Of a stretch of 64,000 nucleotides of DNA, positions 1-64,000 are shown piece after piece (position 1 is the first letter of the stretch; each line of letters begins with the position of its first letter). A program made the translations under genes and the position numbers. The stretch comes from an uncultured bacterium (GTDB taxonomy: Bacteria > Myxococcota_A > UBA796 > CAJQPC01), in the NCBI GenBank assembly GCA_963934385.1, contig CAWVYO010000001.1, positions 4,765 to 68,764 of the forward strand, in the 5' to 3' direction. The notes under the pieces are model-generated. The model was not told the DNA's origin. It searched no databases and saw only the letters and a list, made by a program, of their open reading frames with translations.

Positions 1-264
1 AAGGCCGGACTCAAAAAGAGCGACATTGATCTGGTCGTTCCACACCAGGCCTCGGGTTTTGGTGTGAAGGTCTACACCCGATATGGGTTCGACGAAGACA
101 AAATAGTGAACGTTGTTGCTGAACACGGCAACTGTGTAGCGGCATCAATACCAATGGCTCTAGTCTCAGCTTTACAGTCAAATAGAATAAAGAGTGGCGA
201 CAACGTAATGCTTATCGGCACCGGAGCCGGACTATCTATTGGCGGACTTATCTTGAAATGGTAG
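1..264 (+). CDS. 3-oxoacyl-ACP synthase III (FabH/KAS III-like), C-terminal fragment; the 5' end lies outside the window
   Basis: Frame 1 is open from base 1 to the stop at 262-264. 'VVPHQAS', 'EHGNCVAASIPMAL' and 'GTGAGLSIGG' match the active-site His/Asn regions and the Gly-rich C-terminus of thiolase-fold KAS III enzymes. Confidence 0.7.
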   Translation, partial: KAGLKKSDIDLVVPHQASGFGVKVYTRYGFDEDKIVNVVAEHGNCVAASIPMALVSALQSNRIKSGDNVMLIGTGAGLSIGGLILKW

Positions 265-280
265 CGAAGAGCTTTCGCTA

Positions 281-862
281 CTAGTACTGAGAAAAAAGTT
301 CAATGGCTATTTGAGGCATCATTACTCCAGGATCAGTCCTGGTTTCAAAATTGTATGGCCACGCAGCCAATAATCTGCCAGATGCTCGAATGCCGTATTG
401 ACCTCGTCTTATGGCTACATCTACTGACGAGGCAATCATAACATCCGCCTCAAACACCCCAAAGTTGTCATCTGGGTTTAGAGTATCACCCATAAAGGCG
501 CTCCAGAGCATCCCTGGACCAACCCTAGCCGTGATGTCCCACGAGAAGGCTGTTGGTTGAACATGGGGTATCCTAATCCCCGGCATAGCAAAGATTCCGT
601 GCATTGGAGAGTGGGTAGATAGCGCCGTTGAGGAGTCTGAGTCCCTTGGATCGCCCGGTGTATAAAACCCACCTAAATCCATGAAGATATACCTTGAGGC
701 CCTTGCCTCCACACCAAATGTAGCTCCTACTAGTCCTGTTCCTACGGCTGATATTGCGCCCATATGAACTCGCATCTTTGGGTCTAAAGCTAGGCGCCCC
801 GCCTCTGAAGTTGCTGGTAACAAGGTAAATAATAAGGCAAAAATTAACGTCGATACTCTCAT
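281..862 (-). CDS. Hypothetical secreted protein, small outer-membrane beta-barrel-like
   Basis: 193 aa. It has a signal peptide (MRVSTLIFALLFTLLPATSEA/G), a Gly/aromatic-rich body and a C-terminal ...ELFSQY with a terminal aromatic residue. Its ATG overlaps the upstream stop as ATGA (859-862). No family recognised. Confidence 0.5.
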   Translation of the reverse strand: MRVSTLIFALLFTLLPATSEAGRLALDPKMRVHMGAISAVGTGLVGATFGVEARASRYIFMDLGGFYTPGDPRDSDSSTALSTHSPMHGIFAMPGIRIPHVQPTAFSWDITARVGPGMLWSAFMGDTLNPDDNFGVFEADVMIASSVDVAIRRGQYGIRASGRLLAAWPYNFETRTDPGVMMPQIAIELFSQY

Positions 863-2001
863 TTTTGATCCTCCAAAGTCCCAAATAGATGGTTGGCTAA
901 CGTTACTAATGCCCTGATGTCGTGAACCTCGCCTCTAATACACGGAGTTTTTGCGAGAAAACCACCACCCAATGAGTCAGATGTACTCTGACTGAACTCT
1001 GAAAACAGGCGTTGTTCTATCTCACTCTGCTCCCTCATTTCAGTGTGCGATTGGGATAACTTTTCCAAGAGTTCTTCCCTATCAAAATCCCCCTCCAACG
1101 CATCCAAATCTAATTTGAGTTGCCCCATCTCTGCAGGGTCTAATTCCACTGTTGAGAGCATCTTATTGACCACTATTCCAGCCAACGGCAGATCCCTTGT
1201 TCGCAGCTCTTCAATAAAATACCGCGAGACCTCCATAGAGGCTTCGGTTGCTGCACAGACAGTAACAAATCTCGTAGTTTCTTTTTCCCTGAGAAGTTCG
1301 TGAACAGCATGATGTCGAGTCTGAAAGCCATCGTATAGTTTCTCAAAGTTTATTAAAAATTCAGAGAACTCCGATAAAAAATCCTTACCAAAAATAGCAC
1401 TCAGAAGCTTAAACATAAGCACTGAGGAGCCCATCATTAGTCTACCAAGACCTTTTCGCTCTCTGTATGGAAGTAAGAACCACTTAATTACCTTAGGATC
1501 CAAGAATCGAGCCAATTTCGATGACGCTTCAAAGAAATTTAGGGCATTTTTAGCTGGTGGTGTGTCCAAAACCACAAGATCAAATCGACCGCTTTCAACC
1601 AGATCGTAGAGGGCCTCAGACGCCATATATTCCTGAGAGCCTGAGAAGTGATTGGAGAGTGTCTGATAGATCCTGTTACCGCGAATAGCGTCTCTTGTGG
1701 CGTCGTCTGGGGCTACCTTATCTATAAGCGAATCAAAGGTCTGACCTGTATCGAGCATCATAGCGGATAGCTCACCAGTGAATAGTCCACCCAACTCAAC
1801 CCTATGTTCTTTGTTCCCGATATCAGATAGACCCAGTGAATTCGCTAATCTCTTTGCTGGATCAATGGTTAAAACGAGAACCCTTCGCCCCAACATTGCC
1901 CCTCTTAGCGCTAATGATGCAGATACGGAGGTCTTTCCTACTCCCCCTGATCCTACACAGACAATTAGCTTGGAATCACGAACTATACTGTCGGAGATCA
2001 T
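859..2001 (-). CDS. ArsA/Get3-family P-loop ATPase (second of a pair)
   Basis: Deviant Walker A 'VGSGGVGKTSVS', plus 'LTIDPAKRL' and 'VVLDTPPAKNALNFF'. I place the start at ATG 2001 (MISDSIV...), which overlaps the upstream stop as ATGA (1998-2001). The longer track ORF (to 2169) would overlap the upstream gene by 172 nt. Confidence 0.8.
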   Translation of the reverse strand: MISDSIVRDSKLIVCVGSGGVGKTSVSASLALRGAMLGRRVLVLTIDPAKRLANSLGLSDIGNKEHRVELGGLFTGELSAMMLDTGQTFDSLIDKVAPDDATRDAIRGNRIYQTLSNHFSGSQEYMASEALYDLVESGRFDLVVLDTPPAKNALNFFEASSKLARFLDPKVIKWFLLPYRERKGLGRLMMGSSVLMFKLLSAIFGKDFLSEFSEFLINFEKLYDGFQTRHHAVHELLREKETTRFVTVCAATEASMEVSRYFIEELRTRDLPLAGIVVNKMLSTVELDPAEMGQLKLDLDALEGDFDREELLEKLSQSHTEMREQSEIEQRLFSEFSQSTSDSLGGGFLAKTPCIRGEVHDIRALVTLANHLFGTLEDQK

Positions 2002-2912
2002 AGTTCTAGCTCTCTGTCGATGTCCTGGAGCTCTTCGACAAGGCGAGAAACAACTCCTGCCGCACCAGCGTTGTGAGGGATCTCCGGCAGAATTACAACT
2101 TTTGCAGACGTCTCTTTCGCTAATCTTTCTCTGGCATTCCTCGTCGCCAACTCTAATTCTAAGCGCCACTCTCCACTGGCTACAAGTGGATGATCAGAGG
2201 TGGTCGAGAGTCTCGACATGATCGCTGATTCATCTTCAGAGAACAAATTTTCAGTTGATCTATTTAAGAATATCAACGGCTGGTCTAGCCCTTTTGCTAC
2301 CTCATTAACTCTGTGGTACGTCTCAACGGTCTCGTTTACAACCATCTCTTCTCTGAGGGCCACAAGTATCATATTAGTACTTTTACTGGATAACAATTTG
2401 GCGCCTCGCTCTCCTTCACGCCGAATTGGACCAGAGCTAAACAGCCTCAACATTGTCCTTGGAAAGTCCAACAGAGAGATCGTATGTCCCGAAGCTGGCA
2501 TATCCACTATGACAAGGTCATACCTATCCACGAGGTGACCTATCTGTGAGAGTACCACCGTCTCTCTGTTACCGGGAGCGACATCCAAAAACGCTCTTAT
2601 TAACTTGTTACCCAGCAGGTGTTTTACCACTCTTCCCGCCGGGACAGTTCGAACAATCCAAGTGCTCAAGTTCGAAACCCAATCCAAATTCGCTACAGAT
2701 AAATTGGCTGAGATCATCTTTGGAGTGAACTCACTCTCAACACCAAAAATACCGTTCATAGCTGGTCTTTTTACATCAACCTCAACTATGATAGTGTCTC
2801 TACCACTATTTGCAGAGATAGTCCCTAGTGCCGCTGAAAGTGCGCTTTTTCCGGTGCCGCCCTTGCCAGAAACAAGAACTAATTTACCGGAGAGAAGCTC
2901 TTTTACCTTCAT
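1998..2912 (-). CDS. ArsA/Get3-family P-loop ATPase (first of a pair)
   Basis: 'LVSGKGGTGKSALSAAL' is a deviant Walker A. 'VIVDMPASGHTISLL' resembles the ArsA DTAPTGHT switch. 304 aa, immediately downstream of gyrB. Confidence 0.8.
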   Translation of the reverse strand: MKVKELLSGKLVLVSGKGGTGKSALSAALGTISANSGRDTIIVEVDVKRPAMNGIFGVESEFTPKMISANLSVANLDWVSNLSTWIVRTVPAGRVVKHLLGNKLIRAFLDVAPGNRETVVLSQIGHLVDRYDLVIVDMPASGHTISLLDFPRTMLRLFSSGPIRREGERGAKLLSSKSTNMILVALREEMVVNETVETYHRVNEVAKGLDQPLIFLNRSTENLFSEDESAIMSRLSTTSDHPLVASGEWRLELELATRNARERLAKETSAKVVILPEIPHNAGAAGVVSRLVEELQDIDRELEL

Positions 2913-2948
2913 TACAAGGTCCTACGTCAACGAAGAAAATGTACTCGG

Positions 2949-5369
<2,421 letters not shown>

Positions 5370-5449
5370 CTAATTCATACAAATAGATGCTCTCCAGTAA
5401 CAGGAATTAGGCTTTACTGCACTCATTATAAGAGACAATAATAACTACT

Positions 5450-6544
5450 CTATTGGCTCCTAGTTACCTCACCATTTTTTACGTGAAAAAGTGCCATGTC
5501 TGATGCGTCTTTTGAGTTGAAAAGATCAGGGCTAGTAGTAGAAATAAAACACTGTACATCTAAGCTGTTCAGGGTATCTATTAGGCTGTTTCTACGGTAT
5601 TCATCCAGCTCGGAAGAGAGGTCATCGAGTAAAAACATTGGTCTTGCGCCCATCTCTCTAACTACAAATAACTCCGACAATTTTAGGGCCAACACCAAAG
5701 ATCTAGCCTGACCTTGAGATGCGAATGGTCGTGCTCTGTGTTGATTTAGCTCTATAACTAGGTCATCTCGTTGCGGACCCACCGTATCCCAACCACGCTC
5801 TATTGCCTCCTGACGCTTGGATTGGAGCAATTCCATGTAACGGTTCGTCTGCTCATCCAAGTCACCGTCTCCGAGACATCCACGATATCTAATGGAGGCC
5901 CCATCAGAATTAGCTATTTTAATGTGCATCTCATTGAATGGAACTGACAAATACTGAATGAACTCTCTTCGTTTAACAGAGACTTTCGCACCAGCCAGAG
6001 CGAGCTGTTCGTCTATGACGTCGAGTTGAACGGGATCCGCCCACCCACTCTTCAGTAAGGCACCCTTCTGAGCCAATAATTTTCTAAATACCCTATAGGT
6101 TTCTAAATATGTTGGTCGCGAAGTAAACACCGCCCTATCAATAAAATCGCGGCGAACATCGGGTCCACCTCTAACGATATTTACATGAGATGGTGCGAAA
6201 ACTATAGCTCTTATACTCTGAAAATAATCAGATAAGGTTTCTGGTGACTTTCCATCAACCTTAGACTTTCTATTGTCACCAGTTAGCTCATACTCAAAGA
6301 GCCTTTTATGACCTTCATCATCTATATGACCACTTATTTTGGCTAAATTTGAACCCCACTTGATAAGCTCTGATCGCTTATGCGTTCTAAAACTTTTCAG
6401 TGTGGAAAGCGCACATATAGACTCGATTATGTTCGTCTTTCCCTGTCCATTATCACCATAAAAGACTACAAATTTAGAGGCAGTATTTATATTAATTCTG
6501 CCAATATTACGAAAATCTGTAACTGCGAGGTCTATTAATCTCAC
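5450..6544 (-). CDS. recF: DNA replication and repair protein RecF
   Basis: Walker A 'FYGDNGQGKTNIIESI', signature 'FASQGQARSLVLALKL', Walker B 'MFLLDDLSSELD'. Sits in the dnaA-dnaN-recF-gyrB order. GTG start. Confidence 0.93.
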   Translation of the reverse strand: MRLIDLAVTDFRNIGRININTASKFVVFYGDNGQGKTNIIESICALSTLKSFRTHKRSELIKWGSNLAKISGHIDDEGHKRLFEYELTGDNRKSKVDGKSPETLSDYFQSIRAIVFAPSHVNIVRGGPDVRRDFIDRAVFTSRPTYLETYRVFRKLLAQKGALLKSGWADPVQLDVIDEQLALAGAKVSVKRREFIQYLSVPFNEMHIKIANSDGASIRYRGCLGDGDLDEQTNRYMELLQSKRQEAIERGWDTVGPQRDDLVIELNQHRARPFASQGQARSLVLALKLSELFVVREMGARPMFLLDDLSSELDEYRRNSLIDTLNSLDVQCFISTTSPDLFNSKDASDMALFHVKNGEVTRSQ

Positions 6545-6550
6545 AAGATA

Positions 6551-7666
6551 TTAGTCAATTCTCATTGGCATTATGACGAACAGTCCATCGTTATCACCAG
6601 GGGATCTAATAATAGCAGCCGCTACTGATTCGCCTAACTCTAAGTTTATGTTGTCTGATTTGATAACCGACAACACATCCAAGAAATACCTAGCGTTGAA
6701 TCCTAAGGTCAAATCACCACCAGAACTCTCAATGGCTATCTCTTCTTTTGATTCACCAATATCGATATTGTTCGTTGAAATAGTAAGAGAATTACCTTCA
6801 AAAGAGAATCTAACTGGACGAGCTCTATCAGAAGCCAGAAGACCTACGCGCTTCAGAGCACCAGTAATAAGCTCCTTTGATATTGTAATTATCTTAGTGT
6901 TGTTCTCAGGTACTACCTTTCGGTACTCTGGAAATTCACCATCTATAAGTCTAAAGAAAAACCTAGACTTAGGCATGGTGACCAATGCTCCATTCTCACC
7001 AAAAGATATCTTCACGTCAGTATCGGAGACATCACACAACTTTCTCAACTCATTCATAGCCTTTCTTGGAATAAGCATTCTCTTTGGCATTACGAAATCA
7101 CCTGTAAAATGACTTCCAGCGTACGACAATCTGTGACCATCGGTTGCAACCATTCTGAGCATTGGGGAATCAGAACCACCAACTACCTCCAAATGAGAAC
7201 CATTAATTCCGTATCTGTTGTCTTCAGAGGCTATAGAAAAACTACACTGATCTACCATGTGTTTTAGATCTTTAGATTTCAGTACAATGGTACTGCCTTC
7301 AGTGAAATTTGTGACTGGTGGGTAGTCTTCTGCAGGTCTACCCAACATCTTAAACCAGGCAGAGCCTGAAGATATTTCAACTCTACTTTGGGCACTTACT
7401 TTCATATGAATAGTATTGTCTGGCATGCTGCGAGCTATTTGAAAGAGATGGTGACCATCAACTGTGATTGAGCCAGGTGTAGTTACATTAGATTTTAGCT
7501 CTCCAATATAGGTAACCTCCGTATTGGTGGCAGTGAGCGCAATACCGTCCTCTTTAGCCACTATTAATACATTTGAGAGAATTGGATTTGTACTCCTTTT
7601 CTCAACAATTCCTTGCACGTGACTTAGACCATTAATGAGTTCGTTTTTTTCTATGTAGAGTTCCAT
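6551..7666 (-). CDS. dnaN: DNA polymerase III beta sliding clamp
   Basis: 371 aa between dnaA and recF. Contains 'MVATDGHRL' and the C-terminal 'LFVIMPMRID', typical of beta clamps. Confidence 0.95.
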   Translation of the reverse strand: MELYIEKNELINGLSHVQGIVEKRSTNPILSNVLIVAKEDGIALTATNTEVTYIGELKSNVTTPGSITVDGHHLFQIARSMPDNTIHMKVSAQSRVEISSGSAWFKMLGRPAEDYPPVTNFTEGSTIVLKSKDLKHMVDQCSFSIASEDNRYGINGSHLEVVGGSDSPMLRMVATDGHRLSYAGSHFTGDFVMPKRMLIPRKAMNELRKLCDVSDTDVKISFGENGALVTMPKSRFFFRLIDGEFPEYRKVVPENNTKIITISKELITGALKRVGLLASDRARPVRFSFEGNSLTISTNNIDIGESKEEIAIESSGGDLTLGFNARYFLDVLSVIKSDNINLELGESVAAAIIRSPGDNDGLFVIMPMRID

Positions 7667-7750
7667 CTTAGGAGCCTCGTTGCTTATGGTTATGAGTTTA
7701 ATATAATTACTATTAATTTAATTAATCATCATCATCTATGGCTATTGAAG

Positions 7751-7759
7751 TGTGGATAA
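7751..7759 (-). promoter_or_regulatory. DnaA box, perfect consensus (TTATCCACA on the minus strand)
   Basis: The plus strand reads TGTGGATAA at 7751-7759. Confidence 0.75.
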
Positions 7760-7874
7760 CTTCTAAAATTGTAGTGATAACAACTGTTTAGATTGTAGTA
7801 TGTCTGAATATAGTTTGTATTACAGCCTATGGATTCCTATGAATAACTCGATGACCGAATTGTAACGGCTCTTT

Positions 7875-7883
7875 TTATCCTCA
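7875..7883 (+). promoter_or_regulatory. DnaA box-like site, TTATCCTCA (8/9 match)
   Basis: Read directly from the sequence; one mismatch to TTATCCACA. Confidence 0.45.
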
Positions 7884-7970
7884 GATTTTCACTAAGTGAA
7901 TCATAGAGTTGTACATGGTTTATCATTATGGTTGTAAATAGAAATATAAGGTTTTAATTTACGCAAAATC

Positions 7971-9368
7971 TTATGGTTGTGGGTCAGTTTCTAGGTCTAA
8001 ATTTTTCTCGATTGTCTTAATTGTGTGCCGAAGATCAGGGTCTATTTTTTGTTGTTTATCGATCTTCTTACAGCCGTATTGAACTGTAGAATTATCTCTA
8101 ACAAAAGCACGACCTAAGTCTGGAAAAGATAGATTAGTGTGTTTTCTTGATAAGTACATCGCAACTTGTCTAGGAAAAGCGACCTCTTTCATCTTTCTTG
8201 AAGCTTTCATGTCTCCAACTCTGATCCCATAGAGCCGCGCTGTTGCTAACATTACTTTGTCTACGGTAATGGGTTCCCGTTCCTCAATGTACAAATTGCT
8301 AAGGTGTTTCTGAGCAAATTCAATTGTGATTGGAACTGATAAAAATGATGATAGCGCAGCTAATCTATTGAGAGCACCCTCGAGCTCTCTGATGTTTCCA
8401 CGAACTCTAGCTGCTATCCAATTTTCTAAATCCGATGGTAATTCAATATTTAGCGAGTCACATTTTTTTCTGAGAATAGCTAGCATGGTCTCGTGGTCTG
8501 GAGGTTGAATATCCGCCAGAAGACCACCTTCAAATCTAGTTCTAAGCCGAGGCTCCAACTTGTCTATTTCTCTAGGTAGAACATCAGATGTGACAATGAT
8601 CTGTCGCCCTGAATTCTTTAGCTCTTCCATTGTGTGGAAAAACTCTGCCTGAGATCGATCTTTTCCCGATAAAAATTGGATGTCGTCAACCAATAAGATG
8701 TCTATTTCATCTCTGAAACGACCTCGGAATTCATCCATCTTCTTGAACCGTAAGGCATTGATCATCTCGTTGACCCAAGACTCAGCCGTTGTGTACCTAG
8801 CCCTACAATTAGGATCTTGAGCTATTAGTTGATTAGCTATGGCTTGAGTCAGGTGAGTTTTACCGAGTCCAGTACAGCCATAGATAAACAATGGGTTGTA
8901 ATTAGAGCCGGGGAATTCGCTCACTGCAAGAGATGCTGCATGGGCAAATTGATTACATGCGCCTATGACAAAATTACCGAACGTCATTTTAGTATCTAAT
9001 CGATGAGAGTTAGCTAGTTGATCGCTCTGCCTATTGTTCTGCGTAGACCTAGCCTTGAGATCATTGCCATATGTAATGGTTTCAGGAGCCGTTTTCTCAA
9101 GCTCAAACGAATAGGTGATTTTCTTTATGGGAGGAATATTAAAGGAGAGAGATATTAAACGGAGCTCATTTAGGATGTCTTCGTTGTGATTCTCTTTGAC
9201 CCATTCGGAATAGTAGCGATTTGGAACTTGTAGTGCGACGCAGTCATCTTCGATGCTTATAATTTTAATTGGTTTTATCCAAATATCGAAAGGCTGTGAT
9301 CCAATTCTCTTTTCAAGTTGAACAAGAGTTTTGTCCCAAAACGACTGAATATCAAAATTATTAGACAC
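7971..9368 (-). CDS. dnaA: Chromosomal replication initiator protein DnaA
   Basis: Walker A 'IYGCTGLGKTHL', Walker B 'ILLVDDIQFL', 'RTRFEGGLLADIQPPD'. C-terminal DNA-binding domain 'FPRQVAMYLSRKHTNLSFPDLGRAF..RDNSTVQYGCKKI'. GTG start at 9368. Confidence 0.97.
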   Translation of the reverse strand: MSNNFDIQSFWDKTLVQLEKRIGSQPFDIWIKPIKIISIEDDCVALQVPNRYYSEWVKENHNEDILNELRLISLSFNIPPIKKITYSFELEKTAPETITYGNDLKARSTQNNRQSDQLANSHRLDTKMTFGNFVIGACNQFAHAASLAVSEFPGSNYNPLFIYGCTGLGKTHLTQAIANQLIAQDPNCRARYTTAESWVNEMINALRFKKMDEFRGRFRDEIDILLVDDIQFLSGKDRSQAEFFHTMEELKNSGRQIIVTSDVLPREIDKLEPRLRTRFEGGLLADIQPPDHETMLAILRKKCDSLNIELPSDLENWIAARVRGNIRELEGALNRLAALSSFLSVPITIEFAQKHLSNLYIEEREPITVDKVMLATARLYGIRVGDMKASRKMKEVAFPRQVAMYLSRKHTNLSFPDLGRAFVRDNSTVQYGCKKIDKQQKIDPDLRHTIKTIEKNLDLETDPQP

Positions 9369-9698
9369 TAAAACACACCGCTAAGAGAGCCAGCAAGCCC
9401 TCTGTAATAATGACGCCAAAAAGCAGATCGTACCTCGTCCTGCCCATAGTTATCAATAGCCACTTTTTTATAAAAATAGCAAGAATTATGATCTAATGGA
9501 GAACGCCCAAAAGATCGATAATTCTTTCAAACAAACAAAAAACCACAGATTGAAGTGAATTGTGATCCTTGACCCTTTGATAATCGTGGGCTAATTGGGG
9601 TCGCATAACCGATAGTGACAACCAAACTACGGGACTTAGTTTAGGAGCGATATTTACTCCTAGGCATCATTAGCGAGACATTCGCCGGAGAATTTCAG

Positions 9699-9854
9699 AT
9701 GAAACGTACATACCAACCAAGTCAAATAAAACGTAAACGCAGTCACGGTTTCCGTGCTCGTATGGCCACACCAGGTGGTCGTAAGATAATTAATGCTCGT
9801 CGTGCAAAAGGCCGCAAGCGTTTGGTTGTAAGCGTTGCTGGAAAGCGAAACTAA
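9699..9854 (+). CDS. rpmH: 50S ribosomal protein L34
   Basis: Not in the ORF track (51 aa). My translation is [55 protein letters not shown] lies about 8 nt upstream. The gene sits directly upstream of rnpA. Confidence 0.95.
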
Positions 9855-10215
9855 GATCTCTTCGGAAGGTTTCCCGAAGTCCATAAGAATTCGCAGTACA
9901 CGCGATTATCGTAGAGTTCAGGGGCGCGGCAAAAAGCTACGCACTCGAAATTTATTGATAATTTATACCGCATCTTCATTAGGTGAAAGCCGTTTCGGCG
10001 TCACAGTAAGCAAGAAGGTAGGTAACGCGGTTACAAGAAATCTTGTGAAGCGATGGCTTAGGGAATCCATAAGGCGAAATCAATCCAGACATTCAGCGTC
10101 ACATTCGCTGGATGTAGTTTTCATCGCTTCACCAAGGGCCGCTAAGAGTGATTTTGCCTCAATAAGTAATGAGGTCAATAAAGCTCTAGACAACCTGCTG
10201 GGTGATAGCCGTTGA
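9835..10215 (+). CDS. rnpA: Ribonuclease P protein component
   Basis: '[16 protein letters not shown]' and '[24 protein letters not shown]'. Follows rpmH. The only in-frame start candidate I see is TTG 9835, which overlaps rpmH by 20 nt, so the start is uncertain. Confidence 0.85.
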
Positions 10216-10475
10216 ATCTCTTAGGCTGGATAATATCACTACCAATTCGTTTTTATAGGTATTTTTTATCACCAATACTACCCAAATCGTGTCGATTTCA
10301 CCCGACTTGTTCAGCCTATGGTCTGGAAGCGATAAAGAGCTACGGCCCTTTTCGGGGTGTTTGGATGACGATTCGTCGTATTGGTCGATGTAATCCTTTT
10401 CACCCTGGTGGGTACGATCCAGTACCTTTGATTGATTTGAACAATCTGGAGTCGAATAATGTTGAAGAAGAATGA
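10212..10475 (+). CDS. yidD: Membrane protein insertion efficiency factor YidD
   Basis: '[58 protein letters not shown]'. The TTG start overlaps the rnpA TGA (TTGA at 10212-10215). Confidence 0.9.
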
Positions 10476-12150
10476 TGAGGGAGAACAGCGAATAATAAGC
10501 GCTGTATTATTAAGCCTCATCGTGTATCTACTTTGGATGAGTGTTTATGGACCCCCCCCTCCAACCGATACATCGATATCGCAAGTTGGTGGGACAGAAG
10601 AGGTCGTCGTGAATACTGAAAACACTGGAGCTGAAGCACAGGTTGGTGAGACGACAGCAATAGATTCTGATGTTGTCAACGCAGTGGACGATATAGCCGT
10701 TGAACAGTGGATCGAAGAATTCGATAGTGATTCGATTGATTCGATTGTCACCAGTGAAGGTGGAGGAATAGGTCCACTTATTCTTACAAAGTTCAATGGA
10801 GCGATTACTCCAAATTCTTTCTGGGGACATCTCTTTTCTAAGTTTGGTGATGAACCGGCGGAAGAGTGGCTACCATATGGAGAAGAGCCAGGTCTTGAAA
10901 AATTGTTGACTGATGAATCTCTGTTTCTAGCTAGTGGATCTGGCTGGGGTTTTAATATCGATAGATATTCAGTGATCGAGAACTCAGATTCGACGACAGT
11001 AAGGCATTTAGGTGCTGATGGACTACAGGTAACGAAGAGCTTCGCTTTTGCTGAACAGGATGACAACACAATAGAGGTTGTAGTCGAGTTCACGAACACC
11101 AATTCCTCTACTTGGTCAGGCCCGCTATGGGTGGGTTCTGTAGACAGCTTTGAAGGCAATGCGACGAGATACTCAAACGTAGCCCGCCCAGAGATGGTCG
11201 TAGGTGAGGACATCGAGACCCTGTCTGATATTGAAGATGTAGAGTCAAGTATGGTTCAGTTTGAAGGCGATGTAAGCTGGTTTGGAATCAGTGATCGATA
11301 CTTCATGGCAGCTGCAATACCTCAAACCATAAATTGGGGAGGTGGAGTATTCGCTATGTCTAGTGACAACCGCCCTGGTGTGTTCATGGTCAAAGAGAGC
11401 GCTTCACTACAGCCAGGAGCAACTGAAACCCTACGATTTGAGATATACGTAGGAGAGAAAAACCTCAGTATTCTCGATGCTCGGGGGAACAACCTCTCAG
11501 CTACAGTTGACTTTGGTATTTTCGGGTTCTTCTCTCATATTCTACTGAAGATGCTCCTGTTTTTCCAAGGGCTAGTTAGCAATTGGGGACTGGCTATTAT
11601 CTGCCTAACAATTGCTATAAAGACAGCATTTTTCCCTCTCACAAAGAAGTCATTTGTCTCGAGTAGAAAGATGCAGGCATTGGCTCCTAAAATGAAGGAG
11701 ATCAAAGAGACTCACAAGGACAACCCTCAGGCCGCTGGACAAGCCCAGATGAAGCTCTTTAGGGAAGAGGGAGTCAATCCTTTGGCTGGTTGTCTACCAA
11801 TGCTTATCCAGATGCCAGTATGGTTTGCTCTATACTCTGTGCTTTTAGGAGCAGCAGATTTATACCAAGCTGAATTCCTCTATATAGATGATCTCACTAG
11901 TATTGATCCTTGGGGGGTTCTACCTACTTTAGTAGGTGTATTCATGTTCATTCAGCAGCGAATTACACCAATGAGCCCAAATGCAGATCCAATGCAACAG
12001 AAGATGTTTAGAATGCTTCCGTTTGTCTTTGTGATTGTGATGTACCAGTTCCCTGCTGGGTTGGCGCTCTACATACTTGTGAATACTATTTTCTCTATTG
12101 CTCAAATGTGGGCGGTAAACAAAGCACATCCAATGCCACAGACTTCATAA
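10459..12150 (+). CDS. yidC: Membrane protein insertase YidC
   Basis: N-terminal TM helix, a large periplasmic domain, then the C-terminal insertase core ('[21 protein letters not shown]', '[20 protein letters not shown]'). Conserved position after yidD. Confidence 0.93.
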
Positions 12151-12217
12151 GTCATTTTTTTCGGCAGATAACTTAGGTCTATATTGAAGTAGACCACTTT
12201 CAAAAAGGACAGATACG

Positions 12218-13042
12218 ATGCAAACTAATATTCCAGAAGGCGTAGAACAACACACAGCAGAAGGCAACAATGTAGCAGAGGCGCTAAGTACAGTTGCTTC
12301 AGAGCTCGGCGTTGACAAATCAGGGCTCAAGTGGGCTGTTGATATGAGTTGGTTTAAGAACGAATTTGGTGGAGCCGTTTCTCGCGATACAGTTCGAATC
12401 ATAGCTTGGCAGCGCGATCCTATGGAGCTAGCGGTATGTGACCGAGCGACTGCTTGGATGACCGAGCTTCTCGAAAAGATGGAGCTAAATGGTACTGTCT
12501 CTTCAGCTATTGCTAATAGTGGAGAGGTAGTTGTTACTGTAAATGTTGAGCAGGCAGGTAGGTTTATTGGGCGCGGCGGCTCTACACTAGATGGAACAGT
12601 CCTACTCATGAACGAGACACTTTCAGAGGAGTTCGAGGGGCGCACCTTTAGGGTGAAGGTTCCAGATAACCGTGAGCGCAGTGATGATCGTGGTGACCGC
12701 AATGACCGCAATGACCGCAATGACCGCAATGATCGTGGTCATCGCAATGATCGCAATGAACGTGGTGGAAGACGTGAGAGAGGCGATCGTAACGACCGCG
12801 GTGGCAGAAGGCGTACAAATGAGGAAGATGAAGCTAGACTTCGCAGTATGACTGAAAAAATAGCCGAGCGCGTTTTAGAGACCGGCGAGGCCGAGATGAT
12901 TAGGAAAGAGATGAACTCTTATGATCGAAGAATTGTTCATATGGTCGTCAAGGACACCGCTGGTGTTGAGAGCCGTTCAATAGGCGATGGCGCTTCTAAG
13001 AACATCGAGATCTACCCTGAAGGCGATAGCTCAGAGGAGTAG
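12218..13042 (+). CDS. jag: Jag/KhpB-type RNA-binding protein (KH + R3H) with an inserted Arg/Asp/Asn-rich low-complexity linker
   Basis: KH-like 'VEQAGRFIGRGGSTLDG'. R3H region 'MNSYDRRIVHMVVKD..GVESRSIGDG'. Conserved position between yidC and mnmE. Confidence 0.8.
   Translation: MQTNIPEGVEQHTAEGNNVAEALSTVASELGVDKSGLKWAVDMSWFKNEFGGAVSRDTVRIIAWQRDPMELAVCDRATAWMTELLEKMELNGTVSSAIANSGEVVVTVNVEQAGRFIGRGGSTLDGTVLLMNETLSEEFEGRTFRVKVPDNRERSDDRGDRNDRNDRNDRNDRGHRNDRNERGGRRERGDRNDRGGRRRTNEEDEARLRSMTEKIAERVLETGEAEMIRKEMNSYDRRIVHMVVKDTAGVESRSIGDGASKNIEIYPEGDSSEE
12695..12730 (+). repeat. In-frame 9-bp tandem repeat GACCGCAAT x4 (encodes DRN x4), followed by degenerate copies
   Basis: Read directly. Lies inside jag, within the 'DRGDRNDRNDRNDRNDRGHRNDRNERGGRRERGDRNDRGGRRR' tract. 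Confidence 0.9.
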
Positions 13043-13047
13043 ATAAT

Positions 13048-14376
13048 ATGGACACCATTGTTGCTTGCGCCACCCCTTGGGGTCGCTCCGCTGTAGCTAT
13101 GGTTAGAATATCTGGTCCCAACGCTCTAGAGATTGTTGGGACCATCTGTGAACCGGTTGGTGGGATGCCTCCTTTCAGACGGGCTCGCCTTACAAAATTG
13201 AGGGACTCCAGAGGGTTGTTCGATGAGGGTCTGCTCACTATTTTTGAAGCCAAATCGTCGTACACAGGCGAGGACTCAGCAGAGATATCCACACACGGTA
13301 ACCCACTCATCGTGGAGCGATTGATATCAGCCTGTGTTAGCGTTGGTGCGAGGGTGGCTATCGAGGGTGAGTTTACTCGTCGAGCCTTTCTAAATGGTCG
13401 CCTTGATCTAACTCGTGCTGAGGCTGTTTTACAGGCGATTGACGCCTCGAGTACTCGCGGTCTAGAGGTAGCGAGATTAGGGCTTAGCGGTGAATTGGCC
13501 AAGTGGATCGATGGACTGCGGGAGCGTCTCACACATCTCATAGCCGAGCTAGAGGCTCGTCTTGACTATCCTGGTGAGGATCTAGTAGAAGATAATGAAG
13601 AGCAACTCTTAGCAGGACTTTTATCTATAGCAGCCGAATCAAGAGATGCTGCTAATACGTTTAAGGTGGGTCGAGTACTAGTTGATGGGGCTACTGTTGC
13701 TCTTGTTGGTCCAGTAAATGCGGGAAAATCTTCGCTGTTCAATAGACTAGGTGGCTCAGTTAGAGCGCTGGTATCGGATCAACCAGGGACTACTCGAGAT
13801 GTTGTAGAGCGCAGAGTAATGTTGGATTCTGTAGCTATTACTTTACTAGACACTGCTGGCGAACGTGGCGAAGCTCATGGTCTTGAAGAAGCGGGTATTG
13901 AGCTGGGACGTTCCCTTACAAAGAACGCCGATTTAGTGGTTGTAGTTGTACCAGCACACGACGCAGCATCTGGGAAAGGGGTCTTAGAGGCGACAAAAGG
14001 GCGTAACCGCATAATGGTAGCCAACCATTGTGACAGACCAGATGCAGATCAAAGTCTTGGCAATGAAATGTTTATGACCTCAGCTATTTCAGGTGCTGGT
14101 TTGAGTGAGTTATCCTCGGCGATTACGGAGGCTTTGGTGGGTGAAGCCCATGGAAATGCTGCCGTGGTTATCGCGAGTAGTCGTCAGAGAGACCTACTCT
14201 TGAAAGTAGAGACCAACGTTCGCGCCTCTATAGAGGCTCTCCAATCTTTCGCTGGTGTAGCGGTAGCGGCGGAAGAACTCTATGGTGCGCTTGAACCTCT
14301 AGATGCTATTATTGGTCGTGACACAAGAGAATCAGTCTTGGATGCTCTCTTTTCTCGTTTTTGCATTGGAAAATAA
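13048..14376 (+). CDS. mnmE: tRNA modification GTPase MnmE
   Basis: 'GRSAVAMVRISGP', G-domain 'LVGPVNAGKSSLFNRL' and 'LLDTAG', and the C-terminal 'CIGK' motif. Confidence 0.95.
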   Translation: MDTIVACATPWGRSAVAMVRISGPNALEIVGTICEPVGGMPPFRRARLTKLRDSRGLFDEGLLTIFEAKSSYTGEDSAEISTHGNPLIVERLISACVSVGARVAIEGEFTRRAFLNGRLDLTRAEAVLQAIDASSTRGLEVARLGLSGELAKWIDGLRERLTHLIAELEARLDYPGEDLVEDNEEQLLAGLLSIAAESRDAANTFKVGRVLVDGATVALVGPVNAGKSSLFNRLGGSVRALVSDQPGTTRDVVERRVMLDSVAITLLDTAGERGEAHGLEEAGIELGRSLTKNADLVVVVVPAHDAASGKGVLEATKGRNRIMVANHCDRPDADQSLGNEMFMTSAISGAGLSELSSAITEALVGEAHGNAAVVIASSRQRDLLLKVETNVRASIEALQSFAGVAVAAEELYGALEPLDAIIGRDTRESVLDALFSRFCIGK

Positions 14377-14435
14377 TGTAGCGCTTTGGCCAGATCTTTG
14401 GATTAATTACCTCTGATCATTGATAAGGTATCTAA

Positions 14436-15200
14436 ATGAATAAATCCTCCGTCTTTACATCTACTCTGATCTTGTGCGGCTTTTCAGTAAGTACGGCCGC
14501 TTTATCTGCTGAATTTGGTGGGGTTTCTGGTTCTCTGGGCATAAAAATTCTAAACGAAGAGACATTGAATCGCGCTTATATTTCGGTAGATAGCTACGTA
14601 GATGAAGAGCCAGACGGTTCAACTAGGTGGGGTAGATTAGAGACCAGCATGATTCAAGGAGGCGATAGTTTTTCAGCGCGGTTCGACTCTTTGAATATCG
14701 CTGTAGTCTCTGGATGGAGAGCCTATGGCTCTGGTAGGATAGAGCTCAATTTTTCGGCAGTTTCGTTCCAGTTTAGATCCCTTCAAACTCTATGGGATCT
14801 TGAGTATGGGAGATCAGGCATCTCTTTACCAATATACGGTGACTGGATAAGAGTGGCGATTGAGGGCGACCTGAGGACTCGAAAGAATTTTGGCACTGTG
14901 CCTACGCAGTCTACGTCTATTGGATTACCAATATCTTTGAGTATTACAACGCCTATTGACCGACCTATGATTGTGTCAGGTGAAGTGGATCTTAGAGCGG
15001 GGTTACAGGTTTTAGGGGATGAGTCAGACCCAATATCTGTTGACCTCATCACATCATCACGAGCAGGGTACTCTGTAGTTCAGAATCCTGAGATGAATGT
15101 CCAGATCTACCTGCAGCATGATTTTGAGTCGTTGTATCTTGAAAAGGATAGTGCTCTTAACAGTCAAATGGTAACTCTCGGTGTAGACCTTAGTTTGTAG
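14436..15200 (+). CDS. Hypothetical secreted protein (possible beta-rich envelope protein)
   Basis: 254 aa with signal peptide MNKSSVFTSTLILCGFSVSTAALSA. No family recognised. Confidence 0.55.
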   Translation: MNKSSVFTSTLILCGFSVSTAALSAEFGGVSGSLGIKILNEETLNRAYISVDSYVDEEPDGSTRWGRLETSMIQGGDSFSARFDSLNIAVVSGWRAYGSGRIELNFSAVSFQFRSLQTLWDLEYGRSGISLPIYGDWIRVAIEGDLRTRKNFGTVPTQSTSIGLPISLSITTPIDRPMIVSGEVDLRAGLQVLGDESDPISVDLITSSRAGYSVVQNPEMNVQIYLQHDFESLYLEKDSALNSQMVTLGVDLSL

Positions 15201-15205
15201 CCGGC

Positions 15206-16162
15206 ATGGCTTTTGGAAAGATAATGAAGATACTTTTTGTAATGGACCACCTTGATAAGCTGGACGTATCTGGCGACTCCACCTATGTGATGATGCTCGA
15301 GGCTACGTCTCGTGGCTGGAGTGTCTGGTGGTGTACACCTGATCAGATGCGTGTAGACGCGAGCGTTGCCGTGGTCGAGTGTGAGAGGGTTGAGACATCG
15401 GCATCTGAGCCGTTTTTCACGCGGGAATCACCGAGAGATAGAGAGTTAGGTGAGTTTGATTGTATATGGATGCGTAAAGATCCACCGTTCAATATGGACT
15501 ACATATTCACTACCTACATGCTTGACTTGGCTCCAGCGCACACTGTTGTATTGAACGATCCGCGATCAATAAAGTGCGCCAATGAGAAGATGTATGCACT
15601 TCAGTGGCCTCATTTATGCCCAAAAACAACAGTCACCAATCGTGTTGAAGATGTCGTATCGTTCGCTAAAGAACATGGAAAGGTTGTTGTTAAGCCATGG
15701 GATGGTAACGGTGGACGAGGAGTCTTGGTGACCCATGCCGATGACATGAACTTGCGATCAATCGCTGAAATAGCAACAATGGAAGGAGAGGCCTGGACGA
15801 TAGTTCAGAGCTATCTTCCAGAGATTTTAAAGGGTGACAAGAGAATAATTCTACTGGATGGTGAGCCCGTTGGTTGGTTTAATAGGGTTCCATGTGCAGA
15901 TGACCACAGGGGCAACATGCACGTGGGCGCAACGGTTCATGCCTGTGAATTGACTGAGAGGGATCTACAAATCTGCGCGGAATTATCTCCGAGATTGAAG
16001 GAAGAGGGTCTCCTTTTCGTAGGGATTGATATCATTGGTGATTACCTCACCGAGATTAACGTCACCAGCCCAACTGGGTTCCGCGAAATAGCGGATCTTC
16101 AGGGAAGGCGATTAGAAAGTGACCTGTTTGATCTCGTGGAGGACAAAGTCAAAGGAAGGTAG
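15206..16162 (+). CDS. gshB: Glutathione synthetase (prokaryotic ATP-grasp type)
   Basis: 'MKILFVMDHLDKL', 'IWMRKDPPF', 'VVVKPWDGNGGRGV', 'LTEINVTSPTG'. The start could instead be ATG 15224. Confidence 0.85.
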   Translation: MAFGKIMKILFVMDHLDKLDVSGDSTYVMMLEATSRGWSVWWCTPDQMRVDASVAVVECERVETSASEPFFTRESPRDRELGEFDCIWMRKDPPFNMDYIFTTYMLDLAPAHTVVLNDPRSIKCANEKMYALQWPHLCPKTTVTNRVEDVVSFAKEHGKVVVKPWDGNGGRGVLVTHADDMNLRSIAEIATMEGEAWTIVQSYLPEILKGDKRIILLDGEPVGWFNRVPCADDHRGNMHVGATVHACELTERDLQICAELSPRLKEEGLLFVGIDIIGDYLTEINVTSPTGFREIADLQGRRLESDLFDLVEDKVKGR

Positions 16163-17415
16163 TGATGAGATCAGCGAATAATTGTTCGAAAGAGATGAGT
16201 GGCTTTAGAGGGTTCATTTCAACTATTAAATCAGCGTTTGTTATCTTGTCGCTTCTAGTTTCTCAGGTAAGCTTTGCGACCCCCCCTACAAGCACGACTG
16301 CTAACAGGACTTCGCCAGCGTCTTTGTCTCAAGCAGGTAGGATTGCGAGCACTGCGGCATCTCTGGAGGTAGAGGTAGAATTAGTCGCGGCTGCGGCTGC
16401 GGGACTAGAATTAATCTATGGTCGAGATTACCGTAGCGCTCGCTCACATTTCTCCCAAATGGATGACACCTACCCTGGAATGGCGCTTGAAAACTTAGGG
16501 AAGTTACTGATCTTTCAGTCCCTAATGCTAGAAAATTTCGATTTTAGGTTTGAGACTCAGTACGAGACCTATTCTTCAAGAGCCCTGGAGGAAATTGAGA
16601 ACTCTTTAACCCAAGAAGGCAACACAAAGTGGGAGCTGTTTATTAGGGGCGGAGTTTTAGGGTTGGAGTCTATACACTTGATGCGAAAAGGAGAGTATCT
16701 CGCCTCTCTACAACGAGGTTTGGATGCGATGAATACCTTGGAGCGCCTAGAGGTCATAGCTCCCGATTTTGTCGATCTAAAGCTGGGTGATGGGCTCTAC
16801 AAGTACTGGCGATCATCCGTAGCAAGAAAGAGCAGTTTGATACCAGATGGTGAAGATGAGCGACAGGCTGGAATTCAAATTATTCGCGAAGTTGAGCAAC
16901 AGGCGGTGTTTGTTGGTCCTGCGGCAACGTTGGCATTGGCAGCCATACGAATGGAAGAAGCTAAACCTCGAGGCGCACTCAGACATATTCGTATTTTCGG
17001 CGCAGAGTATCCCTCAAATGTAATAAACAAACTTTTAGAATCCAGAATGCTCATTCGTTTGAGGCGATATGAGCCGGCACTGGCTGCTCTCAACTCGGTC
17101 TTGGAGATTGATACCGACAACCATCGCGTTCATATGTACCGGGCCACTGTGTTGCTGCGAACGGGTGCTATTGACGCGGCTCATGAGGCTATTGATACAT
17201 ATCTAAATTTGCCACTCACGGATGGTGCGCGTGCGACGGGTCTACATAAAAAGGGTGACATCTACTTTAGGTCGCGAAATTATGATGAGGCAATAGGACA
17301 ATATCAGGCAGCTATAGACCTAAACAACTATGCGCCAAGTCGCAGACTTCTGGTTCGTGTTCAATCTGTGCGAGAGAGGACACAAGAGACACCCGAAGCA
17401 CTCGAGTCACAATAG
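16162..17415 (+). CDS. TPR repeat-containing secreted/membrane-anchored protein
   Basis: N-terminal hydrophobic segment 'AFVILSLLVSQVSFA'. C-terminal TPR-like helices ('GDIYFRSRNYDEAIGQYQAAIDLNNYAP'). GTG 16162 or ATG 16165 abuts the gshB stop. Confidence 0.6.
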   Translation: MMRSANNCSKEMSGFRGFISTIKSAFVILSLLVSQVSFATPPTSTTANRTSPASLSQAGRIASTAASLEVEVELVAAAAAGLELIYGRDYRSARSHFSQMDDTYPGMALENLGKLLIFQSLMLENFDFRFETQYETYSSRALEEIENSLTQEGNTKWELFIRGGVLGLESIHLMRKGEYLASLQRGLDAMNTLERLEVIAPDFVDLKLGDGLYKYWRSSVARKSSLIPDGEDERQAGIQIIREVEQQAVFVGPAATLALAAIRMEEAKPRGALRHIRIFGAEYPSNVINKLLESRMLIRLRRYEPALAALNSVLEIDTDNHRVHMYRATVLLRTGAIDAAHEAIDTYLNLPLTDGARATGLHKKGDIYFRSRNYDEAIGQYQAAIDLNNYAPSRRLLVRVQSVRERTQETPEALESQ

Positions 17416-17556
17416 CAAAAGATTGGATGGTGGGGGCCGACTCCGTCCGTCCGAGTCGGTCCCACCTGTGATACCGAAGTGGGCCTTGGCACAGGGGTAA
17501 TCCACAACGGGGAAGGGAGCTTCCGTAGCTCCTCGCCTCCTTTCAATCAATCGTTT

Positions 17557-18552
17557 TTACTCAATATCTGGTATGGTCAACTCCATTCCTAGACTGAGCG
17601 CTATTCCGCCGCTTAATAGGGACTCGTTAGCGGCTGCTATTTCGCGCCACATTGAGCTCTTTCCGTACATTGTACGAGCTATACTGGAGAGGTTGTCTCC
17701 AGAAACAACGGTATAAATTCTTGTTCCACTGGTGTTGGATGATGTGGTAGAGGAGACAATCTCAATCTCAGCTGGTGAGTTGATAGTCGTGTTTACCTCT
17801 GTAATGTTTTCGGTGGTCGCTATAGTGGCGACCTCTATGGGCTCTACTAAGGGCGCTAAGCCCACTATTTCGTTGCTGATAGCAGATATTTCACCGCTGA
17901 TAGGTGCCACTATTTCGTTGTTTGTCGAATCAACGCCATACTCGGCGTAAATAGGGTCTATGGACGCTGCCTCAGTGGAGTCGTTACCACCCATGAAGAG
18001 AATTCCAAGAGTCGTGAGGGCCAACACACTTGTGAAGACTGCACCCACAGTCCAGACCTGAACTTTTCTTTCTAGTTCTCGGTTTGTGCGCTCTAAGCGA
18101 GTCTTCTCAACCCTTAGTTTGCGAGTTTCGTCTCTAAGAGCTCTAACTTCGGCGCCGATTCTGTCTGCGATCTGCTCGGAGCGATTCTCTCTAGAGACTT
18201 GATCGCGCGCGGACTCGAACTCCTCTTTCATCCCCTGTGGAATCCGGACGCCACAAGCGGCTGCGGTATCGATCTCGGCGATGGCTTCTTGCCATCGTTT
18301 TTGAGAGGCGAAGATCTTTGATAATAGAATGTGTCCTTGCCCATCTTCAGGATTTAGGCATAGCAACATTCTAAGTCGATCACGAGAGCGACCAAGGTGA
18401 CCTTCACGAGCCAGTTGTAGTGCCTCATCGTAAAGACGAGTTGTTGCATCTAGTCCACTGTCGTTAAGGATCGTTGATATATCTCTTACGGCACCAGCTT
18501 CGCCATTGCCTCGAGGGAGTTCATTAAACGGTATTTGTTCAGCCGCGCGCAT
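17557..18552 (-). CDS. LysM domain membrane protein (N-terminal TPR-like region, coiled coil, one TM helix, C-terminal LysM)
   Basis: The C-terminal 'YTVVSGDNLSSIARTMYGKSSMWREIAAANE...GMELTIP' is a LysM motif. TM helix 'VWTVGAVFTSVLALTTLGILFMG'. Heptad-like 'RALRDETRKLRVEKTRLERTNRELERK'. Confidence 0.75.
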   Translation of the reverse strand: MRAAEQIPFNELPRGNGEAGAVRDISTILNDSGLDATTRLYDEALQLAREGHLGRSRDRLRMLLCLNPEDGQGHILLSKIFASQKRWQEAIAEIDTAAACGVRIPQGMKEEFESARDQVSRENRSEQIADRIGAEVRALRDETRKLRVEKTRLERTNRELERKVQVWTVGAVFTSVLALTTLGILFMGGNDSTEAASIDPIYAEYGVDSTNNEIVAPISGEISAISNEIVGLAPLVEPIEVATIATTENITEVNTTINSPAEIEIVSSTTSSNTSGTRIYTVVSGDNLSSIARTMYGKSSMWREIAAANESLLSGGIALSLGMELTIPDIE

Positions 18553-18790
18553 TGTAATCTCTGAGAATTAATCTTTGTGGTTGGGTGGGGAACCCATAGT
18601 GGGGAGTGGGAAAAAGGATATTCCTCAATGACTGTCTAACAGATTACTGGACACGTCAAGAGTTTTTTATAATTAATAATGAGGAATTCTTCTACGAGGC
18701 AAAATGTGTCAGGCTGGGTTATTGACCCCATATAGGGCTTAGGCCCTTCTTTTGACATTGCTAACAGATACTGTGAAAGTGAGATCTACG

Positions 18791-20212
18791 ATGGACCAAA
18801 GATATAGAGACGATGCTGTTTTAGTACCAGCGCATTGGGCGAAAAATGGCGAAGCCATAGCTGTGGGAAAGAATGGCGGCGTAGATATGGCTGTTTTTGG
18901 CGGCATCCCCGGTGAAAAATGTGCCGTTAAGATCTTACACGAGGGCCAGCATATGGTCTTTGGTATCTGGAAAAAAGCAATGCCTCGCCACAGCGAGCGA
19001 GTAACGCCCTCTTGTGAGCACTATGAACAGTGTGGTGGCTGCCCGTTGATGCACGTTTCACGTCAGGAGCAATTTCGAGCGCTTGATTCGACTCTGAAAA
19101 ATATTTTGCTAGAGGAGGGAATCAGCGATGTACCCGTGATGCCTATTGTCCCCTCTCCCGCAGGCCCTCTAGGTTATCGACATGTGACAAAGTTGACCGT
19201 GTCGATCTCTGATAGAGGGAGCCCTCGCATAGGAGCCCCCGGACGTAGACGACACATTGTCCCAATCCCCGAGTGTGGGGTGATCACACCACTACTTCGC
19301 GACATTATGCGCACGATCTTTCATCTATTTATAGATATGGAGGTCAGACCTTGGTTCGAGGGTGAGGGGTTGCTTCGGCACCTAGTACTGCGTCAGTCAT
19401 CCTGGACAAATGAGGTGATGGTTACGCTTGTCGCTGGTGGAGGACCTCCAATTCTCGAGGAGATGGCCGCCAATATTTCAGGAAAACACCCTGAGGTGGT
19501 AGGCGTGCACCTCCACATTAATAAGGAAGAGGGTAACGCAATTTTTGTTCCTGATGAGTCAGGAGCAATACGTACCAAGCATATTTTAGGTAAGAAGCTC
19601 ATAGATGAAAAGGTGGGAGGGGTAATCTATCAGGTAGGTCCAGGGGACTTCTTCCAGACCAATCCATCTATGGCCAATAGGATTACCGAAGATGTCATTA
19701 AATTCGCTGGGCTAAAGAAAGGAGTGCCTTTCTTGGATCTCTACTGCGGTGTTGGTGGGTTTGCCCTTGCGGGAGCTAAAGTGGCTGGCTGGGCACTAGG
19801 TGTAGAGACTGTTGATGGCGCCGTTGACAGAGCGAGAAGCAATGCCTCACTGAACGGAATTCCGGCAGAGTTTATCTCGGGAAATGTATTGATGGTGCTT
19901 GAGGATGTTCAGCTACGATTACGGGGAAAGCACCCAGTAATCGTTGTGAACCCTTCTAGACGAGGTCTTGAGGAGGGCGTAATCGACGCGATGATGGAGC
20001 TCAACCCATCTAGGATTGTCTATGTAAGCTGCAATCCAGCTAGTTTAGGTAGGGATATCCGAGAATTGCAAAGGCACGGCATGGTGCCGCGCGAGTTTCA
20101 TCCCTATGAGATGTTCCCAAATACACCTCATCAAGAGGTAGTGGCGATCCTGGATCACCCAGATCGCCCAATCGTCGCTAGTCGAGGTCCACGACGCAAA
20201 GTGGTGCGTTAA
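18791..20212 (+). CDS. RumA/TrmA-family 23S rRNA (uracil-C5)-methyltransferase
   Basis: Fe-S cluster motif 'SCEHYEQCGGCPLMH', 'FFQTNPSMA', SAM motif 'LDLYCGVGGFALAGA', 'NPSRRGL', 'VYVSCNPASLGRD'. Start uncertain: ATG 18791 or TTG 18752. Confidence 0.8.
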   Translation: MDQRYRDDAVLVPAHWAKNGEAIAVGKNGGVDMAVFGGIPGEKCAVKILHEGQHMVFGIWKKAMPRHSERVTPSCEHYEQCGGCPLMHVSRQEQFRALDSTLKNILLEEGISDVPVMPIVPSPAGPLGYRHVTKLTVSISDRGSPRIGAPGRRRHIVPIPECGVITPLLRDIMRTIFHLFIDMEVRPWFEGEGLLRHLVLRQSSWTNEVMVTLVAGGGPPILEEMAANISGKHPEVVGVHLHINKEEGNAIFVPDESGAIRTKHILGKKLIDEKVGGVIYQVGPGDFFQTNPSMANRITEDVIKFAGLKKGVPFLDLYCGVGGFALAGAKVAGWALGVETVDGAVDRARSNASLNGIPAEFISGNVLMVLEDVQLRLRGKHPVIVVNPSRRGLEEGVIDAMMELNPSRIVYVSCNPASLGRDIRELQRHGMVPREFHPYEMFPNTPHQEVVAILDHPDRPIVASRGPRRKVVR

Positions 20213-20450
20213 CTGTAGCGCTTGGAGTCGGGAAGAGTTTTGGAAATAATACCCACATTAGCCTGTCCGGTATCTCGGCTTTCTTAGGGATCAGCACCTC
20301 ATCCAGTGTGCCCGCTAGGAATCTATTTCTAAGCTCTGCGACGTATCTTTTACGATCTTCTGGATCGCTGGGTGCTCCGAACGTTCCATCTCTTCTTACT
20401 AGCTTTAAACTTGTCATTCCCGGCCTCATTAGTCTGAAACAGGGTGACAA
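20178..20450 (-). CDS. Small hypothetical protein co-oriented with, and 25 nt downstream of, the sigma factor gene
   Basis: 90-aa ORF with plausible coding composition. Its 3' end overlaps the convergent methyltransferase gene by 35 nt. Weak FlgM-like pattern 'RKRYVAELRNRFLAGTLDEV'. Confidence 0.35.
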   Translation of the reverse strand: MSPCFRLMRPGMTSLKLVRRDGTFGAPSDPEDRKRYVAELRNRFLAGTLDEVLIPKKAEIPDRLMWVLFPKLFPTPSATVNAPLCVVDLD

Positions 20451-20475
20451 GGTAGTTGGCTTATCGTCCTGCCTC

Positions 20476-21204
20476 CTAGTGTACGGTCGACCTTAGGCGA
20501 AACTTTAGTCTCTTAATTCCTTGCCCGCGAAGTTGGCAGGCTCGAGATTCGGTAACCCCAAGGATTTCGCCTATTTCCTTTAGAGTGAGACCGTGAAGAT
20601 AATAAAGAGAAACAGCTGTTCTCTCTTTTGTAGGCAATACGTGAACCGCCTCGTTTACCTGATCACGGAGTTCTTCAGCTGCCCAGATGTCCGTAGGATC
20701 ATCGTTATCGCCAGATATACGCTCGGAAAGAGGTGTGAGGTTTTCAGAGTCAGCTGGAGAGTCAAGTGACACTAGTCTACGAATCTGTGAGTCGGTGCAG
20801 AGTGAGTCGTACTTATCAACGGTTATCTCAAGTGCACTAGCCATGTCGTCACGAGAAGGTTCAACGCCACTACTTCTGAGAAGTTGGGTGCGTGTGTTCT
20901 CTATACGTGTGTACTTACGGCGAACAGAGCGAGGAACCCAGTCGTTCTTGCGAAGTGCATCAACAATAGAGCCGCGAATACGAATCTCGGCGTATGCCTT
21001 GAATGGAACGTTACGGCTTGAGTCAAACCTATCGACGGCGTCAATAAGACCCATAGCGCCTACGTTGATAAGTTCGTCTACGTCCACACTACTTGGAAAG
21101 CGGCGAACCATACGACATGCGATTGTTCTTACGAGCGGGTAGTGCTCAAGAATCAGTTGTTCACGCGGATCGTTTGTTTTGGTTATCGGTGCTATTGCTG
21201 CCAT
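20476..21204 (-). CDS. RNA polymerase sigma factor, FliA/WhiG (sigma-28, group 3) family
   Basis: 'LVRTIACRMVRRFPSSVDVDELINVGAMGLIDAVDRFD', 'FKAYAEIRIRGSIVDALRKNDWVPRSVRRK', and region 4.2 'LTLKEIGEILGVTESRACQLRGQGIKRLK'. Confidence 0.85.
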   Translation of the reverse strand: MAAIAPITKTNDPREQLILEHYPLVRTIACRMVRRFPSSVDVDELINVGAMGLIDAVDRFDSSRNVPFKAYAEIRIRGSIVDALRKNDWVPRSVRRKYTRIENTRTQLLRSSGVEPSRDDMASALEITVDKYDSLCTDSQIRRLVSLDSPADSENLTPLSERISGDNDDPTDIWAAEELRDQVNEAVHVLPTKERTAVSLYYLHGLTLKEIGEILGVTESRACQLRGQGIKRLKFRLRSTVH

Positions 21205-21311
21205 GGTTAGTTCCTCCAGTCGGTTGCAATCTACAAATGCAGAAGGCGTGCCAACTTAAGAACCATGTAGTTACAGCTACTTAGAGTGTTTATGGCGAAA
21301 CCAAAAGGGGG

Positions 21312-21341
21312 GTACAAATATATACGCGTATACTTTTGTAC
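21312..21341. promoter_or_regulatory. 30-bp imperfect palindrome GTACAAAtaTATACGCGTATActTTTGTAC; candidate operator in a divergent promoter region
   Basis: Read directly; 26 of 30 positions are self-complementary. It lies between the sigma factor gene and the exporter gene. A second small palindrome, ACACAAAGTGT, follows at about 21344-21354. Confidence 0.35.
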
Positions 21342-21411
21342 TCACACAAAGTGTATATTTTGAGGTTGAATTTGGATCGCGGTAGCCTTGAAGGCTATAG
21401 ACCGGCCCAAT

Positions 21412-23817
21412 ATGACTACTCTTAGACATAATCACGAGCCCAAAACCGTCTTCGGACGTTTGGCTGTTTTTGTCTTAAGTCATCAAGTGGCTACGGTTGT
21501 GTCTGTTGTGGGTTTGGTACTCGCTTCAGTTGTTTTGGTTATTACTAATCTCGGCATAGATTCTGACCTCTTGAGGTTACTTCCAGAAGAAACTGAAACA
21601 GTAGTTTCTATGCGTCATTTCGACGACGTTGGAATGGAGACTCGACGACATTCGCTCGCTGTGAGAGGAGATCCCACGGCAGTTAGACCGTTTTATGAAG
21701 AACTCGAGACCTCTCTTATGGAGAGTGGAATTGTTAGGTATGTTCTGTTTGATGTTGAGCCAGACCTCAAGAAACGTCTTGGGCTCTTACAGCTGCCACG
21801 TTCTGATTTGGAGTCCATAAGAGATAGGCTAAGGGGGGCCTTAGCTCTTGGAAGGGGCGCGTCTAATCCATTCGTAGCTGCGAGTCTGTTCGACCTTGGT
21901 CCGTTAACCGATAGGTTCTCAAGGCTAGATAGCGGTGAGATGTTGTTTTCAGATGGCGATGTCTCTCAAATGGTGGTCCAGCCCTCAACTTCTGCCGATG
22001 ACGTCGCCTTTGCTCGTGAATTCATGGCTCTGTTTAACCAAATAGTCGCTGATCTAGATCCTGAGGCTCGGGGGGTAGAGGTTTTGTGGGTGGGGGGCTC
22101 CTATCGCCACACTGCTGAGGACTACGAGGGTGTAGTTGCCGATATGCGATGGACAGGCTTTCTTGCAGCAACGTTTATTTTGGGTCTTATAGCTTTAGCA
22201 TTTAGAGACTTCAGGGTGCTCCTGTTAATATTTTTACCCCTAACAGTAGGAACTATCCTTTCGTTTGGGTTCGCTGCCATTACTGTACACGACCTCAATA
22301 CCTTTACTGGGTTCTTTGGTGCTGTCTTGATTGGAATAGGCATCGACTTCTCTATTCACCTGTTTTCAAGGTACAGAGAGGAGAGGGTTGTCTCTAGCTC
22401 ACTACACCAGGCGATCGTTCGAGCATGGGACGCCTCTGGTCCCCCATGTTTTGCGGCTGCCCTAACAACCGCAGGCGGTTTTTTTGCGCTAATGGTGGCT
22501 GACTTCAGGGGTTTCAAGGAGTTTGGCTTCTTGTTGGGGGCAGGAGTGCTCCTTTGTCTGATGTCAGTGCTTATTATTTTGCCGCTGTTGATAGGCTGGT
22601 GGGAGAAAAAACCGACCCCATATAAGAAGAAAAAGCGTCGAAACCTGAGGAGGAGACCCCCTACATATAGGTATGCGACCTTATCTTTGGCGCTGTTAGT
22701 GTTGGTGACAGTACTCTTTGGTGCTGGGTTGAAGAACCTAGAGGTAGAGTACGACATCTCTAACCTTAGACGCCACGGCATGTCTTTTGATGAGATGACA
22801 GATGTCGAGCGTAAGCTGGCTCAAGATGCATACTCCCCTGTGCTTGTTGGGTTTGACTCCGAGAGAGAGCTCTTAGAGGCACACGACATGGTGACGGACC
22901 TGATTGAGTCAGGTGAACTGCCAGATGTTAGTCGAGTGGTCTCAAGGTATTCGCTTATCCCTAACGATCAGTTTGACAGGCTGGCTGTGCTTCGTGAAAT
23001 ATCCTTGATGGTTGGGCACGCTAATTACAGGTTCTTACCCCCAACGGTTCGCAACAACATTGAAAGTCTAACCACTGTCAGCTTAGAACCTCTTACTTTA
23101 GCCCAACTCCCCGGCGAGCTTCGAGAGATGGTAGGTGCGCTCGACGGTGTGCACCTCCTAGTTCTAATGGCCAATGGCAATATGTGGGACATGAGACGTA
23201 CTCATGCTTTAGCTGGTGGTCTACGCGCTCTATTTCCCGATGCTCAGATAGCTGGTGGTCTATTGTTGAGTGGAGACATCTTCAGTATGGCGAGCCGTGA
23301 TGCGCCAATGATCTGCATAACGGCCTTTTTGTTTATTGTGCTAGCGACCTTTGTAGATCTTCGCAGTAAGCGGCTTACCCTCGCAGCGGTGGGGGTTTTG
23401 GTGACAGGGATGATTTGGGCTGGCTCTACGATCGCGTTGTTCGATGTAAGAATATCTCTTCTGAATGTGGTCGGGATTGCCATCCTCTTGGGAATAGGTG
23501 TGGGGATAGTCATTCATCTTATTCATAGGCTTAGGGAAGAAGGACCAGGGCGTGTTCGGTTTGTATTATCGACAACAGGCTGGGCGGCCGGACTTTCGGC
23601 CCTTACTACAGCGTTATCGTTTGCGGCTATCTCCATGTCGGGTGGCCGAGGCATCCGTGGATTGGGGCTGTTGGTGTTAATCGGGCTTATTTCGCTGACA
23701 ATAGCGGCCTTCCTTATCCTGCCAACGGTATGGATGACTGCCTGGAAGCTCGGGGGAAAGCTACCAGAAACGATGGAGGATATGGACGTCTATTTGGATG
23801 GAGATGAGGAGGGCTAG
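21412..23817 (+). CDS. RND-superfamily exporter (MMPL/HAE3-like, 12-TM architecture)
   Basis: Two blocks of 5-6 TM helices (about aa 250-400 and 640-790), each preceded by a soluble loop of about 200 aa. Start moved to ATG 21412 (MTTLRHN); the track uses TTG 21388. Confidence 0.75.
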   Translation: MTTLRHNHEPKTVFGRLAVFVLSHQVATVVSVVGLVLASVVLVITNLGIDSDLLRLLPEETETVVSMRHFDDVGMETRRHSLAVRGDPTAVRPFYEELETSLMESGIVRYVLFDVEPDLKKRLGLLQLPRSDLESIRDRLRGALALGRGASNPFVAASLFDLGPLTDRFSRLDSGEMLFSDGDVSQMVVQPSTSADDVAFAREFMALFNQIVADLDPEARGVEVLWVGGSYRHTAEDYEGVVADMRWTGFLAATFILGLIALAFRDFRVLLLIFLPLTVGTILSFGFAAITVHDLNTFTGFFGAVLIGIGIDFSIHLFSRYREERVVSSSLHQAIVRAWDASGPPCFAAALTTAGGFFALMVADFRGFKEFGFLLGAGVLLCLMSVLIILPLLIGWWEKKPTPYKKKKRRNLRRRPPTYRYATLSLALLVLVTVLFGAGLKNLEVEYDISNLRRHGMSFDEMTDVERKLAQDAYSPVLVGFDSERELLEAHDMVTDLIESGELPDVSRVVSRYSLIPNDQFDRLAVLREISLMVGHANYRFLPPTVRNNIESLTTVSLEPLTLAQLPGELREMVGALDGVHLLVLMANGNMWDMRRTHALAGGLRALFPDAQIAGGLLLSGDIFSMASRDAPMICITAFLFIVLATFVDLRSKRLTLAAVGVLVTGMIWAGSTIALFDVRISLLNVVGIAILLGIGVGIVIHLIHRLREEGPGRVRFVLSTTGWAAGLSALTTALSFAAISMSGGRGIRGLGLLVLIGLISLTIAAFLILPTVWMTAWKLGGKLPETMEDMDVYLDGDEEG

Positions 23818-23932
23818 GAGAGAGTCTTACCTTCAATGTGATATTATGTACGCCACGCCAATGTATGGAGTATCAAATTACGAAACCACTCACATTCAGA
23901 GTTCAGCTTGAGTTGTTTGATTCGATCGAATC

Positions 23933-24589
23933 ATGTTGATTCATCCGTCAGGCGAACGCGCTGTTGACGACTGGATTTTAGTTACTGGGTTCGGTCCTTT
24001 CCCTGGAGTTGAGGTCAACCCCACTCAGATCCTGGCTGAACGACTGAATCAAGAGCAGTTTCAGGGGTTGTCAGTTGTGTCCATCGTTCTAGATGTGTCC
24101 TTTGATCGCGCTGCTAAGCAGCTCCTTGAAGCGCTCTCTAATGGCTGGCCTCGTTTTGTTGTCCACTTTGGAGTCGCCACTAGCTCTGACCGAATTCTGG
24201 TTGAAAGCCAGGGGGTCAACTGCAAGTCGTCGGATATTCCAGATGTTGACGAGCAGCAATTCGAGTCTGGTTTGGTAAACGACAGCTACCCGTTAAATTC
24301 GATCCTGCGAACTTCGATTCTGACGGAAAACCTGGCGCGTAGTCTAAACGAAAACGGGTATCCAGCGCTCTATTCTGAAAACGCTGGTCGGTACGTTTGT
24401 AACGCTACCTATTTCAATTCATTGGCATATGTCGCTGAATCGAAGTCGACCACGGCGAGCTTGTTTATTCATACACCAGCCGTGTGCCCCGATCCCGATC
24501 CAAAAGATCAGACCCTGACTGACTGGACTCATGAACGTCTATACAACTCGGCTGCTCATATTATCGACTGGCTAGCCAGCGATATGTAA
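23933..24589 (+). CDS. pcp: Pyroglutamyl-peptidase I (peptidase C15)
   Basis: 'ILVTGFGPFPGVEVNPT' at the N-terminus and 'SENAGRYVCNATYF' (catalytic Cys region). Confidence 0.8.
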   Translation: MLIHPSGERAVDDWILVTGFGPFPGVEVNPTQILAERLNQEQFQGLSVVSIVLDVSFDRAAKQLLEALSNGWPRFVVHFGVATSSDRILVESQGVNCKSSDIPDVDEQQFESGLVNDSYPLNSILRTSILTENLARSLNENGYPALYSENAGRYVCNATYFNSLAYVAESKSTTASLFIHTPAVCPDPDPKDQTLTDWTHERLYNSAAHIIDWLASDM

Positions 24590-24760
24590 CGGGTCCTAGG
24601 CTTGTTTTTGAAGTCCGAACAGTTGTTTATTACCGTCATTTATTTAGGCTATATAGGTGGTTTATAAGGTGTGCGGTTTGTATTAAACCTTACTCAGAAG
24701 TTTCCATTACATGATATCGTGGACGCCAATGTAATGGTGCCAACACGCAAGGAGGTCATC

Positions 24761-25231
24761 ATGAGCAATACTTATACAGTGTTTTTTGTTATCAGCCTTT
24801 TCATCTCATTTCCAGTTCAGGCTGGTACCTGTGATGAGACCGCCGAGGTGCGAGTTGAGGCTGCTGATAAGTTGATCGTCGACGCACGTGTTGCTGAAGC
24901 AATAGACCAGGCCCCGCTTCTCGAGAGAGCCCAGATCCTGCTTGAAAATACACTTGAAGCGGACCCTTCATGTGAGCCCGCACGAGCGCTCCTAGCTCTT
25001 ATCGAATCTTTGGAGCCCGAGTTTAGGGCCAACTCTGCAGCCGCTGCTGTAGATGTAGTTCTAAGCCGAGCAGGCGAAATTCTATTGAGTCTAGAGACTG
25101 AAGGGGTTTCGAATCCTGACGTATTGGAGACCCTTCGTTTTCAGCTAGCCGCGCTGGACAGAGAGTTGGGTGAGAACGAATTATTGGATTCGCTAACCGA
25201 GCGCGCAGCTGCTCTGTCGAGTACGCCATGA
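24761..25231 (+). CDS. Hypothetical secreted helical protein
   Basis: Start moved to ATG 24761, which is preceded by AAGGAGG (24749-24755). Signal peptide MSNTYTVFFVISLFISFPVQA/G. Ala/Leu/Glu-rich. Its stop overlaps the next start as ATGA. Confidence 0.55.
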   Translation: MSNTYTVFFVISLFISFPVQAGTCDETAEVRVEAADKLIVDARVAEAIDQAPLLERAQILLENTLEADPSCEPARALLALIESLEPEFRANSAAAAVDVVLSRAGEILLSLETEGVSNPDVLETLRFQLAALDRELGENELLDSLTERAAALSSTP

Positions 25232-26910
25232 CCTCTTTAATTCTTACAGCATGGCTAGTGAGTACTCCGGCGATCGCCCAGGAATGTGGCGTTGCCGATG
25301 GTGCTATAGCAGAGTTGGTCGAGGTGGTAGCCGACTCTCTTTCTCAAACCGGAGTTGAAATATTTTGCCCAGACGATCTACTCGTCCCAATAGATCTTGA
25401 CCAAGCTGATGAGCTCGCACAAGCTCTAACCTCAGAGGGGCGCCTAGAGGCAGCAGCCGCATTGCTAGAGGCGACTCTGGGGATAGGACCTGAGCACGTA
25501 CAGGCGGTAGCAAATGCTGCAGCCCTGCTGGATGCGCTGTTGTTGGCGGCGTTAGACAACGGAGATGACCCATCGGCAATGATCGACGCTCTCTTAGCGT
25601 TGGCTGAGGAGGCCGAAGATCCGTTACTGCATCGTCAGATCAGCCTAAACCTTTGGCGCAGCGGTGTAGAAGACGAGCGAATCCAGGCACTGATCGAACA
25701 TTACCTGCCTGAAAGACCGGACTATGACAGCATTTTTCCGGACGGTGCTACGCAAGTTAAAGCAGTCTTCCGAACGGGGTCAGATGGTATCGAACATTCA
25801 GATTTCATCTACGCGTTTGAGCGTCAGGGAGCTACGGTCATTGAAGTCGAAAAGGATGAGCGCTACACCATTCACTACGTAGTAACCCCCGACGATCCAA
25901 CCTTGCCTCCAATCACCTGGGAGATCGATATTATCACCCACGGTTTTCAGCCTTCAGATGCCCTTGATGAATTGGGCGACGACGCAGTAGAGGTCTCGAT
26001 GTTTGCGGATCACTCCCAGCTTGGGACCTCTCTCGATAGGGCGCTTATGCTCGGCCCCGATGCCGAGAACAGCACGGACTTTTTCTGGGTCAATTCATGT
26101 AAGTCCAAGGTGTTCAGTTCTCGACTAAGCCAAGCCTATCCCAGCGCTCATTTTGTCTTCACTAAGGATTCAGAACTTTTTAGAGACATGCCCATGTCTT
26201 TTGAAAGGGGGCTAGTCGCAATATCTAACCGCTATGACTACGACGAAATGGAGAGATTGGTAGCTACTGGTTCTGCGTGGCAGCCCAGAAATTATATATT
26301 CCCCAATGATCCCCATAAGCTTGTCTACCAAGACCAGGATGGAGACGGCATTGCTGACTCCGAGGACCGTGTCTATGACGTGGTTGCGGGGGGGCGAGAA
26401 GATGCGCCTGACGGGGAGCTTGCTTCAAAAGCAGTCCATATCGCAAACACCTACTTGGCTTATTCGAGCGTATATGTTTACCACGGGCATCTTTTAGATA
26501 TTGATGTGGAAGATCTATACCGACCCGATGGTATCTTTGATGGTGAGCCCGACGGTCCGGCTACGCAGATTGTGACTCGCACAGATGTGTTCGGTGAAGA
26601 GAAGTTTTTTGTAGCTGTCTCCGACGAGCTTTTGGAGATGGGTCAAACCGAAAGAACGGCTCGTATTTCTTATGAGCTAGGGTTGCATCAGGGCGTAGAG
26701 CAGGGCTGGAGTGAGGAACGAACAGAAGTCGCTGCCTTTCTTGTCGGTACCGCTGTATACGACGTCTGGTACGGTCCAGGTTGGAATGATTATAGAGAAG
26801 CGGCTCAGCCCGGATCCGAACTCAGTCGCAACGATGTTGCTGCTTATTTGGATAACCACAATTTCGTTACAGAACAGTCTGTAGATCGATTCATATCTGA
26901 AGAAAGGTAG
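25228..26910 (+). CDS. Hypothetical secreted protein (helical N-terminal region, unknown C-terminal domain, one Ca-binding-like Asp-rich motif)
   Basis: Signal peptide MTSLILTAWLVSTPAIA/QE. 'DQDGDGIADSEDRVYD' resembles a thrombospondin type 3 / EF-like Ca2+ loop. No family recognised. Confidence 0.6.
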   Translation: MTSLILTAWLVSTPAIAQECGVADGAIAELVEVVADSLSQTGVEIFCPDDLLVPIDLDQADELAQALTSEGRLEAAAALLEATLGIGPEHVQAVANAAALLDALLLAALDNGDDPSAMIDALLALAEEAEDPLLHRQISLNLWRSGVEDERIQALIEHYLPERPDYDSIFPDGATQVKAVFRTGSDGIEHSDFIYAFERQGATVIEVEKDERYTIHYVVTPDDPTLPPITWEIDIITHGFQPSDALDELGDDAVEVSMFADHSQLGTSLDRALMLGPDAENSTDFFWVNSCKSKVFSSRLSQAYPSAHFVFTKDSELFRDMPMSFERGLVAISNRYDYDEMERLVATGSAWQPRNYIFPNDPHKLVYQDQDGDGIADSEDRVYDVVAGGREDAPDGELASKAVHIANTYLAYSSVYVYHGHLLDIDVEDLYRPDGIFDGEPDGPATQIVTRTDVFGEEKFFVAVSDELLEMGQTERTARISYELGLHQGVEQGWSEERTEVAAFLVGTAVYDVWYGPGWNDYREAAQPGSELSRNDVAAYLDNHNFVTEQSVDRFISEER

Positions 26911-27012
26911 AGTCTAATCTGTAAAGCTAGACCTTCTACCTGATGCGAGAACGAAAAAAATTGTGATACTGTTAATGGCAACGAGCTGGTATCAATAAAC
27001 AACGAGGTAACC

Positions 27013-30000
27013 ATGAACCCGACCCTCCCTTTGATTTGGTTGAGCTTAGTCTCAATGATTGCGTGTAGTGATAGTTCTGTAGGTCGACATAACGCCGCGC
27101 CAGACGTATCGATTACATCTCATGTTGACGGTGACGAGGTCTATGAAGGATACGCAGTGACCTTTCGTGGATCTGCTTCTGACGCCGATAACGCCAACAC
27201 AGATCTTGTCGCAACCTGGTTTGTGGGTGGAGAGGAGGCCTGTTCAGGTGCTCCAGGAGCTGACGGTTCCACTGAATGTGAAGTGACAATAGGAGAGGGC
27301 GATTCGATCGTAGTCTTGGAGGTCTCAGATATTGAGGGATCAGCTGGATCTAGTACTGTGTCACTCGAGGTAATAAACACAGAGATTCCTATGGTATCGC
27401 TAGTTTCGCCTACATTAGAAGGCGTCTATTATGTTGATCAGCTTGTTACATTTGCAGCAGTTGTCTCGGATACAGAGGATCAACCAGAGGCCCTCTCTTT
27501 GTGGTGGGAGAGCTCTCTTGGAGACGACCTGAGTAATATAGATGTCGCCGTTAATTCGGCAGGAGATCTATCAGGATCAGGATTTTTGAGCCAAGGCGAT
27601 CACACGATCAGTCTTTTTGCTCAAGATCTGTCTGGTAAAATTGGTTCGGATTCAGTTGTGATAACGGTGGGTGGTGCCAACAGCGCCCCCTCATGTGAGA
27701 TAACCGCACCGCCAAATACTGAAAGTGGAGGTCAGGGAGAGTTGGTCATATTCGAGGCACTTGTTGCAGATGAAGATGTCCCAGCAGAGTGGTTAAGTGT
27801 AGAGTGGAACAGTGACATAGATGGATCGATGGCGAGTAGTACTCCCAACACAGCCGGTGATGTTGCTCTTCCTTGGTCTGACCTTACCGTTGGTAGCCAT
27901 GTCGTCACGCTTAGTGTGACCGACGAGGTGGGCGCTACGTGCTCAGATTTTGTGATCTATACGGTCGGTACCCCCCCTAGCCTTACTATTGACAGCCCTT
28001 TGTCTGGTGATCTCTATTCTGAAGGGGACATAGTTACCTTCTTGGCGACAGTAGCTGACTCGGAATCCTCACCAGATCAAGTCACTCTGGAGTGGAGTTC
28101 GAGTTTGGATGGGGTAATCTCAAACCAAGCACCTGATTCGTCTGGTAGCGCTCTCTTTGCCAAGTCAGACCTTAGTGTTGGTGAGCATTCGCTGACAGTG
28201 ACAGCGACGGACCCCGATGATCTCTATGTTACCGCGATGGTGAATTTTGTAGTAAACGGTCTTCCCTCCGCACCAACGGTGACACTCTCGCCTGATCCAG
28301 CTGTCACGGGCGACAACATTGTTGCAACAGCCAGCGGAAGCGTCGATCCAGAGGGCTCATCTGTGGTCTACAGTTTTGAGTGGTATGTGGGTGGTCTCTT
28401 GTCGAGTGCAAGCGTATCAGCGACTCTACCATCTTCGGCCACCTCAAAAGGTGAGTCCTGGGAGGCTGTTGTTACGCCTACAGATACAGATGGTGGGGTT
28501 GGAGCAACAGGAATGGCTTTGATTGTGATAGGCAACACTTCTCCAGTGATCGCGACGCCAGTTGTCACTCCCTCTACAGGGATTACGACCAGCTCGACAT
28601 TGAACTGTTCGGCCACCTCGACGGATGCTGACGGAGAGAGCCCTGCGATCACTTACGAGTGGGGCAATGGCTCGACCATCCTAGGTACAGGCTCGAGTTT
28701 GACTTTGAGTAGCTCGACGGCGTCTCCATCAGACACCATTACCTGCACTGCAACCGCTACCGATGGATCTGGTGATACCGACTCGGGTAGCGCGAGCGTT
28801 TCTGTCGAGAACACTGATCCAGTTGTCGGGAGTGTGGCTATAAGCCCAAGCAGCAACGTAAAGGTGACCACTGCCTTGGTCTGCTCAGCGACAGCGACGG
28901 ATCCCGATGGCAGCTCAACTACCCTTAGTTATTCCTGGACCAATGGCTCTAGTACGCTCGGCACAGGCTCAAACCTGACGCTTTCGGCCTCCAACTCCTC
29001 GACAGGCGATACCATTACCTGCTCCGCGCAAGCAGTCGATTCAGATGGTGGTACTGACACAGGTGTTGCCACCGTAACCGTGGTAAACAGTGCCCCAGTC
29101 CTATCTAGCGCGGCGTTATCTCCAACTAGTGCCACCGAGGTCTCGATCCTCACTTGTGCTCCAAGTTCAGCGACCGACGCCGACGGAGACAGTGTAAGCT
29201 ATAGCTATAATTGGAACGTCGCTGGAACTTGGAATAGCCAGACCGCTGACTCTTTGAGTGGAAGCTACTTCAACCGAGATGATTCAGTCTACTGTGTCGT
29301 GACCCCTAACGACGGTACGACAACGGGCACTTCGGTAATTTCCAACACGGTGACCATCTCCAACACGTCGCCCAGCGTTTCAGGTGTGTCGATAACACCC
29401 TCTCCAGCGCTCGATAACGACACGCTGACCTGTAGCTACAGCTACGTAGATGTGGATAGCGATTCAGATGCCTCTACTATAGCTTGGACAGTTGGTTCAA
29501 CGGCAATAGGAACAGGCATCACTGTGAATTCAGGCTTTGTGGCTGGAGATACAGTGGAATGTACGGTGACCCCAAATGACGGGACGGATACAGGAACAGC
29601 GGTATCTGCTACAGCCTTGATAGGGGCCTCAAATGCAGCACCAGTAATAAGCTCGGTCACCATTTCGCCCTCTACGATCTATACAAATGATACGATATCG
29701 TCTAGTGTCACAGCATCTGACGCCGACGGCGATAACATTACTTATAGTTATGTTTGGTATGTCGATAGCGCACTTGTGGCAGAGACATCTAGTTCAATAA
29801 GTGGCGTCACCTACTTTGATAGAGGGCAGAGCGTCTATCTTAGCGTGACCCCATCCGATGGGACCGATACAGGTGCACCAGTCAACTCTAATACCATAAC
29901 GATTAGCAACACTCCGCCCACTGCTCCTACAGCGCTGATATCCCCACAGTCTCCTGTTGAGGGCATCGATGACCTTATCTGTGAGTTGGATATAGCATCA

Positions 30001-30501
30001 ACAGATGCCGACGGTGACACCATCACCTATTGGGTTGATTGGAAGGTTGATACAGTACCGTATTCTGGTAGCACGTCGACCTACTACACAGGCGACACAG
30101 TCCCCACGTCCGATATATTTGCTCAAGAGCAGTGGGAGTGTACCCTCTACGCTGATGATGCCACAGCCAGTTCATATACGACCGATACGGTGACGGTAGT
30201 ATCTGCAGAGTATTCGCTAACTGAACTCTGCGGCTCCACCACTGGCGGTTTGTATTGTGGCGGAAACTGCACCTCAAACAGTTCGGAATTCGCAGACGCC
30301 TACTGCCAGATTGGCGGCTATAGCGGAGCTGTCTCGTACAATGAGATCAGCAGCGGTTCAGTCGGTCCAACTTGGTACTACAACGAGAACGCCATGGCGG
30401 CGCCAGACTACCTGCCTACAACCTGTTCGGATCTTGGGTGGAGTTCCTACGGTACTGCATCATATTGTACCTGTATAGATGACCTAGTCTGCTCCTATTG
30501 A
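27013..30501 (+). CDS. Large surface lipoprotein with about 11 tandem Ig/PKD-like modules and a Cys-rich C-terminal domain
   Basis: Lipobox 'LVSMIAC/S'. Four modules of about 95 aa are followed by seven modules of about 90 aa with the pattern '..ISP....L.C.....D.DGD...Y.Y.W......G..L......GD...C.VTP.DG...G......I.NT.P'. The last ~90 aa contain 8 Cys. Confidence 0.8.
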   Translation: MNPTLPLIWLSLVSMIACSDSSVGRHNAAPDVSITSHVDGDEVYEGYAVTFRGSASDADNANTDLVATWFVGGEEACSGAPGADGSTECEVTIGEGDSIVVLEVSDIEGSAGSSTVSLEVINTEIPMVSLVSPTLEGVYYVDQLVTFAAVVSDTEDQPEALSLWWESSLGDDLSNIDVAVNSAGDLSGSGFLSQGDHTISLFAQDLSGKIGSDSVVITVGGANSAPSCEITAPPNTESGGQGELVIFEALVADEDVPAEWLSVEWNSDIDGSMASSTPNTAGDVALPWSDLTVGSHVVTLSVTDEVGATCSDFVIYTVGTPPSLTIDSPLSGDLYSEGDIVTFLATVADSESSPDQVTLEWSSSLDGVISNQAPDSSGSALFAKSDLSVGEHSLTVTATDPDDLYVTAMVNFVVNGLPSAPTVTLSPDPAVTGDNIVATASGSVDPEGSSVVYSFEWYVGGLLSSASVSATLPSSATSKGESWEAVVTPTDTDGGVGATGMALIVIGNTSPVIATPVVTPSTGITTSSTLNCSATSTDADGESPAITYEWGNGSTILGTGSSLTLSSSTASPSDTITCTATATDGSGDTDSGSASVSVENTDPVVGSVAISPSSNVKVTTALVCSATATDPDGSSTTLSYSWTNGSSTLGTGSNLTLSASNSSTGDTITCSAQAVDSDGGTDTGVATVTVVNSAPVLSSAALSPTSATEVSILTCAPSSATDADGDSVSYSYNWNVAGTWNSQTADSLSGSYFNRDDSVYCVVTPNDGTTTGTSVISNTVTISNTSPSVSGVSITPSPALDNDTLTCSYSYVDVDSDSDASTIAWTVGSTAIGTGITVNSGFVAGDTVECTVTPNDGTDTGTAVSATALIGASNAAPVISSVTISPSTIYTNDTISSSVTASDADGDNITYSYVWYVDSALVAETSSSISGVTYFDRGQSVYLSVTPSDGTDTGAPVNSNTITISNTPPTAPTALISPQSPVEGIDDLICELDIASTDADGDTITYWVDWKVDTVPYSGSTSTYYTGDTVPTSDIFAQEQWECTLYADDATASSYTTDTVTVVSAEYSLTELCGSTTGGLYCGGNCTSNSSEFADAYCQIGGYSGAVSYNEISSGSVGPTWYYNENAMAAPDYLPTTCSDLGWSSYGTASYCTCIDDLVCSY

Positions 30502-30585
30502 TTTAGATTCACGGTCTATCTCGGGTAACCTTGGCTATATATCCGAACACGACCACCAGAAATTGTAGGGTCAGTACTCCTTAGT

Positions 30586-33396
30586 TCATTTAGTACCCGC
30601 CAGTACGTCCTCTAATTTTGCGATCATTTTTTTAAGATGTGTTTCTGGGGAGAGCTTAAGCTCTTTTGCAATTTTCGATGCGTCCTCGAGTGCACTCTTA
30701 GCGACATCGAGATGACCAAGGTGGTGGGCTATCAGTCCCTTTTGGCAGCTCAGTTGCCCGTCGTAATCTGGGTAGTCAGGTCGGACAAAGTTCTCGGCCT
30801 GTTGAACCAGGACTTCGGCTTCGTCGAGTTGTCCTAATCGAGTATATAGTAAGGCCAGTTGACCCCGAAGAGTCATCGAGCGGAGTGGCCAGAGCTCATC
30901 AAGGATTTCGATCGATAATTTGTAATACTCGCAACTCTTTTCGAATTCGGACTGTAGGTCTAAAATTCCAGCTAGATTACCCAGTTCAATGCCTTCGAAG
31001 AAGCGATTACCTACCTCTCGGTGTATGAACAGAGCCTCCTCAAAGTTTGCACGAGCGCTCAGAATTTGCCCTTGCCCATCACGCATGCAACCTAGATTAC
31101 CTAAAGCAGCGCCCTCAAACACTCGATTACCCACCTCTCGGTGAATGGCTATAGCGGTTTCGAAGTATATGGCAGCGCGCTCAGTTTCATTTTTTTGTTG
31201 GTAGAAGTTGCCCAGATTGGCCAGAATCTTTCCTTCATTACAACGGTCGCCTTCTTCCCGAAGGCCAGCGAGAGCAGCCTCGTAATGGGCACCAGCCTCA
31301 TCTACTTTACCCATGTTTACTTTTACAATTGCGATCCCACTCAAGACGCACCATGCGCTTCGTTGGTCTTCCAGTTTTAGGTACAGTTGATAGCTGTTCT
31401 CCAGTTCAGCAAGTGACTCATCCAGCCGACCTACTTGCCTCAACATAATGCCATTCCTAAACCCAAGTCTTGCTTTAAACCGAGGTGTACAGCCGTCACT
31501 AGACATTACGAGTTCGGCCAAGCTCAAGCCATCCTGAATGGGACCTTTGCTACGGAACACGAAGATTGCCGCCAGAGCTGCCTGGGCTGCGACGTCGATA
31601 GCCCCTTGCGACAAGCCTATAGTTACTGATTGCTTAAGGTTGTCCAGCTCTAGCGTTAGCGCCTGCTGACGTGCAACGCCTCCGTGGATGAAAAGGGCAT
31701 CCAACGATTCGTCAGTGCCCAGTTCTGCGTAGTAGCGTGCGTGTCGGAGCCGGTGGACTGCTGCCGTCCCCCCCTCTTCTAGCTTCTGAGCGGCATAGGC
31801 TTGAATGGACTCGAATATACCCACGCGACAATCGCCTATTTTAGACTCTCGTGTGTGCAGTAAGCTGTGGTCGATCAATGTTTCAATCACATCCATTACC
31901 AACTCGGCACAATCCCCAAGATCGAGTACAGCCTCGGCCGCCTTAAGGTCAAACCCCCCCTTGAAGACCGAGCATTGAGCCAGTGCAAGCTGTTCCCATG
32001 GTTTTAGCATCTCCCATGACCAGTCGATAGCACCCTGCAGCGTTGTCTGTCGTGCAGTCCGGTCTCTTCTTTTGGCTCGCAACAGTCGAAACCGATGGCT
32101 TAGGCGCTCTAGTATTTGGGCTGGCTCAAGCAGTTGGATCCGTGCGGCAGCCAGTTCAACAGCCAGCGCTATTCCGTCGAGCTTGGTCACTATTTCCTCA
32201 ACCACCAAACGATTCTCGTCGTTCAGAACAAAGTCCGACACATTGGCTCGAGCTCTCTCTTCGAAGAGTTGGACTGCTTCTTCAAAGTCGTGTGGTCTCA
32301 GGTTGTAGACATGTTCACCGCCGATATTCAGTCGTATTCGACTGGTCACAATGAAGATCGCTTCTGGCGCATGAAGCATCCACGAGGCTACAGACTTGGC
32401 TGCTGCGTCCACTATCTGTTCAAAATTGTCCAACACCACCAGCACTCGTTTCCGCTGGGCAAGGGTATTGCCCAGCTGTTCAAGTATATTCACGTTGTTT
32501 AGTGGACTTCCGATCGCGTGCCCCACCGTTTGAATGAAGGCTTCCAAACTGTGAGCCTCACTCAGATCACAGAACCATACCCCTCCTGGAAAATGATCTA
32601 GTTGCTCTGCGGCAAAGCGTAGCGCGAGTCGGGTTTTACCAAGACCTCCCGTTCCCAGGATGGTGATTAGATGCTGCCCTTTCTCGACCCTAGAACCCAG
32701 TTCAGTCAACGCATCAGCACGTCCGATGAATGAGTCCACTCGAGCGGGGAGGTTGGTCTTGCGCAGCTCGGGGGTTTTAAGCTTCGGAAAGCGACGACTT
32801 GAGAGTGAAGGTGGCAATAGCTGGCGGATGCGCTCTCTCGACTCAAGCCCTCGAAGCGCATGCTCACCAAGATCTTCCACTACAACCAGATCCATCGCTC
32901 CCAAGGCAGCCCAGGTGGCATCGGAGATCAACAACTGTCCCCCGTGTCCCGCGCTGGAAAGACGCGCTGCGCGATTCACATCGGGACCAAAGAAATCGCT
33001 CCGTCCGGTAACTGGATCCTTGCGCTCAACTGGATTGCCCGTATGAATTCCCATTCGCACGCGAAGACCCCTAAATGTCCCGTCTGTATTGGTTCCGGAC
33101 AAGGACGATATGTTGGGTGAGCGAAGCTCGTCGGGCCAGTTCGCTTCGTTCAGCATGTGCTGAGCATCTAAGCAAAACCTAACGGCGTCACTGGGCTCGG
33201 GAAAGGCAATCATGAAGGAGTCGCCCTCGGTTTTGACTTCGTAGCCGCAATGCGCCTGAATGGATTTACGCATGATCCGGTTGTGAATATCGAGTATATC
33301 TATGAATTCATCGCCAAAATGTTCCCACAACACAGTTGAGCCCTCGATGTCGGTGAAAACCAGAGTGACGGAGGAGTGAGTTGAAAAGTCGAGCAT
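30586..33396 (-). CDS. Class III adenylate/guanylate cyclase fused to a STAND (NB-ARC/AAA_16-like) NTPase and TPR repeats
   Basis: Cyclase: 'LVFTDIEGST', 'EVKTEGDSFMIAF', 'RVRMGIHTG', 'GPDVNRAARL'. NTPase: Walker A 'ILGTGGLGKTRLA', Walker B 'VLVVLDNFEQ'. C-terminal repeats 'H/FREVGNRxFEGxxLGNL' are TPR_12-like. Start moved to ATG 33396; the track uses TTG 33417. Confidence 0.85.
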   Translation of the reverse strand: MLDFSTHSSVTLVFTDIEGSTVLWEHFGDEFIDILDIHNRIMRKSIQAHCGYEVKTEGDSFMIAFPEPSDAVRFCLDAQHMLNEANWPDELRSPNISSLSGTNTDGTFRGLRVRMGIHTGNPVERKDPVTGRSDFFGPDVNRAARLSSAGHGGQLLISDATWAALGAMDLVVVEDLGEHALRGLESRERIRQLLPPSLSSRRFPKLKTPELRKTNLPARVDSFIGRADALTELGSRVEKGQHLITILGTGGLGKTRLALRFAAEQLDHFPGGVWFCDLSEAHSLEAFIQTVGHAIGSPLNNVNILEQLGNTLAQRKRVLVVLDNFEQIVDAAAKSVASWMLHAPEAIFIVTSRIRLNIGGEHVYNLRPHDFEEAVQLFEERARANVSDFVLNDENRLVVEEIVTKLDGIALAVELAAARIQLLEPAQILERLSHRFRLLRAKRRDRTARQTTLQGAIDWSWEMLKPWEQLALAQCSVFKGGFDLKAAEAVLDLGDCAELVMDVIETLIDHSLLHTRESKIGDCRVGIFESIQAYAAQKLEEGGTAAVHRLRHARYYAELGTDESLDALFIHGGVARQQALTLELDNLKQSVTIGLSQGAIDVAAQAALAAIFVFRSKGPIQDGLSLAELVMSSDGCTPRFKARLGFRNGIMLRQVGRLDESLAELENSYQLYLKLEDQRSAWCVLSGIAIVKVNMGKVDEAGAHYEAALAGLREEGDRCNEGKILANLGNFYQQKNETERAAIYFETAIAIHREVGNRVFEGAALGNLGCMRDGQGQILSARANFEEALFIHREVGNRFFEGIELGNLAGILDLQSEFEKSCEYYKLSIEILDELWPLRSMTLRGQLALLYTRLGQLDEAEVLVQQAENFVRPDYPDYDGQLSCQKGLIAHHLGHLDVAKSALEDASKIAKELKLSPETHLKKMIAKLEDVLAGTK

Positions 33397-33701
33397 AGGC
33401 AGCACATTGTGGCACAACGAGTGTTTAAACAGGCTCTTTTTCTGGATAAATCAGTTCACAGCGTAAGGGCATCCCCTGCCGCCGACTCTGACCTTGAGTT
33501 CTCCGTTTTGGTCATTCATGTGAGCGAGAAATAGCATACGGAGCAAAGCTACTCGATATCAATCTCCCAGAACGGTCTGTTTAATTGAGACTCATTGGCT
33601 AGCACTTCCCTTCCCAAGGACTTTGGCAGTACCACAGCGCCCAGACTTCATCAATCCTTTTTAGACACCCAACAATATCTGAGAGAACGAGCCTGTGAGC
33701 C

Positions 33702-34835
33702 CTATTCTAAAATAGCCCGCCACTCTTCGTCGCTGCCCTGCACGAAATCGGCAAACTCTACAAAAAAGTCGTCCATAGTGCGATCAAAATGGAGCTGAAA
33801 GGATGCATCTCTGCCCATGGTGGGAACATCCTTGATGAAATCTTTGAGTACTTTATCCACATTGTCATCCATGGCGTGCACTAGGTATGCCCAAGCCCAT
33901 GAACCCAACTGGTAGTAGACCGCAGCGGCTGAGAAATCGGAACTTTCCCAGTAGCTTTCATCCTCAAGATCAAAACTATCGTTGTCAGCCAAAAAGTCGT
34001 CGATACCTTCTGGAGATATATTTCCACCAGCATTCTTTATGCTCATCATCTGACTTACAAAATCCGGTCCCCACCCTGTCTCGTCGCCAAATCTCGCAGC
34101 AGAATAGGTTGCTTGACCTTCCATAATCCAAGAGTTCAAACCATAATCTGAGTCCCTATCATGGGTAAGTATATGTGCTACTTGGAAGATGTGGTTGTAC
34201 TCATGAATGGTGATGGCTCGAACCTCGCTCCGTTTTGGATTGATCATCATCAAGTCCATCAACGGGTTGCAGCCAGAATTGCCTGAGATGCTGAAATATC
34301 CGCCTTCACCGCTGTTAGCGGCATCTAATTCTTCTGAGCCAAAGGGGTTATCGAAGAAATCGTCTACCTGATTCTCGACGGGATAGCACGCGTCTTCAAC
34401 AGCCCGGCGCTCGGCCCGAAGGTGCCAAATATCGTTATTACTCTCCTCGCTGGTTGGACCCATAAAGTAGACGTAGACAGGTCCATAAGCCCCAAAATAA
34501 TCTCTGCTGTAATTGTAGGCTTCCCAGAATCGGGCTTGGATGGCTCCGTCCGCATCAAAGCCCTCGGTAATGTTGCAGGTAGTGCTGGGGTTTACCGTGG
34601 CGTGTCCCTCTTCTAAGGGACAATCCCAGAAGTCTTCAATGCAATCATCAGGAACACTTGGATAAGGCGGGTAGAGGTGGTCACTCTCATTCGGCGTGAA
34701 ACACTGGTCTGTTATGGGTTCAGACGAACCAGTATCGGCATAGGTGTCCGATGTATCAGCAGGTTGCTTTTCATTGGTCAATGTCGAGCAAGCAACACCC
34801 AGTGAAATCGCAGCCAACATCCAGACGGTACGCAT
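33702..34835 (-). CDS. Putative zinc metallopeptidase lipoprotein (HExxH...E, gluzincin-like)
   Basis: Lipobox 'LGVAC/S'. 'AITIHEYNHIFQVAH' (HExxH), followed by 'WIMEGQATYSA' as a possible third-ligand Glu. Family not recognised beyond the motif. Confidence 0.6.
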   Translation of the reverse strand: MRTVWMLAAISLGVACSTLTNEKQPADTSDTYADTGSSEPITDQCFTPNESDHLYPPYPSVPDDCIEDFWDCPLEEGHATVNPSTTCNITEGFDADGAIQARFWEAYNYSRDYFGAYGPVYVYFMGPTSEESNNDIWHLRAERRAVEDACYPVENQVDDFFDNPFGSEELDAANSGEGGYFSISGNSGCNPLMDLMMINPKRSEVRAITIHEYNHIFQVAHILTHDRDSDYGLNSWIMEGQATYSAARFGDETGWGPDFVSQMMSIKNAGGNISPEGIDDFLADNDSFDLEDESYWESSDFSAAAVYYQLGSWAWAYLVHAMDDNVDKVLKDFIKDVPTMGRDASFQLHFDRTMDDFFVEFADFVQGSDEEWRAILE

Positions 34836-34890
34836 ACACTCTCCCTACTTGAGGCTCTATTATATACAGTTTTTTCGGCTGAGTCGAGAG
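34740..34890 (-). repeat. Copy A of a ~150-bp dispersed repeat (promoter + 5' UTR + first ~32 codons of the lipoprotein gene)
   Basis: Aligns with 35388-35540. Shared strings include a 13-nt exact match ATAGGTGTCCGAT, GCAGCCAA(C/T)ATCCAG and ACGCATAC(A/G)CTCTCCC. Confidence 0.8.
34859..34887 (-). promoter_or_regulatory. Predicted sigma-70-type promoter of the metallopeptidase lipoprotein gene (-35 TCGACT, 17-nt spacer, -10 TATAAT)
   Basis: The minus strand reads TCGACT (34887-34882), a 17-nt spacer, then TATAAT (34864-34859), about 24 nt upstream of ATG 34835. The block is conserved in the paralogous copy at 35500-35540. Confidence 0.45.
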
Positions 34891-34932
34891 GAGCCGCTCA
34901 TAAGCCCACAGGCTTCTAGTTGGGAAAGTCCG

Positions 34933-35370
34933 TTAGCTGTCTGCCAAGTTGATCGGCTTGCTGCTCACCACAAAGGTCCCCGAACCTGTGGCTATTAGGC
35001 GACCAGATACACTCCTCACCTCCATGCTCGCCACGCACATCCTCTTCCCAGCACGAACAATTTTACCGATGGCTCGGAGATCTTCCTGGTTTGCAGGCTC
35101 GTGGAGACGAACCGTCAACTCTGATGTATTGACCCAATTGTCGTACTTTAAGGCAGCGGTGAACCAGCCTGCATTATCGAGTAATGTGGCGATGACTCCT
35201 CCATGAGTGTCCTTCATGGCATGGCATAATTTTGATTTGTATGGCATCTCGAACAGAGCATTACCGTTTTCGTCGTAGCTGAGCTCCATTCCGAAGGTGT
35301 GCTTCATTGGTGCGAGGTCGAAGAACTTACTGAGTAGTGCTGCGCGTTTGGCATTCTGGGTTGTAGTCAT
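34933..35370 (-). CDS. PaaI/YbgC-type hot-dog fold thioesterase
   Basis: 'DTHGGVIATLLDNAGWFTA' and 'ASMEVRSVSGRLIATGSGTF'. 145 aa. Confidence 0.8.
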   Translation of the reverse strand: MTTTQNAKRAALLSKFFDLAPMKHTFGMELSYDENGNALFEMPYKSKLCHAMKDTHGGVIATLLDNAGWFTAALKYDNWVNTSELTVRLHEPANQEDLRAIGKIVRAGKRMCVASMEVRSVSGRLIATGSGTFVVSSKPINLADS

Positions 35371-35483
35371 GGTGAACCAGTGTTGAGATAGGTGTCCGAT
35401 TCATCAACATATTGCATTTCTGCGGCTGATTTGGAGCAAGTATAATCCAGTGAATTTGCAGCCAATATCCAGGCTATACGCAT
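35367..35483 (-). pseudogene. 38-codon remnant of a paralogous lipoprotein gene (signal peptide + lipobox only); now an upstream ORF ATGA-coupled to the thioesterase gene
   Basis: My translation is MRIAWILAANSLDYTCSKSAAEMQYVDESDTYLNTGSP*. Compare MRTVWMLAAISLGVACSTLTNEKQPADTSDTYADTGSSEP of the 33702-34835 product. The TGA (35369-35367) overlaps the thioesterase ATG (35370-35368). Confidence 0.5.
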
Positions 35484-35540
35484 ACGCTCTCCCAATTTGA
35501 GAATGTATCATACACAAGTTTGTCGAGCTGGGTCGACAAA
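35388..35540 (-). repeat. Copy B of the ~150-bp dispersed repeat (promoter-like region + truncated leader)
   Basis: See copy A. The -10-like TATGAT (minus strand, 35512-35507) and the SD-like GGGAGAG are conserved. Confidence 0.8.
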
Positions 35541-35578
35541 TGCAGGCTCGTTAATGAGAACTGATTATTGAAACCCAT

Positions 35579-36064
35579 TTACTGGGGATCACGCAATACC
35601 ATCGCGACTGTGTAGTCTTTATGCTTTAGCGTACCCACTTCCTTGAACGCATATCTCTTATGAAAACGCATTGAGCCAGGATTTGGGGGCTGTAGGTTCA
35701 CCTCCGCGGCAATAGGCCACCCACGCTGCTCTGCATCTTGAATAACCTGAGCATATAAAAGCGATCCGATTTTACGATTTCGGTGGGTTTGGGCGATGGC
35801 AATTCGGTCCACATACAAGAAATTATCGTACCGTTCATTGAACCAAGCGTAGTTCAAGCTAGCGTAGCGCGTTTTAGGTAGAAGACAGATAACAAAACCT
35901 ACCAACTCGTCTTCGTCGAAAGCCCCAAGCGGAAGCACAGCTAAGCTTAGAAGGTCCGCGAGCTCTTGCTTTGTGACCTGACCCACACCAGGGTCTCCAT
36001 CTACATTGATACGGAATAAGGTTGGAAGATCATCGGTCTGAAGTGCTCTAATCGTCAACGACAT
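35579..36064 (-). CDS. GNAT family N-acetyltransferase
   Basis: 'IAIAQTHRNRKIGSLLYAQVIQDAEQRGW' is the acetyl-CoA binding motif A. 161 aa. Confidence 0.8.
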   Translation of the reverse strand: MSLTIRALQTDDLPTLFRINVDGDPGVGQVTKQELADLLSLAVLPLGAFDEDELVGFVICLLPKTRYASLNYAWFNERYDNFLYVDRIAIAQTHRNRKIGSLLYAQVIQDAEQRGWPIAAEVNLQPPNPGSMRFHKRYAFKEVGTLKHKDYTVAMVLRDPQ

Positions 36065-36152
36065 GTGACCTCGTCAGTTGAATTTGTCAATCGGGCGAAG
36101 TCGACTCCGCCAAGCGTATATAAAATAATGAATAATGTTTTAGACATCTTCT

Positions 36153-36938
36153 TCAAGTCCTAAGCATTTTCCTAATCAACATTGCCGTCGGATCATGACC
36201 TTCCAAGAACGCAAGTCTTACATCGCTATTGGCGTTCTCTACTTTTACTCTCGTTACAGCTGTATAGTCGGTTCCGTCTGTCACAACTCTCACAGGTCTC
36301 CACTCCGTGTCAAAGGCCTTAATCTCTACAACAGCGCTCTGGGGCAGCACTATTGGTGGCAGCCTTGGTGAGTGAGCGGAGATGGTGGTTAGCTGGGTGT
36401 GTCTCAATGTCGGGTGACAGACAGGTCCACCTGCTGAGAATGAATATGCGGTGGAGCCCAACGCCGTTGCTACAATGAGTCCATCGCAAACCACGCGGTC
36501 GACAACCTCTACCCCATCGACCTCTACTCGAAGGTGTGCTGTCTGACCAGACATACGCTCTAGGTAGACATCGTTTAGTGCCAACCCCTCCAGAGTTTCG
36601 CCACTTTGTGTCAGCGCCATCATTTTTAAACGAGGTACTGACATCTCGCGCCAAGCGCCACGGTTTACTAGCTCTACAATAAGATCTACGTCATCTACGT
36701 CGTTGAGCATAAAGCCGAGCATGCCGCTGTTTAGCCCCAGATATATATATGACTGCCCAAGCTCGGTGATAACCCCCAAGAGAAAGCCGTCGCCACCAAT
36801 TACTAGGCACAATTCATCGGGTAGCGTGGCAAAATCCAGTAACACCTTGAGCTTTTCGTATAGCTTTGTTGAACTCTTTGATTTGGCATCGTAGCGTATC
36901 ATTGGTAGTAGAGTATCTCGGTTTGCAGACAAGTTCAT
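36153..36938 (-). CDS. nadK: NAD(+) kinase
   Basis: 'LVIGGDGFLLG' (GGDG), 'NDVYLER', 'DGLIVATALGSTAYSFSAGGP'. Confidence 0.88.
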   Translation of the reverse strand: MNLSANRDTLLPMIRYDAKSKSSTKLYEKLKVLLDFATLPDELCLVIGGDGFLLGVITELGQSYIYLGLNSGMLGFMLNDVDDVDLIVELVNRGAWREMSVPRLKMMALTQSGETLEGLALNDVYLERMSGQTAHLRVEVDGVEVVDRVVCDGLIVATALGSTAYSFSAGGPVCHPTLRHTQLTTISAHSPRLPPIVLPQSAVVEIKAFDTEWRPVRVVTDGTDYTAVTRVKVENANSDVRLAFLEGHDPTAMLIRKMLRT

Positions 36939-36954
36939 AGATAGTGGTGAGAAT

Positions 36955-37755
36955 GTGAAGCTAAGAAAATACCACGGACTCGGTAACGACTACTTCGTTT
37001 TAGAAGAACCAAGAGGTCTCTCACTGACTCCGGACTTGGTTGTCCATATCTGCCACCGCCATACAGGAGCGGGCAGTGATGGAATATTAGAGCCCGTGGA
37101 GTCTGACATAGCGGACTTCGGTCTGGTTATTCACAACCCAGATGGATCACAGGCTGAGAAGTCTGGCAATGGTCTGAGAATATTCGCTCGTTGGCTATCT
37201 GATCATCGGGACGCAGGGGTTAAATTTACAGTCGAGGTTCCCGCAGGTGTTGTGAGTTGCTCCGTTGGCGCCGACCTAATTACCGTGGGAATGGGCGTAG
37301 CTACCTTTGTGCCAGTGGAGGTACCAGTCGCTTTAGATTGCGAGGCCATCGACTATCCTCACCCTACCCTACCCCTGTCATTTACAGCTGTCGGTATAGG
37401 TAACCCCCACTGTGTTGTTTTCTGTGATGAGCCACTGGATATGCTCCCTTGGCGCAAATGGGGCTCGAGTTTAGAGTGCGATCCACTATTTCCGCGCCGA
37501 ACTAATGTTCAGTTCGTAAATGTTGTGTCTGAGTCGGAGTTAGAAATAAGGATCTGGGAGCGAGGTGCAGGTGAGACATTGGCCTCGGGTAGTTCATCGT
37601 GTGCTGTGGTGGCGGCTGCCCTCAAGAAAGGTCTGGTTAGAACTGGAGAAATAGCAGTTGTCATGCCTGGTGGAGAGATGTCAATTACGATAGATAGCGA
37701 CTATGATATTATTCTTACAGGACCTGTTGAGTTTGTCGGGATCTTTGAGTGTTGA
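36955..37755 (+). CDS. dapF: Diaminopimelate epimerase
   Basis: 'YHGLGNDYFVL', 'SGNGLRIFARWL', 'GIGNPHCVVF' and 'ERGAGETLASGSSSCAVV' (the two catalytic Cys regions). GTG start. Confidence 0.9.
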   Translation: MKLRKYHGLGNDYFVLEEPRGLSLTPDLVVHICHRHTGAGSDGILEPVESDIADFGLVIHNPDGSQAEKSGNGLRIFARWLSDHRDAGVKFTVEVPAGVVSCSVGADLITVGMGVATFVPVEVPVALDCEAIDYPHPTLPLSFTAVGIGNPHCVVFCDEPLDMLPWRKWGSSLECDPLFPRRTNVQFVNVVSESELEIRIWERGAGETLASGSSSCAVVAAALKKGLVRTGEIAVVMPGGEMSITIDSDYDIILTGPVEFVGIFEC

Positions 37756-37833
37756 CTGTAATAAGAGATCTAAACTATTGAAGGTTTGCGCAATTCCTCT
37801 AATAATGAGGTATATAGAAGAGCGGAGTCATGT

Positions 37834-39240
37834 ATGCGTGTCATGTTAATTAGATCCCCTGCTAACCACACGGTTGAGAGTGAGATCCCAGATGCGGTTG
37901 AGGCTGAAAACCTCTCCTATCCGCCTCTGTCGTTGCTTTCAGTCGCTCAATATCTGATTGAAAGGACTGATCACGAGGTAAAAATCCTAGATGCGCAGTT
38001 GCATCAGTGGGATCATGCCGAGGTAGAGAGGCGAATAAGGGAATATGCCCCAGAAGTCGTTGGGATTACTGTTTTTACTGTAGGACTAGTGGATTGCCAC
38101 AAGACTGTTCAGACCGCGAGGCGGTGCCCGTCAGTTAAGCGAGTTGTACTGGGCGGTCCCCACATCAGCGATTTCCCAAAAGAGTCCGTAGGGCTGGACG
38201 GGGTAGATGCTGTTGTGAAAGGTGAAGGTCAGAAGCCACTCGAGTCACTACTTGAGGTTTGGGCAAGGGGTGAGGAAGCCAAAGGGATACCAGGAGTAGT
38301 CGCCCATAAGGATGACCCTATCCCAGAGCAGGACGTGTTTTTATCAGATAACTTGGACGAATATCCAATCCCTGATCGCAGGCTTATCGACTATGAAAAG
38401 TACTACGATGTCATGGGCGCAGGCGGCATCTTTTCTACAATTTTTACCGCGAGAGGTTGTCCTTATCACTGCACCTTCTGCAACACGCCTCGACATAAAT
38501 ATCGGGTGATGTCAGCGGGTAGAATTTGCGATGAGATTCAGGCTTGTCTCGATCTAGGAATCTACGAGATATATTTCGTTGACGACACATTCAACATCAC
38601 TAATCAGCGGGTTCATAACCTCTGTGATGAGATCTTAAAGCGAGGTCAGAAGTTCTCTTGGACAGTTCGTTTTAGGGTAAAATGGGTTGATCGCGAGCTT
38701 TTAGAGAAAATGAAAAAGGCTGGCTGTTCACGTATTCAGTTCGGCGTTGAACAAGGAACTGAAGAAGGGCTAAAGCGATTCAAAAAGGGCGTAAAAATTG
38801 GTGAGATAGAGTCTGCATTCAGGCTGTGTCGTGAGGTGGGTATTCGTACAGTAGCCTATTTCATGATCGGATCTCCCACGGAGAAGTCACGCGCAGACGT
38901 GATGGAGACCATTGACTACTCCATTAAGCTGAAGCCAGACTTTGTGATGTACAACGTACTCACCCCCTTCCCTGGTACAGCCCTGTGGCGCGAAGGAGAA
39001 GAGGCCGGTGTTTTAGACCCAGAACCGTGGTTTGATTTCATGCGAAATCCAAACTCGGATTTCAAAGCACAGGTGTGGGATGAAAATTTCACTCGTGAGG
39101 AGCTGCGAGACTTGCTTTCGATAGCATATAGAAGGTTCTATTGGCGCCCAGAATTTGTAGTAAAAAATCTAATCCAAATAAGAAACGTGAGCGACTTTAA
39201 GCGAAAAGCGGTCGCAGGCGTTAGGTTGTTAATGGGATGA
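37834..39240 (+). CDS. B12-binding domain radical SAM protein (class B), copy 1
   Basis: N-terminal Rossmann-like B12-binding region ('VVGITVFTVGL...VVLGGPHISDFP'). Cluster motif 'ARGCPYHCTFCNTP' (CxxxCxxC). Start moved to ATG 37834; the track uses 37786. Confidence 0.85.
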   Translation: MRVMLIRSPANHTVESEIPDAVEAENLSYPPLSLLSVAQYLIERTDHEVKILDAQLHQWDHAEVERRIREYAPEVVGITVFTVGLVDCHKTVQTARRCPSVKRVVLGGPHISDFPKESVGLDGVDAVVKGEGQKPLESLLEVWARGEEAKGIPGVVAHKDDPIPEQDVFLSDNLDEYPIPDRRLIDYEKYYDVMGAGGIFSTIFTARGCPYHCTFCNTPRHKYRVMSAGRICDEIQACLDLGIYEIYFVDDTFNITNQRVHNLCDEILKRGQKFSWTVRFRVKWVDRELLEKMKKAGCSRIQFGVEQGTEEGLKRFKKGVKIGEIESAFRLCREVGIRTVAYFMIGSPTEKSRADVMETIDYSIKLKPDFVMYNVLTPFPGTALWREGEEAGVLDPEPWFDFMRNPNSDFKAQVWDENFTREELRDLLSIAYRRFYWRPEFVVKNLIQIRNVSDFKRKAVAGVRLLMG

Positions 39241-40841
39241 GTAGCGAAGCACTAGACATGTCGTCTTACCAAGGTCAAGACCACCCACTACTCTCAAAAA
39301 GCGGTAAGCCATTCACCGTTGTTTTGATGACTATTTATTCAGTTGAGAATGCTGGTTTACGGTATATTTCTGCTGCCCTTCAGAGAGAGGGGATAGCAGT
39401 TGAGATCGTATTTTTGCGGGACTGGGTTCATAATAATTTGGAAATGCCAACGGACTTAGAGTTCGAGATAGCCACAGACATAGCCCGACGAAAGGGTGCC
39501 GATTTAATCGGTGTAGGCTTTATGTCTAGCTTATTGCCAATGGCAAGAGAGCTAACAAAAAGGCTAAAGGACGCGCTGCCGAACACCCCTATCTGTTGGG
39601 GAGGAATTCACCCTACATCTGTGCCCATAGAGTGTATTGACGAGGTTGAGTTCCTTTGTGTTGGAGAAGGTGAGATGGCGATGATCGACCTCGCCCGCGC
39701 CCTCGCTGCAAATGAGCCTACAATCGCTATTCCAAACATTTGGGCAAATCAAGACGGCGTTGTCTATGAAAACAAGCCGCGCCCTCTAATTCAAGATCTA
39801 GACTGGCTACCGTGGCCGGACACCGCAGACGATAACAAGCACTACATCGAAAAGGGTCGAGTGACGATAGAGGAGCCTTGGAAAAGGAGCGCCGAGTATC
39901 GCATCTATTTTTCTCGTGGCTGCCCGTACAACTGTTCGTATTGCTACGTCTCTATTTTGCGCGACGTATACGATGAAAAAGGTAAAGCGTACTACCGTGC
40001 CCGTTCTGTAAAGCACATCATGGGCGAGCTTGAGCACGCCATGAAGACCTTCCCAAAGATCGCCCGAATAAAGGTCGATGACGACACTTCGTTCGCCTTT
40101 GGAAAGCCTTGGATGGAGGAGTTCTTAGTCGAGTATCCAAAGCGCGTGAACCTGCCCTTTGAGTGCATGCTCATTCCTCCAATGTTGCGACCACAAATGC
40201 TAAAGCGACTTCAAGAGGTCGGACTTGTAAGAGTTCAGACAGGGATTGAGAGCGGTTCAACAAAAGAGAGCAAGGAAATTCACAACAGGGCTCCAGGCAA
40301 CGTGAACATTCTTAAGTTTGCAGCGGCCAATAAAGAGCTGAAGCTCAACATTGTCTACGATATCATTGTGGACAATCCCCACGCTACAGAAGAGATGAAG
40401 ATTGAGACCGCAGAGTTTTTATTAGAACTTCCAGGTCCCTACGACATCTTTTTCTACTCTCTAAATTACTTCCCAGGCACCGCGCTCACAAAGGCGTCCT
40501 TGGCAGCTGGCACATTAGATCCCGAGTTGGTCGAGGGCCGCAACAACAAGGCTTGGCATCAGTTTAGAGTATCAATGGACTGGCCTAGAGATAATGAAGA
40601 GAAATTCTATCTCGCTATTTTCTGCTTGGCATCGAAGTCGTTTGTTCCAAGAGCATTCATTAGAAAGCTTCTCGATAATCGGGAATATTGGAAGAAAAAC
40701 GTCGAGCCTCTCCATTATCTGGCGTGGTCAGCGAACACCGTGAAAATGTTTTGGGTGGGGATGCGCTACTTTAGGAACGGAGAGCTTACTTGGTTTAAGT
40801 TGCGCCAATACGGTGATCTCACAAAGATGATCAGTCAGTAA
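39237..40841 (+). CDS. B12-binding domain radical SAM protein (class B), copy 2
   Basis: 'LIGVGFMSSLL...ICWGGIHPTSVP' and 'FSRGCPYNCSYCYVS' (CxxxCxxC). The ATG overlaps the upstream TGA as ATGA (39237-39240). Confidence 0.85.
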   Translation: MSSEALDMSSYQGQDHPLLSKSGKPFTVVLMTIYSVENAGLRYISAALQREGIAVEIVFLRDWVHNNLEMPTDLEFEIATDIARRKGADLIGVGFMSSLLPMARELTKRLKDALPNTPICWGGIHPTSVPIECIDEVEFLCVGEGEMAMIDLARALAANEPTIAIPNIWANQDGVVYENKPRPLIQDLDWLPWPDTADDNKHYIEKGRVTIEEPWKRSAEYRIYFSRGCPYNCSYCYVSILRDVYDEKGKAYYRARSVKHIMGELEHAMKTFPKIARIKVDDDTSFAFGKPWMEEFLVEYPKRVNLPFECMLIPPMLRPQMLKRLQEVGLVRVQTGIESGSTKESKEIHNRAPGNVNILKFAAANKELKLNIVYDIIVDNPHATEEMKIETAEFLLELPGPYDIFFYSLNYFPGTALTKASLAAGTLDPELVEGRNNKAWHQFRVSMDWPRDNEEKFYLAIFCLASKSFVPRAFIRKLLDNREYWKKNVEPLHYLAWSANTVKMFWVGMRYFRNGELTWFKLRQYGDLTKMISQ

Positions 40842-40952
40842 GAAAGGCGATCCTTTTGGTTAGGAGTACCTTCGAGCAAGTCTCCAGATCTAAGAAAGAT
40901 AGAAAAACATCTCAATTTGTGGCAGTTTATGATCACTTGCTAAAGTTTAGAG

Positions 40953-42290
40953 GTGTGTTTGAGTCACGTTAGAGGTTTTTTGATAGGAATGTTGGGGCTG
41001 ATTGGAACTGTAGCCTCCGCAAATACAGGTACTATTAATGTTGCTGTCAGCTCTGCTCCAGGAGAGATAGAGCTCGATGGTTTTCCGACTGGTCAAACTG
41101 CTCCAGCTATAATCGACTCCGTATCGCCAGGGGATCACCTAATTGAGCTTGAATATGGCTGCATGGTTGGCTCGGCCACAGTCACAGTATATCGAGATCA
41201 AGAAGCAGCAGCAGATGTACGTCTTGAAAATCGCGGTGGAGAAGGCACAGTGCGCCTTAGAGGTCTTCCTCGTTCCGCCTCTGTCTTCTTTGATGATGCG
41301 CCGCTTGAGGGCATTGACAGTGGCGTTCAGGTTGCCTGTGGTGGTCACAGAGTACGTGTAGAGGCCAGCGGGTTTGAAGACTGGGAATCAATGGTAGTCG
41401 TTACGACTGGCCGTTGGGTGACCCTTGAAGTTGCGATGATAGAGGGTCAGATTGAAGAGTCTGTATCCCCTGTCGTTGCTGCTAATGATGAGGCTCGCGG
41501 CGGTTGGGATGATGATGACGACGGTTGGGATGATGATGACGACGGTTGGGATGATGATGACGACGGTTGGGACGAACCAGTAGGTCAATCGAGAGAAGAC
41601 CTAGTTCGCGCTGAAAGAGATGCGAGAGCCCGTGCATCTGAAGAAAGAAGGGCTGCCGAGGCAGATGATAGAGCTCGTCGCGAGGCAGAGGAGGCTGAGG
41701 ATAGGCGCCGTGAAGAGGAGGCAGCTCTTGCTAGAGCTGAACGAGAAAGAGAGATGTACGGTGACCTAGACTCTCTAGATGGTCCTTCCGGTGGCGACGA
41801 AGAATTCGAAGAGGAACGCTACGAAGAGGATCGCTACGAAGAGGATCGCTACGAAGATGAAGAGTTTGAGGATGAAGAGTTTGAGGATGAAGATTCATGG
41901 GACGATGAGTTCAGAGGCTACTCTGACTCAGGCGACGATCTAGATGACGACTTTGGTGGTGGGAGCTCTATTAGAGGAAGCTCAGACGGTAAGCCAACGC
42001 TCTTGGCAGGTATTACAACAATCGCTGGCTTAGGTGGACTAGGGTTCGGAGCTTACACCTATATGGCCTACCAAGATTCCGCTGAAGCTTGGAAGACAGT
42101 GGCTGCTGAATTTGGGGCGACTAGTAATGAAGCAGATGGATTTTGGTCTCAAAATACAGAACCCAAATATGTGATGGCGATCACCTCACTTGTAGCGGGC
42201 GGGGTCATGACATCTATCGGTGGCGGACTATTCATCTTCAAGGTGATGGGTGACGACGGCGGGTTTGTTGGGTTCAATGGTGAGTGGTAG
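40953..42290 (+). CDS. PEGA domain protein with a long acidic/charged repeat region and a C-terminal TM segment
   Basis: Signal peptide, then two PEGA-like modules ('APGEIELDGFPTGQTAP...GDHLIELEY', 'SASVFFDDAPLEG...GGHRVRVEASGFEDW'). Next come 'GWDDDDD' x3-4, 'ERYEEDRYEEDRYEDEEFEDEEFEDED' and TM helices near the C-terminus. GTG start. Confidence 0.7.
   Translation: MCLSHVRGFLIGMLGLIGTVASANTGTINVAVSSAPGEIELDGFPTGQTAPAIIDSVSPGDHLIELEYGCMVGSATVTVYRDQEAAADVRLENRGGEGTVRLRGLPRSASVFFDDAPLEGIDSGVQVACGGHRVRVEASGFEDWESMVVVTTGRWVTLEVAMIEGQIEESVSPVVAANDEARGGWDDDDDGWDDDDDGWDDDDDGWDEPVGQSREDLVRAERDARARASEERRAAEADDRARREAEEAEDRRREEEAALARAEREREMYGDLDSLDGPSGGDEEFEEERYEEDRYEEDRYEDEEFEDEEFEDEDSWDDEFRGYSDSGDDLDDDFGGGSSIRGSSDGKPTLLAGITTIAGLGGLGFGAYTYMAYQDSAEAWKTVAAEFGATSNEADGFWSQNTEPKYVMAITSLVAGGVMTSIGGGLFIFKVMGDDGGFVGFNGEW
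41502..41564 (+). repeat. In-frame 21-bp tandem repeat GGTTGGGATGATGATGACGAC x3 (encodes GWDDDDD)
   Basis: Read directly; a fourth, partial copy follows. Confidence 0.9.
41816..41890 (+). repeat. In-frame 15-bp tandem repeats (CGCTACGAAGAGGAT x3, then GAGTTTGAGGATGAA x2)
   Basis: Read directly. Encodes RYEED x3 and EFEDE x2. Confidence 0.85.
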
Positions 42291-42307
42291 CTGACCAGAC
42301 TGTTTGA

Positions 42308-43300
42308 TTAGTAGACGTTGTAGCGCCGGCGGTTAGCCTCGTGCTCTGCCGCTGACCGAGACGGGTGAATTCTCCCATGTTCGTCGTGTAGATAGTACCA
42401 GTATCGGCTGTGCTCAGGAGCAAGTGCCGCATTAAGAGCGTCTAATCCCGAGTTCCCAATAGCGGTAGGTGGCAGCCCAGCCCTCAACCTTGTGTTGTAT
42501 GGATCATCCGGATCTCTGAGTGCGGCTAATAATCCAGATCTGTCGTTCCATTCAATTAGAGAATAGTGAGAGGTAGCATCGATACCCAGATGCCAGTCGT
42601 TCTCTAGACGTTTCCAGATGATTCCAGCGACAAGTGGCATCAACCCAGCCTCAGGCTCTTCTCGTTGGACCATGCTTGCCACTATGACAAGGTCATTGAG
42701 ACCGCGGTGGTTTACAGTCGCTCCAGCAGGGATGAGGAACTGGTCGCGGAATGAATTTAATTGTCGCTGAATAAAGCGCTTTACGAAATTGTCTGGATCG
42801 CGATTTGGCTCTACCAGGTATGTGTCTGGAAAGAGATAGCCCTCGAGGCTTGTCAGATCTCCAGCCATGTCTGTTGGCAGGGTGAACATGTTGGGATTGT
42901 TGGCAGCGGCGGTGTACTCCCCAGGCTCAGCCCACCCCTTAGCTGCGAGAGCATCGTCTATTTCTAGGATTCTCCACCCCTCCAAAATTGTAAATGGCTC
43001 ATCGTCGGGAATTGGTGGTCCACAGAGAACCTCAGCTATCTGTGGGATTGTCATTGACGGCGCCACTAAAAAATCGCCTGCCTTTAGGCAGTTGGTCTCT
43101 TGTTCGTTTCTTAGAAACCACTTCCAGTGATCGGTAGATTCTATAAACCCAGCTGTTTCGAGCATATCACCAACTCTGTACCCCGAAGAGCCTGCAGGGA
43201 CGATAAAGACGCGGGTCTCTCTGTCTGCCGGGTTTAGCGCGACGTCTAGGTCGGGCGGTATTAGAGAGCATCCGTAAAGAGAAAATAGTGTGAGTATCAT
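42308..43300 (-). CDS. mltG: Endolytic murein transglycosylase MltG (YceG family)
   Basis: 'LEGYLFPDTY', 'IVASMVQREE', 'YNTRLRAGLPPTAIGNSGLDALNAAL', 'YWYYL'. Confidence 0.88.
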   Translation of the reverse strand: MILTLFSLYGCSLIPPDLDVALNPADRETRVFIVPAGSSGYRVGDMLETAGFIESTDHWKWFLRNEQETNCLKAGDFLVAPSMTIPQIAEVLCGPPIPDDEPFTILEGWRILEIDDALAAKGWAEPGEYTAAANNPNMFTLPTDMAGDLTSLEGYLFPDTYLVEPNRDPDNFVKRFIQRQLNSFRDQFLIPAGATVNHRGLNDLVIVASMVQREEPEAGLMPLVAGIIWKRLENDWHLGIDATSHYSLIEWNDRSGLLAALRDPDDPYNTRLRAGLPPTAIGNSGLDALNAALAPEHSRYWYYLHDEHGRIHPSRSAAEHEANRRRYNVY

Positions 43301-43406
43301 GCTAGATGGCTAACATTTGTGTGGGGCGCTGGTCAAGCAGTAGCTCAATGGATTAAAGGGTAATCTACAAACTCAGATCACATTGATAGATGTAGATTGA
43401 ATATAA

Positions 43407-44228
43407 TTGAGGTGCAGCTTGGATCAGTTACGAGAACGAGTAGAGGCGGCGTGGCGCGGTGAAACCTCTGCTGCAGAAGCGTGGGCAGCAGCCAGTGAGG
43501 CTGTTGCAGTACTGGACCGAGGCGAGGCTAGAGTCGCGGAAAAAAGCGATGGTGAGTGGCGAGTTAATGAGTGGTTAAAGCACGCAATTTTACTCTACTT
43601 CCGTCACGCTCCAATGAAGACAATAGAGTCAGCTCCTTTTGAGTTTTACGATAAAGTTCCACTTAAGACTAATCTAGAGGCCGCTGGGGTGCGGGTAGTA
43701 CCCCCGGGCACTGTGCGCCACGGCTCTTTCTTGGAGCGAGGCTGTGTTGTAATGCCTGGTTATGTAAACATTGGGGCATGGGTTGGCGCTGGAACTATGG
43801 TTGACACATGGGCGACTGTTGGTAGCTGCGCACAAATCGGGAGAGGAGTTCACCTAAGCGGAGGCGTTGGAATAGGTGGCGTTCTAGAGCCAGCATCAGC
43901 GAGACCAGTGATTATTGAAGATGGGGCGTTTATTGGTTCCAGAAGCATAGTTGTTGAAGGCAGTATTATTGAGGAGGAAGCCGTTTTGGCCGCAAATGTG
44001 GTGATTACTTCTTCGACTCAGATAATCGACGTCACGGGAGATAAAGAGATAGTCTATAAGGGTAGAGTTCCCGCGAGATCTGTTGTAATCCCTGGGACTC
44101 GTGTAAAATCATTTCCGAGCGGTGACTATGGTGTTGCCTGTGCTCTAATTATCGGGAAGCGAAAAGCCTCTACAGATAAGAAAACCTCTCTCAACGATGT
44201 ACTCCGTGAGTTTGCCCTCTCTGTCTAA
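43407..44228 (+). CDS. dapD: 2,3,4,5-tetrahydropyridine-2,6-dicarboxylate N-succinyltransferase
   Basis: 'WRVNEWLKHAILLYFR', then hexapeptide repeats 'VMPGYVNIGAWVGAGTMVDTWATVGSCAQIGRGVHLSGGVGIGGVLEP'. TTG start. Confidence 0.88.
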   Translation: MRCSLDQLRERVEAAWRGETSAAEAWAAASEAVAVLDRGEARVAEKSDGEWRVNEWLKHAILLYFRHAPMKTIESAPFEFYDKVPLKTNLEAAGVRVVPPGTVRHGSFLERGCVVMPGYVNIGAWVGAGTMVDTWATVGSCAQIGRGVHLSGGVGIGGVLEPASARPVIIEDGAFIGSRSIVVEGSIIEEEAVLAANVVITSSTQIIDVTGDKEIVYKGRVPARSVVIPGTRVKSFPSGDYGVACALIIGKRKASTDKKTSLNDVLREFALSV

Positions 44229-45297
44229 ACAAGATCTTCGTGCTTGGTTGGTCGATACAACGCTCCAACTAGTCCAGGTCTCCTCACCCACAGGCGATGA
44301 GCGCGAGCTATGCGATATGGTAGAGGCTCGTCTGCGTTCCATATCTGGATTGATAGTTGAGCGAGTTGGAGACAGCGTGGCGGCCCATCGCCCTTGGACT
44401 GGACGTCCACGAGTGGCTCTGGTTGGTCATCTAGATACAGTACCTAAGAGCGATGGACAGGAGCCTACGCGCGTAGAGGGCGATCGCCTATTTGGGTTGG
44501 GCTCCTCTGATATGAAGGCGGGTGACGCTGTTATGTTAGCTCTGCTAGAGCTGGTTGAGCCCAGTGAAATGGCGTACGATCTCTGTATAGTACTATACGA
44601 TGCGGAAGAGGGACCATATGAGCAATCGGGTCTGGGTCCGCTGTTTGATGCCCTTGATTGGATAAAGACTGTAGATCTTGCGTTCTGTCTTGAGCCTTCG
44701 GATAACGTAGTTCAGGTGGGCTGTGTTGGTAGCCTTCACGCTAAGGTTACCGTTAGAGGTCGAGCGTGTCACTCCGCTAGACCTTGGCAAGGCGAGAACG
44801 CCATCCACAAAGCAGGTAACTTAATGACTCGCCTTGGGGCTCTAGAGCCAAAAGTGGTGACAGTTGCAGGTCACAAATTCTCAGAGGTAATATCCGCCAC
44901 TATAGTGAACGGCGGTGGCGCTAGAAATGTGATTCCTAGCGCCTGTGTGTTCAATATCAACTTTAGGTTTGCACCTGGAAAGAGCGAAGAGGCAGCTCTA
45001 GCAGAGTTGGTAGAGTTGGTCGGTGATCTCGCTGACGTAGAGCTAATAGACTCTTGTCCATCTGGTTCTGTTGTGGATAAAAGTCCGCTATTTGATCGCT
45101 TTTTGTCCTTATCTGGTGCCGATGTAACGGCAAAACAGGCTTGGACAGATGTCGCTAGGTTTGCTCAGATAGGTGTCGATGCGGTGAACTACGGTCCAGG
45201 AATATCTAGCCAAGCTCATCAGGCAACAGAGTACGTTGATATTGATCTAATTGTTGATTCGTACGACTCTTTTTATCGATTTCTTACTACCCCATGA
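44197..45297 (+). CDS. dapE: Succinyl-diaminopimelate desuccinylase (M20 family)
   Basis: 'VALVGHLDTVP', 'GLGSSDMKAG', 'VLYDAEEG'. Adjacent to dapD. The track start (ATG 44197) overlaps dapD by 32 nt; in-frame GTG 44206 and TTG 44212 are alternatives. Confidence 0.82.
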   Translation: MYSVSLPSLSKQDLRAWLVDTTLQLVQVSSPTGDERELCDMVEARLRSISGLIVERVGDSVAAHRPWTGRPRVALVGHLDTVPKSDGQEPTRVEGDRLFGLGSSDMKAGDAVMLALLELVEPSEMAYDLCIVLYDAEEGPYEQSGLGPLFDALDWIKTVDLAFCLEPSDNVVQVGCVGSLHAKVTVRGRACHSARPWQGENAIHKAGNLMTRLGALEPKVVTVAGHKFSEVISATIVNGGGARNVIPSACVFNINFRFAPGKSEEAALAELVELVGDLADVELIDSCPSGSVVDKSPLFDRFLSLSGADVTAKQAWTDVARFAQIGVDAVNYGPGISSQAHQATEYVDIDLIVDSYDSFYRFLTTP

Positions 45298-46904
45298 TGA
45301 CGCTGCGAACGACAACGTCGGGACTGTTCTTGGTCCTAATCTTGTTTGTCTCGGTTTTTGCGAGTATGCCACCAGTTGTAGACGAGGAGAGCTACCTCTT
45401 TATTGGAGGTATTATTGGTGAACACCTAGGTACTCCATATGATTGGTGGCGAGCATGGCAGCCTGTGGGAGAGATCCCATCAGATGATACGTTCATCTAC
45501 GCGCACCCTCCCCTGCACCTTTGGTGGAGCGCAATATGCCAAAGTCTCACCAACTCAATTTCGACTCTTCGCATTGCGGTAGCCCTTCCTTGGTTGGCCT
45601 TGCTGTCTGGCGCCGTGGCCTATCTTTCTCACGAGCTTTCTAAAAGAAAAGGTTGGGCTCTGTCCCTTTGGCTCTCTAGTCCAATCGTGTTGTTGGGGTG
45701 TCAAGCGAGCCTTATGATCGATCTACCATTTGTTGCCCTATCCAGCGCAGCAGTAGCTCTATGGGTTAGGTCTTGTAGGACAGAGGGGTCTTCTAGTCTA
45801 TCGTTTGTAGTAACAGGCGTTGTCTTGGGTTTGGCCTGTATCACCAAGTATCCGGCGCTAGTTTTGCTGCCTGTATTGGCTATTCACGCTAAAAATAGTG
45901 GAAATTTGGCTGGTTTAGTAAGAGCCCTCGTGGGGTTTCTGTTTGTATTTGGTGGGGTAGAAGTTTGGTTGATGGTTCAATATGGTGAACCTCATATTTG
46001 GGTCGCTATTGAGTCAGCGGGTACCATTGATCGGGGCCCGGTGTTTGGTCGAGGTTTTGGGTTATTAGTACGGTTGGGAGTGATGTTCTCTCCAGCGATT
46101 ATTTTCATGAATAGGCGGTTATTTGCGACAATATCAGGGGCTTTTGCAGGCGTTGTTGGGTTGGCTGTAGTTGGTCTTGGTGACTTTGGGGCTGTTGGAA
46201 TCACTGCCATTTTGATCTGTTGTGCTGTGTCGGGTTTTATTATCTATACGCTCATTACTGGGATTAGGCAGACAAAACTGAAATGCGATGACACCCTTTT
46301 ATTGGCGTGCTGGGCGGCGGCTGTCTTGCTGTCTGTACTTCTTGGACACAACTATGCGGGAGGTCGATACCTCTTGCCAGCTGTACTACCACTAGCCATC
46401 TTGATATCCAATACTGGGGTTCTTGGTGGCACAAGAGTACTGTGGAAGAGGTTGGCAGTTGGAGCCTGGGGGGGGCTAGGGTTACTTTTAGCGGTTGGTG
46501 TAGACAGGGAGGCGCGTGCAATTGTTGCTTTGGCGGAGTCCACTAGTGAACACCAGACATCAGGAGATCTTTGGTTCTCAGGTGAATGGACTTTTCGCCA
46601 CGCTATGGTTGAGGCTGGTTGGAGCTGGTTGGGTCCAGAAGGTCAAATACAGATTGGCGACTTAGTGGCCATCCCATCAAATTCAGGGGCCGGATTCTTG
46701 CCGGTAGCGGAACTTGTTTTAGTAGAACGGCTCGTGTCTGCCGAGCAGTACCCTTTTCGACTAATAGATTATCAAAGCGATCTGGGCTATCATTCGGAGC
46801 TTTTGGGTCGTTTACCATTTGGGTTTTCGTCAGGAGAATGGCATGTTGTAGAGCTATACAGAGTTGAATCACTCTTTGAAGTAGACCACGGGAATGATCA
46901 ATGA
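45294..46904 (+). CDS. GT-C fold glycosyltransferase-like membrane protein (ArnT/PMT_2-like)
   Basis: More than 10 TM helices. First-loop acidic motif 'VVDEESYLF' and 'IYAHPPLHLWW', typical of the PMT_2/ArnT family. C-terminal soluble domain of about 110 aa. ATGA overlap with dapE. Confidence 0.6.
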   Translation: MMTLRTTTSGLFLVLILFVSVFASMPPVVDEESYLFIGGIIGEHLGTPYDWWRAWQPVGEIPSDDTFIYAHPPLHLWWSAICQSLTNSISTLRIAVALPWLALLSGAVAYLSHELSKRKGWALSLWLSSPIVLLGCQASLMIDLPFVALSSAAVALWVRSCRTEGSSSLSFVVTGVVLGLACITKYPALVLLPVLAIHAKNSGNLAGLVRALVGFLFVFGGVEVWLMVQYGEPHIWVAIESAGTIDRGPVFGRGFGLLVRLGVMFSPAIIFMNRRLFATISGAFAGVVGLAVVGLGDFGAVGITAILICCAVSGFIIYTLITGIRQTKLKCDDTLLLACWAAAVLLSVLLGHNYAGGRYLLPAVLPLAILISNTGVLGGTRVLWKRLAVGAWGGLGLLLAVGVDREARAIVALAESTSEHQTSGDLWFSGEWTFRHAMVEAGWSWLGPEGQIQIGDLVAIPSNSGAGFLPVAELVLVERLVSAEQYPFRLIDYQSDLGYHSELLGRLPFGFSSGEWHVVELYRVESLFEVDHGNDQ

Positions 46905-47713
46905 TTAAGGGTGATTTACCCAGTTTTGAGTCGATCTATTTTAGATCTAGCCTAATTAAACAGGCAGTCGTTGGCTCATTTGTTCGGAACCTAAAGAGCT
47001 ATCCGCTGTTTACCACCGCATTGGTTGTGGCTGTTGTAGCCGTTCATTTGATGGTTTTTTCTCTAGAGCAAAGCATCTGGGAAGGTAGGCTTTTAGGTCC
47101 TTTTCCAGACATGAGGACTAAGGCGCTGCTTGTTTTTGGGGCGAGGTTTACCCCAGCTATAAGCGCAGGTGAACCGTGGAGGCTTATCTCTTGTGTTTTC
47201 TTACATGGGGACATGATGCATCTGGGTCTGAATATGGTCGCTCTATTCGGTCTTGGGAGGATCTGTGAGGCTGTCTATGGTCCTGCCAGGCTTTCTTGGC
47301 TGTTACTTGTGTCTGGAGTCTCGGGTTCTGCACTCTCTATGTATGGAGGGACGCCGCTATCTGTAGGAGCCTCTGGGGCGGTGTTTGGGCTGTTGGGCGC
47401 AGGCGTAGTTTTTGGTTTACGTTATCGGCACTATTTAGAAGGACCCCTAAAGAAGGTGTTTGGTCGAGGTCTTATGCCGTGGGTGATCTTGAATATTTCA
47501 ATTGGGCTATTTGTACCGCAGATAGACAATCTGGGTCACCTTGGAGGTCTGGCTGGCGGAGCCGTAATGGCGCTGATTTTAGGTAATCGCGTGATCCCCG
47601 GAGAGGAGGGGCACAGAAATTTGGGGCGGCTAATGACATGTGCTGTAATTGGGCTAACCACGTGGACAGTGCTGATGATGATAGACTCAGTCTTGGCAGC
47701 TTTAGGTAGCTAA
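46901..47713 (+). CDS. Rhomboid family intramembrane serine protease
   Basis: 'WRLISCVFLHGDMMHLGLNMVALFGLG', catalytic Ser 'GASGAVFGLLGA', catalytic His 'GHLGGLAGG'. ATGA overlap with the upstream GT-C gene (46901-46904). Confidence 0.88.
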   Translation: MIKGDLPSFESIYFRSSLIKQAVVGSFVRNLKSYPLFTTALVVAVVAVHLMVFSLEQSIWEGRLLGPFPDMRTKALLVFGARFTPAISAGEPWRLISCVFLHGDMMHLGLNMVALFGLGRICEAVYGPARLSWLLLVSGVSGSALSMYGGTPLSVGASGAVFGLLGAGVVFGLRYRHYLEGPLKKVFGRGLMPWVILNISIGLFVPQIDNLGHLGGLAGGAVMALILGNRVIPGEEGHRNLGRLMTCAVIGLTTWTVLMMIDSVLAALGS

Positions 47714-47789
47714 TTAAGATTTGTAAAATATCGCCAAAATTATGATTGAAAGTTGCATATTTTCCATTCGTAGATAAAAACACACGCCT

Positions 47790-48314
47790 TTGGTAGAATA
47801 TGAAGATTTTCTACATTTGTCAGGAGATCTTTTGTCGGATTTTTCGAGAATTAATATCGATTTTTTAGTAGATTCCACCTTATCTCTTGCTGACTCTTCA
47901 TTGGGTCTGCCAAACATAGCCTTGGGGTTGAACGCCAACGTCTCCATAAAAGATCCCTCAGGAGATTTGATATTCGGCTCAATTCGGTGGATTAATAGTG
48001 AGTTCATGGAGTTAGTTTCTTCAGTGTCTTTGTTGCCAACCACATCTGTAGAGTTGCGTGTTGAGTTGAAGGGTTGGAGCGAAACAGTCTACGTTCAGGC
48101 AGCTGTTTCGAGAACCCGTCCCACAGGCGAGGGCGGCGGCGCTAGGGCTATATTGAGAATCATAGATATGTCTGACTACGATAGGAATCTTCTATATGTC
48201 TGGCTGAAAGATTACGATGCAGGTGGAACGAGTGTGGATCCTAGCGCTATCGTGGCTAAGAGTGGTCGTGGTAGGCTCTCTGTAAGGCGGGGAATACTTA
48301 GAGCTCTCAAGTAG
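47790..48314 (+). CDS. Hypothetical protein (weak, degenerate PilZ-like pattern at best)
   Basis: 174-aa ORF with a TTG start. The 5' third is AT-rich and competes with an antisense ORF (47714-48043). The C-terminal part has normal composition. No motif recognised with confidence. Confidence 0.4.
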   Translation: MVEYEDFLHLSGDLLSDFSRINIDFLVDSTLSLADSSLGLPNIALGLNANVSIKDPSGDLIFGSIRWINSEFMELVSSVSLLPTTSVELRVELKGWSETVYVQAAVSRTRPTGEGGGARAILRIIDMSDYDRNLLYVWLKDYDAGGTSVDPSAIVAKSGRGRLSVRRGILRALK

Positions 48315-48342
48315 ACTTAGGTAAGCCGTAGTCAGGGCGAGA

Positions 48343-49269
48343 CTATCCAGCGTCAATAGCCTCGATCATGTCTGCGGGAATCGGCGCCTTTGCTGTCACC
48401 ATTGTTCCATCCATGTGTGGGAACCTTAGCGACGCTGCGTGGAGACAGTGTCTAGGGTGCTCTAGTAGTTCGTCAATGTTTGGGAGCGGGTTCTCTTCGA
48501 AAATGGAGAGGAACACCTCAGCTGGTTGACCGTAGATCTTGTCTCCAACAATGGGGAAGCCAATGTGGTCAAGGTGAACTCGAATCTGATGGGTACGACC
48601 AGTCCTAGGCTTGCACCTTACGAGTGTTCTCGCGGTAAGCCTCTCCTCCACAATGACGTCAGTTGTGGCCAATTGCCCTCCGTCTAAGACCGTCTGTTTC
48701 ATGACTATTGGAGAATTCAGATCTCTCTGAATGGCGCCGTCTACACACTTTTTATCCCAAGGTATTACCCCTCGAACTAACGCTAAGTAATCCTTTGAGA
48801 CCCTTCTCTCTTGGAACATACGCTTTAGATGTCGGTTCATCTCTGGGCTTTTAGCCATAAGCAATACCCCAGAAGTTTCGCGATCTAGCCTGTGTGCGAG
48901 GTGTAGGGTGTGGTCAGGATACCGATCTCGAGCGAGGTTTATGAGTGCCCATACAAATTTTCTTCCTACGGGATGACACAACATTCCGGATGGTTTTGAG
49001 AACGCTACAGCGTGATCATCTTCCCAAATAACATCGGGACACTTAGGCATTGGAGTCGAAGGAGTGTACCTTTCCGAATAAAGATGAAGCTCTTCATTGG
49101 CTAATAATAGTGTTGACGGTTTAACCTTTCTTTTTGTCGAAATGATGCGCCCTGCCTTTATTGCGTTTGAGACAGCGCTCCGCGACCACCCTGGAAATCT
49201 AGTCGAGACATACAGGTCCAGCCTCATTCCTGCTGCACTCTCCACTACAATTACTGAACGATACTCCAT
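48343..49269 (-). CDS. RluA-family (RluD/RluC-like) rRNA pseudouridine synthase with an N-terminal S4-like domain
   Basis: 'HRLDRETSGVLLMAKS' (catalytic Asp), 'KDYLALVRG', 'PRTGRTHQIRVHL'. Confidence 0.88.
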   Translation of the reverse strand: MEYRSVIVVESAAGMRLDLYVSTRFPGWSRSAVSNAIKAGRIISTKRKVKPSTLLLANEELHLYSERYTPSTPMPKCPDVIWEDDHAVAFSKPSGMLCHPVGRKFVWALINLARDRYPDHTLHLAHRLDRETSGVLLMAKSPEMNRHLKRMFQERRVSKDYLALVRGVIPWDKKCVDGAIQRDLNSPIVMKQTVLDGGQLATTDVIVEERLTARTLVRCKPRTGRTHQIRVHLDHIGFPIVGDKIYGQPAEVFLSIFEENPLPNIDELLEHPRHCLHAASLRFPHMDGTMVTAKAPIPADMIEAIDAG

Positions 49270-49291
49270 AGATTAGGATATATCTTATTAC

Positions 49292-50626
49292 ATGTGGTTT
49301 TACTTGTTGGCATGTGGTGCTGGTGTTGATACCAGCGACAGTTTTGATACATCTGTGATCGTCACAGATGATACCGGTGTGGTGGTGGAGACATCCCTCT
49401 CCAATCAGTATGGTTGGGTCTCTACAGAGACAGGTGTGGCTACAGGGGCAGCGTTTGCAGACGTAGATGGTGACGGGTATCAAGAGATGATCGTCTCTTA
49501 TGGCAATGACATCCAGCGCGGTCCCATAACCGTTCACGATAATATTGACGGTGAGCTTCAGAGGAGCGCATCTTGGGTATCTGATAATTACCACTACCAC
49601 GGTAAGCTAGACGTAGGCGATGTCAACGGAGATGGCTGGGTTGATTTGGTGGTCAGCCGATTTTTAGGGGACTCTGGCTTTAGTGAGCCTGGTGGCGTCG
49701 ATCTCTACCTAAATCAGGGCGGTTATTTTGAGTCTACCCCCTCATGGGAGTATTCTGGCGTATACAGTTTTTCTTTGGCCCTTGGTGATGTAGATTTAGA
49801 CGGCGATCTCGATTTGGCTGTGGCCGTAGGCGAGTCTTACTACAACTTGCCAGATAGGTCGCTATTGTTTGAAAACTCAGGCGGTACATTCGGGAGTCAA
49901 CCATTATGGCAAACAGAGGCCGACAGGCACAGTTTTGATGTCTCTTGGGCCGACTTTGATAGTGACGGAATGTTGGACTTAGCGTTTGCCAATGGCGGCT
50001 CGGCTCATACAATTTACCTCAATCAAGGAGGCGGGTTTGGCGACTCTCCAGACTGGGAGGCGTCAGGTGACCCAGAGAGCTTCGAGGGAAACAGTTTGGC
50101 CTGGGGTGATATAAACGGCGACAACACCATTGACCTAGTAGTTACTGAGAACATGCAGCAAGGAGGGGCTGGTGACGTTGTAGGTTGGTGCGGTCCATCA
50201 TTTGCTCAGTGCTGGAGATCTGAAGATGCTCCACTCTTTCAGTCATCAGTGACCTTCGAGGATATAGACGCCGATGGAGATGGCGATCTAGTTGTTGGTT
50301 CGTGGTGGGGTACTGTTAGAGTCTACGAAAATGAGTCAGGGACTATCGCTACTTTACCGAACTGGGAGACAGAGAACGACCTTGTTGTGGAGTCAATTGT
50401 TTGGGCAGATATTGACGCATCTGACCAAGCGATAGAGGTGCTTCACGGAGATGGTCTATTGCGAGTTCCAGGCGATGTTTTAGACGTTACAGGTGGAGTG
50501 GCTGCTGGTGGTTGGGCTACAGGCCCAGGGGAAATAACTGTGATCTACCAGGTACCATTTAAGAGAGACATGGCTGTCACAAATTGGGAGAATCAGATTG
50601 GTAACCCAATCTACTTCTGGGAGTAA
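49292..50626 (+). CDS. FG-GAP/VCBS repeat lipoprotein
   Basis: Lipobox 'LLAC/G'. Repeated 'GDVNGDGWVDLVV', 'GDVDLDGDLDLAV', 'ADFDSDGMLDLAF', 'GDINGDNTIDLVV', 'EDIDADGDGDLVV'. Confidence 0.8.
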   Translation: MWFYLLACGAGVDTSDSFDTSVIVTDDTGVVVETSLSNQYGWVSTETGVATGAAFADVDGDGYQEMIVSYGNDIQRGPITVHDNIDGELQRSASWVSDNYHYHGKLDVGDVNGDGWVDLVVSRFLGDSGFSEPGGVDLYLNQGGYFESTPSWEYSGVYSFSLALGDVDLDGDLDLAVAVGESYYNLPDRSLLFENSGGTFGSQPLWQTEADRHSFDVSWADFDSDGMLDLAFANGGSAHTIYLNQGGGFGDSPDWEASGDPESFEGNSLAWGDINGDNTIDLVVTENMQQGGAGDVVGWCGPSFAQCWRSEDAPLFQSSVTFEDIDADGDGDLVVGSWWGTVRVYENESGTIATLPNWETENDLVVESIVWADIDASDQAIEVLHGDGLLRVPGDVLDVTGGVAAGGWATGPGEITVIYQVPFKRDMAVTNWENQIGNPIYFWE

Positions 50627-50798
50627 GAAGCTCGATTTACTGGGTATTCTCGCTATAGTCTGGATAATTATAGCTGTTGCTATAACGATATTTATGGCTC
50701 CGCGATTGGGCTTGAGAGGATGGGTATGGCTCATTGTCCATGACCTCTTATGCCTAGTGGGTTCGGTTCATCAACTCAGTCGCACCGGTTATAAATAG
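50598..50798 (+). CDS. Possible small two-TM membrane protein in a convergent gap (speculative)
   Basis: 66-aa ORF (TTG start) with two hydrophobic stretches, 'LLGILAIVWIIIAVAITIFMA' and 'GWVWLIVHDLLCLVGSV'. It overlaps both flanking gene ends by about 25 nt. Confidence 0.25.
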   Translation: MVTQSTSGSKKLDLLGILAIVWIIIAVAITIFMAPRLGLRGWVWLIVHDLLCLVGSVHQLSRTGYK

Positions 50799-52302
50799 CG
50801 ATCCTTTCGTATGGTTCGTCGGAGAACCACCACGGAGAGTAGGTCTCTATAGGAACCATACCCGCTATAATAAAGGAGTGATAATTAGCTGCGGCACTAC
50901 GGCTGTGGACTCTTGGACCGATCCACCAGTCAGGCATCGTGAGGCTATCTATTAGTTCTAGGCAGATGTCTTGGCTTGGGGGTTGAGGCCATGGATTTTC
51001 AGCTACGGCGTGTATGAACCTAGTCTCGCCATCCTCGTCTATTGGGGTCCAGGCGAAATCTTCTAAGTAGTGTTGCCATCCCCAGTGACCAGAGAAAGAA
51101 CCACGCCCTTGGTCAGACACTAAGAAAGCCGCTTGCCTGTGACTCTGAGCCATGGCCATATCGTCCACTGCCAGCCCCAAAGAGAGCCCTATAGAGGTTA
51201 CAATGGCTGTTTTCGTCCAGACAGAAGATCTATTCAGTCGCTGTGTCTGGTGTATGGCTGCCAGCAGGAACGCAGGCAAGAAAGGAAGCCAGTATCTAGA
51301 GGCGCTAAACCGGAGGGTCAATAAAAACAGAGCCCCACCAACAGCCCAAGCTGCTAGGAACCTTGTGTTTTGATCAACCATCTTCAATGTGGAGAAGGCA
51401 GCAGCTCCAGACGCAGTAAACAGAACAGTGATGGCGGTCTGTCCTGTGGAAAGCTGCGACACCTCTCCTGCCAACAGCCCTAAGCCAACCCCTATAATTG
51501 CAAAAGGAATAGCCCTCTTTGAGATGGACAATATGGGTAACAGCCCCACTCCCCCCAACATAGCTAGGCTGGCTATGCCCTTCCTCAACATATCTCGGGG
51601 GCTCTCTGACACGCTTTGAAAGGCAGTCATTGCGACTATATGAACTTGCCCATAGGCTAGCATATCGTGTAAAGCTAGGGCCAAGATCGGGACAAAGACC
51701 AACAGAGTCTCTCTTATTCGTTTCTTCTGAATTCCGGCTAACAACAAGAGCGGTATAAAACAGATACCAGAGTACTTAAAGAGTACGCTCGTGCCTACTA
51801 ATAGAGCCCAGCCATAACCATGGCCTCTCTTGGAGCTCAGGAACCCGCCTAGACCCGCGACAACACAAGCCAACAGAGGCAGATCTGGAGTGAGACTGTG
51901 TGTCGATAGAACAAAGAGAGGCGATGACAGTAATAAGAGAGCTGCGAGTTTCCCAGAACCAAGAAGCTCCTCTCCTAGTCGCCGCATTCCCCAAATGGCT
52001 AAGAGGACCCAAGGGAACATCATTAGATGCATAAGCCACACTGGTCCATCTGATACCGCGGCTAACCACCAGCCTATGCCAGGGGGGTTTGATAGAACAT
52101 CAAACGCTGATTCTAAAGTCCCTTGCCAATTAATCTCTACAGCGTGAGGTCTCCACATGTCCGCACGAGCCCCTTCTGCCAGACGAATGAAATTAGCGTC
52201 GTCTACGTGAACGGCTTTCCCTATGAATGGGAAAAACAATGCCGCAGCCAATAGATACAGAGCTAGTAATGGTGATTTTGTAAGCACAAAGCAGCCTATC
52301 AT
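50776..52302 (-). CDS. GT-C fold glycosyltransferase-like membrane protein (ArnT/PMT_2-like), second copy
   Basis: More than 10 TM helices. First loop 'VHVDDANFIRLAEG' and 'LSNPPGIGWWL'. C-terminal soluble domain. Same overall layout as 45294-46904. Confidence 0.6.
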   Translation of the reverse strand: MIGCFVLTKSPLLALYLLAAALFFPFIGKAVHVDDANFIRLAEGARADMWRPHAVEINWQGTLESAFDVLSNPPGIGWWLAAVSDGPVWLMHLMMFPWVLLAIWGMRRLGEELLGSGKLAALLLLSSPLFVLSTHSLTPDLPLLACVVAGLGGFLSSKRGHGYGWALLVGTSVLFKYSGICFIPLLLLAGIQKKRIRETLLVFVPILALALHDMLAYGQVHIVAMTAFQSVSESPRDMLRKGIASLAMLGGVGLLPILSISKRAIPFAIIGVGLGLLAGEVSQLSTGQTAITVLFTASGAAAFSTLKMVDQNTRFLAAWAVGGALFLLTLRFSASRYWLPFLPAFLLAAIHQTQRLNRSSVWTKTAIVTSIGLSLGLAVDDMAMAQSHRQAAFLVSDQGRGSFSGHWGWQHYLEDFAWTPIDEDGETRFIHAVAENPWPQPPSQDICLELIDSLTMPDWWIGPRVHSRSAAANYHSFIIAGMVPIETYSPWWFSDEPYERIAIYNRCD

Positions 52303-52384
52303 TGAACCATACTCCTCACAAAGTAAGAGGCGAACAAGCTAATATATCGATAAAGGGTCGCAATAAAGGAGTACAACGGTCGCT

Positions 52385-54271
52385 ATGGAGAATAGAGATT
52401 TTGACATTGTCGTGGTTGGAGGAGGTCACGCTGGGTGTGAAGCGGCCGCTGTAGCTGCTCGACTGGGGGTGCGTGTTGCTTTGGTTACCTTTGATACAAA
52501 GGCTAATGGGAGGCTTTCGTGCAACCCCGCAATAGGTGGGCTCGCCAAGGGAAATTTGGTGCGAGAGTTGGATGCCTTGGGTGGTATAATGGCTCAAGTG
52601 ACCGACGCCTCGACTATTCAATTTAGGCACCTCAACACTCGAAAAGGCTTAGCCGTTCGTTCATCGAGAGCTCAGGTCGATATTGATCTTTACCCAAAAG
52701 CTATGCAAGAGGCGCTAGGTTCAATTTCTAACTTGGAGATTATTGAGGACGAGGTGGTCTCTATTACGACTAATGGCGCTGAAGACAATCTCTCTATTAG
52801 TTCTGTCGGACTTGGGTCTGGAGGAGAGCTCACGTGTAGTTCAGTAGTGCTTACAACGGGTACATTCCTGTCCGCCATGCTCCATTGCGGAGACTCCGCC
52901 ACCATGGGTGGAAGGGTTGGCGAGGGTTCAGCGATGAGTTTGGGGGAGGCTATGAAAAGCCTCGGGGTGAAATTAGCTCGTTTGAAAACGGGAACGCCGC
53001 CTCGCTTGAGGGCTGACAGTATTGATTTCTCTCAGATGGAACCACAAGAGAGTGTTGGTGGACACTTCTCCTTCTCCCCTCCAGACAAAATACTTCCCAG
53101 TATCATCTGTCATATGGTTTACACCAATGAGAAGACCCACGACATTGTCCGCGAAAACTTGGCTAAATCGTCTGTATATGGTGGTGGGGTCAACAGCGTA
53201 GGTCCCAGATATTGTCCGTCAATAGAGGACAAGGTGGTAAAGTTTCCAGAGCGATCAAGGCACCTGTTGTTCCTAGAGCCAGAGGGGCTAAACACCGATA
53301 GAATATACGTGAACGGGCTATCAACTTCGATGCCAGCGGATATACAGGAGCTTGTTTTACGTTCTATGCCAGGGATGGAAAACGCTGTTATCGAACAGGC
53401 TGGTTACGCTGTAGAGTACGATTATTCCGATCCGCGTCAGCTAGGTCACGATCTCCAATTTAAGGGTCTAAAAGGGCTATACATGGCGGGTCAGCTAAAC
53501 GGGACTTCTGGTTATGAAGAGGCCGCAGTTCAAGGCTTTATTGCTGGCGTGTGTGCGGCTCACTCCGTTCTTGATCGAGAGCCACTTATTTTAGGGAGAG
53601 ATGAGGCCTACATTGGTGTGCTTATAGACGATCTTGTCACTCGAGGTGTTGGTGGAGAGCCATATAGAATGTTTACCTCTCGTGCTGAGCACCGGCTAAG
53701 CCTTAGAGAGGACAACGCTGATCGCAGGCTCATGAAGAGAGGTCGGGATCTAGGGCTGATTAACGACGAGCGCTGGCTTAGGTTTGAGCAGAAAATGGAG
53801 GCTATTAATCGCTCAAAGGACACGTTGTCTAAAAAGGTAAGTCCAACCAAGGATATGATCGAAAAGTTTAAAAATGCTGGGCTTGGAGAACTCAATAAAC
53901 AGGCGACTGTAGAGCAGCTTTTAAGACGCCCTGAGTATACCTATGAGTTGCTTAGTAGAGTCATAGATCTTCCCGAGTTGACAGCTGAAGAGGCGGAGCA
54001 GGTCGAGACCGACGTGAAATATGCGGGATATCTTCAGCGTGAGAAGGTTCGTGCCGAACAAGCTAAGAAGATGTCGGGAGTATCCCTTATTGGGGTTGAC
54101 TTTGCCTCGATAGCCGGTTTGAGTAACGAGGTTATTCAGAGATTAGCTCGAGCTTGTCCAGCGACATTAGACGCCGCGTCTAGGATTCCTAGCGTGACAC
54201 CAGCGGCCATTACAGTATTGGCACTATTTATGGCTCGTAGTCCAAGATCTAGTAAGAACCAACCGCTATAG
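52385..54271 (+). CDS. mnmG: tRNA uridine 5-carboxymethylaminomethyl modification enzyme MnmG (GidA)
   Basis: 'FDIVVVGGGHAGCEAA' (FAD binding), 'RLSCNPAIGGLAKG', 'GLYMAGQLNGTSGYEEAA'. 628 aa. Confidence 0.96.
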   Translation: MENRDFDIVVVGGGHAGCEAAAVAARLGVRVALVTFDTKANGRLSCNPAIGGLAKGNLVRELDALGGIMAQVTDASTIQFRHLNTRKGLAVRSSRAQVDIDLYPKAMQEALGSISNLEIIEDEVVSITTNGAEDNLSISSVGLGSGGELTCSSVVLTTGTFLSAMLHCGDSATMGGRVGEGSAMSLGEAMKSLGVKLARLKTGTPPRLRADSIDFSQMEPQESVGGHFSFSPPDKILPSIICHMVYTNEKTHDIVRENLAKSSVYGGGVNSVGPRYCPSIEDKVVKFPERSRHLLFLEPEGLNTDRIYVNGLSTSMPADIQELVLRSMPGMENAVIEQAGYAVEYDYSDPRQLGHDLQFKGLKGLYMAGQLNGTSGYEEAAVQGFIAGVCAAHSVLDREPLILGRDEAYIGVLIDDLVTRGVGGEPYRMFTSRAEHRLSLREDNADRRLMKRGRDLGLINDERWLRFEQKMEAINRSKDTLSKKVSPTKDMIEKFKNAGLGELNKQATVEQLLRRPEYTYELLSRVIDLPELTAEEAEQVETDVKYAGYLQREKVRAEQAKKMSGVSLIGVDFASIAGLSNEVIQRLARACPATLDAASRIPSVTPAAITVLALFMARSPRSSKNQPL

Positions 54272-54279
54272 GGGCGTCA

Positions 54280-54822
54280 GTGCTTAATCTTACACCTCTT
54301 GAGCAGGTCCACTTTGATACATTAACAAAGTGGAGAAAAGCTATGGATCTAGTGGGACCTGGCCCGCTGGAGCCACATTTTGAGGACGCAAGAAGAGCAG
54401 TGGGTTGGTTAGCTGCAGAAGGTAGTTGGGCTGATCTAGGTTCTGGAGCGGGGTTCCCTGGGGTGGCGTTGGCTGCTTGCTATCCAGAGGTTTCAGTTAC
54501 GCTGGTGGAGTCTAGACAGAAACGAGTGATGTTTTTGAGAGAGGTGGTTTCGAGGGGTGGAGTAGATAACGTGAACATTTTTCACGGTAGAAGCGAGACT
54601 TTGGAGAAACGTAGCTACGACGGTGTCATTTCTCGAGCATTTAGACCACCAGAGGAGTTCTTGGCAGAGGCGAGAGACCTGTTGGTTATGGGAGGTACAG
54701 CTGTGTTGATGCTGGCTCTTGGAGAGCCGCCGACCGTGGAGGGACTTGAGCTGTTCCACGTGGAACAATACCCTCTTGATGACAGGACCCGTAAGGCTTG
54801 TGGGTATAGGAAGATAGCCTAA
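54280..54822 (+). CDS. rsmG: 16S rRNA (guanine527-N7)-methyltransferase RsmG (GidB)
   Basis: 'WADLGSGAGFPGVALA' (SAM motif), 'LVESRQKRVMFL'. Follows mnmG. GTG start. Confidence 0.9.
   Translation: MLNLTPLEQVHFDTLTKWRKAMDLVGPGPLEPHFEDARRAVGWLAAEGSWADLGSGAGFPGVALAACYPEVSVTLVESRQKRVMFLREVVSRGGVDNVNIFHGRSETLEKRSYDGVISRAFRPPEEFLAEARDLLVMGGTAVLMLALGEPPTVEGLELFHVEQYPLDDRTRKACGYRKIA
54752..54767. promoter_or_regulatory. parS-like perfect palindrome TGTTCCACGTGGAACA (inside the 3' end of rsmG)
   Basis: Read directly. 14/16 match to the general parS consensus TGTTTCACGTGAAACA; the two differences are symmetric, so the palindrome is kept. Identical to the site at 60722-60737. Confidence 0.75.
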
Positions 54823-57293
54823 GTACGGCGACGGTTGACTAAACCAAGGGCTATTAGAAGTAATAAAGGAAGCCCTGAGTCGCTAGTCTGTGAGGAACAA
54901 CCACCACAGGTATCTTTATTGTCATCACCTGTGTCATCACCTGTGTCATCACCCGTGTCACCAGAGGTCGGTATTGGCAAGGGATCTCCGTCACCAAAAA
55001 CCTCAATAGCGTCTATGTGAAGACCTTCCCCAGATGTTTGAGTTACGACCAGTGTTATATCTTTCCAGCCGCCACTGTTTACTCCACCATTCGGTCCACT
55101 GTGGGGACCAGAGTATAGCTTAGTACCATCACCCGTAAGCTCCTCTACCTCCACTCCATCTATATAGACTGCGATCATGCCGTCGCCCTCTCCTACTCCT
55201 AAAATTGAGAAAGTGTCCCCTGAGAAGCTGAAATCAAGCGTATCCCCCTCCTGAAGTAAGTAGCCACCCATGAACCCTTGATCGTGATCCTCATATGTGT
55301 CGCATTCCTCGTGTTCGTCACCTCCAGAGGCGTGGCAATCTATGTGATACGTCCCCTGCTCAAACCGTGAATATCTGGGTAACTGAGCCCAAGACTCTCC
55401 TCGCGAGTTCGTCCAAAATGTTCCGCCTGTTGTGGATACAACGGCGATCCCCGTCTCTTGGAAGTTTGGGGCAGTGGAGATAGCGTATGGTGCAGGAGCC
55501 ATAGGCTCTCCAGATGGTTCCCAGTTGAGCCCACCATCGATTGATAAGAATACCTGTCCCGCTCTATTCACTACTAGGAGTGTTCCATCGTCAGCTTGAT
55601 CAAATAGGCGAGGTCGACCCGTAGGAGGAGTCTCGGGATTATTCCAGGTTGTGCCGTTGTCGTTAGAATAGATAATTCCCGATGTAGGGGAGGCGAACAG
55701 GAGGCGAGTGGTCTCACCATCCACCCACAAGGCTCCGCCCCCAGCAGTCTCTAGCGCTCCCTCATGAACCCACAGCCAGCTGTCTCCGTCGTCTGTGGAG
55801 ATCAACATGCCGGCAGGCATATCTACGACAACGGCGATCATGTCATCAGTTTCAAAGACATCTCTGGGGACAGCGCCATCCCAAGTGTCGTATAGTGACG
55901 GCACTTCCTCCCAAGAAGCTCCCTGATCAACAGTGAATGCGAGTTTGCCAACCAACCCTTGGGTGTCGTCCTCTCCAATAGCCCAAACGCGATGTCCTTG
56001 GGCTCTGTAGTTTCTGACTCTCTCCATTGGAATGTTGTCCACACTGGACCATGTGTATCCACCATCGAAGCTCTCGTGAGGCCAAGTGGATCCAGAGTAG
56101 TAGACATGGTCGTTGTCTCCAATGTTCGGATCAGCGAGCACATCGTAGGTGTACGGTCCGACTAAGCCCGTAGCAGACCCCTCCCAGCTCAGCCCTCCAT
56201 CGTCAGTCCAAAAAGCGCCTCCGCCATAGCCTCCTGTGAATATTCTGGAGTCAAATGGGAAATCAGGAGATATCGATATTGATCGTGAAAAGTCCCCCGG
56301 TAGAAGTTTTGTCTCGTGCCAACTGTTACCGCCGTCTACGGAAGAGGTGATACCGCTGAATGTTGCTATTGTACCCACATCTCCAGTCATACCTATGTAT
56401 ACGACCCCCTCTTGTGGATCTACTGCGTTACCTATTCCGCCAAAGGGTACCCAAACTCCCGTGTCCATGTAGCTCCAGCTTTCACAGGAGTCATCTGATA
56501 CAAAGAGCCCCTCTCTAGCATTTGCCGCGATTAACCTACCGTTTGGTAGAGCTACTATCTCTACAATGTGGGTGACGTAGTCGTTTCCTGTAGAGATAGG
56601 CATAGAGCCGCAAGCGATCCAAGAGTCTCCGTTGTCGTCAGACGCTGCAACCTGCTGATTCGTTCCCGCGAAGACTCTGCCGTTGTACTCGGTAACAGAG
56701 AGAACGTTGCGACCTCCTGAAAGAGGACTGAAGCGCTCAAACATTGAGCTTGGTCCCTCTGCTCGCCAGATAGCGCCCCCGGCATCCACGGCTAAAATAG
56801 TGCCTGTGCTGCCCCCATCAGTGTGTATTGAGACTAGATCGCTCGCCAACCCCATTCTGCTGAATGACGAGAGGTCTGAAATAGGAGCGTGATAAAGCCC
56901 TATACTGGAGGCGACATAGAGTTCGCCGTCAATGACCTCGAACTCACGCGCTATCCCACCAACATCAAGGGCGTTGTGGTCTAGCCACTCCCCCTCTTCG
57001 TTTTGCTGCCAAACAGAGCCGTCCTTTCCCAACAGCAGTAGCCCGAACAAGGTGTCTTCAGCGTCTACAAGAGAGTCATCAGTGGCTGGACTGTACTGGT
57101 AGTCCCAGTGCCGCCCAAAGTCCTCGGAGCGCATCAATTGAGAGACATCATGGGGGTCTATTATTGCCCAGGCCACGCCACTAATCTCAAAATCGATAGA
57201 GTTTGCATATGCCTTAGCTACCGCGTGGGGTCTGTGGGCTTGTGCTGGTGAGGACAAAAATAACAGACTAAGCGAAAATAAAAATGTAGACAT
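54819..57293 (-). CDS. BNR/Asp-box repeat (sortilin/sialidase-like beta-propeller) secreted protein with a C-terminal tripartite sorting signal
   Basis: At least 10 'SxDxGxxW' boxes (SDDNGDSW, SVDGGNSW, TDDGGLSW, SFDGGYTW, TVDQGASW, STDDGDSW, SNDNGTTW, SIDGGLNW...). Start moved to ATG 57293, which gives signal peptide MSTFLFSLSLLFLSSPAQA/H. The C-terminus reads '...DTCGGCSSQTSDSGLPLLLLIALGLVNRRRT'. Confidence 0.85.
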   Translation of the reverse strand: MSTFLFSLSLLFLSSPAQAHRPHAVAKAYANSIDFEISGVAWAIIDPHDVSQLMRSEDFGRHWDYQYSPATDDSLVDAEDTLFGLLLLGKDGSVWQQNEEGEWLDHNALDVGGIAREFEVIDGELYVASSIGLYHAPISDLSSFSRMGLASDLVSIHTDGGSTGTILAVDAGGAIWRAEGPSSMFERFSPLSGGRNVLSVTEYNGRVFAGTNQQVAASDDNGDSWIACGSMPISTGNDYVTHIVEIVALPNGRLIAANAREGLFVSDDSCESWSYMDTGVWVPFGGIGNAVDPQEGVVYIGMTGDVGTIATFSGITSSVDGGNSWHETKLLPGDFSRSISISPDFPFDSRIFTGGYGGGAFWTDDGGLSWEGSATGLVGPYTYDVLADPNIGDNDHVYYSGSTWPHESFDGGYTWSSVDNIPMERVRNYRAQGHRVWAIGEDDTQGLVGKLAFTVDQGASWEEVPSLYDTWDGAVPRDVFETDDMIAVVVDMPAGMLISTDDGDSWLWVHEGALETAGGGALWVDGETTRLLFASPTSGIIYSNDNGTTWNNPETPPTGRPRLFDQADDGTLLVVNRAGQVFLSIDGGLNWEPSGEPMAPAPYAISTAPNFQETGIAVVSTTGGTFWTNSRGESWAQLPRYSRFEQGTYHIDCHASGGDEHEECDTYEDHDQGFMGGYLLQEGDTLDFSFSGDTFSILGVGEGDGMIAVYIDGVEVEELTGDGTKLYSGPHSGPNGGVNSGGWKDITLVVTQTSGEGLHIDAIEVFGDGDPLPIPTSGDTGDDTGDDTGDDNKDTCGGCSSQTSDSGLPLLLLIALGLVNRRRT
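54921..54956 (-). repeat. In-frame 12-bp tandem repeat x3 (encodes TGDD x3) just upstream of the sorting signal
   Basis: The plus strand reads GTCATCACCTGT GTCATCACCTGT GTCATCACCCGT. Confidence 0.9.
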
Positions 57294-57425
57294 GAGCCCA
57301 CTGTTGCTTTTAAATTTGTGCAATGTCAAACGATCCGGATTTTTTTCTTTGAGCGACATTAAAATTGTGGAGATATTATGCCGATTATGATTAGTCAGTG
57401 GGCTTGAAACACTTGTGAGGACTTT

Positions 57426-59105
57426 ATGAGAGAATTTCGTTTAGCGCTTTTTGCACCTGTAATAGCTGTGACTCTATTTGGGTGTGGCGGAGGAAAGGAT
57501 GACACCTCTATCGTCGGTACTGGAATCGAAGATACGGGGGAGGTCGATCCTGGTGCTCCTGCTTTGCTTGAATCTGGCGAGGCTGTAGTATGCGCGGAAC
57601 CAGAGCTCAGGACCACCTTAGGCCCGTACTTTGAACTAGACGCAGGGGCGAATTGGGCTAGTCAGGTTGATCCCTCTACCCAGTACGGTCGAGGCGTAGC
57701 TGTCGCCGATTTCAGTGGGGACGGTGCTTACGACATATTTATACCAAATCTAGGTCGTGACCAGCTTTATATAGACCAAGGTGACGGCTCTTTCATTGAC
57801 GAGGCTGTAGACCGGTTTGACACTTTTAGTCAGATGGTCACTGAGCGGTCGCAGGCAGCGTATGCTGTGGATGTGGATGACGACGGTGATCTAGATCTGT
57901 TCGTGGCTAATCGTGGCAATATCAACCGAGTGCACCTCAACGACGGATCGGGTAATTTTACTAACGCCAATGTGGGAATGGCAGCCCAGGGCGCGGCTTC
58001 ATTGGCCGCTACATTTATGGACATCAACGGCGATGGACATCTCGATATGTTTGTCTCAGCACATTTTTTAGGTCCTTCGGAGGGATGGAGCTTGGAAGAT
58101 CCAGGTGATGCCACACCAGCCGAGCTGTACCTCTCAAATGGAGACGGCACATATAGAGATATCTCCCATAAGCTTCCAGAAGCAGCACTTCTTGGGTACA
58201 CCAACGCCGCTGGATTACTTGATATCGACCAAGACGGTCTTGTAGAGCTTTATGTAGCTAACGATTTTGGTGCCCTTACTCACCATAATCATCTCTACCG
58301 GATAACTCCGAGCGGTAACACGGTGGTCCTTACAGATATTTCTGAGGAGACTGGTACGGAGATGCAGATGTTTGGCATGGGGATAGCATACGCAGATCTC
58401 AATGGCGATACTCTACCGGAGCTTCTTCTCACATCTTGGGATGAGTTGATTTTGCTTGAGAGTACCCCTGGTGCTCCATACTACGACTCCGCTGCATCTC
58501 GGGGTATTACTCACGAGTACGGTCTACGGGACGTAGCGTGGGGTCCAGAATTTGGTGATCTAGACAACGATGGCGATGAAGACCTCTATGTGGTCTACGG
58601 CTATCTTGAAGGTGGCGAAGAGGATGGGTTGGCTAATCCGGTTGAGCAACCAGACGCGCTGTTCGTACAGGAAGAGGATGGAAGCTTTACGCAGGAGGCA
58701 GAGGCTTGGGGGCTCGATAATAAGGGAGTAGGACGCGGCTTTTCGTTTGTAGATCTCAATTTTGACGGGTTCTTGGACATCATAACAAGAGATCTAGAGG
58801 GTCCAACGGTTATTACTATGGCTCGATGTGACAGCTCTACTTGGCTCGAGTTGAGGCTTCACCAGCCAGCGCCCAACGTAGGGGCAATTGGGGCAAGAGT
58901 AGAGGCGTACGTTGACGGTCGAGTGATGACAAGGTGGGTAGTTTTAGGCGCTAACAACTTCTCTGGTAGCTCTATGACAGACCTTCATTTTGGGCTTGGC
59001 GGTGCAGAATATTTGGATCTTTTGGTTGTACATTGGCCCGATGGTGAAGTATCTAGGTTTGAAAAGGTAGATGGAAACCGTCTAATTTCAATAACAAAGG
59101 AGTAA
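57426..59105 (+). CDS. CRTAC1-family lipoprotein (FG-GAP repeats + ASPIC/UnbV domain)
   Basis: Lipobox 'TLFGC/G'. 'ADFSGDGAYDIFI', 'VDVDDDGDLDLFV', 'MDINGDGHLDMFV', 'GDLDNDGDEDLYV'. The C-terminal 'GAIGARVEAYVDGRVMTRWV...DLHFGLGGAEYLDLLVVHWPDG' is ASPIC/UnbV-like. Confidence 0.85.
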   Translation: MREFRLALFAPVIAVTLFGCGGGKDDTSIVGTGIEDTGEVDPGAPALLESGEAVVCAEPELRTTLGPYFELDAGANWASQVDPSTQYGRGVAVADFSGDGAYDIFIPNLGRDQLYIDQGDGSFIDEAVDRFDTFSQMVTERSQAAYAVDVDDDGDLDLFVANRGNINRVHLNDGSGNFTNANVGMAAQGAASLAATFMDINGDGHLDMFVSAHFLGPSEGWSLEDPGDATPAELYLSNGDGTYRDISHKLPEAALLGYTNAAGLLDIDQDGLVELYVANDFGALTHHNHLYRITPSGNTVVLTDISEETGTEMQMFGMGIAYADLNGDTLPELLLTSWDELILLESTPGAPYYDSAASRGITHEYGLRDVAWGPEFGDLDNDGDEDLYVVYGYLEGGEEDGLANPVEQPDALFVQEEDGSFTQEAEAWGLDNKGVGRGFSFVDLNFDGFLDIITRDLEGPTVITMARCDSSTWLELRLHQPAPNVGAIGARVEAYVDGRVMTRWVVLGANNFSGSSMTDLHFGLGGAEYLDLLVVHWPDGEVSRFEKVDGNRLISITKE

Positions 59106-59111
59106 GAGTTC

Positions 59112-60704
59112 ATGGTGTTTGATCGGTTTTTGGTTGTCGCGACCTTGGCTGTGCTGGTTAGTTGCGGTAAGGGAGTCGATGGTACTGGGGAAACTGGAGA
59201 GACCAGTACCACCACTGACACCACTGACACCACTGACACATCAACAGGGACAGAGACTGGTTCAACAGTGGTTACACCCCCAGCGGGCTTGGATTTGGTC
59301 TCAGTAGATGTCGATAAATTTGCAGAGTTGGGCTACGAGCTCGCAACATATGAGCTTGGTGAGGATTACGAGGTTCAGTACACAACCCTCACGGGTGCCA
59401 GACCGTTTTTCCATGTATTTAGACCAATTGGCGGTACAACCGATTCGCTGGACATCTTAATGTGGTTTCATGGGGGACATATAGGTAACGATGAGGTGGA
59501 GATACCGAACAATTGTTCTGATGAGACAATTAGGTACAACATCAACCTAATCTTGGGTACCGGATCTATGGTCACCGGGTTTGTATCGGAGCGTAATTGG
59601 GCTCTAGTAATCCCGAGCAATAATTGGTGTGATGGTGGGGTTGGTTTGGGTAGCGATGATCCAGTCGATCCTGAGAATCACTGGGGTTGGGTACATAGCA
59701 AGAACGTTTTAGATCTAGCTACCGGGGGATACCTTGGGTTTAATGCAGGAGGTGAGCTTTACTCATGGGGTACGTCTGCAGGGGCGACATCGTCTGCGAC
59801 GGCGGCATACCGTTACACTGGTTTTACAGGAATGATAGTAGATTCGGGCGGCTGTGATCAGTTTTTGATGCACGATCGCGACCCCGGCATCATGTCACAT
59901 ATATTTGGAGGCGATCCCTACCTGCCCGATGGTACGGAATCTCAATTTTTCTCAAATTATCAAGAGGCGTCATGCACATGGCAGGTGGCGAATGGTCTCC
60001 AGGCTCCAATATTTATTCCCTATAATCAGGAGGATCTAGCTGTCCCTATTGAGCAGCCTCAGGCACTGTTGGCAATTCTTGAAGAGCACTACCCAAGCGC
60101 TGGGATCAATTACGGTAGTCATGACTACAACCACCTCTCTCCAGGTGGAAATTATCACGTTCAGACTCGATCTAAAATCATCCCGTTTGGTTACTCAACA
60201 GGTCTAATGATGCAATTTCTTGAAGGAAATTCTATTTATTGGCGAGAGGCAGAGTGGGGTTGTTGGAGCCAGGACTGTAGCGTGGGAACCGTTCGTGTAG
60301 GAGGCGAAGATTGGCAGAATTACTCCAACGCAGGTGGAGTTGAGATTACTTCAGAAGAGGACTCTGGCACGGCTATGCACTCTCGCCTTGACCCAAACAT
60401 AGATAATGGTGACACTGTTGAGGCGGTTATTGTTTTGAAGGCATTAGAGCTGGCTGATGTAGACGATCTTACTGAAGTACTACGCATGACCTACACTGAT
60501 AACAGTGGAACTAGTGAGCGAGTTTTTACCGCGGGTGATTTCGCGCCAGAGAGCCAAGCTACTGATCAAGAGTTCTTGGATCAGTATCTAGACAGCCGCC
60601 TAACATTTGTCCCAGAAGATGTTGATTCGGGGTATGTCTCGTTAGATTACCTTGGAGCAGGAGCGTTTAGGCTAGACGCCATCGTTTTTGTAGTCTCCAA
60701 ATAG
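59112..60704 (+). CDS. Putative alpha/beta-hydrolase lipoprotein with a C-terminal beta-sandwich-like domain
   Basis: Lipobox 'VLVSC/G'. 'ILMWFHGGHIG' (HGG oxyanion-hole-like) and 'YSWGTSAGATSS' (GxSxG nucleophile elbow). Family not otherwise recognised. Confidence 0.5.
   Translation: MVFDRFLVVATLAVLVSCGKGVDGTGETGETSTTTDTTDTTDTSTGTETGSTVVTPPAGLDLVSVDVDKFAELGYELATYELGEDYEVQYTTLTGARPFFHVFRPIGGTTDSLDILMWFHGGHIGNDEVEIPNNCSDETIRYNINLILGTGSMVTGFVSERNWALVIPSNNWCDGGVGLGSDDPVDPENHWGWVHSKNVLDLATGGYLGFNAGGELYSWGTSAGATSSATAAYRYTGFTGMIVDSGGCDQFLMHDRDPGIMSHIFGGDPYLPDGTESQFFSNYQEASCTWQVANGLQAPIFIPYNQEDLAVPIEQPQALLAILEEHYPSAGINYGSHDYNHLSPGGNYHVQTRSKIIPFGYSTGLMMQFLEGNSIYWREAEWGCWSQDCSVGTVRVGGEDWQNYSNAGGVEITSEEDSGTAMHSRLDPNIDNGDTVEAVIVLKALELADVDDLTEVLRMTYTDNSGTSERVFTAGDFAPESQATDQEFLDQYLDSRLTFVPEDVDSGYVSLDYLGAGAFRLDAIVFVVSK
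59211..59237 (+). repeat. In-frame 9-bp tandem repeat ACCACTGAC x3 (encodes TTD x3)
   Basis: Read directly; lies in the linker after the lipobox. Confidence 0.9.
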
Positions 60705-60721
60705 TACTCAGCCTTATGACG

Positions 60722-60737
60722 TGTTCCACGTGGAACA
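60722..60737. promoter_or_regulatory. parS-like perfect palindrome TGTTCCACGTGGAACA (intergenic, 160 bp upstream of parA)
   Basis: Read directly; identical 16-mer to 54752-54767. Confidence 0.78.
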
Positions 60738-60897
60738 GTAAAGAATAAACACCGTAGGGCAAAATAATCCCACCAAAGGTCTTGCCACGTCAAGACTAAA
60801 TGTGTAGAGTACATTATTCCTTCGCGGGCGACAGGTCTTCACGTCTCCCCATTTTGGTTCAACGAGCCGCTCACATACATTTATTCAAAGAGATCTA

Positions 60898-61755
60898 ATG
60901 ACCGTAATTTCATCTAACGGATTTTCCCGTATAGTCTCAATCGCCAACCAAAAAGGGGGGGTTGGGAAAACGACAACATCTGTGAACCTCGCCGCTAGCC
61001 TGGCTCACTTAGGGCAAAAGACACTGCTTATTGATCTAGATCCACAGGGCAACGCATCTTCTGGCTTGGGTTTACCTAAAGAGGATAACGAACAAGGAGT
61101 ATATGATGTACTTATGGGGGACGTTTCGACAGCGGAAGAGATCCACTCTATAATTAAGGAGACCAACTCTGAGAACCTATATGTCCTCCCAGCAACAAGA
61201 GATCTGCTGGGAGTAGAGGTAGAGCTGACTAACAGTACTAATCGAGAGACTCGTCTCAAGTCAGCGCTAAAAAAGATCGTTTCAGAATATCAATGGGTGA
61301 TTCTAGATTGCCCCCCGTCTCTCGGGTTTCTGACAATTAACGCTTTAACAGCATCAGATGGACTCCTGGTACCAGTGCAGTCTGAATATTACGCACTAGA
61401 AGGGTTGGGAGAGCTTCTAAGGACCCTCTCTGTTGTAAGAAAAGGGCTAAACCCACAGTTAAAACGCGATGGGATTCTGCTTACAATGCACGATGGGCGG
61501 AACAACCTTTGTGGTCACGTTGAGGATCAGGTGCGAGAGGTCTTTGGTTCAGAGGTGTTTGACACCGTCATTCCTCGCAATGTGCGACTAGGCGAAGCTC
61601 CATCGTATGGGTGTTCAGTGTTGGAGTACGATCCGTTCTGTGCGGGTGCTGTTGCTTACTTGGATGTGACCAAAGAGCTACTAGCGAACCACTCAATATC
61701 TATAATCAATGACTCGATTGAGTCTCAACCAGCTATTAGCCTGGAGGTCATGTGA
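60898..61755 (+). CDS. parA: Chromosome partitioning ATPase ParA (Soj)
   Basis: Deviant Walker A 'IANQKGGVGKTTTSVNLA', 'LLIDLDPQGNAS', 'VILDCPPSLG'. Confidence 0.95.
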   Translation: MTVISSNGFSRIVSIANQKGGVGKTTTSVNLAASLAHLGQKTLLIDLDPQGNASSGLGLPKEDNEQGVYDVLMGDVSTAEEIHSIIKETNSENLYVLPATRDLLGVEVELTNSTNRETRLKSALKKIVSEYQWVILDCPPSLGFLTINALTASDGLLVPVQSEYYALEGLGELLRTLSVVRKGLNPQLKRDGILLTMHDGRNNLCGHVEDQVREVFGSEVFDTVIPRNVRLGEAPSYGCSVLEYDPFCAGAVAYLDVTKELLANHSISIINDSIESQPAISLEVM

Positions 61756-62672
61756 ACGTAGTGTCTACAAAATTCAACGATAAAGGTAAAGGGCGTATGG
61801 GAAACATGAGGGGTTTAGGTCGCGGTTTAGCCGCGCTAATACCCGACGATCTAGTGTCAGATACACCAGTATATGATGGTGATCGTATTGTAGAGGCCTC
61901 CCTCGCTGAAATAATACCCAACCCAGAGCAACCAAGGGTGTCATTCTGCGAAGAGACCCTACGCGAGCTGTCACAGTCTATAGATGAACACGGTGTATTA
62001 CAGCCCCTTATCGTCCGTAGAGGAGAGAACGGCGGCTACATTCTTATCGCCGGTGAGCGCCGTTTTAGAGCTGCTGGTTTGGCGGGATTAAAAAAGGTTC
62101 CAGTTGTCGTTCGAGACAACATGGACAGCGCTATTCAGCTCGAATTAGCTCTTGTTGAGAATCTCCAACGTGAAGACCTCAACCCAATCGATGGTGCAAA
62201 GGGCTACCTTAGACTGGCGGAGAAGTATGGATATACACAAGAGCAGATTTCAGCCAAGGTTGGCAAAGACCGAGCGACTGTAGCCAACGCAATGCGCTTG
62301 CTAAAACTCCCCGAAGAAGTTTTGGGTCTTATTTCTAGTAGTCGCCTGTCAGCCGGACATGGAAAGGCTTTACTCGGTGTTTCTAAGAAATCAGATCTGC
62401 GAAGACTGGTGGCACAGGTATTAACTGGAGGGCTCTCTGTTAGAGCTACAGAACGTCTAGTAAAGAGCCTAAGTCCCTCTTTTAGAAGAGCGACTTCTGA
62501 GCGTGAGCCCGACAAAGTTCTAGCGTACGCCTCAGACATGTTGACCCGATCACTATCCACACAGGTAAAGATCAGCGGTCGCGCAAAGGGTGGTGGGAAA
62601 ATAGTGATTGATTATCACAGCAATGAAGACCTAGAGCGTCTGTTAGAACACCTCAGGCAGAGCGGTGAGTAA
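61752..62672 (+). CDS. parB: Chromosome partitioning protein ParB (Spo0J)
   Basis: 'GLGRGLAALIP', 'IIPNPEQPR', 'LQPLIVRR', 'ILIAGERRFRAA', HTH 'TQEQISAKVGKDRATVANAMRLLKL'. GTG 61752 overlaps the parA TGA; ATG 61797 is an alternative start. Confidence 0.93.
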   Translation: MNVVSTKFNDKGKGRMGNMRGLGRGLAALIPDDLVSDTPVYDGDRIVEASLAEIIPNPEQPRVSFCEETLRELSQSIDEHGVLQPLIVRRGENGGYILIAGERRFRAAGLAGLKKVPVVVRDNMDSAIQLELALVENLQREDLNPIDGAKGYLRLAEKYGYTQEQISAKVGKDRATVANAMRLLKLPEEVLGLISSSRLSAGHGKALLGVSKKSDLRRLVAQVLTGGLSVRATERLVKSLSPSFRRATSEREPDKVLAYASDMLTRSLSTQVKISGRAKGGGKIVIDYHSNEDLERLLEHLRQSGE

Positions 62673-62997
62673 TCTGGGTCGCCCCTTGAATGCGCTGTTG
62701 GGACGAGGCGCTACATATGAAGGAGATCTATCCTTTGAGGGAAGGGTTCGAGTGGATGGAGTCTTTAGGGGACGAATTTACACGGATGAGCTTTTGGAGG
62801 TCGGTGAATCGGGTCGCATTGAAGGTGAAATTGATGCCGAAGAATTGATCGTTGCAGGCGTCGTTGACGGTAAAGTTCGCGTTCGAGGTATTCTCACCGT
62901 AGAGTCAACAGGCGCCCTCTTGGGAGAGATTGATGCTACCTCAATGGTCACAAGAGACGGGGCTAAAATTAAGGCCACCTGCCTTGTAGGCAGTTGA
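62665..62997 (+). CDS. Bactofilin (DUF583 beta-helical cytoskeletal protein)
   Basis: 'GDLSFEGRVRVDGVFRGRIYTDELLEVGESGRIEGEIDAEELIVAGVVDGKVRVRGILTVESTGALLGEIDATSMVTRDGAKI' is the repetitive bactofilin core. The GTG start overlaps the parB 3' end by 8 nt. Confidence 0.85.
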   Translation: MSNLGRPLNALLGRGATYEGDLSFEGRVRVDGVFRGRIYTDELLEVGESGRIEGEIDAEELIVAGVVDGKVRVRGILTVESTGALLGEIDATSMVTRDGAKIKATCLVGS

Positions 62998-63112
62998 TTC
63001 GTCGAAGTAATAGCTTGAACCGTGATAATTGCCTTGAAAGAGGCTTCAGTTAATCTTAGTTTCGAATATATGAAGGTTCAAATACTCGAACAGTCATGAC
63101 ACGGAGGAAATT

Positions 63113-63727
63113 TTGAGATTTTTACTGTTCTTTTTTATGATCTCTTGTGGAAATGTTGATTCTAATGTTGAAGAGGTATCGGAAGTCCAAAATTCCTATC
63201 CAGTAGTAACTACGTCCCCAGAACAAGCACCTCAGCCGTCGCCACTTATGCGACAGGCTGTCATGTGTTGTGGAGATTTGAGGTTTGAGCGTGTAGTCGG
63301 TAGTTTTTTAGCGCTGACAGAGAGCTTGAGTACAAATAATATGGATTTGGTTTCCTCGTCACATTTGGAGTTTATTGAAATAGTGACCGGTCAGGAGCAC
63401 CGGGTCGAGTCACTAGAAACGCTGCTGCAAAGCTCAATAGCTCTGGATCGTTCCTCTTTGGAAAACTACAGGGCTGGGTTTGGACCTATTTCTGATGATT
63501 TAATTAATTTGGTACGAGACTCTTCATCGGCATCTGGTGAATACGATATAGCTGTTGGCTATTCTAGACATGCTGATCATCACTGGATTCAGGTCGGTGT
63601 GGAGCCTAAAAGTCCATACGGAGACGGCATTGACTCATATTCTTGGGGAACTAGAGAAGATGTACTAACAGCTGATGCCGCCCGTGAAATTGAGATGGGT
63701 AACAATCAGCTTGGTGGGCAAAATTAG
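63113..63727 (+). CDS. Hypothetical lipoprotein
   Basis: TTG start 6 nt after GGAGG. Leader MRFLLFFFMISC/G is lipobox-like. No family recognised. Confidence 0.5.
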   Translation: MRFLLFFFMISCGNVDSNVEEVSEVQNSYPVVTTSPEQAPQPSPLMRQAVMCCGDLRFERVVGSFLALTESLSTNNMDLVSSSHLEFIEIVTGQEHRVESLETLLQSSIALDRSSLENYRAGFGPISDDLINLVRDSSSASGEYDIAVGYSRHADHHWIQVGVEPKSPYGDGIDSYSWGTREDVLTADAAREIEMGNNQLGGQN

Positions 63728-64000
63728 TCCGATTGTAGTCGGAATAGCTGGGGGAACAGCCTCTGGAAAGAGCACACTAGCCCATCGTCTTTCTCGATAT
63801 TATGGCGATAGGTGTCTGTTATTGAGTCACGACCGATACTATCTAGATGTAGATGATCCTTCGGGCCATAATTATGACCATCCGAGCTCCCTGGAGACTT
63901 CGTTGTGTGCCGAGCACGTGCGAGCCTTAAAATCCGGATGCCCAGTAGAGCTTCCAAATTACGATTTTTCAACCCACTCACGTATGAACCTAGCAGATCC
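63714..64000 (+). CDS. udk: Uridine kinase, N-terminal part; the 3' end lies outside the window
   Basis: 'IVVGIAGGTASGKSTLA' (P-loop), 'LSHDRYY', 'NYDHPSSLE', 'ELPNYDFSTHSR'. Start is GTG 63714 (or TTG 63711). The track's antisense ORF 63724-63981 is a shadow of this gene. Confidence 0.85.
   Translation, partial: MGKISPIVVGIAGGTASGKSTLAHRLSRYYGDRCLLLSHDRYYLDVDDPSGHNYDHPSSLETSLCAEHVRALKSGCPVELPNYDFSTHSRMNLAD

Follow-up and report, generated by a model that had tools for sequence, protein, structure and literature searches.

Overlapping genes for two predicted class B radical SAM enzymes form a conserved pair in uncultured aquatic Myxococcota

The stretch of DNA analysed here (64,000 nucleotides, hereafter the window) contains two consecutive genes for radical SAM proteins, rSAM1 (37834–39240; 468 aa) and rSAM2 (39237–40841; 534 aa), both on the + strand and both identified as open reading frames with Pfam matches to PF02310 (B12-binding) and PF04055 (Radical_SAM). 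The ATG of rSAM2 (39237–39239) lies over the TGA stop codon of rSAM1 (39238–39240), giving an ATGA overlap at 39237–39240 in the sequence. As called, the rSAM1 reading frame runs from a TTG at 37786 to 39240 on the + strand and encodes 484 aa. An earlier note, made from the sequence, had moved the start to the ATG at 37834, and this correction holds: M1 and R2 (in MRVMLIR) do not vary among the 12 aligned orthologues, and a GGAG can be read in the sequence 6 nt 5′ of that ATG. The description in the same note of two class B radical SAM genes joined by ATGA was confirmed in its reading frames, its motifs (CPYHCTFC and CPYNCSYC) and its B12-binding and Radical_SAM domains. The pair is real and far beyond chance, because the reading frames are long, the domain matches are strong and the orthologues number in the hundreds.

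In rSAM1, the B12-binding-like Rossmann domain covers residues 29–139 (37918–38250; Pfam, 64.3 bits against a cut-off of 32.1) and includes a GGPH motif, of which G107, P109 and H110 are invariant and G108 nearly invariant in the orthologue alignment. The radical SAM core follows at residues 205–358 (38446–38907; PF04055, 71.2 bits against a cut-off of 29.5), and the three cysteines of the translated cluster motif (38458–38481; C209, C213 and C216) are invariant in 12 orthologues and 11 paralogue rows. An auxiliary cluster built from the further conserved cysteines C232, C264, C298 and C332 was considered and dropped; of these four, C298 alone is marked as close to invariant in the paralogue rows. 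The rSAM2 protein, ‘type A’ of its orthologous slot, has a Rossmann domain at residues 35–151 (39339–39689; 50.5 bits, cut-off 32.1) with GGIHPT and GEGE motifs, in which G122, G123, G143 and E144 are invariant in 22 alignment rows. Its radical SAM core spans residues 223–395 (39903–40421; PF04055, 48.5 bits, cut-off 29.5), and in the translated cluster motif (39921–39944) C233 and C236 are invariant and C229 is nearly so. A C-terminal helical region, delimited by alignment and by model helices at 438–525, occupies residues ~430–534 (40524–40838); it has no Pfam match and is conserved in the rSAM2-like family (VEG, QFRVS.DWPR, LASKSF and GELTW.K.RQYG), many members of which align full-length to residues 28–532. 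The two proteins share 24% identity over 356 aligned residues and are therefore distant paralogues.

With PF02310, PF04055, CxxxCxxC and a fold like that of solved members in each, rSAM1 and rSAM2 are predicted class B (cobalamin-type) radical SAM enzymes. The top folds for the rSAM1 AF2 model (pLDDT 85.1) were AprD4 (TMq 0.71–0.73), TsrM and MgmA, and those for the rSAM2 model (pLDDT 89.5) were TsrM, MgmA, OxsB, AprD4, CysS and TokK; Foldseek comparison of both models with these six enzymes gave E values of 1e-14 to 1e-24. The solved enzymes, including MgmA (9ccb), share with the pair a Rossmann domain, a partial TIM barrel and a C-terminal helical domain, at TMq 0.57–0.73. Matches of rSAM1 to PDB sequences likewise led with AprD4 (2.5e-24), ahead of MgmA (1e-17) and TsrM (2e-16). 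Identity between the pair and the solved enzymes is only 14–24%, however, and the substrates of the latter (tryptophan, MCR glutamine, aminoglycoside, nucleotide, and carbapenem and cystobactamid intermediates) are no guide to that of the pair. To our knowledge, no solved enzyme of this set operates as part of a conserved two-enzyme core module. AprD4 is a diol dehydratase with a B12-like domain that does not bind cobalamin, and a B12-binding domain is therefore not by itself proof of cobalamin use. That the best structural match of rSAM1 is a dehydratase counts against the reading favoured below.

In an NCBIfam scan, rSAM1 matched 32 families and rSAM2 matched 17, and among the matches listed every score was below its cut-off; by these profile scores, neither protein lies inside a curated orthologous group. 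BchE (TIGR02026) likewise combines a B12-binding with a radical SAM domain and is the best match of rSAM1 (E = 6e-47, residues 2–447 of 468), but its cut-off of 481.35 compares with scores of 160.5 for rSAM1 and 63.9 for rSAM2. Public annotation pipelines give orthologues the BchE name, which we reject as over-annotation because the scores are below the cut-off and no match to the photosynthetic reaction-centre family PF00124, a single marker with a positive control in Synechococcus, was found in the 90%-complete genome. The hopanoid-named families HpnJ (TIGR03471), the best match of rSAM2, and HpnR (TIGR04367) have the same architecture too, yet rSAM1 and rSAM2 score 148.5 and 88.3 against the HpnJ cut-off of 577.6, and 144.1 and 35.4 against the HpnR cut-off of 650. 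Cut-offs were similarly not reached for PhpK, ApyD, ladderane B12, AprD4, BzaD, MgmA/TIGR04014, TsrM/TIGR04428, ArsL, KedN5, TIGR03975 and others, the nearest approach among these other curated class B families being to TIGR04072 (127 against 360). Among proteins clustered at 50% identity, the ten representatives closest to rSAM2 all lack a functional name, and protein atlas matches for the pair were to generic ‘B12 binding/Radical SAM’ clusters only. A full-text literature search found nothing on the pair; one paper pairing ‘Myxococcota’ with ‘B12-binding’ has, in the part consulted, an unrelated Petrotogaceae protein as its subject (PMC11388002).

The pair was compared across 41 related genomes from an order of uncultured aquatic Myxococcota, which are non-independent samples, and across up to 80 related loci. 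rSAM1 is present in exactly one copy in 35 of the 41 genomes and rSAM2, also a single-copy orthologue, in 37. Among these relatives, the rSAM2 slot is occupied by two deeply split types, a main type and a divergent type whose best NCBIfam match is HpnJ, whereas rSAM1 is unsplit. Identity across families is around 70% (59–76% for rSAM1 and 67–76% for main-type rSAM2), higher than for DapF (44–58%), NAD kinase (42–59%) and MltG (46–56%) encoded at the same loci. The pair thus characterized behaves like conserved, lineage-specific orthologous groups that are core-like in the clade, rather than like part of a secondary-metabolite cluster.

The idea that the two genes form a module is borne out by their linkage: rSAM2 is directly downstream of rSAM1 in 57 of 70 loci with room for it, and in the 35 genomes with rSAM1 the genes are directly adjacent in 22, no more than 5 kb apart in 27 and unlinked in 8. 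We consider it very improbable that they encode two unrelated class B enzymes with different substrates, neighbours by history, whose overlap reflects compact packing. They occur side by side, with gene order and strand unchanged, in six families of the order; each of the 35 genomes with rSAM1 has an rSAM2 type too; and both genes are jointly missing from family f3 (0 of 4 genomes each). What speaks for such independence, besides the unlinked genomes and the split confined to rSAM2, is that a small protein described below travels with rSAM2 only, and that the source genome (a 3.4-Mb assembly, 90% complete) contains about 20 dispersed, mostly solitary class B paralogues. The eight unlinked genomes also count against a single shared substrate, and the two enzymes could act on different substrates because rSAM2 is deeply split and rSAM1 is not. 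Complex prediction for rSAM1 with rSAM2 (residues 25–534) scored 0.00, which weighs on neither side of the question of binding. In one metatranscriptome library, which may contain DNA, five of the six contigs placed are at least 99% alike, and these fall within rSAM1, rSAM2 and the downstream PEGA gene, a weak hint of expression. Across four runs, none of the RNA-library contigs lies on dapF or spans two genes, and they have no bearing on co-transcription. Predicted promoters and terminators between 36000 and 43500 were no commoner than in shuffled sequence (10 against 8.5 and 9 against 6.2, respectively).

Upstream, dapF (36955–37755, + strand; TIGR00652, 206.6 against a cut-off of 114.65) ends 78 bp before rSAM1. 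Downstream, a 111-bp spacer (40842–40952), which in this sequence contains neither the small W-motif gene nor the fdxA found in relatives, separates rSAM2 from a gene for a PEGA-domain protein (40953–42290, + strand; PF08308) whose middle is acidic and of low complexity and whose C terminus is hydrophobic. The neighbours named in the earlier note pass their NCBIfam cut-offs (MltG, 116.2 against 103.4; DapD, 337.7 against 204; DapE, 408.8 against 304.2; and DapF as above), with the PEGA protein identified by Pfam. Its statement that no SPASM domain, transporter, RiPP precursor or isoprenoid gene lies nearby also agrees with a Pfam scan of 10 neighbours and 37 further window reading frames; the nearest transporter to the pair is an MMPL protein at 21388–23817.

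From these neighbours (dapF, the PEGA gene, mltG, dapD and dapE), the earlier note had proposed two-step tailoring of a cell-envelope molecule, whether a lipid or a cell-wall-associated compound, here taken to include peptidoglycan and DAP-related molecules. The comparison does not sustain this proposal, which we now regard as improbable. The window is an oriC-proximal housekeeping block (dnaA, dnaN, recF, gyrB, yidC, mnmE, mnmG, rsmG and parAB), and dapF, for all its proximity here, is the immediate neighbour of rSAM1 in only 28 of 73 loci and lies somewhere in the 6 kb upstream in 40 of 80, so that half of the related loci lack it in the flank; the pair persists where it has separated from dapF. 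The PEGA gene follows the pair in family f1, but when its conservation was checked across loci an orthologue lay downstream of rSAM2 in 9 of 20, all of them in f1. No other flank gene is widely conserved, as reading frames of seven reference loci without dapF recur in at most 20 of 80 loci. An envelope substrate would fit the PMT/ArnT-like glycosyltransferases near the pair (45294–46904 and 50776–52302), the several class B paralogues elsewhere in the genome that adjoin glycosyltransferases, a carbamoyltransferase or a methyltransferase, and the presence of HpnJ, HpnR and the ladderane B12 enzyme among the best, if sub-threshold, NCBIfam matches. Against it, a search of the genome for squalene-hopene cyclase (PF13243; control positive in 2 of 14 genomes) gave no match, the genes next to the pair include none for lipids or isoprenoids, and neither DAP nor muropeptides are known to us as targets of a radical SAM enzyme. 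That the pair sits beside DAP and peptidoglycan genes appears to reflect gene order inherited in an origin-proximal housekeeping region.

The observation that no substrate gene is visible was correct for the window but does not extend to most relatives, in which genes for a small protein and, often, FdxA come after rSAM2. The small protein, defined by an invariant W..L...W..TNP, occurs in 23 of the 41 genomes and is strictly tied to the rSAM2 type (23 of 26 main-type genomes, 0 of 11 divergent and 0 of 4 in f3). Its gene directly follows rSAM2 in 21 of 23 genomes, including all 7 in which rSAM1 and rSAM2 are unlinked, and at the level of loci a small reading frame follows main-type rSAM2 in 45 of 54 with room for it. 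The residues that never vary are M1, G2 and the W, L, W, T, N and P of a short C-terminal motif; the middle is variable and Ala/Pro-rich. The protein matches no Pfam or NCBIfam family, and its 141 database matches at E ≤ 0.01 are all unnamed or ‘hypothetical’. In 19 of 64 loci, the next 1.5 kb downstream include a ferredoxin gene, whose product scores above the FdxA equivalog cut-off (159 against 135). In the source assembly, the small gene was not found by tblastn, HMM, regular expression or genome search, although its absence is not proven because the genome is 90% complete. A 69-aa reading frame on contig C118 was rejected as a candidate (HMM E = 0.13); it resembles the small protein at the N terminus only (MGLRDK...), lacks the W motif and has unrelated neighbours. 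Similarity between the GWDDDDD repeats of the PEGA protein and DGWD of the small protein was treated as low-complexity chance, one orthologue having DYDD instead.

These data bear on a protein or peptide system in which the small protein would be the substrate of rSAM2, and perhaps of rSAM1, as a RiPP-like precursor, the source of a peptide-derived cofactor or a modified protein, with radical modifications placed on its invariant C-terminal motif and FdxA giving electrons; in the source genome, the substrate gene would have been lost, left unassembled or replaced. The strict tie to main-type rSAM2, the fact that the gene follows rSAM2 and not rSAM1 where the two are unlinked, an arrangement of invariant and variable segments that recalls leader and core, the lack of any named homologue, and the presence of MgmA and TsrM, which act on a protein and on tryptophan, among the best fold matches all favour it. 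RiPP C-methyltransferases (TIGR03975 ‘rSAM_ocin_1’ and ApyD, NF050148) belong to class B and have the gene of a small substrate next to their own, much as rSAM2 of relatives precedes a small reading frame. We nonetheless judge this system unlikely as the explanation of the pair. Scores are far below the RiPP methyltransferase cut-offs (85 and 64 against 282 for TIGR03975; 131 and 43 against 750 for ApyD), no protease, exporter or recognized leader family is nearby, and the window has neither the small reading frame nor any RiPP precursor gene beside the pair. The small gene is also missing from 9 of 54 main-type loci with room and from genomes G008 and G018, in which rSAM2 is still conserved, and rSAM1 holds 59–72% identity in genomes without the small protein. 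Because the source genome keeps both enzymes without the small gene and fdxA, the small protein is probably not a sole or essential substrate.

We favour, at a probability of roughly 0.55, a functionally linked class B pair that carries out two successive radical steps on one conserved cellular substrate not encoded alongside it here. rSAM1 and rSAM2 would be co-transcribed and translationally coupled. In class B chemistry, the [4Fe–4S] cluster bound by CxxxCxxC is reduced and SAM is cleaved to a 5′-deoxyadenosyl radical; by analogy with the family, this radical would take a hydrogen from an unactivated carbon in each enzyme, and a methyl group would then come from methylcobalamin, the commonest class B outcome. 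The steps are most likely C-methylations. We lean tentatively towards a non-peptide substrate, such as a lipid, glycoconjugate or cofactor; a protein or peptide appears more doubtful, and a substrate of some other sort, left open, equally so. The small W-motif protein of relatives is a likely partner or substrate and FdxA a likely electron donor, both of whose genes the source genome has probably lost while keeping the two enzymes intact. Because the small protein is so closely tied to rSAM2, the substrate in most of the clade may be the small protein itself, which fits the non-peptide leaning poorly. GrsA and GrsB, two paralogous radical SAM enzymes that act sequentially on one lipid, offer a possible parallel by analogy, but no ether-lipid or tetraether genes adjoin the pair. 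A link to the bacterial membrane-spanning lipid synthase Mss was set aside, as Mss is not described as B12-binding in the part of the source consulted. A bolder and decidedly unlikely reading is that rSAM1, rSAM2, the small protein and FdxA form a cassette not described before, in which the two enzymes modify the invariant tryptophan-containing motif of the small protein to give a new modified protein or peptide-derived cofactor, with the streamlined marine genome in a reduced state and the cassette one piece of a clade-wide expansion to 12–35 class B genes per genome.

Some of the most difficult alkylations known in biology are the work of class B radical SAM enzymes, a family in which most members lack an assigned substrate. 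Single-copy, widespread and more conserved than nearby housekeeping enzymes, the pair is a tractable entry point into a lineage whose class B set is unusually large (about 20 in the 3.4-Mb assembly), and the small W-motif protein and FdxA of relatives are concrete candidates for its partner and electron donor. If the pair is merely another methylase of an ordinary metabolite, interest would be routine. Its hosts are abundant, uncultured planktonic Myxococcota of lakes and oceans, and identifying what the pair makes could uncover a lipid, cofactor or protein modification that is new and matters ecologically or as a biomarker.

The sequence confirmed the reading of two class B (B12-binding) radical SAM genes, here rSAM1 and rSAM2, joined by an ATGA overlap. 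The rSAM1 open reading frame occupies 37786–39240 (+; 484 amino acids counted from a TTG) and rSAM2 occupies 39237–40841 (+; 534 amino acids), so that the ATG of rSAM2 (39237–39239) lies on the TGA of rSAM1 (39238–39240). Both CxxxCxxC cluster motifs were present in the translations, CPYHCTFC at 38458–38481 (+) in rSAM1 and CPYNCSYC at 39921–39944 (+) in rSAM2. The earlier note had moved the rSAM1 start to the ATG at 37834 (+), giving 468 amino acids, and this start is right: the N terminus reads MRVMLIR, of which M1 and R2 never vary among 12 aligned orthologues, and a GGAG precedes the start by six bases. Both proteins exhibit B12-binding and Radical_SAM domains above the Pfam cut-offs. They share 24% identity over 356 aligned residues, which indicates old paralogues and excludes a recent duplication. 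The neighbours named previously (dapF, a PEGA-domain gene, mltG, dapD and dapE) were borne out by NCBIfam and Pfam matches, with DapF, MltG, DapD and DapE scoring above the NCBIfam cut-offs; a divergently oriented NAD kinase gene (Pfam, NCBIfam) lies upstream of the pair.

NCBIfam returned matches to 32 families for rSAM1 and 17 for rSAM2, all of those listed far under their curated cut-offs. The best for rSAM1 were BchE (160.5 against a cut-off of 481), HpnJ (148.5 against 578), HpnR (144 against 650) and PhpK (143 against 600), and the best for rSAM2 was HpnJ (88 against 578). A sequence search of the PDB found only distant class B matches (AprD4, MgmA (9ccb), TsrM, OxsB and TokK). AlphaFold models built from the alignments were confident (pLDDT 85.1 for rSAM1 and 89.5 for rSAM2), and their best Foldseek matches were solved class B enzymes at 14–24% identity. 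The class B assignment is therefore secure, but a place in any characterised family is not, and the NCBIfam scores put neither protein in a characterised group, in keeping with the earlier note. The pipeline names ‘BchE’ and ‘YgiQ’ on orthologues are over-annotations. Searches of the 90%-complete assembly, with one marker each, found neither a reaction-centre family nor a squalene–hopene cyclase. At E ≤ 1e-30, an exhaustive search linked rSAM2 to 1,561 representative clusters, and the ten nearest that were examined were all unnamed or generic.

The window’s assembly comprises 3.4 Mb in 338 contigs (90% complete, 50% G+C), and the window’s DNA recurs in marine and seawater metagenomes from several studies. 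Orthologues came from uncultured genomes only, from lakes and oceans, in records titled Myxococcota or Deltaproteobacteria (for example, UBA796 and UBA2957), a few bins being plainly mislabelled. Of 41 related genomes from a single order, 35 carry rSAM1 exactly once (59–76% identity), and the four genomes of family f3 have neither rSAM1 nor rSAM2 of either type. The main rSAM2 type, type A, which is the window’s own, was found in 26 of the 41 genomes (69–77% identity), and a divergent rSAM2 in the same slot, type B, was found in 11 (38–41% identity). A quick tree gathered both types and several unnamed cluster representatives into a single starred clade (19 rows) without resolving the order within it. 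At the compared loci, the identities of rSAM1 (59–76%) and type A rSAM2 (67–76%) exceed those of DapF (44–58%), NAD kinase (42–59%) and MltG (46–56%); the pair is conserved above these core neighbours, and DapD (70–74%) is the sole core neighbour comparable to it. At loci L026–L030, L056, L060–L062, L096 and L124–L129, the gene behind rSAM1 is a deeply divergent rSAM2 (36–41% identity). rSAM1 stays 59–72% identical there, which points to replacement of the second enzyme or to very unequal rates of evolution.

At 20 fetched rSAM2 loci, drawn from 37 genomes with rSAM2, rSAM1 lies upstream on the same strand within 2 kb in 16 and is directly adjacent in 14. A partly overlapping set of 80 rSAM1 loci included 70 with at least 1.9 kb downstream, and rSAM2 directly follows rSAM1 in 57 of these (49 at 60% identity or more, 8 below 50%). 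Of the 35 genomes with rSAM1, 22 carry the two genes side by side, 27 carry them no more than 5 kb apart, and in 8 they are unlinked. That their order is conserved, that they overlap and that they occur together all point to rSAM1 and rSAM2 serving one pathway; that they are mere neighbours, as the eight unlinked genomes might suggest, is very improbable.

The surrounding genes are less constant. Of 73 loci with enough flanking sequence, 28 have dapF immediately next to rSAM1, and 40 of 80 have it somewhere in the 6-kb flank (counted from the listing); the PEGA gene lies downstream at 9 of 20 loci, and these nine all belong to family f1. No flank ORF of seven reference loci lacking dapF recurs in more than 20 of the 80 loci. 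The window itself is an origin-proximal housekeeping block (dnaA, dnaN, recF, gyrB, yidC, mnmE, mnmG, rsmG and parAB). Because the dapF and PEGA linkages are patchy and the setting is of this kind, the DAP/peptidoglycan neighbourhood is best read as an inherited order of core genes. Of the unit whose conservation the earlier note wanted checked, linkage within the pair held in most genomes and the link to the PEGA gene only in family f1. The earlier note had taken the pair for a two-step tailoring module acting on a cell-envelope molecule; its support is the circumstantial gene order, and we consider it unlikely.

Other features of the window were also recorded. In the PEGA protein (40953–42290, +), a long, acidic middle of low complexity carries four GWDDDDD repeats as well as EDRYE/EEFED repeats, and the C terminus is hydrophobic. 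Two large membrane proteins encoded near the pair (45294–46904, +; 50776–52302, −) give weak PMT/PMT_2 (ArnT-like glycosyltransferase) matches, and the gene of the first overlaps at its end with one for a rhomboid protease. Origin-region genes, including one for an R3H protein, lie at 281–17415 and 52385–62672; dnaA is at 7971–9368 (−), and the 1.09-kb gap between dnaA and yidC (9369–10458) is a candidate oriC. Two adjacent ArsA/GET3-like P-loop ATPase genes (859–2912, −) lie beside gyrB, and a 943-amino-acid protein (30586–33417, −) combines adenylate/guanylate cyclase, NB-ARC/AAA ATPase and TPR repeats in a STAND-type signalling architecture.

The assembly contains 20 matches to rSAM2, or 22 places on 17 contigs by tblastn, several cut by contig ends; relatives have 12–35 matches each, and the f3 genomes 1–2. 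Surroundings were scanned on ten contigs (C2, C20, C31, C48, C71, C106, C125, C168, C212 and C222; loci L040–L049). The paralogues are dispersed and mostly solitary, among unrelated neighbours (prfA/prmC, ruvB, helicases, a carbamoyltransferase, glycosyltransferases and a methyltransferase), with small clusters of three on C20 and a convergent pair on C212. The window’s pair is therefore one case of a lineage-wide class B expansion, not a unique island. One relative, G031 (L014/L099, 4013–5575), has a third class B radical SAM gene immediately upstream of the pair, so that three stand in tandem; the product of this third gene is 33% identical to rSAM1.

Among the flank ORFs, only two small genes recur, both directly behind rSAM2 in relatives (for example, L099:9093–9395, L078:9018–9269 and L078:9273–9605, behind type A rSAM2). 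The first encodes a protein of 63–128 amino acids whose N terminus is basic (MGLLSRIK...), whose middle varies and is rich in Ala/Pro, and whose C terminus carries an acidic motif, PW[FY]L..G..DGW[DE].TNP; an HPGRP motif is frequent, and M1, G2, W, L, W, T, N and P are invariant in 19 aligned sequences. It matches no Pfam or NCBIfam family, and its 141 relatives in a large protein database are all unnamed or ‘hypothetical’. The second encodes a ferredoxin that scores above the FdxA equivalog cut-off (159 against 135); it was found no more than 1.5 kb downstream at 19 of 64 loci, and its product is the predicted natural reductant for the cluster. The first small gene was found at 45 of 80 loci, all of them among the 54 type A loci with 500 bp or more of downstream sequence; none of 10 type B loci has it. 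By genome it occurs in 23 of 41 (23 of 26 type A, 0 of 11 type B and 0 of 4 f3), directly after rSAM2 in 21 of the 23, among them all seven in which rSAM1 and rSAM2 are unlinked; it thus belongs with rSAM2. This strict tie makes a functional link between the small protein and type A rSAM2 likely. In the window, the equivalent position is a 111-bp spacer, and tblastn, a local HMM, a motif search and a genome search found neither small gene in the 90%-complete assembly. A further two type A genomes, and nine type A loci, lack the first as well, and such repeated loss with rSAM2 kept argues that the small protein is dispensable. It is the only candidate partner in the data, and may serve as an adaptor, such as a membrane tether acting through an amphipathic N terminus, as a regulator or as one substrate among several. 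A protein-modifying cassette, which its tie to rSAM2 favours and its dispensability counts against, is possible but doubtful. A search of article full texts found no mention of the pair or the small protein; the pair is uncharacterised, and new within a known enzyme kind.

In this class, a reduced [4Fe–4S] cluster cleaves SAM, and the resulting 5′-deoxyadenosyl radical abstracts a hydrogen atom. Characterised members mostly go on to transfer a methyl group from methylcobalamin; other outcomes are ring formation, ring contraction, thioether formation and dehydration (PMC13331322, in part). The absence of biosynthetic-cluster features, together with conservation above housekeeping neighbours, argues for a core cellular target. 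We favour, at a probability of roughly 0.55, a reading in which the pair would act by two consecutive radical steps, probably methylations, on a single conserved substrate that the locus itself does not encode; the rival readings overlap in part and do not strictly exclude one another.

Short contigs lying on the stretch occur in four metatranscriptome libraries, which come from three studies. In the best, five of six are at least 99% alike, covering 37822–38086 (rSAM1), three pieces of rSAM2 and one piece of the PEGA gene. DNA may be present in libraries of this kind, and transcript ends cannot be read from contigs, so that these give no more than a weak hint that the genes are expressed. The core-like conservation of the pair, the clade-wide class B expansion and the accessory genes in relatives raise its interest.

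Follow-up and report, generated by a model that had tools for sequence, protein, structure and literature searches.

We find that the two identical 16-bp palindromes bracketing a block of three genes between rsmG and parA are, with a probability that we put at roughly 85%, predicted parS loading sites for the ParA and ParB proteins encoded alongside, that they would constitute an ancestral pair, and that an old three-gene module would now lie between its members. The locus so read is an ordinary two-site chromosomal centromere and not a new mechanism.

In the window, i.e., the whole 64-kb stretch of DNA analysed here, which belongs to a contig of ~69.5 kb, the palindromes sit in the gene order mnmG, rsmG, C1 (-), C2 (+), C3 (+), parA, parB and bactofilin (Table 1), with rsmG and C1 being convergent and overlapping at their stop codons. 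The parA-parB pair shows the makeup of the cognate operon of a ParABS system: the ParB protein combines an N-terminal domain bearing the CTPase patch GERRxRA (GERRFRA in the window; GERR.RA is invariant in the ParB proteins of 21 relatives) with an HTH and a C-terminal dimerisation domain. In an alignment of parA upstream regions, the promoter-like element falls on the invariant columns CTTGCC..GTCAA..TGTGTA, within a block that the clade conserves. In most members of the clade, parB is followed by a bactofilin gene, and in Myxococcus xanthus, too, bactofilin genes are reportedly linked to parAB. No PadC-like adaptor was identified beside the bactofilin gene of the window, where the 204-aa neighbour is without a profile match.

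Table 1. Features of the window discussed in the text, with positions counted from its first base
Feature	Position	Strand	Basis
dnaA	7971..9368	-	Bac_DnaA matches; marks replication-origin region, ~45 kb from parS-a
mnmG (gidA)	52385..54271	+	TIGR00136, 736 bits
rsmG (gidB)	54280..54822	+	PF02527, 94.6 bits
parS-a, perfect 16-bp palindrome TGTTCCACGTGGAACA (predicted)	54752..54767	.	Exact match; within 3' end of rsmG coding region
C1, 846 aa, secreted BNR/sortilin-like beta-propeller with MYXO-CTERM	54819..57359	-	Sortilin-Vps10, BNR_2 matches
C2, 559 aa, FG-GAP/ASPIC (CRTAC1-like) lipoprotein	57426..59105	+	FG-GAP_3, UnbV_ASPIC; visible lipobox
C3, 530-aa lipoprotein, small unannotated family	59112..60704	+	Sequence; invariant motifs
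parS-b, perfect 16-bp palindrome TGTTCCACGTGGAACA (predicted)	60722..60737	.	Exact match; intergenic, upstream of parA promoter
parA promoter-like element TTGCCA-17-TAGAGT	60782..60810	+	Consensus scan
parA, Walker-type partition ATPase	60898..61755	+	AAA_31, 211 bits; CbiA, 96 bits; Walker A motif KGGVGKTT
parB	61752..62672	+	ParB_N, HTH_ParB, ParB_C; TIGR00180, 177 bits
bactofilin gene	62665..62997	+	PF04519, 86 bits; overlaps parB end

The replication origin region is indicated by a dnaA-dnaN-recF-gyrB cluster at 2949-9368, with yidC-jag-mnmE on the other side, and by a change of sign in the GC skew together with a G+C minimum at 6-9 kb of the window. A scan for DnaA boxes recovered no tight cluster, their enrichment being modest; hence, the origin is placed by the dnaA/dnaN genes and the GC skew rather than by boxes. 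The two 16-mers lie 45 and 51 kb from this region, as is expected of origin-proximal parS sites.

The preliminary description had reported that the two palindromes are identical and that the window holds no third copy, and both statements are borne out: the matches are exact, and no further TGTTCCACGTGGAACA site occurs in the 64 kb even when three mismatches are allowed (shuffled sequences gave a mean of 0.18 matches at this tolerance). Set against the parS consensus (tGTTNCACGTGAAACa), the palindrome agrees at 15 of 16 positions with the degenerate version TGTTNCACGTGAAACA; the agreement of 14/16 given earlier is correct solely with respect to TGTTTCACGTGAAACA. The first site, parS-a, encodes L-F-H-V-E-Q; 70 nt separate its start from the final base of the rsmG stop codon. 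From the end of parS-b it is 161 nt to the ATG of parA, and the distance between the two sites is 5,970 bp. Outside the 16-mer they share no meaningful similarity: the 88% identity of a 24-nt extension is due to chance flanking bases only. Sequence comparison thus supports the 16-mers as canonical predicted parS sites of an adjacent, canonical parAB operon near the origin.

Related loci were sampled from nine lineages of a marine Myxococcota-like clade, whose G+C content spans 48-72%; for seven of these the 3' end of rsmG is covered. A search of representative genomes by ParB peptide patterns returned only distant ParBs (at most 52% identity) and no close relative, and a metagenome scan with the ParB alignment, whose patterns are conserved in all ParBs, retrieved mostly distant phyla and was used as a background survey. 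A parS site is embedded in the rsmG 3' end in all seven lineages that cover it, and it occupies the same codon position in each of the six that retain the ancestral rsmG orientation, its start being 70 nt (67 nt in L116) away from where the stop codon ends; in L035 it is present in an inverted rsmG. Its synonymous positions are frozen while the nearby rsmG codons vary: those of the CAC and GTG codons are identical in 7/7 aligned sequences and that of the GAA codon in 6/7, L116 having CAA. The F-H-V-E peptide encoded here is also conserved, and part of the conservation of the DNA could therefore reflect constraint at the protein level. The second site lies just upstream of the conserved parA promoter-like block in 9/9 lineages, in a degenerate form in L119, with its orthologues being placed 97-190 nt upstream of parA irrespective of whether the block is present.

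That three genes interrupt a normal rsmG-parA adjacency, as had been proposed, is confirmed by other members of the clade, which maintain the adjacency. In four lineages (L031/L032, L033, L116 and L117/L118) the two genes are contiguous, and both sites are retained at a spacing of 83-270 bp, with parS-b 97-123 nt upstream of parA. Among the cargo-bearing loci, L029, L115 and L122 have both sites at orthologous positions, and parS-b is likewise in place in L119 (the degenerate copy) and L120. Every lineage whose contig reaches the sites possesses both, across the entire 48-72% range of G+C. These alignments indicate that the two sites form an ancestral pair, inside which the block is situated.

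The closest precedent comes from Bdellovibrio bacteriovorus, in which both parS sites are identical to TGTTCCACGTGGAACA and are bound by ParB in vitro (Kaljevic et al., bioRxiv 10.1101/2023.06.27.546657 / PMC10547168). The resemblance extends to the locus: two identical copies are found near ori and upstream of parAB, and an rRNA methyltransferase gene (bd3908) is followed by a non-partition gene coding for an unknown protein (bd3907), parA (bd3906), parB (bd3905) and a bactofilin gene (bd3904) (PMC10547168). The two loci differ in that a single gene is interposed in Bdellovibrio as against three genes and 6 kb in the window, and in that one site of the window is within the rsmG coding sequence; further, the Bdellovibrio sites have experimental support, while those of the window are predicted from sequence. 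In Pseudomonas aeruginosa, the perfect palindrome of the window recurs as parS2 and parS3, the sites of highest affinity (Jecz et al. 2015, PMC4368675). Its parS1-parS4 sites are similarly oriC-proximal and spread over kilobases with ordinary genes between them, and any one site suffices for partition; it differs in having ten sites in total, a non-essential ParB and other site positions relative to rsmG (PMC4368675). The parS of M. xanthus, where bactofilin organises partition, is TGTTCCACGTGGAACG, nearly identical to the 16-mer of the window, but is present as a cluster with 22 sites, as against two in 64 kb (Iniesta 2014; Lin et al. 2017; summarised in PMC7022226); the kinship is at the level of the phylum, the ParB proteins of the relatives being named Myxococcota. 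ParB ChIP peaks reach up to 50 kb, and it is normal for a centromere to comprise several sites with genes in between (PMC7022226), in agreement with our background locus survey. Hence, to say that the dual sites delimit an extended centromere is correct but trivial.

We envisage the following arrangement. In the ancestral state, a parS-a contained in the final 23 codons of rsmG and a parS-b just upstream of the parA promoter would have been separated by ~80-270 bp; in the window's lineage, the three-gene module now separates the stop codon of rsmG from parS-b. From established ParB biology, CTP-bound ParB dimers are expected to form closed clamps at each parS, from which they slide outwards, such that ParB loaded at both sites may form one partition complex over the 6-kb block and its flanks, which ParA would then segregate. 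The cargo genes lie inside the region that ParB is expected to cover, in line with the initial suggestion, and would be passengers in this zone; nothing about them points to a role in partition.

The three cargo genes have the locations and orientations first described, and profile searches clarify two of them. C1 also yields a sub-threshold match to the F510_1955 glycosylhydrolase family, and its C-terminus just qualifies as a MYXO-CTERM signal (TIGR03901 (TIGR03901.2), 20.9 bits, the cut-off being 20), while its JDVT-CTERM score of 22.7 falls under the cut-off of 27. C2 is recognisable as a CRTAC1/ASPIC-UnbV protein by FG-GAP_3 (124 bits in 4 stretches) and UnbV_ASPIC (57 bits), both above their cut-offs. 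For C3, sequence profile searches of Pfam, NCBIfam and PDB recovered no match; its family comprises 96 clusters among 1.84 billion proteins. In the AF2 model of C3 (pLDDT 53 overall and <50 in the N-terminal part), a C-terminal beta-sandwich alone is modelled confidently; it matches jelly-roll/CBM-like folds, and Foldseek matches are to this domain only, with a TM-score of ~0.2. The alpha/beta-hydrolase label attached to C3 derives solely from the invariant motifs WFHGGH and WGTSAG, whose HGG and G-T-S-A-G elements are suggestive of a putative serine hydrolase in the N-terminal part. A similar motif was said to end two of the cargo proteins. A C-terminal motif shared by C1 and C3 is rejected, as BLASTP leaves the motifs unaligned and returns E = 1.0; the likeness probably stems from the final strand in beta-sandwich domains that are unrelated or only very distantly related.

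Divergence and composition both mark the block as old: when the window is compared with L115, identity is 36-45% for the cargo proteins and 56-62% for core proteins, and the block's G+C (0.49-0.52) and GC3 (0.45-0.50) equal those of its neighbours. Five of the sampled lineages carry it (that of the window, L029, L119, L120/L121 and L115/L122), with the same order, orientation and location, L119 and L120/L121 being known from short contigs only that end in or before parA. Its patchy distribution on core-gene trees suggests ancient presence followed by later losses. We consider it unlikely, yet deserving of some weight, that the block instead arrived twice independently or spread through an ancient lateral replacement of the rsmG-parA region. 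The tree favours such a history, in that cargo-bearing taxa are monophyletic in 0/300 bootstraps, the window and L029 grouping with the cargo-less L031 and L033 (98% and 92% support) and L115 with the cargo-less L116 (94% and 83%). However, these are neighbour-joining trees only, which the 48-72% G+C spread may distort; that one trio of genes should twice enter an interval of ~20-50 bp with identical order and orientation is mechanistically unlikely, whereas loss requires just a deletion. Excision of the block through recombination between the parS sites was also considered and rejected: its product would have a single site and an rsmG with a shortened tail, while cargo-less relatives keep both sites and the full tail.

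Less probable still is that the position of the module matters, with either ParB occupancy or origin-proximal replication timing and gene dosage tuning expression of the three genes to the cell cycle, or the short interval between paired parS sites serving as a preferred site of cassette landing and exchange. The former possibility draws on the module having been kept exactly between ParB loading sites since the divergence of lineages whose core proteins are now <60% identical. Other changes are also seen at the rsmG-parA junction, namely the rsmG inversion of L035, which comes with two small ORFs, an extra 200 bp in L116 and, in distant phyla, fillers of 1.3-2.2 kb; a preferred landing site would fit these.

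We estimate it to be quite improbable that the block is a mobile element or genomic island that was acquired recently and had the centromere as its target. The block does consist only of secreted or lipoprotein 'accessory' genes, is patchy on the core-gene tree and has a C2 paralogue elsewhere in another genome: L123 encodes a C2 homologue, 43% identical, in an unrelated sulfatase/arylsulfotransferase neighbourhood, on account of which we rejected it as another centromere block. Yet the block lacks the marks of an island, there being no integrase, transposase or recombinase among its three genes by gene and profile search, and no tRNA or repeat beyond the 16-mer at its borders. Its composition matches its surroundings, its placement is common to five lineages, its proteins have diverged in step with the core genes, and its gene ends are adapted, as seen in the shared stop-codon overlap of C1 and rsmG.

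We regard as very improbable the original proposal that the three genes, on insertion, broke up an rsmG-parS-parA junction with a single parS and duplicated that site, in the manner of a target-site or junction duplication. Two identical sites bracketing the block and the adjacency of rsmG and parA in related lineages are what it would lead one to expect. The synteny comparison decides against it: the cargo-less relatives already hold both sites, at the same rsmG codon and upstream of parA, which is the very outcome that the preliminary description had named as refuting, and therefore the insertion did not duplicate parS. Moreover, the similarity of the copies stops at the 16-mer, and their contexts differ, one being coding and the other at a promoter. 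Finally, in other organisms CACGTG cores serve as binding sites for other protein families, but that the palindromes belong to another such regulator, or arose by chance, has nothing specific in its favour and is hardly credible given their 16/16 match to experimentally validated parS sites, their conservation at both positions beside parAB across the clade and a chance expectation far below 1.

The predicted parS pair, with its old module in between, offers a worked example of identical repeats that bracket a block and are not the footprint of an insertion. For this uncultured marine Myxococcota-like lineage it places the centromere, which matters little beyond annotation, and points to a conserved two-site parS design. 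Within this design, parS-a, lying in the rsmG reading frame, would be under a double constraint from the protein and from ParB binding, and parS-b, abutting the parA promoter, would allow autoregulation of parAB by ParB. More generally, genes can apparently sit stably between centromere sites over long evolutionary time, which fits the existing evidence for ParB zones over ordinary genes (PMC7022226).

The palindrome TGTTCCACGTGGAACA is present twice in the 64-kb window, at 54752-54767 within the 3' end of rsmG (parS-a) and at 60722-60737 upstream of parA (parS-b). No further copy is found elsewhere in the window with up to three mismatches allowed, a tolerance at which dinucleotide-preserving shuffles contain 0.18 matches on average. 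The first of these sites, whose start is 70 nt from the end of the rsmG stop codon, encodes the peptide L-F-H-V-E-Q; the end of the second is 161 nt upstream of the parA start. The preliminary description of two identical palindromes and of the gene order around them is thus upheld by the sequence scan, ORF listing and profile searches, the last two of which provide the gene order below.

Genes of the origin region and of the rsmG-parA interval in the window (C1-C3, cargo genes forming the block)
Feature	Position	Strand	Remarks
gyrB-recF-dnaN-dnaA	2949-9368	-	facing yidC-jag-mnmE
yidC-jag-mnmE	10459-14376	+	facing gyrB-recF-dnaN-dnaA
PMT-like membrane protein	50776-52302	-	PF13231 (PMT_2), a weak precomputed match on the identical gene of locus L001
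mnmG	52385-54271	+	TIGR00136, 736 bits
rsmG	54280-54822	+	PF02527
C1, 846 aa	54819-57359	-	Sortilin-Vps10/BNR-like
C2, 559 aa	57426-59105	+	FG-GAP_3 and UnbV_ASPIC
C3, 530 aa	59112-60704	+	no match in any profile library searched
parA	60898-61755	+	AAA_31, CbiA
parB	61752-62672	+	ParB_N, HTH_ParB, ParB_C
bactofilin	62665-62997	+	PF04519

The same 16-mer constitutes parS2 and parS3 of P. aeruginosa, which are the sites bound most tightly by ParB in that organism (PMC4368675), the parS of P. putida (PMC7022226), and the two identical parS of Bdellovibrio bacteriovorus, for which ParB binding in vitro and CTP-dependent release have been reported (bioRxiv 10.1101/2023.06.27.546657); the M. xanthus consensus TGTTCCACGTGGAACG differs from it at one end position (PMC7022226). 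Among ~100 unrelated ParB loci, collected as a by-product, it is also a common form of parS on the upstream side of parA. The ParB of the window has all three domains and the CTP-binding patch GERRFRA, which is invariant in 21 relatives, and its ParA has the Walker A motif KGGVGKTT. These sequence features argue for an ordinary chromosomal centromere of a known kind, with two sites. The closest published parallel is Bdellovibrio, where the rsmG-parA interval holds one unknown gene as against three in the window, and where the published linkage of parAB to a bactofilin (bd3904) is the same as here. In the window the last 8 nt of parB are shared with the bactofilin gene, which follows parB in most clade members and is absent in L117/L118 (L-numbers denote fetched loci, each with its own coordinates).

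The window includes the replication-origin region (2949-14376), with a G+C minimum of 0.38 and a GC-skew sign change both at 6-9 kb. The dnaA/dnaN gene cluster, the G+C minimum and the skew switch therefore place the two sites 45 and 51 kb from the origin region on the right replichore. The dnaN-dnaA spacer contains a perfect DnaA box at 7751, and two adjoining, overlapping genes for ArsA-like ATPases (436 and 304 aa; 859-2912, minus strand) lie beside gyrB. The ParB of the window is present on three public contigs, of which the longest measures 69.5 kb, and a C2 protein identical to that of the window bears a Tara label. As to affiliation, ParB relatives at ~60% identity carry the NCBI name ‘Myxococcota bacterium’, and the C-terminus of C1 has a MYXO-CTERM sorting signal (TIGR03901, 20.9 bits versus a cut-off of 20). 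Just before this signal, a 12-nt tandem repeat in three copies (54920-54963) encodes an acidic DTGD linker.

All three cargo proteins have signal or lipoprotein leaders. The C1 stop overlaps that of rsmG, C1 diverges from C2 across 66 bp, and 6 bp separate C2 from C3. The C3 family is small and unannotated (96 clusters at 50% identity in a set of 1.84 billion representatives), has the invariant motifs WFHGGH and WGTSAG, and adjoins an FG-GAP/ASPIC gene in every readable context; its structure model is poor (pLDDT 53) save for a confident C-terminal beta-sandwich, which is predicted to resemble jelly-roll/CBM-like domains. The similar ending motif previously noticed in two cargo proteins corresponds to no homology detectable by BLASTP. 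Locus L123 (3234-13159) has a C2 paralogue (42% identity) far from any parS, in a cluster that also includes genes for sulfatases, for arylsulfotransferases and for a sortilin/BNR protein distantly similar to C1; this context hints that proteins of the C1/C2 type may act on sulfated glycans.

Orthologous loci, fetched by means of ParB and cargo homologues, represent nine lineages of the clade when the window is counted with them: five, including that of the window, have the C1(-)-C2-C3 block in the same arrangement (L029, L115/L122, L119, L120/L121), and four are cargo-less, with rsmG adjoining parA (L031/L032, L033, L116, L117/L118). A search at the block for a recombinase, tRNA or border repeat found none, and its G+C and GC3 equal those of neighbouring genes. 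Its proteins are 36-45% identical between the window and L115, versus 56-62% for core proteins, and 69-84% versus 81-85% between the window and L029; together these features argue that the block is old and evolved in place. Upstream of mnmG, genes for an FG-GAP repeat protein (444 aa) and the PMT-like protein (508 aa) occupy 49292-52302; this pair is syntenic in L031, L033 and L122, and L029 and L115 show, at the edge where they are cut, only the membrane protein; the neighbourhood outside the block is therefore stable. In a neighbor-joining tree of concatenated MnmG, ParA and ParB (25 taxa, 1,073 columns, 300 bootstraps), the window and L029 group with cargo-less L031 and L033 (98%; 92% after Dayhoff-6 recoding), L115 groups with cargo-less L116 (94%; 83% after recoding), and the cargo-bearing taxa are monophyletic in none of the 300 bootstraps, values to be read in light of the single method, the three markers and the wide G+C spread. 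Most simply, the common ancestor of the sampled lineages would have carried the block, which was then lost by at least two deletions; alternatively, the rsmG-parA region may have undergone an ancient lateral replacement. On either reading, ‘insertion’ is an apt term only when measured against the wider bacterial norm, in which rsmG and parA are adjacent. Fillers of 1.3-2.2 kb with parS inside are themselves common in this interval (survey loci L019, L039, L061, L077 and L111).

The proposal that an insertion duplicated parS is refuted by the cargo-less relatives, all four lineages of which have both sites, 83-270 bp apart. The surroundings of parS-a and parS-b in the window show no likeness past the 16-mer, so no junction was duplicated. 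In all six lineages with rsmG in the ancestral orientation, the start of the embedded parS is 70 nt (67 nt in L116) from the end of the stop codon; the short contigs of L119 and L120/L121 extend to parS-b but not to rsmG. All lineages have the other site at a distance of 97-190 nt from parA, on its upstream side, as a degenerate copy, CGTTCCCCGTGGAACA, in L119. This distribution points to an ancestral site pair, with the block placed between the rsmG stop codon and parS-b. Extra perfect parS copies occur 2.5-7 kb upstream of rsmG in L116 (2018, 3725, 6400) and L117/L118 (3098), and both junction sites of L116 are degenerate, a sign that both the number and the quality of parS sites turn over within the clade. 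One cargo-bearing sub-lineage has a third, in-frame parS-like site in C2 (L115 6565-6580, L122 10850-10865, L120 2266-2281), reading GGTTCCACGTGGAACT or GGTTTCACGTGGAACT and encoding G-S/F-T-W-N-F; the homologous position of the window reads GGTAACACGGTGGTCC. Another rearrangement of the junction is seen in the clade member L035 (6892-9073; ParB identity 56%): rsmG is inverted (8415-9065, minus strand) along with its embedded parS (8461), and it is separated from mnmG by two small ORFs for paralogous membrane proteins.

Across seven lineages (G+C 48-72%), the aligned final 50 codons of rsmG show the site codons as NTG-TTY-CAC-GTG-GAA-CAN in six, CAA replacing GAA in L116. CAC and GTG are unvarying in all seven; neighbouring conserved residues (L-L, G-G) are encoded by many different synonymous codons. 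Such a pattern is what a DNA site overlaid on the reading frame would produce, with the qualification that the F-H-V-E peptide is also conserved, so DNA-site and protein constraints are not fully separable. For its part, parS-b is followed after 5-45 nt by a conserved block, CTCTTGCCAYGTCAA...TGTGTA, in which a promoter scan identified TTGCCA-17-TAGAGT (60782-60810). Thus, ParB bound at parS-b could autoregulate parAB.

The window combines canonical sites, canonical ParAB and origin proximity, and both sites are conserved in the clade. From established ParB biology, ParB-CTP clamps would load at both sites and then slide (PMC7022226). As ParB ChIP peaks in other species extend over tens of kilobases (PMC7022226), the 6-kb spacing would yield a single partition complex spanning both sites and C1-C3. 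One high-affinity parS suffices in P. aeruginosa (PMC4368675), and so parS-a and parS-b are probably redundant loaders. A position of the three cargo genes inside the ParB zone is plausible and unremarkable, and nothing suggests that they have a role in partition. Of minor interest are a frame-embedded parS fixed at a single codon position throughout a deep clade, and a secreted-protein module that appears to have been long resident, and patchily lost, exactly between the two sites.
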